From positions 1 through 42,416 of IMG/VR virus record IMGVR_UViG_3300033233_000074: a DNA stretch of 42,416 bases; one strand, written 5' to 3'. Below, piece by piece: positions 1 to 42,416 of the stretch. Below the pieces are notes generated by a model, which saw nothing but the letters and a program-made list of their open reading frames with translations, did not search any database and was not told the origin of the DNA. Source of the stretch: a virus. Lineage: Duplodnaviria; Caudoviricetes. Position 1 is the stretch's first letter; the number at the start of each line of letters is the position of its first letter. The translations under genes and the position numbers were made by a program.

Positions 1-64
1 ACCCCACCCCCTCCAAAACACCCCCCCACACCACACACCCCCCCCGGGGGGGGGGGGACTGGGA

Positions 65-2251
65 TTGTATTCCGTATCAGACTTGTTCAAACATTATCTA
101 TCCCAGTCTGATAGGCAGTTTGAAATCAAAACTGTAATTGATGGCAAAACATACGATAACACATCAGTCATTGAGTTCTCCATCGAGGACAGCATTGTCC
201 CTTCCGAGGAATTCACGCTGGGTTCAGTAATCTCTGCCAAGTTAACCCTCTCTATTCGAACATCCGATACTATCGCGAATAACGCTCAAGTACAACCATA
301 TGTAAGAATGTACGGCAACGACGGATATACCGAGTGGCTTCCTTTGGGGGTTTTTTACATCGACTCAAGAACTTATCAAAATAACGTTTGGAAGTTTACT
401 TGTTTTGATAAGTTGATAACTTCCCAGCAGGATTATGTTTCTGGACTAGCTTTTCCTGTCTCGATGCAGGAGGTTTGGGATGAAATCTGTAACGCGCTAG
501 ATGATTATATTCCGCTTTCTGGTGTGTCGTGGGAATGGCCATTCGATTTTACTGTTGCAGGCGATGTTCTGACGCAGCCTTGTTTTTATATTGACTCTGG
601 TGTCAAAATCGACCCGACATATAATATCCCTTATAAGCCGGATGGGCTCTATACTATGCGTGATATGATGGGGTATATTGCTTCGGCGCATGCTTCTAGC
701 GTAAAGATGACCAGGGAGGGGCAACTAAAGTTCGTAAAATTTGCGCCTGAAACAGAAATTACCCCGATCGGCCCATCCGAGTTCTTTCGGTGTGATCAAA
801 CGAATCCGTTAAAAGGCTACACCAGGGTTGTGCTCACTTACAATGCAGACGGTGAAACTCTGGAAGTTGGTACTGGAGACGACGATCATACTCTCAATTT
901 TTATAACCCCTTCATGGACCAAGTTATGTTAAATGACGTGTATGACGTCATCAGCGGCCAAAGCCTTCAGCCTTTATCTACCAATTGGCCTTTTGACCAA
1001 ACTGTCCTAGATGACCCTGCGTCAACGTATAGCGAATTAAGCTATATTCCGTTCAGTATGTCTTGGAAGGGTAGGCCAGATCTTGATGTTGGAGACTTTA
1101 TATCAGTAACTCAACGGGACGGCTCCATAATCAGATCCATGCTTTTATCGAATAAGCTTGATTTCAAGGGTGGCCTAAAAGAAGAAAGTGCGGCCCAGTC
1201 AACTTCGGCTCAAAAAAGCGAGTTCACCTACAAAGGTACATTGCAGAGTAGATTCAACGACCTTAGGACTAAATCATTGCAGCTAGACCAACCCTACTAT
1301 GGGGTTACAATCGGCAGAGCTTATGGAATCAAAGTTGAGAAGTCAGATGGTTCCAGCAAGGCTATCTTTAACAGCGATGCTATTGAGATTCTTAAAGGTG
1401 GCACAGAAAAAGTTTTCTACACAGATGTCAACGGCGACTTACAAATCGCAGGGTTTATTAAGGCAAAAGGTCTAGTCATTTCTGATGGCTCTTCTCTTCT
1501 AACTCCCGATGGAACAAAGATAGCCGGTACAAAAATAGACAGCAATGGGCTGACCCTTGGAACCGGAGCAAGTATAGATTGGACCAAGGTAAATGCGCCC
1601 AATGCTGCTCAAGTGGGTGCTAGGCCGGATACTTGGATGCCTACAGCAGCAGATGTCGGGGCGCTGGCAACTAACTGGGTCGGAACAACTCATATTGATT
1701 CAAATGGGCTCTATACCGGTACAATCAACGCTAACCAAATTAATGTGGGATATCTGACAGGATTCACAGTTCGGACGTCCTCAGGAAGCTCCAGAATTGA
1801 GATGAATGGGACTGACTTGACATCCTACTATTCGGGCTATACTTCAATTAAACTTACTACATCAACCCTAGAATTTTGGGGTAGTGGAAGTTATCTTGGA
1901 TACCATTCAGGCAAAATTTTTGGCAACGGGCACGCTATGGGGTTGGATGCAGATACTGGTTTTATATTTACGCAAGCAGGCTCCTATCTTCTGAATATGG
2001 GCCTAGGGACGACTTTTCTATACAGTAACCTTGTGTTAACCGGGGCTAACGCTGATATGACCTGTTACAACCTAAAAGCGGTTGCCGTTAAAAGTTCTAT
2101 TGGAGACAATATCATACGACTAGATAATGGCTGTTATATCGAATCCTTGTCAGACGGGATAAGATTACACTTTAATGCAAGCAACTATTTCTACATTGGA
2201 ACGAGTGGAGCTTACGCTGTTGTAAACGGGACGTGGACCAGATTGGCTTAG
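65..2251 (+). CDS. Phage minor tail / baseplate hub (Tal-like) protein with beta-rich C-terminal spike region
   Basis: 728 aa ORF. The N-terminus resembles Firmicutes siphophage tail proteins (EWLPLGVFYID, W-GRPDLDVGD) and the C-terminus is G/S/T-rich. It lies upstream of fibre and lysis genes. The TTG start abuts low-complexity contig-end sequence, so the start is uncertain. Confidence 0.75.
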   Translation: MYSVSDLFKHYLSQSDRQFEIKTVIDGKTYDNTSVIEFSIEDSIVPSEEFTLGSVISAKLTLSIRTSDTIANNAQVQPYVRMYGNDGYTEWLPLGVFYIDSRTYQNNVWKFTCFDKLITSQQDYVSGLAFPVSMQEVWDEICNALDDYIPLSGVSWEWPFDFTVAGDVLTQPCFYIDSGVKIDPTYNIPYKPDGLYTMRDMMGYIASAHASSVKMTREGQLKFVKFAPETEITPIGPSEFFRCDQTNPLKGYTRVVLTYNADGETLEVGTGDDDHTLNFYNPFMDQVMLNDVYDVISGQSLQPLSTNWPFDQTVLDDPASTYSELSYIPFSMSWKGRPDLDVGDFISVTQRDGSIIRSMLLSNKLDFKGGLKEESAAQSTSAQKSEFTYKGTLQSRFNDLRTKSLQLDQPYYGVTIGRAYGIKVEKSDGSSKAIFNSDAIEILKGGTEKVFYTDVNGDLQIAGFIKAKGLVISDGSSLLTPDGTKIAGTKIDSNGLTLGTGASIDWTKVNAPNAAQVGARPDTWMPTAADVGALATNWVGTTHIDSNGLYTGTINANQINVGYLTGFTVRTSSGSSRIEMNGTDLTSYYSGYTSIKLTTSTLEFWGSGSYLGYHSGKIFGNGHAMGLDADTGFIFTQAGSYLLNMGLGTTFLYSNLVLTGANADMTCYNLKAVAVKSSIGDNIIRLDNGCYIESLSDGIRLHFNASNYFYIGTSGAYAVVNGTWTRLA

Positions 2252-2264
2252 GGAGACGGTTAAC

Positions 2265-2486
2265 ATGAAAGACCCACAAACGTCACGCAAATTAGAAAAG
2301 ATTGGCAATAGTTACGTAGAGACTCACACTACGGTTCAACAGTTCTCTCTTGCTGAAATTATCGGGATGAAATCCAATATTGAGACTGAGCTAGCGATGA
2401 TCTCGTTACAGAGAAAGGCTTTGGATGACAGAGAAACTGAACTGAAAGATAAACTGAATCAAATTGTTTTGCTTATTAATCAGTAG
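2265..2486 (+). CDS. Small coiled-coil hypothetical protein (tail module)
   Basis: 73 aa ORF, GGGAG RBS, directly after the tail gene. Confidence 0.65.
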   Translation: MKDPQTSRKLEKIGNSYVETHTTVQQFSLAEIIGMKSNIETELAMISLQRKALDDRETELKDKLNQIVLLINQ

Positions 2487-2499
2487 GGGAGGAGAATTT

Positions 2500-2643
2500 G
2501 TGGAAGTTGACGCTAATGCCGTAATAGCCCGTCTGTCAAAACAGATAGGCGAGCTTACTGTCGCGCTGGCCGTAAGGGATGTTCAAATTGAGGTATTGTC
2601 GCAACAACTAGCTGACGCTCAGGCTCAAAACCACAAAAAATAA
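2500..2643 (+). CDS. Small coiled-coil protein, possible tail-fibre chaperone (47 aa, not in ORF track)
   Basis: GGAGGAG RBS then GTG; reads VEVDANAVIARLSKQIGELTVALAVRDVQIE...; TAA at 2641-2643. Confidence 0.65.
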   Translation: MEVDANAVIARLSKQIGELTVALAVRDVQIEVLSQQLADAQAQNHKK

Positions 2644-2662
2644 GATTGAGGAGGGATAAAAT

Positions 2663-4042
2663 TTGGCTTGGCAATATTCAACTAGATTGCGTTGCTATAC
2701 TGGAGTTTCAACGGATCCGAAACCGACTACAGGCATAGATAGGGACTCTTTGGCCTACGAGTATGATACAGGAAATGTTTATATCTTTGATGCGACAACG
2801 TGGTGTCTAAAAAGTACAGGTATTGCGGCAACTGTGCAAATCGGGGCAGCTCTCCCAGCCGGGACCAACAACATCGGCGACGTGGATGTAGCAAGCCTTC
2901 CGGCGTTGCCAGCCGGGACCAACGTCATCGGTAAAGTCGGTATCGATACCGCGGCCAATACTGTTAAGATTGATTCCAGCAACAACACAGTAAAGGACAA
3001 CGATGTCGGAGCTGGGGCAACCGGCATTACCATGCCTGCCGGTGGCAGCGGAAAACTTGGTTGGCTAAGCGGTATTTATGATCGGTTGTCCAAGGTTGTG
3101 CTTGCTGCGGGTACAGCTATTATTGGCAAGGTCGGCATTGACCAAACAACTGACGGTACTACCAACCGAGTTGTGGCCAAAATTAGTCAAGCAGCCGGGG
3201 AAAACGTCGTAACCACTGCAGATGGCGGGATAGCTACGATTGGAGCTAAGGCAGATGCTGCTGTAGTTGACCCGACGCTGTCAGCTAGCGAGGTTGCTCT
3301 GCTCAAGGGGATCATGAAGCAGCTCCAAGGCGCTGGCTCAGGGGCGGCTCCAATCGCATTGGCCTCAGGGACTCCAACTACAGCCACGCTTCAAAATGCG
3401 GCAGGGGCTGTAGGAAACGGAACTTCGATGGATGTATCCGGGCTTGCGGTCGCAACCTTGGACGTCCAGGGAACGTTCGTAGCTACGGTGGTATTTGAAG
3501 GCTCAGTGGACGACACGGTGTGGTATCCTTTGAATGCTACCAACCTGGGAACAGGCCTCATTGCCAGCTCGACCACAGGCAATGGAGTCTTTCAGATTAG
3601 CGTCGCAGGGCTCAAGAGTATCCGCGCTCGGATCAGTGCATGGACATCAGGAACAATCACGGTCAAGGGGAGAGGAACGCCATTAGCAGCATCAGAGAAG
3701 GCTGTTTCGATAACTGGGAGTTTAGCGAATGTCCCGATTGACATAAAGGCAAATATCGAAACCACAACCTCTGCGCCTGTGGTCGGGGTGAAAACAGTGA
3801 CTGCTACTGCTGCTGAGATTTTTGCCGGCGCTTCTGCTAAAGCAAGTAGACGCAAGCTTATCATAAAAAATGAGGACTCTATTCTCCGCTTTAGGATCGG
3901 CTCGTCGAGTGTAACACAGCAGACAGGCTTCCCTGTGGAACCTGGTGCTAGCGTAGAGTTTCAATTTGATCCGACTGTAGTAGTACCGATTTACGCAATT
4001 TCTGAAGGTGCAAATCTAAATGTGGCGGTGATGGAGTTATGA
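2663..4042 (+). CDS. Tail fibre-like virion structural protein, apparently mosaic
   Basis: 459 aa, A/G/T-rich, internal repeats LPAGTNNIGDV / LPAGTNVIGKV / LAAGTAIIGKV; GAGGAGG RBS. Confidence 0.7.
   Translation: MAWQYSTRLRCYTGVSTDPKPTTGIDRDSLAYEYDTGNVYIFDATTWCLKSTGIAATVQIGAALPAGTNNIGDVDVASLPALPAGTNVIGKVGIDTAANTVKIDSSNNTVKDNDVGAGATGITMPAGGSGKLGWLSGIYDRLSKVVLAAGTAIIGKVGIDQTTDGTTNRVVAKISQAAGENVVTTADGGIATIGAKADAAVVDPTLSASEVALLKGIMKQLQGAGSGAAPIALASGTPTTATLQNAAGAVGNGTSMDVSGLAVATLDVQGTFVATVVFEGSVDDTVWYPLNATNLGTGLIASSTTGNGVFQISVAGLKSIRARISAWTSGTITVKGRGTPLAASEKAVSITGSLANVPIDIKANIETTTSAPVVGVKTVTATAAEIFAGASAKASRRKLIIKNEDSILRFRIGSSSVTQQTGFPVEPGASVEFQFDPTVVVPIYAISEGANLNVAVMEL
3706..3729. other. Candidate tyrosine-recombinase site S1 (inside the fibre gene)
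   Basis: TTCGATAA-ctgggagt-TTAGCGAA: 8-bp inverted arms (7/8 match) around an 8-bp asymmetric spacer. Confidence 0.5.
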
Positions 4043-4248
4043 TGCACGAATTTGTTAGCAATTTAGACGGTACGACGACAATAAAAGTTGATTTTTCTGA
4101 TGAAGGCGTCCAATTAATTGGAGAGACATCTATTAAGGGTGATGCCGTTTCTTACTTGCCTGTGTTTGAGGAGGATTTGCGTCGTAATTTTCCAGATAAA
4201 TTTCCCATGCCGATAGTTATCTCAGATACGAATGGAGGAATGATTTAA
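4039..4248 (+). CDS. Hypothetical protein in the receptor-binding cassette
   Basis: 69 aa ORF translationally coupled to both neighbours. Confidence 0.7.
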   Translation: MMHEFVSNLDGTTTIKVDFSDEGVQLIGETSIKGDAVSYLPVFEEDLRRNFPDKFPMPIVISDTNGGMI

Positions 4249-5471
4249 TGAGATATATTCCCGGCAATACAACTCAACAGCAAATCATTAACGCAATTTA
4301 CGATGCAGAGATGAAGTTGACTGAACGCTACGACAGAGATGGAGCAATAACCGATGCAGCAGAGCAGAAAAAATGGTGTGAACTTATTCGAGACGCCTCA
4401 TTTGGCAGGAATACGGTTATATTTGATGACCAGGGTAACCCCTCAGTTATGGTTGTTTTTCCCTTGCAAAAACAAGTTGACTTGATACCTGGAGGAACGC
4501 AAACTGCTCATTACGCCTTCATTGTGAATAACTCGATAAAGCCAAGACTGTATATCGCCAAGTATCAATGTTTTACTGTTGGTTCCGGCACAACTTTAAG
4601 AGCTGTCAGTCTCAAGGGCAAAGACCCTGCTGTTAACATCATTTTTGATAATGCAATTCTCGCGTGTACACAAAAAGGCACTGGCTGGCACTTAATGACT
4701 AACGCAGAGTGGGCAGCCATCGCTCTCTGGACTAAAAAACAAGGGTTTATGCCGCGCGGAAATAATAATTTTGGTACAGACATCAATGTTAGCACTGAAA
4801 CTGGAATCATGAGCTATTACGACTCCGGATCTGGGAAAGTAGGAAGAGTGACAACTGGTTCCGGGCCTATATCATGGTCACATGATGGTAGTCCGTTTGG
4901 TATCTTCGACCTTAACGGAAACGTCTGGGAATGGGTCGGAGGTTTACGACTCAAAGACGGCGAAATCCAAGTCATTAAGGATAATGATGCAGCTATCAAT
5001 ACTGCTGATCAATCAGCTACAAGCTCCTTATGGCAGGCAATCCTGCAAGATGGAACTTTGGTCGCTCCGGGTACTGCGAACACGCTGAAGTACGATAATA
5101 CGACTGCTGGTGATTCTACAACAACCAGCCATGATGTTGGTGGTGATATCAGAGTCAATACAACAGTGGCCAATCCGAACTATATTCCTGGTGGGCAAGT
5201 TGATTACGGTTACTCTAATACGGCATTTGAATCGATTACGGCTGCAGCTGGCGTAACTATTCCGGTATTATTACAAGCACTTGGTCTCTATCCTATTGAT
5301 GCCAGTCACGGCGTAGACGGAGTGTGGTCTCGGAACTATGGCGAACGCCTCTCGTTTCGTGGCGGCAACTGGAGCGTCGGTGCCGGTGCAGGTGTGTTTA
5401 GCTTGAATCTGAGCAACCCTCGGTCGTACGCGAACACGAGCATCGGGTTTCGCTCCGCTTTTGTCCTCTGA
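4248..5471 (+). CDS. Major tropism determinant (Mtd)-like, FGE-type C-type-lectin-fold receptor-binding protein; DGR target type
   Basis: Motifs GWHLMTNAEW, GIFDLNGNVWEW and C-terminal RGGNW...GVFSLNLSNPRS...IGFRSAF, typical of DGR-diversified CLec proteins. Confidence 0.85.
   Translation: MRYIPGNTTQQQIINAIYDAEMKLTERYDRDGAITDAAEQKKWCELIRDASFGRNTVIFDDQGNPSVMVVFPLQKQVDLIPGGTQTAHYAFIVNNSIKPRLYIAKYQCFTVGSGTTLRAVSLKGKDPAVNIIFDNAILACTQKGTGWHLMTNAEWAAIALWTKKQGFMPRGNNNFGTDINVSTETGIMSYYDSGSGKVGRVTTGSGPISWSHDGSPFGIFDLNGNVWEWVGGLRLKDGEIQVIKDNDAAINTADQSATSSLWQAILQDGTLVAPGTANTLKYDNTTAGDSTTTSHDVGGDIRVNTTVANPNYIPGGQVDYGYSNTAFESITAAAGVTIPVLLQALGLYPIDASHGVDGVWSRNYGERLSFRGGNWSVGAGAGVFSLNLSNPRSYANTSIGFRSAFVL
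5340..5460 (+). other. DGR variable-region (VR)-like segment
   Basis: Positions that are AAC in canonical TRs appear here as NNC codons (agc, gtc, gcc, agc, agc, aac, tac, aac, agc) between conserved scaffold codons. Confidence 0.7.
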
Positions 5472-5484
5472 GTTAATGTATGAC

Positions 5485-5508
5485 TTCGCTAAAGACCCAA
5501 AATTAGAA
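5485..5508. other. Candidate tyrosine-recombinase site S2
   Basis: TTCGCTAA-agacccaa-AATTAGAA; 17/24 identical to the reverse complement of S1; starts 14 nt after the Mtd-like stop codon. Confidence 0.45.
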
Positions 5509-5521
5509 GGAAGGGACCGCC

Positions 5522-5599
5522 ATGCCCTATATTCTGGCCTATCTTGCAGTGCTTGCGTTGCTTTTACTTTTCAATTATGGTGCTCATTACAGCGGTTAG
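5522..5599 (+). CDS. 25-aa hydrophobic peptide (MPYILAYLAVLALLLLFNYGAHYSG)
   Basis: GAAGGGA RBS, ATG at 5522, TAG at 5597-5599; one TM-like stretch. Confidence 0.45.
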   Translation: MPYILAYLAVLALLLLFNYGAHYSG

Positions 5600-5600
5600 A

Positions 5601-5640
5601 AGAAAAAGAGAGCCCTTGGCCGCAATGACCAAGGGCTAAG
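5601..5640 (-). terminator. Intrinsic terminator for the recombinase gene (possibly bidirectional)
   Basis: Stem agcccttgg/ccaagggct with an A-tract on its left side. Confidence 0.7.
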
Positions 5641-5642
5641 TC

Positions 5643-6470
5643 TTATATCGCTGAATATTTGTCGTACATGTTCATTTTGGTCTGCTCGTCTAGCATCGCG
5701 TAACGCTTGGTCGTATCCGGTCTGGCGTGCCCTAATTCATCCTGGATGAATCCTAAGTCGGCGCCGTTCTTGTAGAGGTTGGTGGCGAAGGTGTGGCGCA
5801 TTACGTGGGGAGTAACCTTCGCCCGAAGGCCGGCTGCCATGCCTATCTCTTTTATCTGCATTTCCACGGACCGCACTGACAGGCGCTGGCCATACTTATT
5901 GATAAACAACGCAGGGTTATTGTCTTTGCGCTCAGCAAGGTAAGCCATTAAGCAGAACTTTGCGATGACCGAGAAGTGAACGAGCCTTTCCTTGTTACCC
6001 TTCCCGCGAACCTTAATCCGGCGGAAGTTCATGTCGAGGTCGGCACGGTTCAATTGTATCATTTCCGAGATCCGCATTCCACTGCTCACCAGGAGTTCCA
6101 GAATGGCCTGATTGCGAGTGCTTTTCTCGTGGAACCGCAACCGATCGAATTCCTCTTTGGTCAACGCCTTGGGCAACACAACAGCCTCCTTGGGGGTCTT
6201 GATTTTGCGGGTAGGGTTCTTCTCTAAGTACTCTTCTTCGACGAGCCAGGTGTAAAAGGCCTTCACCGTGGAAATCTTCCGGGCAATCGAGTTTTGAGCC
6301 ATGTGCTGGAACTGTAGGAGATATTGACGAAGGTCGTTTGTTGTAGCCTCGATGGTGGGTTTGTCCAGGTATGCGGCAAGTTTAAGCAGCTCCCGTTTGT
6401 ATTGTTCAAGGGTGCCAGTGGCTAGGCCGTCAAGTTTTCTAGCGGTCAAGAATTCTTGGACGTATCGCAT
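5643..6470 (-). CDS. XerC/XerD-like tyrosine recombinase
   Basis: SAM-like N-terminal domain; catalytic motifs SGMRISE, GKGNKER, HVMRHTFAT, LGHA...TKRY. Confidence 0.95.
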   Translation of the reverse strand: MRYVQEFLTARKLDGLATGTLEQYKRELLKLAAYLDKPTIEATTNDLRQYLLQFQHMAQNSIARKISTVKAFYTWLVEEEYLEKNPTRKIKTPKEAVVLPKALTKEEFDRLRFHEKSTRNQAILELLVSSGMRISEMIQLNRADLDMNFRRIKVRGKGNKERLVHFSVIAKFCLMAYLAERKDNNPALFINKYGQRLSVRSVEMQIKEIGMAAGLRAKVTPHVMRHTFATNLYKNGADLGFIQDELGHARPDTTKRYAMLDEQTKMNMYDKYSAI

Positions 6471-6487
6471 GTCTTTTTGCTCCTCTC

Positions 6488-6594
6488 TTGATGTCTCGGA
6501 GCAAAACCCTTACAATAAGCGTAAGGCACTCCGGTGTCGCAATAAGCACTTCCGTTTGGCTGCCAGGCTGATTAACGGGGTGCTTATTTTATTT
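6488..6594 (+). ncRNA. Candidate cis-antisense sRNA (promoter included) in the recombinase leader
   Basis: TTGATG-17-TACAAT at 6488-6516, then hairpin aataagcac/gtgcttatt followed by a T-tract. Confidence 0.45.
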
Positions 6595-6771
6595 CAGTTG
6601 ATCAAGAATAATTTCAATTTTCCTTTTTTCTTCTTCGCTACGACTTTGTTCCCATGTTACAAATGCTTGTTTGAGAACGGATGTTTTGTCCGTATTGAGG
6701 ATTAAAGCCCAGGCAGAGATGCGCTTTAATATTTCGTCGTCAAACCTGTAGGCCGTAGCCTTTGTGACCAA
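6589..6771 (-). CDS. Small ribbon-helix-helix-like DNA-binding protein
   Basis: 60 aa, ATAYRFDDEILKRI strand-helix pattern, GGAGG RBS; co-oriented upstream of the recombinase. Confidence 0.6.
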   Translation of the reverse strand: MVTKATAYRFDDEILKRISAWALILNTDKTSVLKQAFVTWEQSRSEEEKRKIEIILDQLK

Positions 6772-6945
6772 ACTAAACCACCTCCATTTCTAGGACAAGT
6801 ATACCACCGTATTAAATGCAATACAAGAGGAAAGGACGGATATACTTATTCTATCTGAGCTGGAAGACTCTATTTCGAACACAACGACATCTCAATTGGC
6901 GTAGGTGGATCAACGTCTGCCGAGGGCGTTATTATACCGAAAGGG

Positions 6946-7203
6946 GTGGGTGGATTGACCGAACCAGAATTACTTATGGAAATTCGGGAGCGCCTGGTGC
7001 GTGTGGAAACAAAGCTGGACAATCAGAATGGTCTGCGGGAAAAAGTCGATACCCTGGAAGCTAAAACGACCGAAGTTGAAGCCAGAGCAAAGTCAAATAC
7101 CCATCGAATTGATCGGTTGGAAGCAAACAACACATGGCTCTGGCGTACTGTCGTTGGGGCCATTATTAGTGCTGCGGTTGCTGCGCTAGCTATTTTCAAA
7201 TGA
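6946..7203 (+). CDS. xhlA: XhlA (hemolysin)-family lysis membrane protein
   Basis: ERLVRVETK...HRIDRLEANNTWLWRTVVGAII plus a C-terminal TM segment; precedes the endolysin. True start may be TTG at 6955. Confidence 0.85.
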   Translation: MGGLTEPELLMEIRERLVRVETKLDNQNGLREKVDTLEAKTTEVEARAKSNTHRIDRLEANNTWLWRTVVGAIISAAVAALAIFK

Positions 7204-7219
7204 GAGGAGGGATTTAGAG

Positions 7220-8029
7220 ATGCCTAAAATATGCATTGACCCAGGGCATGGCGGTCGGGATTCTGGAGCAGTTGGTCCGAGTACCTATGAAAAGAATAAC
7301 GTACTTCAGTTAGCTCAAAAAATTGCAGCTATCTTGCAGGCAAGTGGGATAGAGACAGTGCTTACTCACTCCGATGACCGGGATTTTTGCCCCGGTTATT
7401 TTAATGTCGATGAAGACTTGCAGAACCGGGTAGCTGTGGCCAATAGTTCTGGCGCTGATATTTTTATATCACTCCACAACAACAGTGGTGGTGGCAATGG
7501 TAATGAGGTCTATGCCCTGCAGCCGGGTGGCCCGGGGGGGAAGTTGGCGCAATGCATCCATGCCCGAATGCTCGGTCTCAGTATGGCTGACCGCGGCGTC
7601 AAGTTCGCTGGGTGGTATGTAGTTCGCAAAACTACGATGCCGGCAGTGCTCGTGGAATATGGTTTTATCGACACTGAAGAGAGTCTAATTCTGGCTAAAA
7701 TGGACCAGGCGGCTTTGACCATTGCTCAGGGGATTGGGGATTATCTCGGAATAGAGGTTAAGGGGGAAGACGACGTGCTCAAAGATGCAATCGTCATGTT
7801 CAGCGACGAGGACTACTGGGCCGCAAAGGACGTAAACGCCAAACATGGGAATAGCCTTGCGATTTTTAACCGGGATCGGAAGACGGAGGCACCGCAAGAT
7901 GCCATGAAGGCGGAACACATCTTCACCATCGGCGGGCCGCCGACCGGGCATAAGAACGAAACCCTGTTGTCTGGTCAGAACAAGTACGAGACCGCTGCCA
8001 AGGTCGGCCAATACCTGGCTCAAAACTAA
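7220..8029 (+). CDS. Endolysin: N-acetylmuramoyl-L-alanine amidase (Amidase_3) with C-terminal cell-wall-binding region
   Basis: ICIDPGHGGRDSGA, FISLHNN, PAVLVEYGFID motifs; C-terminal IGG...LSGQNKYETA resembles a CW_binding_2 repeat. Confidence 0.93.
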   Translation: MPKICIDPGHGGRDSGAVGPSTYEKNNVLQLAQKIAAILQASGIETVLTHSDDRDFCPGYFNVDEDLQNRVAVANSSGADIFISLHNNSGGGNGNEVYALQPGGPGGKLAQCIHARMLGLSMADRGVKFAGWYVVRKTTMPAVLVEYGFIDTEESLILAKMDQAALTIAQGIGDYLGIEVKGEDDVLKDAIVMFSDEDYWAAKDVNAKHGNSLAIFNRDRKTEAPQDAMKAEHIFTIGGPPTGHKNETLLSGQNKYETAAKVGQYLAQN

Positions 8030-8072
8030 CGGTCCCTATTGGGGAACCCAAAAATAAAGGAGAGGATACGGA

Positions 8073-8594
8073 ATGGATACGACGGCTTTAATCACTTTTG
8101 CAATGGCCCTGGTGGTCATAGCTGTATTTTTCGGCACGATGTTTGGCATCCAGCTGGCGGTAGCCAAGGGCAAAAACTTACAGCCAGTTTTGCAAACGGC
8201 GGACACGGTCATAGATGCAGCCAAAGCAGCAAACGATTCTGTCGGCAAACTGTTAATCCCCGAGCCAGCGGAAAGCATTATCGATAAAGTTTTGACCGTA
8301 GCGCAATCAGGAGTCCACGAAGCAGAACAGCTTTATCAAAGTGGCCAGCTGCCGCCGGATCTCCGGAAGGAACAGGCCGTGCAGTCGGCGTTAAATTTAT
8401 TGAAGCTGGAAGGCAGAGAAATCACCCCAGAGATAGAGGCGGCTTTGCGCGGGGCCGTTGAGGATGCGGTCTATATTATGAAATCCACATCTCCGGGAAG
8501 TTCTGGAACGCAACCGGTTCAAGTACCTTATACACCTCAAGATCCGTCTCCTCAGGTGCCAGATGCACCTGCTCAAGATGCACCAGCTGTATAA
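8073..8594 (+). CDS. Phage holin (LL-H-like)
   Basis: N-terminal TM segment; VHEAEQL...RKEQAV...IEAALRGAV pattern; follows the endolysin. Confidence 0.75.
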   Translation: MDTTALITFAMALVVIAVFFGTMFGIQLAVAKGKNLQPVLQTADTVIDAAKAANDSVGKLLIPEPAESIIDKVLTVAQSGVHEAEQLYQSGQLPPDLRKEQAVQSALNLLKLEGREITPEIEAALRGAVEDAVYIMKSTSPGSSGTQPVQVPYTPQDPSPQVPDAPAQDAPAV

Positions 8595-8600
8595 ACTGTT

Positions 8601-8628
8601 GCCCTCTGCTTCGGCAGGGGGCTTTTTT
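8601..8628 (+). terminator. Intrinsic terminator of the late/lysis operon
   Basis: gccctctgc-TTCG-gcagggggc followed by TTTTTT. Confidence 0.9.
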
Positions 8629-8689
8629 GTTTTCAATGAACAAATAATATATGTAAAGGCCAGTCATGCACACTGGCTCGATGCGGGAT

Positions 8690-8760
8690 CCCGCGACCTC
8701 CCCGGCGTAAAGCCGGTTCATCGGTTTCGGCAGTGCCCCAGACTGCCATCGTCAGGCGGG
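8690..8760 (-). ncRNA. Type I hammerhead ribozyme
   Basis: Minus strand: CCCGC-CUGACGA-U-GGCAGU(cuggggc)ACUGCC-GAAACC...GGUC-GCGGG. All three stems and the core are present, with one extra U after A9. Confidence 0.8.
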
Positions 8761-8940
8761 TTTGTGTGTGTAGTGATTTCCCAATCTTTCGTATAGGTTC
8801 TGGCAAACATGGGTGTTCATGCGGTCAATTGCAGTGCATTTACCATGCTTTTCGCATCCCTCGCATACTGCATTTTCACGATTCCATTTATTTATCCAAT
8901 ATTTTTGAGCCTCGCTGTTCGTATTCCATAGGTTTCCCAT
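8752..8940 (-). CDS. Small Cys-rich hypothetical protein (62 aa)
   Basis: AGAGGAG RBS before ATG at 8940; CEGC...C...C residues. Shorter than the 113-aa ORF in the track. Confidence 0.6.
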   Translation of the reverse strand: MGNLWNTNSEAQKYWINKWNRENAVCEGCEKHGKCTAIDRMNTHVCQNLYERLGNHYTHKPA

Positions 8941-8989
8941 TTTTTTCGCTCCTCTCTGCGGGATTAGCCGCCTGGCTTCGGCCTTGAAT

Positions 8990-9304
8990 TTATTCCGCTG
9001 TGTATGCTTGCCACTTCTTAGTAACTTCACACTCGATAATGTATCTACACTTTCCTTCGGGGTCATACACGAAGTACGGGTATTCTGTTCCAACGCCTTT
9101 TAAGGTTTCCTTGATACTGTTCTTGTAACTTTTGCCTTCTTCTAGTGCCTTAATAGCAGCGTCTACGTTGCCGGTCTTACGGGCTTCTGCTACCTGTCTT
9201 CCACGTTCTTTCGCCCATCGTTTCACGCTGATAAAATAATCCGGGTTAAGTCCTGTTTGAATTCTCCAACCGGTTGGCATTTCTTTTCTGCTTAGCTTTT
9301 TCAT
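8990..9304 (-). CDS. Hypothetical protein (104 aa)
   Basis: GGGAGG RBS before ATG at 9304. Confidence 0.65.
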   Translation of the reverse strand: MKKLSRKEMPTGWRIQTGLNPDYFISVKRWAKERGRQVAEARKTGNVDAAIKALEEGKSYKNSIKETLKGVGTEYPYFVYDPEGKCRYIIECEVTKKWQAYTAE

Positions 9305-9325
9305 AGCTTTGGCCTCCCTCATTAT

Positions 9326-9412
9326 CGACTCCATAATAGTGTCATTTCTTAAGTAAATATTAGCATGACACTATAAAAGTGTCAATAGTATATTGACACT
9401 TTTTTGGAGTAT
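9326..9412. promoter_or_regulatory. Three operator-like inverted repeats in a divergent promoter region
   Basis: cGACTCC-N5-AGTGTCA, perfect TGACACT-N5-AGTGTCA, and TGACACT-N5-GGAGTat, overlapping TTGACA boxes on both strands. Confidence 0.7.
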
Positions 9413-9438
9413 ATTTATAATGATGGTGAGGTGGTATC

Positions 9439-9651
9439 ATGATTAAGTCCAACCTAAAGGAAATCCTCGACTCAAGAGGTTTATCTATTCGAAAAGTGGC
9501 CGGAGATTTGGGTTACAGGTTTGAAACGGTGCGCCGGATGTACAATGACGACATGAAACATTATCCGGGAGATTTGATTGACAAGCTTTGCGCGTATCTT
9601 GATATAGAAGTTGGCGAGCTGCTGGAGCATAAAAAAGACACCGGGGAGTAA
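9439..9651 (+). CDS. Cro/C1-type HTH regulator
   Basis: 70 aa; LKEILDSRGLSIRKVA...IDKLCAYLDIEVGELL. Confidence 0.9.
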   Translation: MIKSNLKEILDSRGLSIRKVAGDLGYRFETVRRMYNDDMKHYPGDLIDKLCAYLDIEVGELLEHKKDTGE

Positions 9652-9674
9652 GCCGGTGCCGGCCGCCGCGAAGA

Positions 9675-9712
9675 AGAAAACCCTCTCTCGCTTCGGCGGG
9701 GGAGGGCTTTCT
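9675..9712. terminator. Intrinsic terminator (possibly bidirectional)
   Basis: ccctctctcgc-TTCG-gcgggggaggg flanked by A- and T-rich tracts. Confidence 0.75.
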
Positions 9713-9725
9713 TACTTTTGCCGGG

Positions 9726-9810
9726 GATACCATCTACAGGGTACCACCTACAAGGTACCGTCCTTATAGCGCGGTATCTTATAGACGGTATTCTATGCGC
9801 GGTAGGTAGA
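9726..9810. repeat. Symmetric 3+3 inverted repeat array with 14-bp period
   Basis: TACC at 9728, 9742, 9756 and GGTA at 9773, 9787, 9801; all three pairs are centred on 9766. Confidence 0.75.
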
Positions 9811-9960
9811 TAAACCAGCAGAACCTTATCGTGTCTGGCTTTGCAGGTTTGTAGCGGATATCAGTTAGGAGTGTTTTTTTGGTAGGGAAAATTTTAATAA
9901 AAACCTGATAAAAGGACTTGCCATCGTATTGATTATGCGGTATCATAGAATCAAGATAAC

Positions 9961-10365
9961 ATGAAAGGAGAAATGAAAAAAATGATGTATGTAAAAACCT
10001 TTGCTTCTTTTGCCCCCGGTTTGACTGAGCTTGCGAACGTCTATTTCAGTGCGAAAGACGCACTGACAATGGGAACCCCGAGAAAGCCGCTTCCGGAAAC
10101 GGAAGAGGAAGCCACGACAAGGCTTGCCTTGAACGTGATCTGGGATCGTCCCACCGGAAACGGTGTGGATTGGGATATGTGCTCCATTTCCATTTCCGCC
10201 TATGGTGTCACGTACACCACGCGCGGAGGGATTACTTTCGGGTGGAGGGTGTATCCCGAAGGATCTCAGGAATACCCCTTCCTCGGGTATAGGTTCTTCG
10301 TAACTCATGCCCACATAGATTCTCCTGATTCCAGCCTTGCCGCCTCCGCACAAGCGGCGGGATAG
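9961..10365 (+). CDS. Hypothetical protein
   Basis: 134 aa ORF downstream of a TTGCCA...TATCAT sigma-A-like promoter; an internal AAGGAG RBS suggests a start near 9982-9985. Confidence 0.55.
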   Translation: MKGEMKKMMYVKTFASFAPGLTELANVYFSAKDALTMGTPRKPLPETEEEATTRLALNVIWDRPTGNGVDWDMCSISISAYGVTYTTRGGITFGWRVYPEGSQEYPFLGYRFFVTHAHIDSPDSSLAASAQAAG

Positions 10366-10374
10366 GTACAAACG

Positions 10375-10482
10375 GAATAAACCGAAAGGCAGTCGCCAAC
10401 CCGCAAAGCTGAACGACTGCCTTTGAACCACCACGGAGGACGGTTATGCTTACATAATACAGCAGCCGTCTTCCGAAGACAA
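10375..10482 (-). ncRNA. Candidate cis-antisense sRNA (promoter included) in the leader of the helicase/PAPS-reductase operon
   Basis: Minus-strand TTGTCT-17-TATTAT (10482-10454), then an 11-bp hairpin aaaggcagtcg/cgactgccttt. Confidence 0.45.
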
Positions 10483-10489
10483 GGAGGAA

Positions 10490-11662
10490 ATGGAAATGGC
10501 TTGGTATAATATTACTTATGCTTGCGGCCATGAAGGCCGGGAGCAAATCTATGGGCCTACGAAAAATAGGCAATGGATTGCTGATCGCAAGGCCGAAGGG
10601 CTTTGCCCGGATTGCTACCAGAAAGAGCTCAAGCGTAAGCACGAGGAAGAAAACGCTAAAGCTGCGGAGGTCAATAAAGAGTATGGACTCCCTGAACTTA
10701 TTGGTACTCCGAAGCAGGTGGCTTGGGCGGAAACCTGCCGGAGAGACTTGATTGCAAAGATCCAAAAAGTGATCGATGAAGAACTTGAACACATCGATGA
10801 ATCTAAAAAAGATGTACCACTGAAAAGGCTAACTATCGCGCTCCAGCACATTATGAGCCAAGAGTCAGCGGCTTGGTGGATTGATAACCGAGGACTTGAA
10901 GGTCGTTATGAAATAGTATCGCTCCTCGCAAAGCATTACAAAGAAGCCAATAGCGAACCAGAAAAGAAACTAATTGAGGCGGAAAAGATTGCAATTGAAG
11001 CAGAAGCTACAGTTCGCCCCGAAAATCCTGTTACTGAAACTGTAGCGGAAATTCTAGTGAAAGACGATAGCGTTGAGATTGTTTTCCCGGAGAAGAGGGA
11101 CGATTTCCGGGAACTAGTCAAATCTACTCTCAAGATGAAGTGGGAGGGAAGATGGGTACGCAAACTCGTGCCACGAAACGGAACCCCAGTAGACCGCGCA
11201 GCCGAAGCCGGGCATCGGTTATTGGCAGCCGGTTTCCCGATCCGAATTTTTGATGCGGCAATCCGCGAGAAAGCTATCCGCGGTGAGTATGAACCGGAAT
11301 GTACCCGTTGGATACTTACCAGGACAAGTGGGGAATACAATGGTTGGCTCGTCGTTTCATGGGAGTGTCCCGATGACTTCTACAAAGCCGCCCGGCGTTT
11401 GCCCGGCAGTCGTTATTCTAGCCCATGTGTTGTTGTTCGGCCGGAGCATTACGAGGAAGTATTGGATTTTGCAGCCAAGTACGGATTCAAGATTTCGGCA
11501 AGCGCACAGGCTTTCATAGATGCAGCACGGGAAATTCGTGAGCGCGCCCTGGTCCCACATATCGATGAGCCAGAGAAAGTCAAACATATTGTTACGTCCG
11601 GCAAGCCACCTGTTCTTGAAGTTCCAAGCGAGGTGGGGATAGCGGATGAATTTAAGGACTGA
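10490..11662 (+). CDS. Hypothetical protein with N-terminal Zn-finger (CGH...CPDC)
   Basis: 390 aa, AGGAGG RBS, LIGTPKQVAWAE motif; overlaps the start of the helicase gene. Confidence 0.8.
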   Translation: MEMAWYNITYACGHEGREQIYGPTKNRQWIADRKAEGLCPDCYQKELKRKHEEENAKAAEVNKEYGLPELIGTPKQVAWAETCRRDLIAKIQKVIDEELEHIDESKKDVPLKRLTIALQHIMSQESAAWWIDNRGLEGRYEIVSLLAKHYKEANSEPEKKLIEAEKIAIEAEATVRPENPVTETVAEILVKDDSVEIVFPEKRDDFRELVKSTLKMKWEGRWVRKLVPRNGTPVDRAAEAGHRLLAAGFPIRIFDAAIREKAIRGEYEPECTRWILTRTSGEYNGWLVVSWECPDDFYKAARRLPGSRYSSPCVVVRPEHYEEVLDFAAKYGFKISASAQAFIDAAREIRERALVPHIDEPEKVKHIVTSGKPPVLEVPSEVGIADEFKD

Positions 11663-13058
11663 GCTTTTGCCCCACCAGGTTCCTGTAGTAGAAAAGATTC
11701 TGCCATCGCGAATCGGAGCTCTTTTCATGCAGATGGGGCTGGGCAAGAGCCGGACGGCCATAGAACTGGCGTTTAGGCGCTGGAGCAAAATTGATCATGT
11801 CGTCTGGTTCTGCCCAGTGTCCTTGAAAGAGACAGTGCGACAGGAAATCCTTAAGCACACAGATTGCACCAACATCTATGTATTCAATGACAAAACCAAC
11901 GCAAAACGCCTTCCCCTGGCCTCCTGGTACATTATTGGCATCGAGTCAATGAGTTCAAGCACCCGTATGGTTCTAGCTGCAAACAAGCTGATTACAACCG
12001 AGACCATGGTGATCTTGGACGAGTCCAGCTACATCAAAGGCCATTACACTAAGAGGACGCTCCGAATCACCAAGATGTCGGAGCGTGCCCGCTATCGGCT
12101 CATCCTAACCGGCACCCCGCTTTCTCAGGGGGTTGTGGACCTGTTCGCACAAATGAGGTTTCTCTCACCGAAAATCCTTGGCTACGATTCCTTCTACTCC
12201 TTTGCTGCAAACCACCTGGAATACAGCGAGAAATTCCCTGGCATGATCGTCCGAGCGCACAATACTGAATATCTCGCTGCCAAGATTGCCCCGTACGTTT
12301 ATCAAGTGACCAAGGAGGAGTGCTTGAATCTTCCCTCAAAGCTTTATACCACTCGCTATTTTTACATGACCGATGAACAGGCAGAGAGATATCAGCAAGC
12401 CAAAGAGGAGATTCTAGCAGAGTTGTTGGAGCAGGAAGAGTTTGATACGACAGTGATATTCCGTCTTTTCTCCGTTTTGCAGCAGATCGCCAGTGGTTTC
12501 TGGCACCGAAGAGTGAAGCGCAAAGGTTTTCAGATGTTGGAATTCGAGCATGAACGCATTGACATGCTTTTGAGTACAATCCGAGAAATCCCCGAGACAG
12601 AAAAGATCATTATCTGGGCAAAATTCCGGTATGATATTGACCACATTGAGAAGGCATTACGGAAAGAATTTGGGGAAAATAGTGTGGCTTTGTTTCACGG
12701 TGGGCTATCGGAAAAGGAGCGTAATAAGCAGGTATCGCTTTTTCGGAGCCCAGCTCGGTTTTTCTTGGCCACACAAAGTGCCGGCGGCCACGGCCTCACT
12801 CTGAACGAAGCGCATTATGTCATCTTCTACAACAACGGCTTCAAGTATTCCGAACGGGAGCAGGCTGAGGATCGCTGTCATCGAATTGGCCAGACGCACA
12901 AAGTGACTTACATTGATATCCAGTGTCTTTGCAGTATCGACGAGAGGATTGCAAAAGCACTCAGTAACAAGGGGGATATGGTGCAGGAATTCCGGGCAGA
13001 GGTGGAAAAGATTAAGGACAAGAAAGACGCGCTGAGGGAGTTGATTCAAAAGCTATGA
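11646..13058 (+). CDS. SNF2-like SF2 helicase/ATPase
   Basis: MQMGLGKS, ILDESS, LTGTP, GGHGLTL, QAEDRCHRIGQ. Confidence 0.92.
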   Translation: MNLRTELLPHQVPVVEKILPSRIGALFMQMGLGKSRTAIELAFRRWSKIDHVVWFCPVSLKETVRQEILKHTDCTNIYVFNDKTNAKRLPLASWYIIGIESMSSSTRMVLAANKLITTETMVILDESSYIKGHYTKRTLRITKMSERARYRLILTGTPLSQGVVDLFAQMRFLSPKILGYDSFYSFAANHLEYSEKFPGMIVRAHNTEYLAAKIAPYVYQVTKEECLNLPSKLYTTRYFYMTDEQAERYQQAKEEILAELLEQEEFDTTVIFRLFSVLQQIASGFWHRRVKRKGFQMLEFEHERIDMLLSTIREIPETEKIIIWAKFRYDIDHIEKALRKEFGENSVALFHGGLSEKERNKQVSLFRSPARFFLATQSAGGHGLTLNEAHYVIFYNNGFKYSEREQAEDRCHRIGQTHKVTYIDIQCLCSIDERIAKALSNKGDMVQEFRAEVEKIKDKKDALRELIQKL

Positions 13059-13930
13059 TTAGGATTGGCTTAAGTAGCCGGGAAAAGCAAAAGGTCGTTG
13101 ATGCCTACTTGCAGACCCATGACATCAAGAAGATCTATTGCTTTTATTTCAAAAAGTTCCCCATCAAGTTTAAAGTTGATTGCGACATCGAGTATATCGA
13201 GTATGCCGACATCGAAATGTATAAGTTCTTTTATCGACTGCTTGAGGAGATTGATGGGACAAGCCTCATCATCATGGACGAGTGTATGCGGACGCAAAAC
13301 CGGAGTGAGTTGATTTACAACTGTGCCCATCACTATTTGAATCAGACACCGCATCGTATCATTTTTGAATTCTTTCCGATTATTGACAATAAGAACGATT
13401 TCATGATTTTGCTCGACTTTGAGAACAAAGGGAAGTATAAAGGAAAATCCTTTGACTATGTGTTTCTTCAAAGTGAGGATATTCTCATAAAGCCCTTTCG
13501 TGTCAAATTGGAACCGATCAACGTTGAAATCACGGACAAAGATATTGAGCGTTACAACAAGAAGAAGGAGCAACTATTCGATAATTTAGGCGACAAGGAC
13601 CCTGACACCGTACCAAGAAGCCTGCAGCTTTTTGTCGGGGGCCTAAAGAAGAAGTCCATAGATCCCAATGAATTGTATGTCGCGAGGAATAAGCGGTTTA
13701 AGTTGGATAACGTGAAAACCTACGATGAAATTGATAAGCAGGGAAATTACATCGTTATAGACACCGACTGGCGAAGGCTAAACTTCAACGATTTCCTTAA
13801 GACAACCCGAATGACAAGGATCAAGTATTTAAGTACAGTTCTCTCAATCGACAATGTGATCATCACTGAATTCTCGAAGTGGAAAGCGAGGTTAGACGCA
13901 ATCTATGCTCAAGCAAGTCTATATCAATAA
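13055..13930 (+). CDS. Hypothetical protein, possibly a degenerate helicase-like fold
   Basis: 291 aa, ATGA-coupled; LIIMDEC resembles Walker B but no Walker A is visible. Confidence 0.7.
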   Translation: MIRIGLSSREKQKVVDAYLQTHDIKKIYCFYFKKFPIKFKVDCDIEYIEYADIEMYKFFYRLLEEIDGTSLIIMDECMRTQNRSELIYNCAHHYLNQTPHRIIFEFFPIIDNKNDFMILLDFENKGKYKGKSFDYVFLQSEDILIKPFRVKLEPINVEITDKDIERYNKKKEQLFDNLGDKDPDTVPRSLQLFVGGLKKKSIDPNELYVARNKRFKLDNVKTYDEIDKQGNYIVIDTDWRRLNFNDFLKTTRMTRIKYLSTVLSIDNVIITEFSKWKARLDAIYAQASLYQ

Positions 13931-15023
13931 GACGGTGTTAGAGGCGGCCAAGGAACGCATTGCCTACATCTTTGACGAGTTCGAGAACATCATCGTCTCA
14001 ATAAGCGGCGGAAAAGATAGCACCGTCCTGGCGCACCTGGCACTTACCGAAGCACATAAACGCTGCCGGAAAATCGGAATATTCTTCCTGGATGAAGAGG
14101 TTGTTTACGACAGCACTATTAAGCAGGTTGAATACATCATGAATCTATACCCCGAAAACACAATTAAGCTGTGGTTTCAAATCGAATTCCACCTCACAAA
14201 CGCCACTAGTCTAACTGAGAGCCAACTCATTCCCTGGGAGGCCGGTAAGCACAAAATCTGGATGCGGAGCAAGCGGGCTGATTCTATCCAGCATAAACCA
14301 TGGCCGAAAGAGACAGAAACTGTCCGGGACAAAAACAAAGGCTTTGGGTTTTACGACGCACTGGAGAACTTTCAGCGCTCACGTAAGGATACAGCCTTCC
14401 TTGTTGGCCTTAGAGCTACAGAAAGCCCGAACCGATGGAGGGCAGTATCAAAAAACCCCGGATACAAAAATGTCTATTGGTGCACAAAAATGCCTAACGG
14501 CTGTGCTTCCTTCTACCCTCTGTACGACTGGAACTTTCATGATATCTGGAAATACATTTACGACAATCAGTTGAGATACTCTAAAATTTATGACTACATG
14601 TACAAAAAGGGTATGGGATTGCAAGAGATCCGGGTATCAAGTCTAATCCATGAGAAATCTTTTAAGGCGCTGGTGGAACTGCCGGAGTTCGAACCCAAGA
14701 CATATGATCGACTACTTAAACGTATCAAGGGAATCAGCGTCGGGAATCTCTATGGCAAGGATACAAAGATGTTACGAGTGCAAAAGTTGCCAAAGAACTT
14801 CAAGACGTGGATGGAGTACCGGGATTTCCTGCTGGAAACCTATCCGGATGAGACCAAAAAGGAAATCTTTGTGAAGAGGTTTGCCAAACACCTGAATAAT
14901 TCCTATGTCGCTCGCCAACAATGCCGACAACTCATACTGAACGATTACGAAAACAATCTGCCGATAGACAATAAGCCGGACCCAAGGGAAGAAACTATAA
15001 GGAAGTGGAGGGAGTTGTTATGA
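13905..15023 (+). CDS. PAPS-reductase-family PP-loop protein (IbrA-like)
   Basis: VSISGGKDS PP-loop, LVGLRATESPNRW, YPLYDWNFHDIW. Confidence 0.9.
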   Translation: MLKQVYINKTVLEAAKERIAYIFDEFENIIVSISGGKDSTVLAHLALTEAHKRCRKIGIFFLDEEVVYDSTIKQVEYIMNLYPENTIKLWFQIEFHLTNATSLTESQLIPWEAGKHKIWMRSKRADSIQHKPWPKETETVRDKNKGFGFYDALENFQRSRKDTAFLVGLRATESPNRWRAVSKNPGYKNVYWCTKMPNGCASFYPLYDWNFHDIWKYIYDNQLRYSKIYDYMYKKGMGLQEIRVSSLIHEKSFKALVELPEFEPKTYDRLLKRIKGISVGNLYGKDTKMLRVQKLPKNFKTWMEYRDFLLETYPDETKKEIFVKRFAKHLNNSYVARQQCRQLILNDYENNLPIDNKPDPREETIRKWRELL

Positions 15024-15559
15024 TGGTTATTGAGTCCAAAAAGGGACCGATTAAGCTACCGTGCATGGATGTCAAAATCGTTGATATAGACTTGGTGCAA
15101 GCCAATAATTACAACCCTAACCGCGTATCATCTCAAAATATGGGCTTACTAGAGGAGTCGATTCTGTCCAATGGCTTTTGCTTTGCGGTTGTGACAGTCT
15201 GGGATCCGGATCTGGAGAAATATATCGTGGTTGACGGATATCATAGATACCTTGAATTCCGGGACCGACTGGAAGCTAAGCAAATCCCTATCATTGTTCT
15301 GGAACATGATATCACTAAGCGCATGGAAGCCACGGTGCAATTTAACCGGGCTCGCGGAGTACACCAGGTTGAACTTATGGGAGATTTAGTTCAGGCTCTG
15401 GTAGAGCAAGGGGTCGAGGATGAGGAGATCGCTCAGAAGCTCGGTATGGAAATTGAGGAGGTTTATCGGCTGAAGCAAATCACCGGCATTGCAGAACTGT
15501 TTAAAAATCAAATCTACTCAAAAGCCTGGGAAATGGTCGAGGTGGATGAAAGTGCCTAA
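15020..15559 (+). CDS. ParB/Srx-like protein (IbrB-like) with C-terminal HTH
   Basis: ANNYNPNRV, IVVDGYHRY, TVQFNRARGVH, EIAQKLGM. Confidence 0.9.
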   Translation: MMVIESKKGPIKLPCMDVKIVDIDLVQANNYNPNRVSSQNMGLLEESILSNGFCFAVVTVWDPDLEKYIVVDGYHRYLEFRDRLEAKQIPIIVLEHDITKRMEATVQFNRARGVHQVELMGDLVQALVEQGVEDEEIAQKLGMEIEEVYRLKQITGIAELFKNQIYSKAWEMVEVDESA

Positions 15560-16214
15560 TTGGGATTATGGAGGAGCTTACTTGCGGCATCCACTTAGCC
15601 CACATCAGCTGGCCGTTTTTGAGGATGGAAGCGCCCTAAAAGTCCACGACATCTTTGAGCCATTGCCAGAGTTTATGCGTTCTGCTGATCTAATCTTTGT
15701 AGATCCGCCCTGGAACCTTGGAAACCTGAATACTTTCTACACCAAGGCCGAGCGGACCGATTACCAGACGAGTTTTGAGCGGTTTTACAAACGCTTGTTT
15801 GAATGTATTGAAGAAATATCCCCGAAGACTTGTTACGTAGAAGTTGGAAAGGAATACTTGAGCGAATTTATCCGGGAAATGAAGAGTCTCTTTCGGAACG
15901 TCACCTTCTACAACAGCACTTATTACCACAAGGAAAGTAATCTTTGCTATGTTATCCGCGGGGGACACAAAAGAGCGAAGCTGCCTCTCGACTATATGGA
16001 CGAAGAAGACATTATTGAGTGGATCTGTGAGCACGAGAGTTATTCCTGCATTGGGGATCTGTGCATGGGACGTGGGCTTGTCGGGCTGAACGCCCAGAAA
16101 AACGGCAAAAAGTTCGTCGGTACCGAATTGAACCACAAACGCCTGTCTGTTCTCCTAGAGTCCCTGGTCAAAAGAGGATTTACTTACAAAATTGTCGAAG
16201 AGGAGGGACTATAA
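15546..16214 (+). CDS. Amino-methyltransferase-like protein (beta-class motif order)
   Basis: FVDPPWN (motif IV) precedes DLCMGRG...GTEL (SAM-binding motif I). Confidence 0.75.
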   Translation: MKVPNWDYGGAYLRHPLSPHQLAVFEDGSALKVHDIFEPLPEFMRSADLIFVDPPWNLGNLNTFYTKAERTDYQTSFERFYKRLFECIEEISPKTCYVEVGKEYLSEFIREMKSLFRNVTFYNSTYYHKESNLCYVIRGGHKRAKLPLDYMDEEDIIEWICEHESYSCIGDLCMGRGLVGLNAQKNGKKFVGTELNHKRLSVLLESLVKRGFTYKIVEEEGL

Positions 16215-16414
16215 TGGGGCATGGCGGTCGTCGTCCTGGAGCGGGCAGACCTAAAAATCCGGATAAACCTTCCGCAAGATTTTCATTCCGTTGCCCAGAT
16301 TTGGAATATGAGGAGATTAAGCAGGCTGCAGCAGCCGAAAACAAAAGCATCAACCAATACTTGATTGATGCCGGGGTAAAAAGGTGGAGAAACAAGTGTA
16401 TAAACTCGAAGTAG
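16214..16414 (+). CDS. Small RHH/Arc-like DNA-binding protein with AT-hook-like N-terminus
   Basis: GHGGRRPGAGRPK...IKQAAAAENKSINQYL; GGAGG RBS. Confidence 0.75.
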   Translation: MGHGGRRPGAGRPKNPDKPSARFSFRCPDLEYEEIKQAAAAENKSINQYLIDAGVKRWRNKCINSK

Positions 16415-16932
16415 GGAAGCCCTATATCGAGGGCAAGACGCGATGGCCAGACGCATCTCAGTTCGTCTACGATAGATGCGGATTGATGCTCAGTATTTTT
16501 GCCGGACACCTGAAAGAGTCAGAGATTGAAGCCGTTCGGAAAGGTCAGGTTGAATTGGCCATCTACGAAAATCAGCCAGCCGTTTTTCTCCTGTATAGAA
16601 TTAAAGGATTCGGGCCGTGGAGTGATGTTCCATATTCGATCCATCTTGTAAGCCCAGAGAATAGACCGGACATCAAGCCATTGATTATAGAAGGACAAAA
16701 GTTGCTTATGACCATAATTCTGGTGGATGCTGATACAGGAATCATTAAAGCACTAAGGGCAGTTTCTACGAGCACGGCGTTTACGGTTGCCCTTAACCAG
16801 GCAGTCATGCGGCAGGCAAAACAAACATTCAGCCAGACCGAATATAATCGGCACGTCAATTCACTTTATGCCAGATATTCTTCGGATCAGATGGCAGTTA
16901 TGGCTGAAGGCAAGCATAGGGCTGGAGAATAG
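16384..16932 (+). CDS. Hypothetical protein
   Basis: 182 aa ORF in operon order. Confidence 0.7.
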   Translation: MEKQVYKLEVGKPYIEGKTRWPDASQFVYDRCGLMLSIFAGHLKESEIEAVRKGQVELAIYENQPAVFLLYRIKGFGPWSDVPYSIHLVSPENRPDIKPLIIEGQKLLMTIILVDADTGIIKALRAVSTSTAFTVALNQAVMRQAKQTFSQTEYNRHVNSLYARYSSDQMAVMAEGKHRAGE

Positions 16933-16933
16933 T

Positions 16934-17164
16934 ATGAACGTCCGGATAGATGTCTTGGCAGTCAACGGCAAGCCCTGTAGCTTTCGCTACCGCCGTCGTT
17001 GGTATACGGTCACCGGCATCCAGGACATGTGGCGCGACGTAGGCGAATGGTGGACCGGCGAGGGGGAGAAGACCTTCTGGCGGGTGGCCTGCAGGGAGAA
17101 GATGTTCGAGCTATACTGGGATGCCAAGCTGGAACAATGGTTCATGTATAAGGTGTGGGATTGA
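16934..17164 (+). CDS. DUF6504-like protein
   Basis: P-SFRYRRRWY-V...W...GEWW-GEGEK-FWRV...FELY...W...VWD pattern. Confidence 0.7.
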   Translation: MNVRIDVLAVNGKPCSFRYRRRWYTVTGIQDMWRDVGEWWTGEGEKTFWRVACREKMFELYWDAKLEQWFMYKVWD

Positions 17165-17175
17165 ATCCGGGAGAC

Positions 17176-17208
17176 AAAAAAGCCCTCGGCACAGCCGAGA
17201 GCTTCTTT
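17176..17208. terminator. Bidirectional terminator between convergent blocks
   Basis: AAAAAAgccctcggc-aca-gccgagagcTT. Confidence 0.75.
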
Positions 17209-17223
17209 AGTATTTCGTTGTCG

Positions 17224-17457
17224 TTACATATCCCATTCTTCACCACAATTTTGGCATATCGCAACTTTTTTATGCTTAAACTTTGTTTTTGTTTTTGCCT
17301 TCTTCTTGGCAAATATTAGCCATAATCCAAAGGTGCAAATTATTAGCAGCCATCTTCCCAACGTAAACAAGCATCCTTTGCCTTTTGTACTACTGCTGGC
17401 TCCTATCTGTATTATTTGGATACTTACGTTTTCACTCCCGCATTTTGAACATATCAT
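17224..17457 (-). CDS. Small Zn-ribbon membrane protein (77 aa)
   Basis: CSKC...TM segment...CQNC; AGGAGAGG RBS before ATG at 17457. Confidence 0.75.
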   Translation of the reverse strand: MICSKCGSENVSIQIIQIGASSSTKGKGCLFTLGRWLLIICTFGLWLIFAKKKAKTKTKFKHKKVAICQNCGEEWDM

Positions 17458-17547
17458 AATTGTCAATCCTCTCCTTTTCTTGGTCTGTCTTGTAAGTACA
17501 GTATAGATCAACTTTTGGACAATAAACGGATTCGACAAAAATAGTCA

Positions 17548-20031
17548 CTATTTGGCATTCTTCCTGGCTTCTCGCTCCCTTTCCCAGAGCTCTTGTTCCA
17601 CGGAACCGATATGAGCACCGAACCTCTGGCTACATCGCTGGATCATATAGCGTCTGTCGCTGTACGAATATCGCCCGGGTCCGCGTAATTCCGGGTTTTC
17701 ATTCCACTCAATCGGCGGCTCCGCCATCTTGGCTGCAAACACTGGCACCCGGCCACCGCTGTAGATTGACACAAGAGCGTGATGCTTCGGTAGAGCTAAG
17801 AACTCTTCGAGCCCAAACGGTGCTAGTTCCTTCTCCAGTTCCTTGAATTCGTCGCCGGCCGTACTGCTAGCATAGAGGATGATGTGCGGGCCCGCGGCCT
17901 TCATTACCCGAGCAAAATCTTTGGGCAACTGAACGAAAGAGTGGAACAGGAACACCATGCCTAATCCCCATTTCCGAGACTCCACGATCATGTCAGACCA
18001 TTCAGTAGCAGCTCCTAGATATTGATGTGGTTCGTCCATAATCACCCAGGCCGGTTTGCTCCAGTTGCCATCATAGCGGGTCAGAATCGCCAGCCACAGC
18101 TTACTTACCAGATATGTTACCAGGGCGTTTGTTGCTTCGGGCAAAAGCTTACTTTTAGGTACCCGCAGGCAAACCAGATACGGACCATCTTTGGCATCAG
18201 CAAACTTCCGAAAGTCTAGAAGAGGCTTCCCATCTTTATCGACTGCAATCTTCTGACATAGGCAGTTGGCTAAGTTCTCGTCATCGAGAAGTCGGTTTAA
18301 CCGGGACCAGACCGGGCGGGTTGCTTGCCCGCGTGCGCCTTCGCTCATTGCATGGTAATCGGCTAAGTTCTGGTGTAGCCGCGGGTTTTGAATTTTTTTG
18401 AGCAATTTTTCCCGGTATTCACTACTGGAGAGTACCATGCCCACTTCCAAGAGCGTTGCCGTCGGGTCAGTAAACGCGGCCTGTGCGGCCATCATGGTGA
18501 TGGACCGGGTTTGATCGCCGGGGTTGTCTGCAAAACGTTCCAAGAAATTCACCAGCTGCTTACCTACCATTCGCTGAGCGTGGCGGCCGCCATAAGTGGC
18601 TACCTCGTTCCATGCCAGCGCGATTGGCCAGTCGCTGTTGCCGAAGTCCAAGTCGATGATATGGTCCTCGGGAAATTCTTTGGGAAGGGAGTCTCGGGCT
18701 GCGTCGCATAGTGCTCCATTGGCGGTATCCACTAGGAACACAGTATCGCCGGCTCTGATTACATCCGCAGCGAAACCTGCACCTGCGCCCAAAGATTTTC
18801 CGGAACCCATGCCGCCGATGATCGCGAGCGGTAAACAGGCCTCGTCCCGGTTTTTCAGAGGATAATATGTTTTTACCGTTTGACCCTTGTATTTAGTGTC
18901 GCCTATTAGTATCCCGGAGGTGGTGACACTAGTTGGTAAGGCTATCTCTCTTCGGGATACTTGGCAGACCTCGGGGAATTGCTCTTGTAATGGTCCCGTG
19001 GGGAGCCGCATTAGACTTCCAACTTCGGCCGTGCTCAAGACAGTTTTTCCGAACCTAATTAGAGGCATTTGGCGGCCATTAACTTGCTTGAGGTTATGCT
19101 TTTTGAAGTGTACGGAGACAGGCTCAAGTTCGTTGTCACCAGCTAACTCTTTAAGTGAACTCGCTATGGCATGGACAGCAATCTTCCGGCGTGTTGAATC
19201 TACGCTTTCGGCGGCCACCCGGATGCTTGTGGTAAAAGCGGGGAGGATAGCTTTTTGCAGGGTGGGTGCAGATAATTCTTTCTTGCCCTTGTCGAGTGAG
19301 GCTAGTAGGCGTTTGTCTGCCTTGTTATCACTTTCCATCTCACTCCCGGGCATGTTGTCGAGCAGAGCGTCCTTCAGCTCATTGATAAGGTCTAACGCCT
19401 TTTCCAATCCGTCTGCGATAAGGGCACCGGCGCCTAGCGTCCATCTTTTAGGAATGGCACCTCTCTGCCATTTCTGAAGAGCTTCGGCCGCAGTGGCTTG
19501 CCAGGATAGACGCTCAATCGGTGTAAGGCCCAACTGGAGGATGGCTTTGTCGCCATCCACCAAGTCCTTAACCACGTTGAGTAGCGTAGGCAGCGGAGCG
19601 TTTTCCCGCCGATCGGGGTCGAGCGACAGAAAGTTGTGATGTTTTAACTGCACTTGGGTAATGTCCGTAAGGGCTAGTTCGAAGTTTGGGACGAAGCAGG
19701 TCTGCAGGGCTGTAGCCCGGGGCCAAACAGCATTTAACCGTTGGCGGATAATGCTCAGATGAGCTTTTGGGACTGTCAGATAGAATGCAACTTGGCCAGC
19801 GGTAAAATAGACCTCCCACCAGATATCCGCCTGTTTTGAATAGGTAATCTTGAACCCCTGACGAATGAAACGGGAATGCAATGGGGTAAAGACTTCCCAG
19901 AGCGACTTTGTCAGAATGTCCAACTGGTTGTTCCGTACAGTACGGTCTGGGACGATCTGGAGCGTAACTGAGTCTGGATATTTGACTTCGAAAAACTGAT
20001 GCCAGTCTAGAACCTTAACCCTTTGCAGCAC
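17548..20031 (-). CDS. FtsK/HerA-superfamily P-loop ATPase (VirD4/VirB4/TraD-like)
   Basis: 827 aa; Walker A GGMGSGKS, Walker B WVIMDEPHQ, ESRKWGL arginine-finger-like motif. Confidence 0.85.
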   Translation of the reverse strand: MLQRVKVLDWHQFFEVKYPDSVTLQIVPDRTVRNNQLDILTKSLWEVFTPLHSRFIRQGFKITYSKQADIWWEVYFTAGQVAFYLTVPKAHLSIIRQRLNAVWPRATALQTCFVPNFELALTDITQVQLKHHNFLSLDPDRRENAPLPTLLNVVKDLVDGDKAILQLGLTPIERLSWQATAAEALQKWQRGAIPKRWTLGAGALIADGLEKALDLINELKDALLDNMPGSEMESDNKADKRLLASLDKGKKELSAPTLQKAILPAFTTSIRVAAESVDSTRRKIAVHAIASSLKELAGDNELEPVSVHFKKHNLKQVNGRQMPLIRFGKTVLSTAEVGSLMRLPTGPLQEQFPEVCQVSRREIALPTSVTTSGILIGDTKYKGQTVKTYYPLKNRDEACLPLAIIGGMGSGKSLGAGAGFAADVIRAGDTVFLVDTANGALCDAARDSLPKEFPEDHIIDLDFGNSDWPIALAWNEVATYGGRHAQRMVGKQLVNFLERFADNPGDQTRSITMMAAQAAFTDPTATLLEVGMVLSSSEYREKLLKKIQNPRLHQNLADYHAMSEGARGQATRPVWSRLNRLLDDENLANCLCQKIAVDKDGKPLLDFRKFADAKDGPYLVCLRVPKSKLLPEATNALVTYLVSKLWLAILTRYDGNWSKPAWVIMDEPHQYLGAATEWSDMIVESRKWGLGMVFLFHSFVQLPKDFARVMKAAGPHIILYASSTAGDEFKELEKELAPFGLEEFLALPKHHALVSIYSGGRVPVFAAKMAEPPIEWNENPELRGPGRYSYSDRRYMIQRCSQRFGAHIGSVEQELWEREREARKNAK

Positions 20032-20218
20032 TGAGCAACACCCCCGTTACAAGGCTGATAGCTATCAGTAAGTAAACGTAGCGGAATGCCTTCCGGAAAC
20101 CGAACATGCCAATGGCTGCCAGGACCATCGATGCTAAGGCTGCCACCCTAAGCCATAGAAAGAAGAAGTCGGCTAGGGTGACGTCTTTTAATGACCACAG
20201 GAATTTGAGGAACTCCAT
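20015..20218 (-). CDS. Small two-TM membrane protein (in the position VirB3 occupies in T4SS operons)
   Basis: 67 aa, hydrophobic, GAGG RBS, overlaps the ATPase start. Confidence 0.7.
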   Translation of the reverse strand: MEFLKFLWSLKDVTLADFFFLWLRVAALASMVLAAIGMFGFRKAFRYVYLLIAISLVTGVLLSAAKG

Positions 20219-20231
20219 GTGCCAACCCTCC

Positions 20232-20552
20232 TCACAGGAGCCCGCTGAAGATACCCTCCAGCAGGGAAAAGATAAGAAATACCGCTAGGACCAAGGCGTA
20301 ACCGACAGCAGCGCTGACCATATAGAATTTGCCTTGCTGTTTGCGGCCAAGAGTATACTGGGCGGCGCCAAAAAGAAATGCGAACACGCCAACCCACTTC
20401 AAGCACTTTTGAAAAGAGAGTCCCAAGCTTTTGAGTGAGCCCTCAGCCTTACCAAACGCATCGGCGGCCATCGCAAGGTGCGGGTGGAGGGCAAGTAGAC
20501 TAACGGCCATTATAGCGATGATGAAGGTCTTTTTCACTAAACGCACCTCCAT
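20232..20552 (-). CDS. TrbC/VirB2-like pilin
   Basis: Signal peptide ending AMA-AD, then two hydrophobic helices separated by a basic loop (GRKQQGK). Start may be GTG at 20537. Confidence 0.65.
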   Translation of the reverse strand: MEVRLVKKTFIIAIMAVSLLALHPHLAMAADAFGKAEGSLKSLGLSFQKCLKWVGVFAFLFGAAQYTLGRKQQGKFYMVSAAVGYALVLAVFLIFSLLEGIFSGLL

Positions 20553-20601
20553 AAAATTAAAATACCCGGCAGCTTTGCCGGGCGTAGACTCTCCCTATGG
20601 T

Positions 20602-20650
20602 GTTGCACTGGTGACAGTGCAACTTATGCGGGAGGGTATTGGTTTTATGC
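20602..20650 (-). promoter_or_regulatory. Sporulation sigma (SigE/SigG)-like promoter with downstream palindrome
   Basis: Minus strand GCATA-17-CATAAGT; perfect palindrome GTTGCACTG-N4-CAGTGCAAC at 20602-20623. Confidence 0.5.
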
Positions 20651-20659
20651 ACGTCCGGC

Positions 20660-20688
20660 GTATTTTTTGGAGTTTTCGGGGAAATACT
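20660..20688 (+). promoter_or_regulatory. SigF/SigG-like promoter
   Basis: GTATT-15-GGAAATACT. Confidence 0.45.
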
Positions 20689-20708
20689 TTTTGTAGAGGT
20701 GATAATAC

Positions 20709-20783
20709 ATGCCAGTTGGAGTAGGATGGATGATTTTCGGCGCCATTTGCTATGTTGTTAGTCAACTGCCATTGTTCAATTAG
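20709..20783 (+). CDS. 24-aa hydrophobic peptide (MPVGVGWMIFGAICYVVSQLPLFN)
   Basis: AGAGGTGA RBS, ATG at 20709, TAG at 20781-20783; follows the SigF-like promoter. Confidence 0.5.
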   Translation: MPVGVGWMIFGAICYVVSQLPLFN

Positions 20784-21046
20784 AAGTTAAGTAGTTCGTC
20801 CACCAGGACCTCGACATCCTCCGGGATGCCGGGGTCCTTCTCTTTTAGCTCGGCGAAGATTGGGTCAAGGGCCTGGGGCTTGGGGTCCTCAGAGAAAAAG
20901 ACCTGGCGCACGCCCTCCCGGACAATGTCGGCCATTATCCCGTCACCCCAGAGCCCGGCATTGATGCGACGCTGTACCTCCTCACGGATATCCCTGTCGC
21001 GCTTGCGGATCCGGGCCTTGAGGGTTAAGCCGTCTGCTGCCGCCAC
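20780..21046 (-). CDS. ParR-like adaptor (putative RHH, 88 aa)
   Basis: AGGAGGG RBS plus GTG overlapping the parM stop; basic N-terminus, MADIVREGVR helix, acidic tail ending LLNF. Confidence 0.65.
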   Translation of the reverse strand: MAAADGLTLKARIRKRDRDIREEVQRRINAGLWGDGIMADIVREGVRQVFFSEDPKPQALDPIFAELKEKDPGIPEDVEVLVDELLNF

Positions 21047-22014
21047 GTCGTCTCCCTCCTCGCCAGCTTGAGACCGCCGCGGACGTTCGCTCCCTGAGGA
21101 TCCTGTACCGGCTTCAACTCTCCAGGCAGGATCCGTGTACCCATCCGGAGCATTCCGCCACCGGCTCCCAGGATCCGAGCGAAGGGTCGCTGCGGCCAAA
21201 TGGTTTCGATCTGGCCGTTGATTTCGGTGGCCACCGACTGGATCGCTTTGGTGACGGCTTCTGATACATCCCATTCGTGTCCTTTGGCCTGAACTACATT
21301 AGTCTTGGCGATTTCGTCAACCTCGTAAAGATTCAGCTCCACGCTTTTCTCACGGTAAATCCAGTCGGCTAGAAGTTTCCAGGCGGCGCTGATTCCTACA
21401 GGGATGCTTTTACACAGCCGGCGAATCGGTTCTAAACGGTGAACGACAATCAAGTTCGTGGTGTAGAACCCAACATCCACAACGGCCACGGTCTGCATGG
21501 CCCAGGGCGCTACGACTGCACCGTCATCGTCCAATAGCTGGTCGAATAGCGCCTCCAGCCCTTGGACAGTTGTGCGGCAGCGCTCGATGGTAAAGGACTT
21601 GTGTTGGTCGTTGACTGTGACGCTGTGGCGGCCAAGAAAGGCGCTCTCAGCTTGAGCACGCATGGAGAAGTAGTGATTGACCGGCAGGGCAGTCACCAGG
21701 CGCACCGGTGCGGGATCTGCCGGCAGCGCCATGGCCAGCGCTGTTAAGCCAACGAACTTCGTTGTCGCGTCATCGGGTTTGTTCTCGCGGAGCGAGAAAT
21801 ACCGGACCGGGCTCTGCCGGGCGGCCAGGGGGCCGACGAACAGTTCCTGGCCATCGACATTGGCAACGATGCCGCCGGTACCGGGTCCGATACCATTGTC
21901 GAGCAGCTCCACGGGCTCGCCGGCTACGCTTTGGATTGTTACATCCCGAACGAGGGAGATGGCTTTGGTATAGCCAAAACCGGGGTCGAGAGCAGCGGGG
22001 GTGTAGTCTTGCAT
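21025..22014 (-). CDS. parM: ParM/StbA-family actin-like ATPase
   Basis: ALDPGFGYTK, VVDVGFYTTN, GAGGG actin-fold motifs; AGGAGG RBS before ATG at 22014. Confidence 0.9.
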   Translation of the reverse strand: MQDYTPAALDPGFGYTKAISLVRDVTIQSVAGEPVELLDNGIGPGTGGIVANVDGQELFVGPLAARQSPVRYFSLRENKPDDATTKFVGLTALAMALPADPAPVRLVTALPVNHYFSMRAQAESAFLGRHSVTVNDQHKSFTIERCRTTVQGLEALFDQLLDDDGAVVAPWAMQTVAVVDVGFYTTNLIVVHRLEPIRRLCKSIPVGISAAWKLLADWIYREKSVELNLYEVDEIAKTNVVQAKGHEWDVSEAVTKAIQSVATEINGQIETIWPQRPFARILGAGGGMLRMGTRILPGELKPVQDPQGANVRGGLKLARRETTWRQQTA

Positions 22015-22030
22015 AGGGTTCCTCCTTTCG

Positions 22031-22093
22031 TGTGCCACGGTTGTGGCACAATTCTTGATGGTAATGAATATGGGCTTAAAGCCCTAAATATGC
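22031..22093 (-). promoter_or_regulatory. SigE/SigG-like promoter of parM with downstream palindrome
   Basis: Minus strand GCATATT-14-CATATT; perfect palindrome TGTGCCAC-N4-GTGGCACA at 22031-22050. Confidence 0.5.
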
Positions 22094-22120
22094 TCAAAAA
22101 AAATAATAAAAAAATTGGCC

Positions 22121-22330
22121 TTACTTGAATAAGCCGGGCCAAAGATATTCTATAGAATGGCCGAGTGCCATGGATATTTTGGCTGCATTTACAAGGGTTA
22201 GGCGTTCTTTTTTGCCAGCGATTATTTTGCTAATATCGCTTTGGTTAATTCCCGTTATTTCTTCGAGCTCTTCTTGGGTCATTTTCTGTTTTTTCATTAC
22301 TTGTTTTAAACGATTATCAGCTAGATTCAT
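22121..22330 (-). CDS. XRE-family HTH regulator
   Basis: MTQEELEEITGINQSDISKII...ISMALGHSIEYLW. Confidence 0.9.
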   Translation of the reverse strand: MNLADNRLKQVMKKQKMTQEELEEITGINQSDISKIIAGKKERLTLVNAAKISMALGHSIEYLWPGLFK

Positions 22331-22353
22331 CGCCTCACCCCGATAGGAAAATC

Positions 22354-22380
22354 ATTCCACGTAACCGGGAAAAATCCTCC
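22354..22380 (-). promoter_or_regulatory. SigH-like promoter
   Basis: Minus strand GGAGGATTTT...GTGGAAT, matching the AGGAWWT...GAAT consensus. Confidence 0.5.
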
Positions 22381-22553
22381 TAGTGAGCAAGCCGAAGATT
22401 AAGCGCCGAAATATGGCGTTAAATCCATAATATTGTCCAATTTATTCAAAAATCGTAGGAAAATATTCGCTTTCTAACGACAAGTATCACGAGATTTCGC
22501 CTTGTGCGCGGTGCTATTGTTTTTTCAAACGAATGCGGATGGAGGGCGAAAGC

Positions 22554-22757
22554 ATGATACCTGTTGATGTAGACATGTTGATGTTGTTAATGCTTAGTTC
22601 TTCTGAGATACTAGGTATTAAGAATAGAAACAACTTTCTTGTTCGGCAAGATCTATGCTTGGAAGATGAGAGAAAAATCTTTTCCCAATTTATGAGGGCT
22701 GAAGCAGATGGCGTTTATATGATCTTGCGGGACGGAATGTTTTACAAATTTGATTAA
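22554..22757 (+). CDS. Small hypothetical protein convergent with the integrase (possible directionality factor)
   Basis: GGAGGG RBS, 67 aa, stop codon 3 nt before attP. Confidence 0.55.
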   Translation: MIPVDVDMLMLLMLSSSEILGIKNRNNFLVRQDLCLEDERKIFSQFMRAEADGVYMILRDGMFYKFD

Positions 22758-24297
22758 GATTAAATGTTAGGGATGCCAGCAGTAACACTTCGCCTCCACC
22801 ATTGGTAACCCTAACATTTAGCTGTATATCGACGTCACCATCATTTTTGTGTAAAACATAAACCGAATCAACGTACTCTTGAATTACTTGTTTCTTTTCT
22901 TCTGGTGAAGATGAAAAGAGCGAGTGTTTTTGTTTTTCTAAAATAGCTATTATCGACGCCTCGCTTATTTCGTTAGACTGAATAATTTGGGCTTGTCTTA
23001 ATTGCGCCTCTAGAAATGCTTTCTTTTCGTTTGCTTCTTTAATTTTGCTAGCCAAAACATTTCTGTCTAAAAGGCCCTCTCCAATTGCATCAATCCAATT
23101 GCTTATCTTGCCATCTAGGACTTGAATTTCTTTCTGAAGCGGAGCTATTTCATTGTCTATGCTCTTTTTACGTTCTAGGTATAGCTCTGAAACTCTGGAG
23201 GCAATAACCCTCATGGCCTCATCAGTAAAACATATTCTCACTAACTGTTGGATGACGGTTTCTTCTAGTACCGTCTTATCGACATTTCTATTTCCGCATT
23301 TCCCGGCACACTTGTAGTAGGCGTATTGTCTCCCGCGACTTGTATAGGATTCACCGGCATAAATCTTCCCGCATTCAGGATTCCCACAAAACACTTTTCC
23401 GCTAAGAAGATATACTTGTTTTGCTTTAAGTTTAGCTTTTTCCCCGTTTCTAACTCGCTGCTTCATAATAGCGTTCACCTTTTCCCAAAGCTCTTTAGAA
23501 ACAATAGCAGGGATAGCGTTTTTAATAACACATTGTTCTGCAAGTGGCTTTTTCTTGTGGCTATTGCGCCTACCGCTTGCATCTTTTTTACTTGAAACGT
23601 CCCAAGTATAGTCTCCCTTATACTTGCGGTTGTATGCCCATGTATCAAAACTCGTTACCTTAAACTCGTCTCCAGTATAAGTTCTAAATCCAGCAGCGTT
23701 TATTCTTCTAGCTATTTCAGCGAGCGGAAGACCGGCAGCTACACCCTCAAAATACATCTGAACAGCTTTGTATCTAGTTTCATCGATTTCATACTGACGA
23801 GTTACAGGGTTTACCTTAAGGCCATAAGGGGGCCGGCCGCCATTGTGCAAAGCTTTCTCTGCATTTTCGAGAAGTCCCTTACGTACTTCTCGGGCAAGGT
23901 TTTGGCTATAATATTCAGCCATGCCTTCTAACACCGATTCCAAAATAATGGATTCCGGAGAATTATCCAATTGCTCGAGGACACTTTCAACTGCTACATT
24001 GCTTAGTCTTAACTTTCTTTTGTAAAACGCTGAATCATAACGATTGCGAGCAAATCGATCAAATTTATGCACAACAAGAACATCGAAAAAATCGAGCGTA
24101 CTTTCGAAAACCATTTTCTGAAACTCAGAACGATTGTCTGTGGTAGCGCTTTTCGCTTCATCGATGTAAATTTTAACCAGTATATAGCCTTTCTTTTTAC
24201 AATATTCTTTTATAGCTTTCAGCTGGGCAGATATTGATTCTTCACGCTGATTATCTGAACTATAGCGAGCATAGGCCGCAGCACGAATCTGTTTCAC
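22690..24297 (-). CDS. int: Large serine recombinase (phage integrase)
   Basis: YARYSS catalytic Ser, DRFARN, recombinase domain, Zn-ribbon (CGNPECG...C...C) and coiled coil. Confidence 0.96.
   Translation of the reverse strand: MKQIRAAAYARYSSDNQREESISAQLKAIKEYCKKKGYILVKIYIDEAKSATTDNRSEFQKMVFESTLDFFDVLVVHKFDRFARNRYDSAFYKRKLRLSNVAVESVLEQLDNSPESIILESVLEGMAEYYSQNLAREVRKGLLENAEKALHNGGRPPYGLKVNPVTRQYEIDETRYKAVQMYFEGVAAGLPLAEIARRINAAGFRTYTGDEFKVTSFDTWAYNRKYKGDYTWDVSSKKDASGRRNSHKKKPLAEQCVIKNAIPAIVSKELWEKVNAIMKQRVRNGEKAKLKAKQVYLLSGKVFCGNPECGKIYAGESYTSRGRQYAYYKCAGKCGNRNVDKTVLEETVIQQLVRICFTDEAMRVIASRVSELYLERKKSIDNEIAPLQKEIQVLDGKISNWIDAIGEGLLDRNVLASKIKEANEKKAFLEAQLRQAQIIQSNEISEASIIAILEKQKHSLFSSSPEEKKQVIQEYVDSVYVLHKNDGDVDIQLNVRVTNGGGEVLLLASLTFNLNQICKTFRPARSYKRHLLQPS
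22761..22820. other. attP (intact)
   Basis: 18-bp inverted arms TAAATGTTAGGGATGCCA / TGGTAACCCTAACATTTA (16/18 match), central dinucleotide TC at 22790-22791, followed by GCCTCCACCA. Confidence 0.8.
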
Positions 24298-24326
24298 CTT
24301 TATTACACCCTTTTTGACTGTGGTAT

Positions 24327-25076
24327 TTAAACATCAAATTCAACCCGTGTAACTTGGCCCTGTATCAAAATGTCCTCGACTCGAAATACTTGTGGAGGGT
24401 ATTTTTTTTGAGCGTTTTCAGACTGAAGAATAACATGAGAATTTTGATAATAGACTCGTTTAAGCGTAGCTTCTTCTCCATTAATCAGAACTACGCCAAT
24501 CTTTCCTTGCTCAACGAAATTCTGATGCCTTACAAGAACCCGACACCCTTCGCGAATTCCCGCGTCAATCATTGAGTCCCCAGTTACCTGTAAAAAGAAA
24601 TATTCTCCTTCTTTTAAACGACGATTTGAGACATACTCATATCCAATTATTTCTTGTTCGGCCACATGATTATAACCAGCCTTTATGGTTCCAAGAATCG
24701 GGACCTCAATAACTTTTTCTAGGAAGCATGGGGTTCCGATTTCTTTCTCTCGAAGGTATAAGGGTTCAACTTCTTTTAGATTAAAGGCGTTTAATCCTTC
24801 TTTAGTAAGATATAGTGGCTTATCTGATCCTCTTTCCATTCTTATCCGGTCTTCAACGTAACCAGCAGCGACCATAAGTTCAATTAAGGAAACACCAAGC
24901 ACAGGGGCCAACTTCATTATGGTCTGAGGGGTGGGTTTTGTTTCACCTCTTTCAAGCCTTGCAATAGTAGAATTATCTACTCCACAGGCTTCCGCAAACT
25001 TAGTTTGACTTTCAAACCCAGCCTTTTCTCTAAGCTCTCTCAATATTTTAGGAAAATTATTTTCCATCACTACCAC
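24327..25076 (-). CDS. cI: CI/LexA-like repressor (HTH plus S24 peptidase)
   Basis: N-terminal XRE HTH; IKAG cleavage site, GDSM and ATLKR catalytic motifs. Confidence 0.93.
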   Translation of the reverse strand: MVVMENNFPKILRELREKAGFESQTKFAEACGVDNSTIARLERGETKPTPQTIMKLAPVLGVSLIELMVAAGYVEDRIRMERGSDKPLYLTKEGLNAFNLKEVEPLYLREKEIGTPCFLEKVIEVPILGTIKAGYNHVAEQEIIGYEYVSNRRLKEGEYFFLQVTGDSMIDAGIREGCRVLVRHQNFVEQGKIGVVLINGEEATLKRVYYQNSHVILQSENAQKKYPPQVFRVEDILIQGQVTRVEFDV

Positions 25077-25103
25077 TCCTTATCAAGAAGTATTATAAAC
25101 TCA

Positions 25104-25212
25104 TTTGCAAATATTGCATATATGCAATAGGAAAATGGAAAAATATTATTCTATGCCTATTGCATGGAATCCATGCCAGTGGTATTATTATCTTGCGCGG
25201 ATTCCATGCGAC
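25104..25212. promoter_or_regulatory. Lysis/lysogeny switch: operators and rightward promoter
   Basis: Palindromes ATTGCATATATGCAAT, GCATGGAATCCATGC (25162-25176) and GCGCGGATTCCATGC (25195-25209); promoter TTGCAT-17-TATTAT. Confidence 0.75.
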
Positions 25213-25239
25213 ATATACATAAAGGAAGGGGTGAGAAGG

Positions 25240-25509
25240 ATGCCTTCAATCAAGTTGAAAAACGGGGTCCTGGAAAGGATTCAAAAAGAATATTCACTTA
25301 ATGACTCCGAACTGGCCGCAAAAATCGGAATCGACTATAGCATGCTGTGGCGAATCAAGGCGGGGAGAAACAGGCCTGGCCAACAATTCGTTGCAAGAAT
25401 GCTTAACGCCTTTCCGGAACTAACCTTTGAGGATGTATTTTTTTTAGATGTGACGTCGCATGGAAACCAAGCGACGGGGCGAGGTTTACAGAATGGGAAA
25501 AGGAATTAA
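25240..25509 (+). CDS. cro: Cro-like HTH regulator
   Basis: SELAAKIGIDYSMLWRIKAG...FEDVFF; divergent from cI. Confidence 0.85.
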   Translation: MPSIKLKNGVLERIQKEYSLNDSELAAKIGIDYSMLWRIKAGRNRPGQQFVARMLNAFPELTFEDVFFLDVTSHGNQATGRGLQNGKRN

Positions 25510-25632
25510 GGTCACTATTTCGGTATGCGCTATACCACACTCAAATCCTAAAGCTGCAATTGATTTAGTTGCAAAGATTGTGACACGGCAATTAGCTGAA
25601 CAGGAACAGGAACAAACAAAGAAGGTAAGCTA

Positions 25633-25932
25633 ATGGGTAAAAAGAAAGCACTCATTGATAAGTATTCCCGAAAGTATGGCATCCCTGAAGCGGTAGTTAA
25701 AAGTGTCGTCGAATCAGGCCTAAAAAATGGTATGAGCTTCCAACAAATTGAGCTTGGAATCCGCTTGACGTTAGGCCATGGCAAGGAGGTCTTTACTGTT
25801 CAGGACGTAGCTACGGCAACGGGAATGACATATGACGAGGCTCGGGAGTACATCGATGGTTTTTACAATGATCTTCTTAGCCAGGGGGGAACCCCAGAAG
25901 ATCATGGGGTTTTTAGGACGTATCTGAACTAG
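25633..25932 (+). CDS. Hypothetical protein, possible HTH
   Basis: 99 aa with RBS; FTVQDVATATG. Confidence 0.65.
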   Translation: MGKKKALIDKYSRKYGIPEAVVKSVVESGLKNGMSFQQIELGIRLTLGHGKEVFTVQDVATATGMTYDEAREYIDGFYNDLLSQGGTPEDHGVFRTYLN

Positions 25933-25947
25933 AAGGACGGTGATCAA

Positions 25948-26745
25948 ATGAGCAACTTATCCATGGTCAAATCTGAAACCTTCGGAAACGTCCAATGCGA
26001 TTTCTGGCAGAACGAAGCGGGCGACGTGTTTATGACATCAAAACAACTGGGAGCGGCTCTTGGCTATGCCGACCCCCAGAAGGGCATGGACAATTTAGTC
26101 GACCGGAACCCACAACTTAAGGATGAACAGTTTTCAGTTACCCTCAAGATGAGGGGTACTGACGGAAAGCTCTATAACACAAGGGTATTTAACGAAGACG
26201 GCATCTATGAAGCGACTATGCTTGCAAAAACAGACCGTGCAGCCGAATTCCGCGCCTGGGTGCGCAAGATCCTGAAAGCACTCCGGACCGGTCAAGCTCA
26301 ACTAATCACTCCCACGCCTGAACAACTCCGCTTAACTGAACTCAAACGCCAAGAGCTCGAAATCAAGGCCAAGAACGCGGAAGCCCGGCTGAAGAACGCA
26401 CAGGTCCGCCAGGCGCAGTTCATCCTCAAGGAAGTCGACAAGTTACGCGGTACACTGTCTGCCCAGGCCGTCGAACTGGTCAGCATCAACGCCCTTGAAA
26501 TCATCACCGGCCCGCACTCACTTCCCCGCCCGCAAGTCGAAAGGACTTACAGCGCTGAGGACATAGCCAAGGAGGCCGGAGTGAGCGCAAATAAGATCGG
26601 CCGACTTGCAAACCAGCACAGCCTGAAAACGTCTGAGTACGGCATCACTGTCCTGGATAAGTCTCCGCATAGCGATAAGCAAGTCACGACGTTCAGGTAC
26701 AACGAGCGTGGGCGGTCAAAGTTGCTGGAGTTATTGAAACCCTAA
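25948..26745 (+). CDS. Bro-N-domain antirepressor
   Basis: FMTSKQLGAALGY, FNEDGIYE, AAEFRAWV; C-terminal YSAEDIAKE...SANKIG. Confidence 0.88.
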   Translation: MSNLSMVKSETFGNVQCDFWQNEAGDVFMTSKQLGAALGYADPQKGMDNLVDRNPQLKDEQFSVTLKMRGTDGKLYNTRVFNEDGIYEATMLAKTDRAAEFRAWVRKILKALRTGQAQLITPTPEQLRLTELKRQELEIKAKNAEARLKNAQVRQAQFILKEVDKLRGTLSAQAVELVSINALEIITGPHSLPRPQVERTYSAEDIAKEAGVSANKIGRLANQHSLKTSEYGITVLDKSPHSDKQVTTFRYNERGRSKLLELLKP

Positions 26746-26816
26746 CACGGCACCACAACCGGCGGATCCGGTTGCTAGTGAGCTAAAGGTTAACCACTCT
26801 CTCAAGTTGGAATTCA

Positions 26817-27022
26817 GATGCAGATTATCAGGCGCAGGGTGTCGGGCTTTCGTGGGCAGGTTATCGGTATCGTCCTCACTGCCTATGCGTTGCACCTTCC
26901 GGGTTACACAAGCGAATTCACCCAGTTTGGCTCATAGTTATCCTCCCGGCCGAGGAGTTTCTATGAATTAACCCGATGCACAACCGCAAATTACTCTGCG
27001 GCGGGGCAGTTTAATCTGCATC
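26817..27022 (-). ncRNA. Candidate structured ncRNA (~206 nt)
   Basis: Perfect 11-bp terminal stem GATGCAGATTA/TAATCTGCATC with nested stems; no ORF in the track; SigH-like promoter at 27056-27029 on the minus strand. Confidence 0.6.
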
Positions 27023-27075
27023 AATAGAATTTCGACGCTGGAGAGGGAAACCCTGTCAGAAAGGCAGGTGCCACC

Positions 27076-27306
27076 ATGACCAAAGAAGAAAAAATCGACC
27101 ACATCTATCACGTTCTCATCGCCGACATCTGTATGGCTCGTCAAGAAGGACGCATACCCGACACCGCTAAGGCCGTCGCCAACATGAGGAAAGGCGTGAA
27201 ACGCGAGCTAAAAACTGGCCGGTTCTCCGAGCGCGAAGCAAAGGAGATAAATGAGGTCATCACAATAGCCTACTGCCGGGTGAAACAGCAGCAGGGCAGG
27301 ATTTGA
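27076..27306 (+). CDS. Hypothetical protein
   Basis: 76 aa, AGGTG RBS. Confidence 0.65.
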   Translation: MTKEEKIDHIYHVLIADICMARQEGRIPDTAKAVANMRKGVKRELKTGRFSEREAKEINEVITIAYCRVKQQQGRI

Positions 27307-27497
27307 GGCGTCGGGCTTTTTCTTCTTGGGGGTTGAGTGGACAAGCCATGCGAGAGGAGGTGAAAACATGAGTAAAGCGCTACGGTCTATGGGGTACACG
27401 GAAAAAGAGAAAGCCGTCGCCCGCCGGTTGAAAGAGCAGAAGGGTGGACTAGGTTATTGAGCTGCCAAAGATGCTGTGAAGAAGGGATTGAAGCCGA

Positions 27498-27866
27498 GTG
27501 AGAATTGATAGCCGCGGCGACATCCTCATCCGCGACTTCCGCTGCTGCATGTGCCCGCAGGTCAACCAAAACAAGCGAATTTGCGCCGGCGTTCCGGGTT
27601 CTGCGCATCCGCACGATACTATCTGTGATTTTGTTGTCCGGTACCGGGATGCCCGCGGCTGGACGTATTTCGTCAGGGGTGGTCTTCAGGATCAATACAA
27701 GACTTTCGTCAAAAAGGACCCGACGAAACCGGCCGGGATTGGAGAGCATGCTTATCGGGGTCTGCCCTGGCGGGAGACGTTCGACAAAGCGCAGGAGGAT
27801 TTGAACAGGCTGGCTCAGGCCAAGGGATGGGAAGTATTCAAGCCAGAAAGGGGGATGGGTAGTTGA
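27498..27866 (+). CDS. Hypothetical protein
   Basis: 122 aa in the early operon. Confidence 0.6.
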   Translation: MRIDSRGDILIRDFRCCMCPQVNQNKRICAGVPGSAHPHDTICDFVVRYRDARGWTYFVRGGLQDQYKTFVKKDPTKPAGIGEHAYRGLPWRETFDKAQEDLNRLAQAKGWEVFKPERGMGS

Positions 27867-27986
27867 ACCGGTGTGAAAAGTGCCTTTGCATGAGATGCGT
27901 GGGGTGCGACGATCCCGCATGCGCTGATTGCGAAGAACGAGAAATCGTGGTCCAGTGTAACACCTACGAAGAAAAGGAGGCCTCCA

Positions 27987-28178
27987 ATGCTCCGCAAACT
28001 TCTTGAATCCCGTATCGGCCAACTATCAGACCGTGAGTTCCGCGAGATCATACAGCTCGCAACCGCAGACATCGTCGTCAACCGCATTGCCTTCGGCCGG
28101 TGGACAAGCTTTCACGAAGCGATGCAGATCGCGGAGATATGCTGCACCGTGCTCCAGCGAGGCAGGAATGTAGCGTAG
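27987..28178 (+). CDS. Hypothetical protein
   Basis: 63 aa, AGGAGG RBS. Confidence 0.7.
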   Translation: MLRKLLESRIGQLSDREFREIIQLATADIVVNRIAFGRWTSFHEAMQIAEICCTVLQRGRNVA

Positions 28179-28195
28179 GGAGGAGGTGATAATGA

Positions 28196-28561
28196 ATGAA
28201 CTATCAGCTAAACCACAGCCGACATATTGATATTTACGCCAAAGACATAGGGGATAAAGCCTATCGTGACGCAAAAACGACCCCTACGGCAAAACAAATA
28301 AAATTTTACAAAAAATTATATGCCCTATGTAAGGAAAACGGTATCGACACAAAAACGGGGGAGTACACAAGAACCAGAGTAGAATACGCCTTGGCAATCG
28401 ACAAACTGATTGAAAGATTAAAAGCGAACGGTATAGACGTTAACGGAAATGGCAAAGAAGCAACTTATGTGCTAACAGTCGGTAGCGACCGACGCGGTAG
28501 GGATTATGTGAACGAGAGAATAGAAGTACATTCTGAAAGGGGTGAACCCTTCAATGCCTGA
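28196..28561 (+). CDS. Hypothetical protein
   Basis: 121 aa, GGAGGTG RBS; PTAKQIKF motif. Confidence 0.7.
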   Translation: MNYQLNHSRHIDIYAKDIGDKAYRDAKTTPTAKQIKFYKKLYALCKENGIDTKTGEYTRTRVEYALAIDKLIERLKANGIDVNGNGKEATYVLTVGSDRRGRDYVNERIEVHSERGEPFNA

Positions 28562-28792
28562 CCAAAAACAAAAAGGCCCGCAGGAGCTAGCACTCCAAGC
28601 GGACCACAAAGAAATTACCCTTACCAACAGTATAGCATACCAGACCAAAAACATTCCAGATCGCAGCATGATTGGCCTGGACAGCTTTGTTGGCACAGTC
28701 TGGGATTTCCGGAGCTATCTAAAAGCCCAGCGCCACTTCCTGGCGGCAGGGGTAATTGCCCCATAACGAAAGTCGAAGGAGGAGAAGCACGC

Positions 28793-29002
28793 ATGAAAAC
28801 CTTATACGAATGCGAGCACTGCGGGTTTCAGGGCGTTAACCAAGAAGAAGTTGCAGCTTGTGAGAAGCGGCATTTACAGGCCACTGGTGCCTCTGTTGTT
28901 CGTGTAGGTGCATTTAACCAATTCGATAAGTCCCCAGGCTATGTAGTCGTGAAATTCGCTGATGGGACCACAGTGCAATACTGTTGCCCAAGCGAGGAGT
29001 AA
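28793..29002 (+). CDS. Small Zn-finger hypothetical protein
   Basis: YECEHCG...CEKRH; GGAGGAG RBS. Confidence 0.7.
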   Translation: MKTLYECEHCGFQGVNQEEVAACEKRHLQATGASVVRVGAFNQFDKSPGYVVVKFADGTTVQYCCPSEE

Positions 29003-29230
29003 GGAGGCCGGAGTTATGACCAAGCGTGATCGCCAAAAGCGGGATGAGTGCTGGCGCAGCGACTGTAAGTATTTTGAATGGCATTGTGAACTTTTCCACG
29101 GCCGCGAGTGCAAAATGCTCGGTGGTACCAAGATCCCACGGATGCGCGACTTGACTAAAACGCTGGACCTAGCGCCAAGGAGCCAATCCGTCGGCATGAA
29201 GCCATATTTCATTCAGGCGGCTGATCGAAC

Positions 29231-29944
29231 ATGACCAAGGCGGCAAAAGCTAACCCATTTGCTCGAACCTATGGAACCAAACTGCTTGAGCCGCCCAGTC
29301 CGGCTCAACCGGCTTCGGAGCCAGTTACCAGGCACTATGACGTGGTGCTGTACGAGCTCACGCGCGAACTGGAGTATCTGGAAGGAGATGAATCCATGGC
29401 GTTTGGAGATAGAGAGAGTATTGCCGAAGGCAAACGCCGGGCCGCCAGGATGAAGGCCGCCATTAAGACTGTGGCAGATTTCGAAACCGCCGGCGGGGCG
29501 GAGGCGCTGGCTGAGAAGTACGGCATCAGCGTCCAGGCGGCAAAAAGGTACTTGGTCAAGCTCCAAAAAGAAGAGCAGTGGAGAGCGGCGATATGGACAA
29601 GGCCGGAGCCCGCGAAACCGGCACCGGTGCCAGAGCCTGAGCCAGAGAGACCAGAGGAACCCGCACCGATAGAACCGGACAGAACCGAAACTCCGAAGCC
29701 AACGGAACCCGAGGATGAAGCATTGGAACTGTCACGCAGGCTTCTGAACGTGGTCTTAAGCCTGGCCAAGACTCAAGCCTATGTGGGGGTAAAACGCTAC
29801 TTCCTTGACAGCATCGCCGATGCCGAGGCCCAGGCAGCTGCGGCAAGCACGACTGTAGAGAGGCTTGCCGGCCAGATGCGAGCAGAGATGCTGAGGCAGA
29901 TTCAAGATGAGCTGGGAGCTGTACTAGCGGGTGACTCGACATGA
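29231..29944 (+). CDS. Hypothetical protein with HTH-like segment and Pro/Glu linker
   Basis: 237 aa; an internal GGAG RBS suggests a possible start at MAFGD (~29397). Confidence 0.6.
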   Translation: MTKAAKANPFARTYGTKLLEPPSPAQPASEPVTRHYDVVLYELTRELEYLEGDESMAFGDRESIAEGKRRAARMKAAIKTVADFETAGGAEALAEKYGISVQAAKRYLVKLQKEEQWRAAIWTRPEPAKPAPVPEPEPERPEEPAPIEPDRTETPKPTEPEDEALELSRRLLNVVLSLAKTQAYVGVKRYFLDSIADAEAQAAAASTTVERLAGQMRAEMLRQIQDELGAVLAGDST

Positions 29945-30085
29945 TTTATGAGCGGTTTTTGGGTCACCTCAAACAGTGCGGAGGCTGTACCGGGCTCCGG
30001 AGCATTGAAAAATGCCGGTTTGCGATCCCGTGTGCCGTAGCCGAAGTTCTTGCAAGGAAAGGGATGATTTCTGATTCGAAGGATC

Positions 30086-30508
30086 TTGTTGCTGGTAATG
30101 GCCATGCTGATTCTGATACCTGGACAAGCCCTAGCCCCGGAGCTTCCGAAAATATCCCGGCCGGCCTTGGTCCCTGCAGTACCGAATATTAGCCGCGGCG
30201 AACCTGCGCCCCGGGTGGAGCGCAGAATCATGAAAGTCACAGCCTATACATCACATGACAAGGGGATGGACGGTAAGGGAATTACAGCAAGTGGGGAGCG
30301 GGTTCAGGAGGGCCGGACGATAGCAGGTGATCCGGAAATACCGTTCGGTAGTCAGATCTATATCCCGGCGCTGGGCAAGACGTACACGGTGACGGACCGG
30401 GGCGGGGCGATTCGGGGGGACCGCTTAGACGTTTACATGGAGGACCGGCGTCAGGCTTTGGAGTTTGGGGTGCGGGAATTGGAGGTGTGGATAAGGTTTG
30501 GCAATTAG
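30086..30508 (+). CDS. 3D-domain (MltA-like) secreted cell-wall protein
   Basis: Signal peptide; VTAY...ITASG...IAGDP-IPFGS...DRGGAIRGDRLDVY. Confidence 0.9.
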   Translation: MLLVMAMLILIPGQALAPELPKISRPALVPAVPNISRGEPAPRVERRIMKVTAYTSHDKGMDGKGITASGERVQEGRTIAGDPEIPFGSQIYIPALGKTYTVTDRGGAIRGDRLDVYMEDRRQALEFGVRELEVWIRFGN

Positions 30509-30938
30509 CCAAGGACTATTTTCTTCAGCTACTGATGAATGGGAAACGCCGCAAGACCTCTTTGATGAACTAAACGCCGAATTCAGCTTTACCGTAGACG
30601 TCTGTGCTCTGCCAATCAACGCGAAATGCTCGCGGTTCTTTACGCCTGAACAGGATGGCCTCATCCAGGAATGGAGTTTAGAAACCTGCTGGATGAATCC
30701 GCCCTACGGCCGCCAAATCGGCAAGTGGATCCGCAAGGCCTATGAAGAAAGCCAAAAGGGGGCCACGGTGGTCTGTTTGCTACCGGCCAGGACGGATACA
30801 GCCTGGTGGCATGATTACTGCGTGAAAGGTGAGATTCGCTTCATCCGGGGCCGTTTAAAGTTCGGAGGAAGCAAGAACAGTGCGCCGTTTCCCAGTGCGA
30901 TTGTGATATTTAGGCCCAGGGAGAGAATGAAACAATGA
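30498..30938 (+). CDS. Phage N6-adenine DNA methyltransferase (T1 Dam-like)
   Basis: DEWETP, WMNPPYG, LLPARTDT, APFPSA. Confidence 0.92.
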   Translation: MAISQGLFSSATDEWETPQDLFDELNAEFSFTVDVCALPINAKCSRFFTPEQDGLIQEWSLETCWMNPPYGRQIGKWIRKAYEESQKGATVVCLLPARTDTAWWHDYCVKGEIRFIRGRLKFGGSKNSAPFPSAIVIFRPRERMKQ

Positions 30939-31312
30939 AACGCATCTTTATTAGTCATCCCTTTCGCAATGACCCCGAAGGCAATATAAAGAAAATCCGG
31001 CTCATCGAAAAGCGTCTGGCAGCCCTCGGAATCGCATATTTTTCTCCGTTGAGCAATTACCAGGCTCTCGAAGATACCGACGCGAAGCAGCGAGAGTTCG
31101 GGCTGAGATGTTGCGAAGAATGGATACCATATTGCGATGAGATATGGTTCTTTGATGATTGGGAGCAGTCAGAGGGGTGCCAAAGGGAGTATCTGACAGC
31201 ATTGACTGAGCTAATTCCCATTTATGTCGTCGCTGGCTGGAAGGGATACTCTCCAGGGTTTAAAGGGGCATGGCCGGAATGGCTCAAAGATAAGTGGGGG
31301 GAACGACAGTGA
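30935..31312 (+). CDS. Nucleoside-2-deoxyribosyltransferase-like / DUF4406-type protein
   Basis: IFISHPF, CDEIW...SEGCQRE. Confidence 0.75.
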   Translation: MKRIFISHPFRNDPEGNIKKIRLIEKRLAALGIAYFSPLSNYQALEDTDAKQREFGLRCCEEWIPYCDEIWFFDDWEQSEGCQREYLTALTELIPIYVVAGWKGYSPGFKGAWPEWLKDKWGERQ

Positions 31313-31872
31313 AAACTCGTTTCATCGAACTCTGGCAGAACGTCAAGCGTGAAGGCGTCCAGGACTTACTCAACTGGCTCGAAACCACTGACTTTTACAC
31401 GGCCCCATGTAGTACCAAGTATCATTTGTCTCGGGAAGGCGGCTTATTGGAGCATTCACTAAACGTCTTTGATTGCCTTGTAAAAAGGGAAGCCGTGAGT
31501 CTTGAATCCGCTACGATAACCGCCTTATCCCACGACTTCTGCAAGATAGATTTCTATACCCAAGAAATGCGGAACGTCAAAGAGGATGGTGCATGGGTTC
31601 AAAAGCCTTTCTACACCGTCAATGACCAATTTCCTTATGGTCATGGCGAAAAGTCAGCCCTGTTTGTAAACCGATTCATTAAGCTTAAGCCCTCCGAATT
31701 CATGGCCATTCGATGGCACATGGGAGGGTTCACTCCTGGCATCCAAGATTATTCGATAGCTCAGGCCATGAATGAAGCATTTAGGAATTACCCGTTAGCT
31801 TTATATCTTCATATGGCAGACCTGGAAGCGACTTATATTCTCGAAAATCAAGAAAGGATGGGGACATTTTGA
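31309..31872 (+). CDS. HD-domain phosphohydrolase
   Basis: GGLLEHSLNV, HDFCK, GHGEKS, AIRWHMG, HMAD. Confidence 0.9.
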   Translation: MKTRFIELWQNVKREGVQDLLNWLETTDFYTAPCSTKYHLSREGGLLEHSLNVFDCLVKREAVSLESATITALSHDFCKIDFYTQEMRNVKEDGAWVQKPFYTVNDQFPYGHGEKSALFVNRFIKLKPSEFMAIRWHMGGFTPGIQDYSIAQAMNEAFRNYPLALYLHMADLEATYILENQERMGTF

Positions 31873-33137
31873 GTATCAAGATTAACAAGCTTGAAATCGA
31901 AAACGTCAAGCGAGTTAAGGCGGTAAAAATCGAGCCTTCTGCTAATGGACTGACTATCGTCGGCGGAAAAAACAATCAAGGAAAAACGTCCGTTCTCGAT
32001 TCCATCGCCTGGGCACTGGGAGGTGAAAAATATCGGCCGTCGCAGCCCCAGCGAGACGGATCCGTTATCCCGCCTTCTCTTCATATCGTCCTAAGCAATG
32101 GCTTGGTTGTCGAGCGCAAAGGTAAAAACAGTGATCTGAAAGTCATTGATCCGAACGGCCAGAAGGGCGGCCAACAACTTCTCAATGAGTTCGTGGAACA
32201 GCTCGCGTTGGATCTGCCCAAGTTTATGCAAGCAAGCGCCAAGGAAAAAGCTAACACTCTCCTTCAGATCATTGGCGTTGGAGACAAGCTTCATGAGTTG
32301 GAGCAAAAAGAGCAAGAACTTTATAATCGCCGCCGGACCATTGGTCAGATTGCAGACCAGAAAAAGAAGTTTGCCAAAGAAATGCCGTACTATCCGGATG
32401 CTCCGAAAGAGCCAATTTCGATCTCTGAATTATTAAGACAGCAGCAAGAGATCTTGGCCCGGAATGGCGAGAACCAACGCAAACGGGAAGATCTTCGAAA
32501 CCTCGAAATTCAGGCGGCAAATATTCAAAGGCAGATTGATGAGTTGTTAGCAAAGCAAGCCATCATTCTGGCGGATCTGGAAATTGCCAAAAAATCGGCG
32601 TTAGACTTACACGATGAGTCCACCGAAGAACTGGAAAACAACATCAGAAATATTGAAGAAATTAACATTAAGGTTCGAGTCAATCTCGACAAAGAAAAAG
32701 CTGAGGAAGATGCCCAGGACTATGCGAATCAGTATGCAATGCTTTCTGTTCAGATTGATGAGATTAGACAGGCAAAAACCGATCTTTTGAAAAATGCGGA
32801 TCTTCCCCTCCCTGGTTTGTCTGTCGTAGACGGTGAGTTAACCTATAACGGTTTCAAATGGGATAACATGAGTGGTTCTGATCAGCTCAAAGTCTCCACG
32901 GCAATTGTCCGCAAGTTGAACCCAAAATGCGGTTTTGTCTTACTTGATAAGTTGGAGCAAATGGATCTAGATACCCTTCGAGAGTTCGGCCAATGGCTAG
33001 AGCAGGAAGGGCTACAGGCTATCGCAACCCGGGTAAGCACTGGGCCCGAATGTTCCATTATAATTTCTGACGGTTATGTAGTTGGTGAAGAAGAACCTGT
33101 TCAAAGTCCTCCTACCTGGAAAGCTGGCGAGTTTTGA
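31869..33137 (+). CDS. SMC/RecF-like ABC-type ATPase of the phage recombination module
   Basis: GKNNQGKTS Walker A, coiled coil, MSGS signature, VLLDKLE. Confidence 0.88.
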
Positions 33138-33141
33138 TATC

Positions 33142-33663
33142 ATGGGTAAATTTATTGATTTAACCGGGCAGCGCTTTGGCAAGCTTACGGTTATAGAGAG
33201 AGCAGGAACCCGAAACCGAGAGGCATTATGGCACTGTAAATGTGACTGTGGAAAAGACACCTTTTCACGTTCGGCCAGTCTTCGTAACGGGACATCGCAG
33301 TCTTGTGGTTGTTCTAGATTAACACATTTAATCGAATCACCGCCCCGTAAAACCCATGGCAATACCAAGGATCGTTTATATCGAATATGGCGAGGGATGA
33401 TTGACAGGTGCTATTATCCTACGCATAACAGATATCCTGCGTATGGCGGAAGAGGTATTTATATTTGCCAAGAATGGAAAAGTGATTTCGCATTCTTTCG
33501 AGACTGGGCTCTTTCTAATGGATATGATGAAAAAGCTCAGCGAGGAAAATGCACCATAGATCGAATCGATGTAAACGGCCCTTATGCTCCTTGGAACTGT
33601 CGATGGGTTGATGCAAAGACGCAGGCCAACAATAAAAGAAGCCATAAGGAGGAGGTAGTTTAA
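33142..33663 (+). CDS. Free-standing HNH-type endonuclease
   Basis: [44 protein letters not shown]...QANN. Confidence 0.85.
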
Positions 33664-34739
33664 TGGAAATCACAAGAGGAAAAATCGCCAGTGCCCAAAA
33701 GGTTGTTGTGTACGGTCCGGAGGGGATCGGGAAGTCAACCTTTGCGGCACAGTTCCCGAACCCAGTGTTCATCGACACCGAAGGCAGCACAAAGCACATG
33801 GACGTAGCCCGGACACCGAAGCCCAGCAGCTGGGCCATGTTACTAGAGCAAGTCAAATATTTCAAGGCCAATCCTCATGCTTACAATACGTTAGTCATTG
33901 ATACCGCAGACTGGGCAGAACAGCTTTGCATCACTGAAATTTGCGCTAAGGCAAATAAAGGGGGTATTGAGGACTTTGGCTATGGCAAAGGATACGTGTA
34001 TCTTGCTGAAGAATTTGGCAAACTTCTAAACCTCCTCGAAGAACTTATTGAGTTAGGCATGAATGTCGTAATGACTGCTCACGCCCAAATGAGAAAATTT
34101 GAGCAACCTGATGAGATGGGTGCTTATGACCGGTGGGAGATGAAGCTGCAGAAAAAGACAGCTCCATTGGTCAAGGAGTGGGCTGACATGGTCTTCTTCG
34201 CGAATTATGAAACCTATGTAGTTAAAACGGATGATAAGAAGAATAAAGCCCAAGGGGGCAAACGGATCATCAATACGGCTCACCATCCTTGCTGGGACGC
34301 AAAGAACCGGCACGGTTTAGATCCTAAAATACCTTTTGAGTACAAAGCAATCGCGCATTGTATACCTGTTCGAAACGGGCAGCCACAGAATTTATCTCAA
34401 ATATCGACCAAGCCTGAACCGATTTTCCTCGATGACGTAGCACCAAAAGTAGAACCGCCCAAAAAACAACCAGAACAAGAACCACCGAAACAAGAACCAG
34501 CAAAACAAACTCCTTCAAGAAATGATCTCCAGGGCATTCCAAAGGCATTGGCCGATCTCATGATCGCGAACAATGTAACGACAGAAGAAATCCAGCAAGC
34601 CGTAGCCACTCGTGGTTATTATCCGAAAAATACTCCAATCTCAAATTACGATCCGAACTTTATCACCGGCGTGCTGGTAGGTGCTTGGCCACAAGTCTTT
34701 AAAATGATCCAGGAGTTCAGGAATGATGAGCCGTTTTAA
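33663..34739 (+). CDS. Sak4-like AAA_24 ATPase (single-strand annealing recombinase)
   Basis: YGPEGIGKSTFA, LVIDTADW, WDAKNR. Confidence 0.85.
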   Translation: MEITRGKIASAQKVVVYGPEGIGKSTFAAQFPNPVFIDTEGSTKHMDVARTPKPSSWAMLLEQVKYFKANPHAYNTLVIDTADWAEQLCITEICAKANKGGIEDFGYGKGYVYLAEEFGKLLNLLEELIELGMNVVMTAHAQMRKFEQPDEMGAYDRWEMKLQKKTAPLVKEWADMVFFANYETYVVKTDDKKNKAQGGKRIINTAHHPCWDAKNRHGLDPKIPFEYKAIAHCIPVRNGQPQNLSQISTKPEPIFLDDVAPKVEPPKKQPEQEPPKQEPAKQTPSRNDLQGIPKALADLMIANNVTTEEIQQAVATRGYYPKNTPISNYDPNFITGVLVGAWPQVFKMIQEFRNDEPF

Positions 34740-34799
34740 CCTACCAAGACATCCCCGGCAATCCTAACTTAAAGATTAAAGAAAAGGAGAGAAAAAACC

Positions 34800-35264
34800 A
34801 TGAACGAACAAGGACGCGAACTAAACTGGGATGACCAAATCGAGAACGATAGTCCCGAGTTTGTAGTACTCCCGGAAGGCGACTATGACTTTGAAGTTAT
34901 TGACTTCGAAAGGGCACGGCACAATGGGAGCGAAAAACTTCCGCCATGTAACAAGGCAATTGTCCACATAAAGGTTCAAGGACCTGAAGGTATTGCGGTC
35001 ATTAAGCACAATCTTTATTTACATTCCACCACTGAAGGTTTGCTTTGTGCTTTCTTTACGGCCATCGGCCAGCGGAAGAAGGGTGAAAAAATTAGCATGA
35101 ACTGGAACGCTGTCATTGGATCTGTTGGCCGGGCAAAGATTGGCATCCGGAAGTGGAAAAAAGATGATGGCTCTGAACTTACCTTCAACGAAATTAAAAA
35201 ATTCTACGAACCTGAGGACGGTCCACAAAGCAGCAAAAAGGGCTTTGAGGCTGGGAGATTTTAA
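34800..35264 (+). CDS. Phage single-stranded DNA-binding protein (DUF669-like)
   Basis: LPEGDYDFEV...NEIKKF; lies between the Sak4-like gene and the helicase. Confidence 0.75.
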   Translation: MNEQGRELNWDDQIENDSPEFVVLPEGDYDFEVIDFERARHNGSEKLPPCNKAIVHIKVQGPEGIAVIKHNLYLHSTTEGLLCAFFTAIGQRKKGEKISMNWNAVIGSVGRAKIGIRKWKKDDGSELTFNEIKKFYEPEDGPQSSKKGFEAGRF

Positions 35265-35266
35265 GT

Positions 35267-36868
35267 ATGAACTTAAGGCCGTATCAGCAAGAAGCCAAAA
35301 ACGCTATTCAAAATGAATGGCAGAAAGGAATATTGCGCACCCTGTTGGTTTTGCCGACAGGGTGCGGTAAGACTATCGTCTTTAGCAAACTCACAGAGGA
35401 TTGCGTTCGCAATGGTGAGCGAGTTTTAATACTCGCTCACCGTGGCGAACTTCTTGACCAGGCTGCAGATAAACTCTCCAAAGCAACCGGCCTAAAGTGT
35501 GCCACGGAAAAAGCAGAAGAAAGCTGCCTGGGGAGCTGGTACCGGGTAGTTGTCGGTTCCGTTCAGTCCCTAATGCGTGAAAAACGGCTCAAACAGTTTC
35601 CTAGAGATTACTTTGACACCATCATTGTAGATGAAGCCCATCACTGCATTTCAGATAGTTATCAGCGCGTGCTAGGCTATTTTGATACAGCTAAAGTCCT
35701 TGGGGTGACGGCTACTCCGGACCGTGGAGATATGCGGAACCTTGGCCAGTATTTTGAGTCATTAGCCTATGAATACACGCTCCCCAGGGCAATCAAAGAG
35801 GGATATTTGAGCCCGATTAAGGCTTTAACTATACCTCTAAAATTAGATTTAACAGGAGTAGGAGTTCAAGCGGGAGACTTCAAATCCGGGGACCTGGGGA
35901 CAGCTTTAGACCCATATCTTTACCAAATAGCAGATGAGATGGCTAAGTATTGTATGGACCGCAAGACGGTTGTATTCCTGCCGCTTATTAAGACCAGCCA
36001 GAAGTTCAGAGACATACTAAACAGTAAAGGATTCAGAGCTACTGAAGTAAATGGCAGCAGTGTAGATAGAGATCAAATCCTGGTTGACTTTGAAGCCGGA
36101 AAATATAACGTCTTATGCAACTCAATGTTGCTCACAGAGGGATGGGATTGCCCGGCGGTAGATTGTATTGTAGTTCTCCGTCCAACGAAAGTAAGGAGCC
36201 TTTATTGCCAAATGGTCGGGCGCGGTACCCGGCTCCATCCAGGAAAAGATCACTTACTCTTACTTGATTTCTTGTGGCATACCGAGCGCCATGAATTGTG
36301 TCATCCAGCGCATCTTATTTGCGAAAGCGAAGAAGTGGCTAAGAAGATGACTAAGAATATCGAAGAGGCAGGCTGCCCGGTTGATATCGAAGCAGCTGAA
36401 ATCAAGGCGAAAGAGGACGTGATTGCTGAACGTGAAGAGGCCTTGGCCAAGAAACTTGCCGAAATGAAAAACCGCAAGCGTAAACTCGTGGATCCGCTAC
36501 AGTTCGAAATGAGCATCCAAGCGGAAGACCTTGCGAATTACGTTCCAGCATTTGGTTGGGAAATGGGTCCACCAAGCGAAAAGCAGATCCAACGTCTTGA
36601 AAAGCTAGGAATCTTTCCGGATGAAATCGAGACTGCTGGAAAGGCCGCCAAATTACTCGACCGGCTCGATAAACGCAGAATAGAAGGACTTACTACACCG
36701 AAACAAATTCGATTCCTGGAAGGCCGGGGATTCAATCATGTGGGAACTTGGTCCTTTGAAGCCGCTAAAAAGCTCATTGACCGGATTGCGGCCAATGGCT
36801 GGAGAGTGCCACATGACATTAACCCTGCAGAATATAAACCAGACTTCGGTTTTGAATGGGGTGCTTAA
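35267..36868 (+). CDS. DEAD/DEAH-box SF2 helicase
   Basis: PTGCGKT, DEAHH, TAT, QMVGRGTR. Confidence 0.93.
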   Translation: MNLRPYQQEAKNAIQNEWQKGILRTLLVLPTGCGKTIVFSKLTEDCVRNGERVLILAHRGELLDQAADKLSKATGLKCATEKAEESCLGSWYRVVVGSVQSLMREKRLKQFPRDYFDTIIVDEAHHCISDSYQRVLGYFDTAKVLGVTATPDRGDMRNLGQYFESLAYEYTLPRAIKEGYLSPIKALTIPLKLDLTGVGVQAGDFKSGDLGTALDPYLYQIADEMAKYCMDRKTVVFLPLIKTSQKFRDILNSKGFRATEVNGSSVDRDQILVDFEAGKYNVLCNSMLLTEGWDCPAVDCIVVLRPTKVRSLYCQMVGRGTRLHPGKDHLLLLDFLWHTERHELCHPAHLICESEEVAKKMTKNIEEAGCPVDIEAAEIKAKEDVIAEREEALAKKLAEMKNRKRKLVDPLQFEMSIQAEDLANYVPAFGWEMGPPSEKQIQRLEKLGIFPDEIETAGKAAKLLDRLDKRRIEGLTTPKQIRFLEGRGFNHVGTWSFEAAKKLIDRIAANGWRVPHDINPAEYKPDFGFEWGA

Positions 36869-39078
36869 GATTGGATAAGCAGTATGACTTGCTTGAAGTC
36901 TTAAACAATATCGATCCCTCAATCCTCGATTATCAGGATTGGATAAACGTCGGTATGGCCCTAAAAGAGGCAGGTTATACTGCAGCTGATTGGGACGCCT
37001 GGAGCCGACGCGATCCAGCTCGTTACCATGCCGGAGAATGCTTCAAAAAGTGGGATAGCTTTCGCGGCGCCCAGAACCCAGTGACAGCCGGAACTATTGT
37101 GCAGTTGGCCAAAGACCAAGGCTGGCGGCCGGAACGCACTGACAGTTATGAGCTAGGGTGGAACGATATTATCGGTGGCAAAGAGGACCTTGTAGTTATC
37201 AATAAAAACTGGATAGAGGGTCAGGAAGTCGCCGAACCAGAACATTGGGATCCGGTAGCCCAGTTGGTCAAATACCTTGAAACCTTATTTGAGGCCTCCG
37301 AGAATGTCGGATACGTCACAGAGAGCTGGGAAAAAGACGGGAAGTATCTCCCAACAAAGGGGTGCTGGGACAGGACGGCCGGGGAGCTCATCCAACAGTT
37401 AAACCGCTGCAACGGAGACATCGGAGCTGTCATCGGCGACTATAAAGAAGCCGCTGGCGCCTGGATCCGTTTTAACCCGCTGGACGGCAAGGGCATCAAG
37501 AACGAGAACGTAACTGATTTCCGATATGCTCTTGTCGAATCAGATGCTATGGACATCGACCATCAGAACGCCATTATCCGTGAGCTGGAACTGCCGGTTG
37601 CTTGCTTGGTTCATTCCGGCGGAAAAAGTCTACATGCTATTGTCAGGATTGAGGCCGCCAACTACGAAGAGTACCGCAGGCGGGTAGATTACCTTTATAA
37701 CGTCTGCCAAAAGAATGGACTGAAAGTTGACAGCCAGAACCGCAATCCATCACGCCTAAGCCGGATGCCCGGCGTAATGCGCAACGGCCACAAACAATTC
37801 CTTATAGATACCAATATCGGTAAAGCATCCTGGAAAGAATGGCAGGAATGGATTGAAGGCATCAATGACGACCTGCCGGAACCCGAAAATCTTACTTCGG
37901 TTTGGGATAACTTGCCGGAATTATCTCCTCCCCTTATCGACGGCGTACTCCGCCAGGGGCACAAAATGCTTCTGGCAGGGCCGTCAAAGGCCGGGAAGTC
38001 CTATGCCCTTATCGAACTATGCTGTGCCATTGCAGAGGGCAAAAAATGGCTTAACTGGCCATGTGCTCAGGGCAGGGTAATGTACGTCAACCTTGAGTTA
38101 GACCGGGCAAGTTGCTTGCATCGCTTTAAAGATGTGTATGAGGCTCTGGGATGGGAGCCCAAAAATCTTGGGAATATCGATATCTGGAACTTGCGCGGAA
38201 AGTCTGTCCCTATGGATAAACTTGCGCCGAAACTGGTCCGAAGAGCTGCCAAAAAAAACTACACCGCGATTATCATTGACCCCATCTATAAGGTTATCAC
38301 TGGGGATGAAAACTCAGCAGACCAAATGGCACATTTCACGAACCAGTTTGACATCATATGCCATGAATTGAACGCTGCCGTGATTTATTGCCACCATCAC
38401 AGTAAGGGCAGCCAAGGGAACAAGCGAAGCATGGACCGGGCGTCAGGCTCCGGTGTGTTTGCCCGTGATCCTGACGCTTTGCTCGACCTGATTGAGCTAG
38501 AGCTCACAGAGGACCTACTCAAACAGGAAGAAAATAAAGCAGTCTGTAAGGTGTGTGAAGACTGGCTTAAACGGTATGTTCCGAAGTGGGAAGATGAAGT
38601 CTCCCAGGACGACAGGTGCAGTGAAAAAGCCATGCTGGAGGCTTGTGGACGGCTCTTGCAAACCGAGACGAATTACCAGCTGCAGAAGGCGGTCAATGCG
38701 GCGAGAAAGGACGTACGGCGACTTACCGCATGGAGAATTGACGCCACGTTGAGAGAGTTTCCAAAGTTCCCGCCTGTGAATCTTTGGTTTAATTACCCTA
38801 TTCATTACGTGGATGATGTGGGGAGTCTCAAAGATGTAAGCCCCGAAGGCGAGGGGCCAACGTGGAAGAGAAACTTCCCCAAGAAAAAAACACCGGAACA
38901 GCGGAAAAAGGATAAAAAGATCTCCCTTGAAATGGCCTACGAAGCATGTTCATTCGGCGGAAAAGTAACGCTCAAAGCCCTGGCCGAATACATGGGAAAG
39001 TCAGAAGACACCATTCGAAGGAACCTAAAAGAGCATGGAGGTTTTTGGGTAGATGATGGTGAGGTCGGGAAAAAGTGA
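36856..39078 (+). CDS. Primase-helicase (PriCT-2 plus AEP-like plus AAA_25)
   Basis: YQDWINVGMALK, HSGGKSLHA, GPSKAGKS, IIIDP, HHHSKG, C-terminal HTH. Confidence 0.88.
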   Translation: MGCLRLDKQYDLLEVLNNIDPSILDYQDWINVGMALKEAGYTAADWDAWSRRDPARYHAGECFKKWDSFRGAQNPVTAGTIVQLAKDQGWRPERTDSYELGWNDIIGGKEDLVVINKNWIEGQEVAEPEHWDPVAQLVKYLETLFEASENVGYVTESWEKDGKYLPTKGCWDRTAGELIQQLNRCNGDIGAVIGDYKEAAGAWIRFNPLDGKGIKNENVTDFRYALVESDAMDIDHQNAIIRELELPVACLVHSGGKSLHAIVRIEAANYEEYRRRVDYLYNVCQKNGLKVDSQNRNPSRLSRMPGVMRNGHKQFLIDTNIGKASWKEWQEWIEGINDDLPEPENLTSVWDNLPELSPPLIDGVLRQGHKMLLAGPSKAGKSYALIELCCAIAEGKKWLNWPCAQGRVMYVNLELDRASCLHRFKDVYEALGWEPKNLGNIDIWNLRGKSVPMDKLAPKLVRRAAKKNYTAIIIDPIYKVITGDENSADQMAHFTNQFDIICHELNAAVIYCHHHSKGSQGNKRSMDRASGSGVFARDPDALLDLIELELTEDLLKQEENKAVCKVCEDWLKRYVPKWEDEVSQDDRCSEKAMLEACGRLLQTETNYQLQKAVNAARKDVRRLTAWRIDATLREFPKFPPVNLWFNYPIHYVDDVGSLKDVSPEGEGPTWKRNFPKKKTPEQRKKDKKISLEMAYEACSFGGKVTLKALAEYMGKSEDTIRRNLKEHGGFWVDDGEVGKK

Positions 39079-39097
39079 GCAAGCTCAACTTTTGGAC

Positions 39098-39410
39098 CGA
39101 GACGCAAAATCGGTAAATTACCGTATTTGCGGCTCCAAGACGCAAAGTCGGGAAAATACCGAAGTTGCGCGCAAACTCGGTAAAATATCGATTATGCGGC
39201 TAAGAGACGCAAAATCGGTATTTTTGCAAATGCGTTTTTGCGGCTCTAAGACGCAAAAGCCGCAAAATCGAAAAATGCGTTTTGCGGCTATCAGACGCAA
39301 AATCGAAAATTTCCGAGTTTGCAACTCATAGACGCAAAATCGAAAAAACACCGATTTTGCGTGAGACGCACGCAACCTATATTACTACGTAATATAGGTT
39401 TTGCGTTTGC
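39098..39410. repeat. Putative replication origin: iterons plus palindrome
   Basis: At least six copies or variants of AGACGCAAAATCG, inverted TTTTGCG copies, and palindrome ACCTATATTAC-tac-GTAATATAGGT, directly after the primase-helicase gene. Confidence 0.8.
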
Positions 39411-39537
39411 AACTAGGGCAAGGGTGTGTGTGGGTGGGCTCAAAGTTGCCCGCCCACACCACACACCTTCCTTGCCTAAACGCACGAATTATAAAACTAA
39501 AAAGAGGATGGATAAAAATGGATGAGGGAACTGGAAA

Positions 39538-39942
39538 ATGAGGACTGAATTTTTCGTGCCGATGGTCCCACCAACGAAAACTCACCAGGAGAAGAAAGTC
39601 AGGGTGGTGAACGGCAAGCCGATATTTTACGAGCCGGATGAACTGAAGGCGGTTCGCTTAAAACTACAAACCCATTTAGCTAAATACGCGCCAGAGAAAA
39701 AATATACCGGGCCCGTCAGGTTGATAGCCAAATGGTGTTTCCCGATAACGGGCAAGCATCAAGACGGCGAGTACAAAGCCACCAGGCCGGACACTGACAA
39801 CCTACAAAAAATGCTGAAGGATGTTATGACAGGCCTGGGATACTGGACGGATGACGCACTGGTGGCCAGCGAGATCATTGAGAAGTTTTGGGCAAGGATT
39901 CCGGGGATCTACATCGTGATTGAGGATCTTGAAAGCTGGTGA
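39538..39942 (+). CDS. rusA: RusA-family Holliday junction resolvase
   Basis: RPDTDNLQKMLKD...WTDDA. Confidence 0.9.
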   Translation: MRTEFFVPMVPPTKTHQEKKVRVVNGKPIFYEPDELKAVRLKLQTHLAKYAPEKKYTGPVRLIAKWCFPITGKHQDGEYKATRPDTDNLQKMLKDVMTGLGYWTDDALVASEIIEKFWARIPGIYIVIEDLESW

Positions 39943-39946
39943 TGGT

Positions 39947-40315
39947 ATGCAAGAAAAGCCAAGACATCCTGGGGATCCACGAAAAGACCTTGCAACAGAT
40001 CATCGGCTCTGGAAAGACCTGCTTTGGAATTGCTGGCACTTGCAAATAGACCTGTATTATTTGCTTCATGGTATCAGATGTGGGGGGGCAGAACTCACGC
40101 TGACACAAAACAGTTACCGGCTAATGCCCGGTGAATGGAGCGAAAGCGAATGGGAAGACATTAAGCGAAAGCATCTTGACCCGATACGAGAAAAGCTAAT
40201 TAATATCTTGAAGCTCACTAGGTTCGGGAAGATTACAGAAGAAACGCTGCCACCTGGGGTATTCGAAGACAAACCTGAATTTATCCTGGTAGAGCAAGAA
40301 AGGATGGTTGGATGA
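39947..40315 (+). CDS. Hypothetical protein
   Basis: 122 aa; DPRKDL...LHGIRCGGA. Confidence 0.7.
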   Translation: MQEKPRHPGDPRKDLATDHRLWKDLLWNCWHLQIDLYYLLHGIRCGGAELTLTQNSYRLMPGEWSESEWEDIKRKHLDPIREKLINILKLTRFGKITEETLPPGVFEDKPEFILVEQERMVG

Positions 40316-40728
40316 ATACCGAAAATGAACATTTTTACCAGATAGGACTCGACATTGGGAATGAGCTTAGAAGCTCAATGGATAAATACCCACTGTTTAA
40401 TTCAGCACACGAAGGTTACGCCGTCATCCTGGAGGAACTTGACGAACTTTGGGACGAGATCAAAAAGCGAAAGCCTGACCGGGAGAAAATGAGGGCCGAA
40501 GCTATCCAGGTAGGCGCCATGGCCATGAAGTTTATCTTGTCGATGGAGAATGGGTGGAAATCAGACTTTCGGATTCTGAATGAGGAAAAACTGTTGGAGT
40601 TTGAGGCTAAATGTCAGCAATGCCGGTACACGACCATGACTAAAGAGGACATTGAACAACTTGGACATGATCCATGTGACACATGCATTGGTCTATCAAA
40701 CTGGATGGCAAAGGAGGTCGAGAGCTAG
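40312..40728 (+). CDS. MazG-like nucleotide pyrophosphohydrolase-type protein
   Basis: SAHEGYAVILEELDELWDE...EAIQVGAMA; C-terminal Cys pairs. Confidence 0.65.
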   Translation: MNTENEHFYQIGLDIGNELRSSMDKYPLFNSAHEGYAVILEELDELWDEIKKRKPDREKMRAEAIQVGAMAMKFILSMENGWKSDFRILNEEKLLEFEAKCQQCRYTTMTKEDIEQLGHDPCDTCIGLSNWMAKEVES

Positions 40729-40768
40729 TGTGTCAATGCAGGCAGCAAGAAGTCAAGAGGTGAATTCG

Positions 40769-41257
40769 ATGGAAGAGCGCGATCAAGCCTTAGCGGATGC
40801 CGCATTTCAGGTAGCCGAGAGATGGCTTTATAATTATAACCGTTGGCAAGCTGAAGCTTTTATTCTTCGCGATACCCTAGCTGACCATACTGGTAAGGTT
40901 ACGGCGCATCTCGGGAGGATAGGTACAACAGGGGAGCCGGGCGATGGTACATTTTCCCGAACCACAAGCGTCATTGAAGCCGAAGAAAAATTACCTGTGC
41001 TTGAAGCTAAAATTAGGATTCTCAAAGCTGCACTCGACTCGCTAGGGGACGAACTGTTAAAAGTTGTGACATACAAGTATTTTCGTGCTTGGTCAAATCA
41101 ACTATGTTGGGAGCACTTAAGATTGAGCGAAAGAGAGTTTTACAGGGACCGGCGTCAAGCTGTCAGCCAAATTTCGCAGATATTGCTAAACGGAATTTTG
41201 TTTAGGATGGAAGTCGAAGAGAAGCTAAATCGCAACAGGGAGCTGGTCAAAAAGTAG
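40769..41257 (+). CDS. RinA/ArpU-family late transcriptional activator
   Basis: GAGGTG RBS; C-terminal HTH LSEREFYRDRRQAV; last gene of the replication module. Confidence 0.8.
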   Translation: MEERDQALADAAFQVAERWLYNYNRWQAEAFILRDTLADHTGKVTAHLGRIGTTGEPGDGTFSRTTSVIEAEEKLPVLEAKIRILKAALDSLGDELLKVVTYKYFRAWSNQLCWEHLRLSEREFYRDRRQAVSQISQILLNGILFRMEVEEKLNRNRELVKK

Positions 41258-41259
41258 TA

Positions 41260-41316
41260 TGGCAGGAATTTGGCAGGAATTTGGCAGTACCGTATTGACA
41301 AGCCCATGGTATAATG
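41260..41316 (+). promoter_or_regulatory. Late promoter with activator-binding direct repeats
   Basis: TGGCAGGAATT x2.5 (11-bp period) just after the activator stop, then TGGTATAAT extended -10. Confidence 0.75.
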
Positions 41317-41566
41317 AGCGCAGCGGGAATTCCGCGAGGGGCACTCCTGGTTACTGGATAGGCTCGATGATAAGTCGGGTCTATTTTTTTGGGCCGCCGC
41401 CGGGCTAGGTGATTCGCACCGAAAGCGATTCCCTCCTCGCTGCCCGGCGGGATATGAGGGTGCAAGGAGGCTTTATGCGAGTTTTAGCGTTTATAGTGAT
41501 TATTCTCTTGGTCCTGGGTGCTTACCCAGGATTAATTATTGAGCCGTGGAGAGGAGGCAGATTGCC

Positions 41567-41752
41567 ATGTCGACGATTGGTGATATCCTCAAGCGTAAAC
41601 AGCCCAGGGAGTATGCGTTACTCATGGCGATGTGCCGTGTGGAGGAAAGCGAAGATCCTGACAAGACGTTCCGGGAGATTGAGAACCTCATGCGTCATGA
41701 TGCTTATGTGCGTGGTCGCGGTGGTGCTATTAGGCAAGTGAGGCGGGGATGA
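41567..41752 (+). CDS. Hypothetical protein (61 aa)
   Basis: GAGGAGG RBS; MRHDAYVRGRGGAIRQ tail. Confidence 0.65.
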   Translation: MSTIGDILKRKQPREYALLMAMCRVEESEDPDKTFREIENLMRHDAYVRGRGGAIRQVRRG

Positions 41753-41796
41753 GAAAATAAAAAAGCCCGATATACGGGCTGAGAAACGGAAGTAGC

Positions 41797-42027
41797 TTAA
41801 CCTTTTGGTGGGTATGGGTCGTGTCCATGACTATCCTTTTGACGAATCTTGCCATCTTCTCCGTGAATAATGAGTTCAGAGCCTTGATTTCTAGCGATGT
41901 CGCGAGCAATTTGTATTGCATCTTGTTGAGTTTGCGTTCTCGCTGTTGCATGTTCATTACCTTCGCCCTTAACTTGCCATCCTCCATCGGGATGGGGAGT
42001 AACATGTTGGTTTTTACCCATGGCCAT
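41797..42027 (-). CDS. DUF2188-family protein
   Basis: NQHVTP...WQVKGEG...TQQDAI...IHGEDGKIRQKDSHG-DP-PPKG. Confidence 0.88.
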   Translation of the reverse strand: MAMGKNQHVTPHPDGGWQVKGEGNEHATARTQTQQDAIQIARDIARNQGSELIIHGEDGKIRQKDSHGHDPYPPKG

Positions 42028-42118
42028 CACCTCCCTCCTTTTCCAATTATTGAACATGTTCGACAAGAGCTGTTATTTATCCTTCTTGAGCCGAAAAGAG
42101 AGCTTAGGTTGTGATATT

Positions 42119-42416
42119 ATGCCAAACAAACCGCTAAAACTGTGCGCCAAGCCAGGATGCCCTAAGTTGACCCGAGAACGATTCTGCCCTGAGCACGCGC
42201 AAGCTGAACGTAAGAATTATGACCAAGAACGCGGGTCAGCGGCACAGCGAGGCTACGATGCCAGGTGGAGAAGAGCGCGCAAACAATTTCTTATGCACAA
42301 TCCACTATGCGCCACATGTCAACAGGAAGGCAGGTTGACTCCGGCTACAGTGGTTGACCACGTAGTTCCACATAAGGGAAATTATGATTTATTCTGGAAT
42401 CAAGCCAACTGGCAGC
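42119..42416 (+). CDS. Terminase-associated HNH endonuclease (3'-truncated, not in ORF track)
   Basis: MPNKPLKLCAKPGC...RGYDARWRRAR...HNPLCATC...ATVVDHVVPHKG, running off the window end. Confidence 0.9.
   Translation, partial: MPNKPLKLCAKPGCPKLTRERFCPEHAQAERKNYDQERGSAAQRGYDARWRRARKQFLMHNPLCATCQQEGRLTPATVVDHVVPHKGNYDLFWNQANWQ

Follow-up and report, generated by a model that had tools for sequence, protein, structure and literature searches.

The window, meaning the whole 42.4-kb stretch of phage DNA analyzed here, contains a putative gene cassette between two short inverted sites, S1 and S2, next to a gene for a tyrosine recombinase. The features are as follows.

2663..4042, plus strand: 459-aa tail-region appendage protein, with a stalk, a YomS/XepA-like jelly roll, a linker with S1, and a putatively swappable jelly-roll tip
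3706..3729, plus strand: S1 site, with degenerate outer arm TTCGATAAC, centre TGGGAG, and invariant inner arm TTTAGCGAA
3716..4042, plus strand: cassette part 1, the 108-aa tip from GSLA, a small beta-sandwich (model pLDDT 79)
4039..4248, plus strand: cassette part 2, a 69-aa protein (ORF; homologue at the equivalent place in locus L661)
4248..5471, plus strand: cassette part 3, a 407-aa C-type-lectin-fold (CLec) protein of the type targeted by diversity-generating retroelements (DGRs) (FGE-sulfatase match; PDB 5VF4, E 1e-69)
5485..5508, minus strand: S2 site, inverted to S1; on the plus strand, inner arm TTCGCTAAA, centre GACCCA, and degenerate outer arm AAATTAGAA
5611..5637, minus strand: terminator-like hairpin behind the recombinase gene (consensus match only)
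5643..6470, minus strand: 275-aa Xer-like tyrosine recombinase without an arm-binding domain (domain search, alignment)
6589..6771, minus strand: 60-aa RHH-like protein, a possible regulator, upstream of the recombinase (RHH clusters at 0.92–0.93; no Pfam match)
22690..24297, minus strand: large serine integrase, likely the prophage integrase (domain search; context only)

The preliminary description called the 459-aa protein a fibre. The protein, which joins a stalk to a YomS/XepA-like jelly roll (approximately residues 239–339; Foldseek E 3.6e-8 for YomS and 4e-7 for XepA), is not a proven tail fibre. Its closest relative, P0122, is 67% identical over residues 72–357, and the tip changes at GSLAN. 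In a structure search, the best hit of the 108-aa tip had a Z of 7.9, a common jelly-roll arrangement, and the fold comparison gave nothing above Z 8. Tips of this type and cargo of the 407-aa family occurred together in 17 out of 81 loci. Family searches gave no assignment for the 69-aa protein, and an Atlas search gave no usable match.

The 407-aa protein had been proposed as the receptor-binding gene product; the match to PDB 5VF4 makes it a DGR-type CLec protein, and we predict that it is a receptor-binding protein. It belongs to the same family as DGR targets with this fold, but unlike in an active DGR its gene is not accompanied by a template repeat, hairpin, or reverse transcriptase. 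No template repeat or hairpin follows the gene here, no long repeat of its 3′ end was found in positions 1–12000, and no reverse transcriptase was found among 44 ORFs scanned in the window, a record that may be missing some genes. S2 occupies the place where relatives of the 407-aa protein have a post-stop motif and hairpin. A second VR-like segment was present in 42 of 79 relatives, and S1 (with up to two mismatches) was near 0 of 80 relatives of this cargo. We found no second copy of the window's complete S1-to-S2 cassette and no Rfam families in the window.

As had been noted, the XerC/D-like recombinase and the RHH-like gene lie antisense between the tail and lysis genes of a phage that also encodes a serine integrase. 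A similar small gene precedes the recombinase in two other loci (L680 and L034). Residues R133, K157, H222, R225, H248, and Y257 are invariant across the 54 members of the 275-aa recombinase clade, which is separate from host XerC and XerD in the tree (support 100/100). The enzyme scores under the cut-offs for XerC (231 versus 335) and XerD (213 versus 330), and its 86.5 bits against the integron-integrase model TIGR02249 (cut-off 265) indicate that it is not of the IntI type. No close recombinase was found in isolated phages or plasmids, where the best identities were 40% and 42%. Scanning genome and metagenome contigs with a profile of the recombinase alignment picked up generic motifs, giving mostly unrelated Xer proteins and one clade locus (L163); the Xer loci from these scans served as controls for S2 linkage. 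A search with P0055 returned no viral loci.

S1 is read in frame as ..SITGSLAN.. (T-G-S-L-A) within the appendage gene, and S2 is 17/24 identical to it when inverted, both as first reported; the direct identity is 10/24. The gap from the 407-aa stop to S2 is 13 nt, in agreement with a site starting 14 nt after the stop. Across the 42.4 kb, the TTTAGCGAA 9-mer matches exactly at S1 and S2 and nowhere else, and its 15 one-mismatch matches are at chance level (13 expected). The proposed arm-spacer-arm form held, but not the 8-8-8 split: alignments of relatives favour a 6-bp centre with 9–11-bp arms, making S1 and S2 inverted 9-6-9 sites, 24–28 bp long by sequence. The palindrome pattern proposed earlier did not find S2 at three mismatches; the outer arm is degenerate. 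All arms are of one type (TTCGCTAAA-type), and the outer arms have similarities of 4.35 and 3.6 of 9, versus a background of 2.3.

The inner arm is invariant among loci, and each site has its own fixed centre, TGGGAG for S1 and GAYNCA for S2. The inner two bases of the two centres are unlike in all loci; in this window, S1 and inverted S2 share their first four centre bases. The S2 centre was GACCCA in 42 of 50 host-genome matches and varies mid-centre and at times at the ends (GACTGC, GGCCCA, AACCCA), so it is not fully explained by strict centre matching. S1 comprises 15 identical, in-frame bases, whereas S2 is non-coding, with just 11–12 bases common among loci. Conservation of S1 at synonymous positions, an expectation of the preliminary description, was borne out by TGGGAG in 16 out of 29 upstream arm matches (14 distinct) of an S2-anchored search. 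In a search of five genomes for arm pairs with any centre, 19 of the 43 sites carried an S1 or S2 centre (23 control sites). S2 sites read backwards also encode G-S-L-A.

Twenty non-redundant phage or prophage loci (window included) contained both sites, and they carried 20 different cassettes of 0.6–2.8 kb, all in frame at GSLA. In every one, S1 lies in an open frame continuing into the cassette, and S2 sits 2–131 nt past the last long ORF. We note that many of these phage loci share a few IMG dataset numbers and are therefore not independent. About two-thirds of the viral-contig matches to the S1 15-mer and most of those to the S2 16-mer are probably due to chance and were not counted as members. 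One cargo (L531) was considered as Kiwa-like, for which PADLOC gave no support.

Where loci have a common backbone, DNA homology ends at S1 and restarts at S2. Within one such backbone (L250/L275/L303/L382/L392), left homology stops at offsets between 0 and +3 relative to the end of S1 in nine out of 10 pairs (one at +10) and restarts −12 to 0 from S2 in nine out of 10 (one at +31). The breakpoints of the L263/L420 pair are at 0 (S1) and −2 (S2), and two genomes, G082 and G084, are 97% identical up to S1 and 96.5% from S2, with unrelated cassettes of 1.7 and 2.5 kb between. For identical tips in unrelated backbones (L003/L272, L303/L383), homology begins at −18/−19, and a chromosomal 4-kb cassette, 98% identical between copies, starts at the first centre base, with differing outer arms. 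Together with the P0122 stalk, the common backbones and G082/G084 agree with the earlier prediction that homology would break at S1 and resume at S2 around unrelated cargo.

Tail-tip mosaicism is usually ascribed to chance homologous or illegitimate recombination. S1 and S2 might be short conserved linkers for phage homologous recombination, with the tyrosine recombinase a bystander or active elsewhere. The 15 identical bases of S1 would suit this role, the tyrosine recombinase is absent from most loci, and the window encodes an AAA_24 protein, which we take to be a possible single-strand annealing recombinase. However, S2 offers few common bases and no coding constraint, and linkers would not account for the symmetric layout of arms around a centre, for identical inner arms in inverted orientation, for outer arms more alike than background, or for the link between the recombinase clade and S2 described below. 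We consider this explanation very unlikely.

Inversion between S1 and S2, as an on/off switch or a simple shufflon of the tip, appears highly improbable. The sites are inverted, their centres share four bases in this window, and S2 has its backward G-S-L-A; the Rin shufflon of Bifidobacterium prophages (PMC6109161) also uses a similar enzyme, an armless XerD-like recombinase beside a receptor-binding locus, with an in-gene crossover site at the joint of constant and variable regions. However, inversion in silico gave tips of 6–75 aa junk in 20/20 loci, as the preliminary doubt about a simple shufflon had implied, and both the unlike inner centre bases and the open frame through S1 argue against it. 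According to the same source, Rin inverts among several silent tips at identical rix sites within one genome (PMC6109161), whereas here, unlike in Rin or R64-type shufflons, each locus has one S1, one tip, and two non-matching sites, with no silent or alternative tip on the opposite strand, and variation is seen only between genomes. Rearranged, alternative, or inverted junctions at S1 or S2 were absent from the assembled contigs of the only run that contains this DNA, probably the source sample, and contigs drop rare variants.

From these patterns, we think it fairly likely that S1 and S2 bound an exchangeable cassette, which the Xer-like recombinase swaps through S1×S1 plus S2×S2 crossovers. 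This reading, already put forward in the preliminary description, is supported by the breakpoints, codon conservation at S1, the junk inversion tips, and the clade–S2 link. The enzyme would bind the common arm on either side of each 6-bp centre. Because the centres differ, S1 would pair with S1 alone and S2 with S2 alone, and the mismatch would bar inversion and deletion within one genome. A cassette could be replaced via a cointegrate or a donor fragment. Since S1 lies in the linker and encodes in-frame G-S-L-A, an incoming tip would fuse to the resident stalk and arrive with a cargo gene of its own for binding or modifying surfaces. Such an exchange would likely change the predicted host-binding tip of the tail appendage and might thereby alter host range.

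S2 accompanies the recombinase clade, lying within 2 kb of the gene in 10/10 clade loci versus 1/235 control loci, in line with the association proposed earlier; one clade locus (L004) has S2, and S1 was not found there. The sites themselves extend further. The recombinase was in the fetched flanks of just five out of 20 phage loci with the site pair, and in one family the clade is encoded in 2/69 genomes and the sites occur in 24–25/69, so another enzyme may act. The system is thus wider than first described: most site loci have no nearby recombinase, and chromosomes of Desulfitobacteriaceae, most without the clade, carry the pair around non-tail genes as well. S1 and S2 are not the host's own dif, as canonical dif was present as a single exact copy in five out of five genomes, and a search of five site-bearing genomes turned up no special host enzyme closely related to the clade.

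It is unlikely, in our view, that the two-site exchange is mainly the work of the host, through XerC/XerD or some other tyrosine recombinase, with the phage enzyme an occasional helper. Two site-rich genomes (G030 and G043) encode XerC, XerD, and unrelated integrases and no clade member, and no recombinase lies within 13 kb of the swapped G082/G084 cassettes. The inner arm plus two flanking bases matches the predicted right arm of host dif at 7/11 positions, and 10/12 loci have a third site, 480–590 bp from dif, whose arms are similar. However, host dif has ATAA/TTAT cores that are missing from the S1 and S2 arms, these arms are of a single type instead of a C arm with a D arm, and the phage clade is linked to S2 throughout. 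Exact S1 is also concentrated in one family, at 24/69 genomes versus 8/401 of the phylum sample, even though XerC/D are general.

An integron- or Tn916-like process, in which the cassette leaves as a circle joined at its two inner arms and inserts elsewhere without centre matching, seems improbable. It is the inner arms that are invariant, which would suit the ends of an inserted element, and there are tandem direct S2 repeats around extra units in four loci (L263, L412, L424, L663) and a fully palindromic S2-type site in L356. However, the centres are side-specific and fixed rather than target-derived, the loci examined included none with an empty S1/S2 hybrid site, the enzyme falls below the integron-integrase cut-off, and S2×S2 single crossovers would also yield tandem S2 repeats. 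The 179-bp extra unit in L263 looked tRNA-like, and neither ARAGORN nor Rfam gave a match. Integrons, with IntI and attI/attC, mobilize cargo whose site lies just past the stop and have long attC hairpins. Cargo here likewise ends in a site just past the stop, with occasional stacking at S2, but by sequence the sites look like double-stranded Xer-type sites, and each cassette has one at either end.

Returning to exchange at two sites, the closest parallel is with dif modules of Acinetobacter plasmids, for which one report (PMC13141974) describes inversely oriented arm-6 bp-arm (pdif) sites as borders and replacement of a single module, by a cointegrate route, when the centres match on both sides. 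Here too, inversely oriented two-arm sites with a 6-bp centre border accessory cargo, modules can alternate (S2-S1-S2 in L470 and L472), and single modules appear to be replaced, with S1 centres identical and S2 centres matching mostly at the ends. Differences are the single arm type rather than XerC plus XerD arms, just two main centre classes, a linked enzyme from a dedicated phage-encoded clade rather than chromosomal XerC/XerD, one site in frame within a virion gene, and occurrence in Bacillota phages and chromosomes rather than Rep_3 plasmids. By sequence comparison, the system may work like these modules, yet it lacks two of their defining features, the arm types and the XerC/XerD enzymes.

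Like arms with unlike centres also characterize engineered recombinase-mediated cassette exchange, in which heterospecific lox or FRT sites flank a replaceable segment, and the present system is a candidate natural case. Literature searches found no published paper on such a two-site phage cassette. With the breakpoints located at two defined sites and one recombinase clade linked to them, a dedicated route of host-range change becomes directly testable, with a minimal set of the 275-aa enzyme and a pair of 28-bp sites. If the reading is correct, mobility in the style of the Acinetobacter dif modules would reach beyond those plasmids into the phages and chromosomes of Bacillota, and the enzyme and sites could provide a new orthogonal pair for cassette exchange.

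More tentatively, and with chances we place a little short of even, S1 and S2 may be a common code of two sites through which a whole family draws on one pool of cassettes. The phage recombinase, itself mobile, would act in trans on landing pads, including enzyme-free loci, that lie in unrelated phages and in prophages as well as in Desulfitobacteriaceae chromosomes. Besides receptor-binding tips, natural cassette exchange at the two orthogonal centres would move genes with germination, regulatory, or defence-like roles, giving this receptor-binding family a route to variation other than DGR mutagenesis. Pfam matches were absent for 12 of the 20 phage cargo proteins, and the cargo includes four GDSL esterases, a polysaccharide deacetylase, a pectate-lyase-like protein, and a ConA-like protein.

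The S1/S2 cassette is a real feature of the window, a 42.4-kb virus record in which two inverted candidate recombination sites enclose the tip of a 459-aa appendage protein and its cargo. The surrounding genes are laid out as follows.

65-2251: tail gene
Between the tail gene and the lysis genes: ORFs of 459, 69 and 407 aa
Between the tail gene and the lysis genes, antisense: 275-aa tyrosine recombinase and 60-aa RHH-like gene
6946-8594: lysis genes
22690-24297: serine integrase

The preliminary description had placed the recombinase and the RHH-like gene antisense between tail and lysis genes despite a separate serine integrase, and this layout was borne out. Its sites also hold, S1 at 3706-3729 and S2 at 5485-5508, with 17/24 identity when inverted; 13 nt separate the stop codon from S2. 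The proposed arm-spacer-arm form stands, but relatives favour a 6-bp centre (arm-6 bp-arm) over the 8-bp spacer. Exact matches to the 9-mer arm in the window are S1 and S2 only. Such a pair in one record is weak evidence by itself, and the case rests on relatives.

An exact S1 15-mer search returned 105 viral loci, 66 of which retain at least 1.5 kb downstream; S2 lies within 0.3-3.3 kb in 19 of these 66, with none in the reversed control. The converse search, anchored on S2 (119 loci), gave 29 upstream arm matches. Although only the arm was the query, TGGGAG, the S1 centre, precedes 16 of them (14 distinct). The DNA itself is therefore fixed at both the Gly and the Ser codon and at the wobble base ahead of these, and S1 is conserved at synonymous positions as had been predicted. 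The remaining 13, with scattered centres, are probably chance. Both sites occur in 41 loci, or 20 non-redundant ones counting the window. Inner arms, which face the cassette, are invariant, partly owing to how the searches selected loci, and outer arms are degenerate, yet their similarity, 4.35 and 3.6 of 9, exceeds the background of 2.3. When no centre was imposed, five host genomes gave 43 arm-pair sites (23 control sites), of which 19 had an exact S1 or S2 centre. One S2-type site in a 93-kb phage (L356:7002) is a full palindrome; it sits in a region of small genes, and S1 does not occur within 7 kb of it. Four related phages (L376, L403, L454, L460) pair an S2-like match with an inverted arm 213 bp upstream and a different centre, which is either chance or a distinct class.

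All 20 cassettes differ from each other, and all 20 are fused in frame at GSLA. Among five loci sharing a backbone, left homology stops 0 to +3 from the S1 end and restarts -12 to 0 from S2, each in 9/10 pairs, with no match of at least 60 bp inside the cassettes; another two loci, L263 and L420, show the same pattern. Two bacterial genomes, G082 and G084, share 97% identity through the last S1 base and 96.5% from S2 onward, around unrelated cassettes of 1.7 and 2.5 kb, with no recombinase of any kind seen within 13 kb. The predicted break at S1 and resumption at S2, with unrelated cargo between, was thus seen in the backbone group and in both of these pairs. Where one tip sits on unrelated backbones, homology begins at -18/-19 (L003/L272, 86%; L303/L383, 85%). 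A relative of the 459-aa protein, P0122, shares 67% identity with it over residues 72-357; the match stops at GSLAN, followed by a different tip. GSLAN at this position is the sole case among 40 relatives, several of which have different GS-type motifs there.

The G082 and G084 loci (L706/L707) are stand-alone appendage genes with an S1/S2 cassette among chromosomal genes, adjoining a putative cluster that looks radical-SAM-like from its sequence; we saw no phage structural genes among the listed ORFs. Five loci (L003, L272, L303, L383, L420) have an extra in-frame site-like motif, N-A-Y-K-A-E, about +250 to +370 after S1. It lies close to where several cargo genes begin, shared tips cease matching just past it, and it could mark a second point of exchange that uses a different arm type.

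The sites extend to bacterial chromosomes. In the family of G001 (Desulfosporosinus sp. HMP52), S1 had 43 exact matches in 24 of 69 genomes (control 1) and S2 had 50 in 25 of 69 (control 0), 42 of them with the window's S2 centre. S1 occurred in 8/401 genomes of a phylum sample, three of which belong to the family set. Three prophage tail loci of one genome (G030) lie between site pairs, as do BlaI/BlaR1-like, GerA, GmrSD-like, tautomerase and cell-wall-binding genes. A 4-kb cassette, 98% identical, begins at the first S1 centre base beneath differing outer arms. At L537:6486-14850, three S1 and two S2 in 9 kb flank BlaI/BlaR1-like genes; the gene pairs between these sites look, we presume, like toxin-antitoxin pairs.

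Tyrosine recombinases in general require matching centres. This is stated for pdif sites (PMC13141974). With two fixed, unlike centres, S1 would pair with S1 and S2 with S2, while S1xS2 would stay shut. S1xS1 plus S2xS2 would replace the cassette and keep its two flanks linked, an expectation that agrees with the compared genome and locus pairs. Simple inversion, already considered unlikely, would give 6-75 aa of junk in 20/20 loci. No joints at S1 or S2 were seen in the assembled contigs of one sequencing run. Tandem S2 repeats in L263, L412 and L424 fit extra S2xS2 events. Small ORFs, a collar-like gene or a 179-bp unit lie inside tandem S2-like repeats (L424:4087-4740, L263:7393-7590, L412); the unit has tRNA-like ends, and ARAGORN and Rfam make no call.

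For the linked recombinase we found about 58 relatives, 50-89% identical to it and named from Desulfosporosinus, Dehalobacter and Desulfitobacteriaceae. It passes NF040815 only, and the catalytic R-K-H-R-H-Y set is invariant in 54 sequences. Its clade is monophyletic (100/100); 330-aa phage proteins form the sister group, and host XerC/XerD fall elsewhere. The first relative loci all had the S2 arm behind the gene, with S1 farther along. S2 lies within 2 kb in 10/10 clade loci vs 1/235 other tyrosine-recombinase loci, and S1 is also present in 8/10. Some 330-aa relatives (L034, L551, L552) have sites with a similar centre and different arms, a hint from sequence that arm type and enzyme vary together. 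However, a clade recombinase is found in just 5/20 site-pair phage loci and 2/69 genomes, which counts against it as the agent. The main rival is that host Xer carries out the exchange. Kono et al. (PMC3025954) predicted the host dif; that sequence has one exact copy in 5/5 genomes, with arms unlike S1/S2. We prefer the reading that recombinases of visiting phages act in trans on enzyme-free loci. A third site class (L561-L572, e.g. L565:1501-1524 and 2014) has arms like S1/S2 and a centre of TAGATA or close; it lies ~480-590 bp from canonical dif in 10/12 loci, with variable genes on the far side, and may mark the border of a cassette region at the terminus.

The system works like Acinetobacter dif modules, with a replaceable cassette between paired sites, but S1/S2 lack XerC/XerD-type arms and the linked enzyme is not host XerC/XerD. 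The Rin shufflon of Bifidobacterium prophages (PMC6109161) is similar in enzyme type and in having a site in frame, whereas silent tips are lacking here. In full-text searches that covered few subscription papers, we found no published account of such a system.

Part of the 459-aa protein preceding S1 is a YomS/XepA-like jelly roll, and the tip is modelled as a small beta-sandwich with no clear fold match found. In some phages (L680, L252) the S1 gene comes after capsid genes, not tail genes, which makes 'virion appendage' a safer name than 'tail fibre'. The 407-aa cargo protein matches structure 5VF4, presumably a DGR variable protein. A second VR-like segment occurs in 42/79 of its relatives, in most relatives the place of S2 is taken by a post-stop motif and hairpin, and S1 within two mismatches was found in 0/80. 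The window cassette therefore looks like a DGR target severed from its retroelement. Other phage cargo includes GDSL esterases, polysaccharide deacetylase, pectate-lyase-like, ConA-like and alpha/beta-hydrolase proteins; 12/20 phage cargo proteins had no Pfam match.

Elsewhere in the window, a hydrophobic 25-aa ORF with a ribosome-binding-like stretch (5522-5599) sits between S2 and the putative terminator of the recombinase gene, and operator-like overlapping inverted repeats (9323-9410) precede an HTH gene. After the lysis genes, a block at 11646-16214 holds SNF2 helicase, PAPS-reductase/DUF3440, ParB-like and methylase genes, and a similar block lies downstream of the recombinase locus in L467. 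At 17548-24297, an 827-aa orphan (weak mad8 match) and an actin-like gene, antisense, adjoin the serine integrase.
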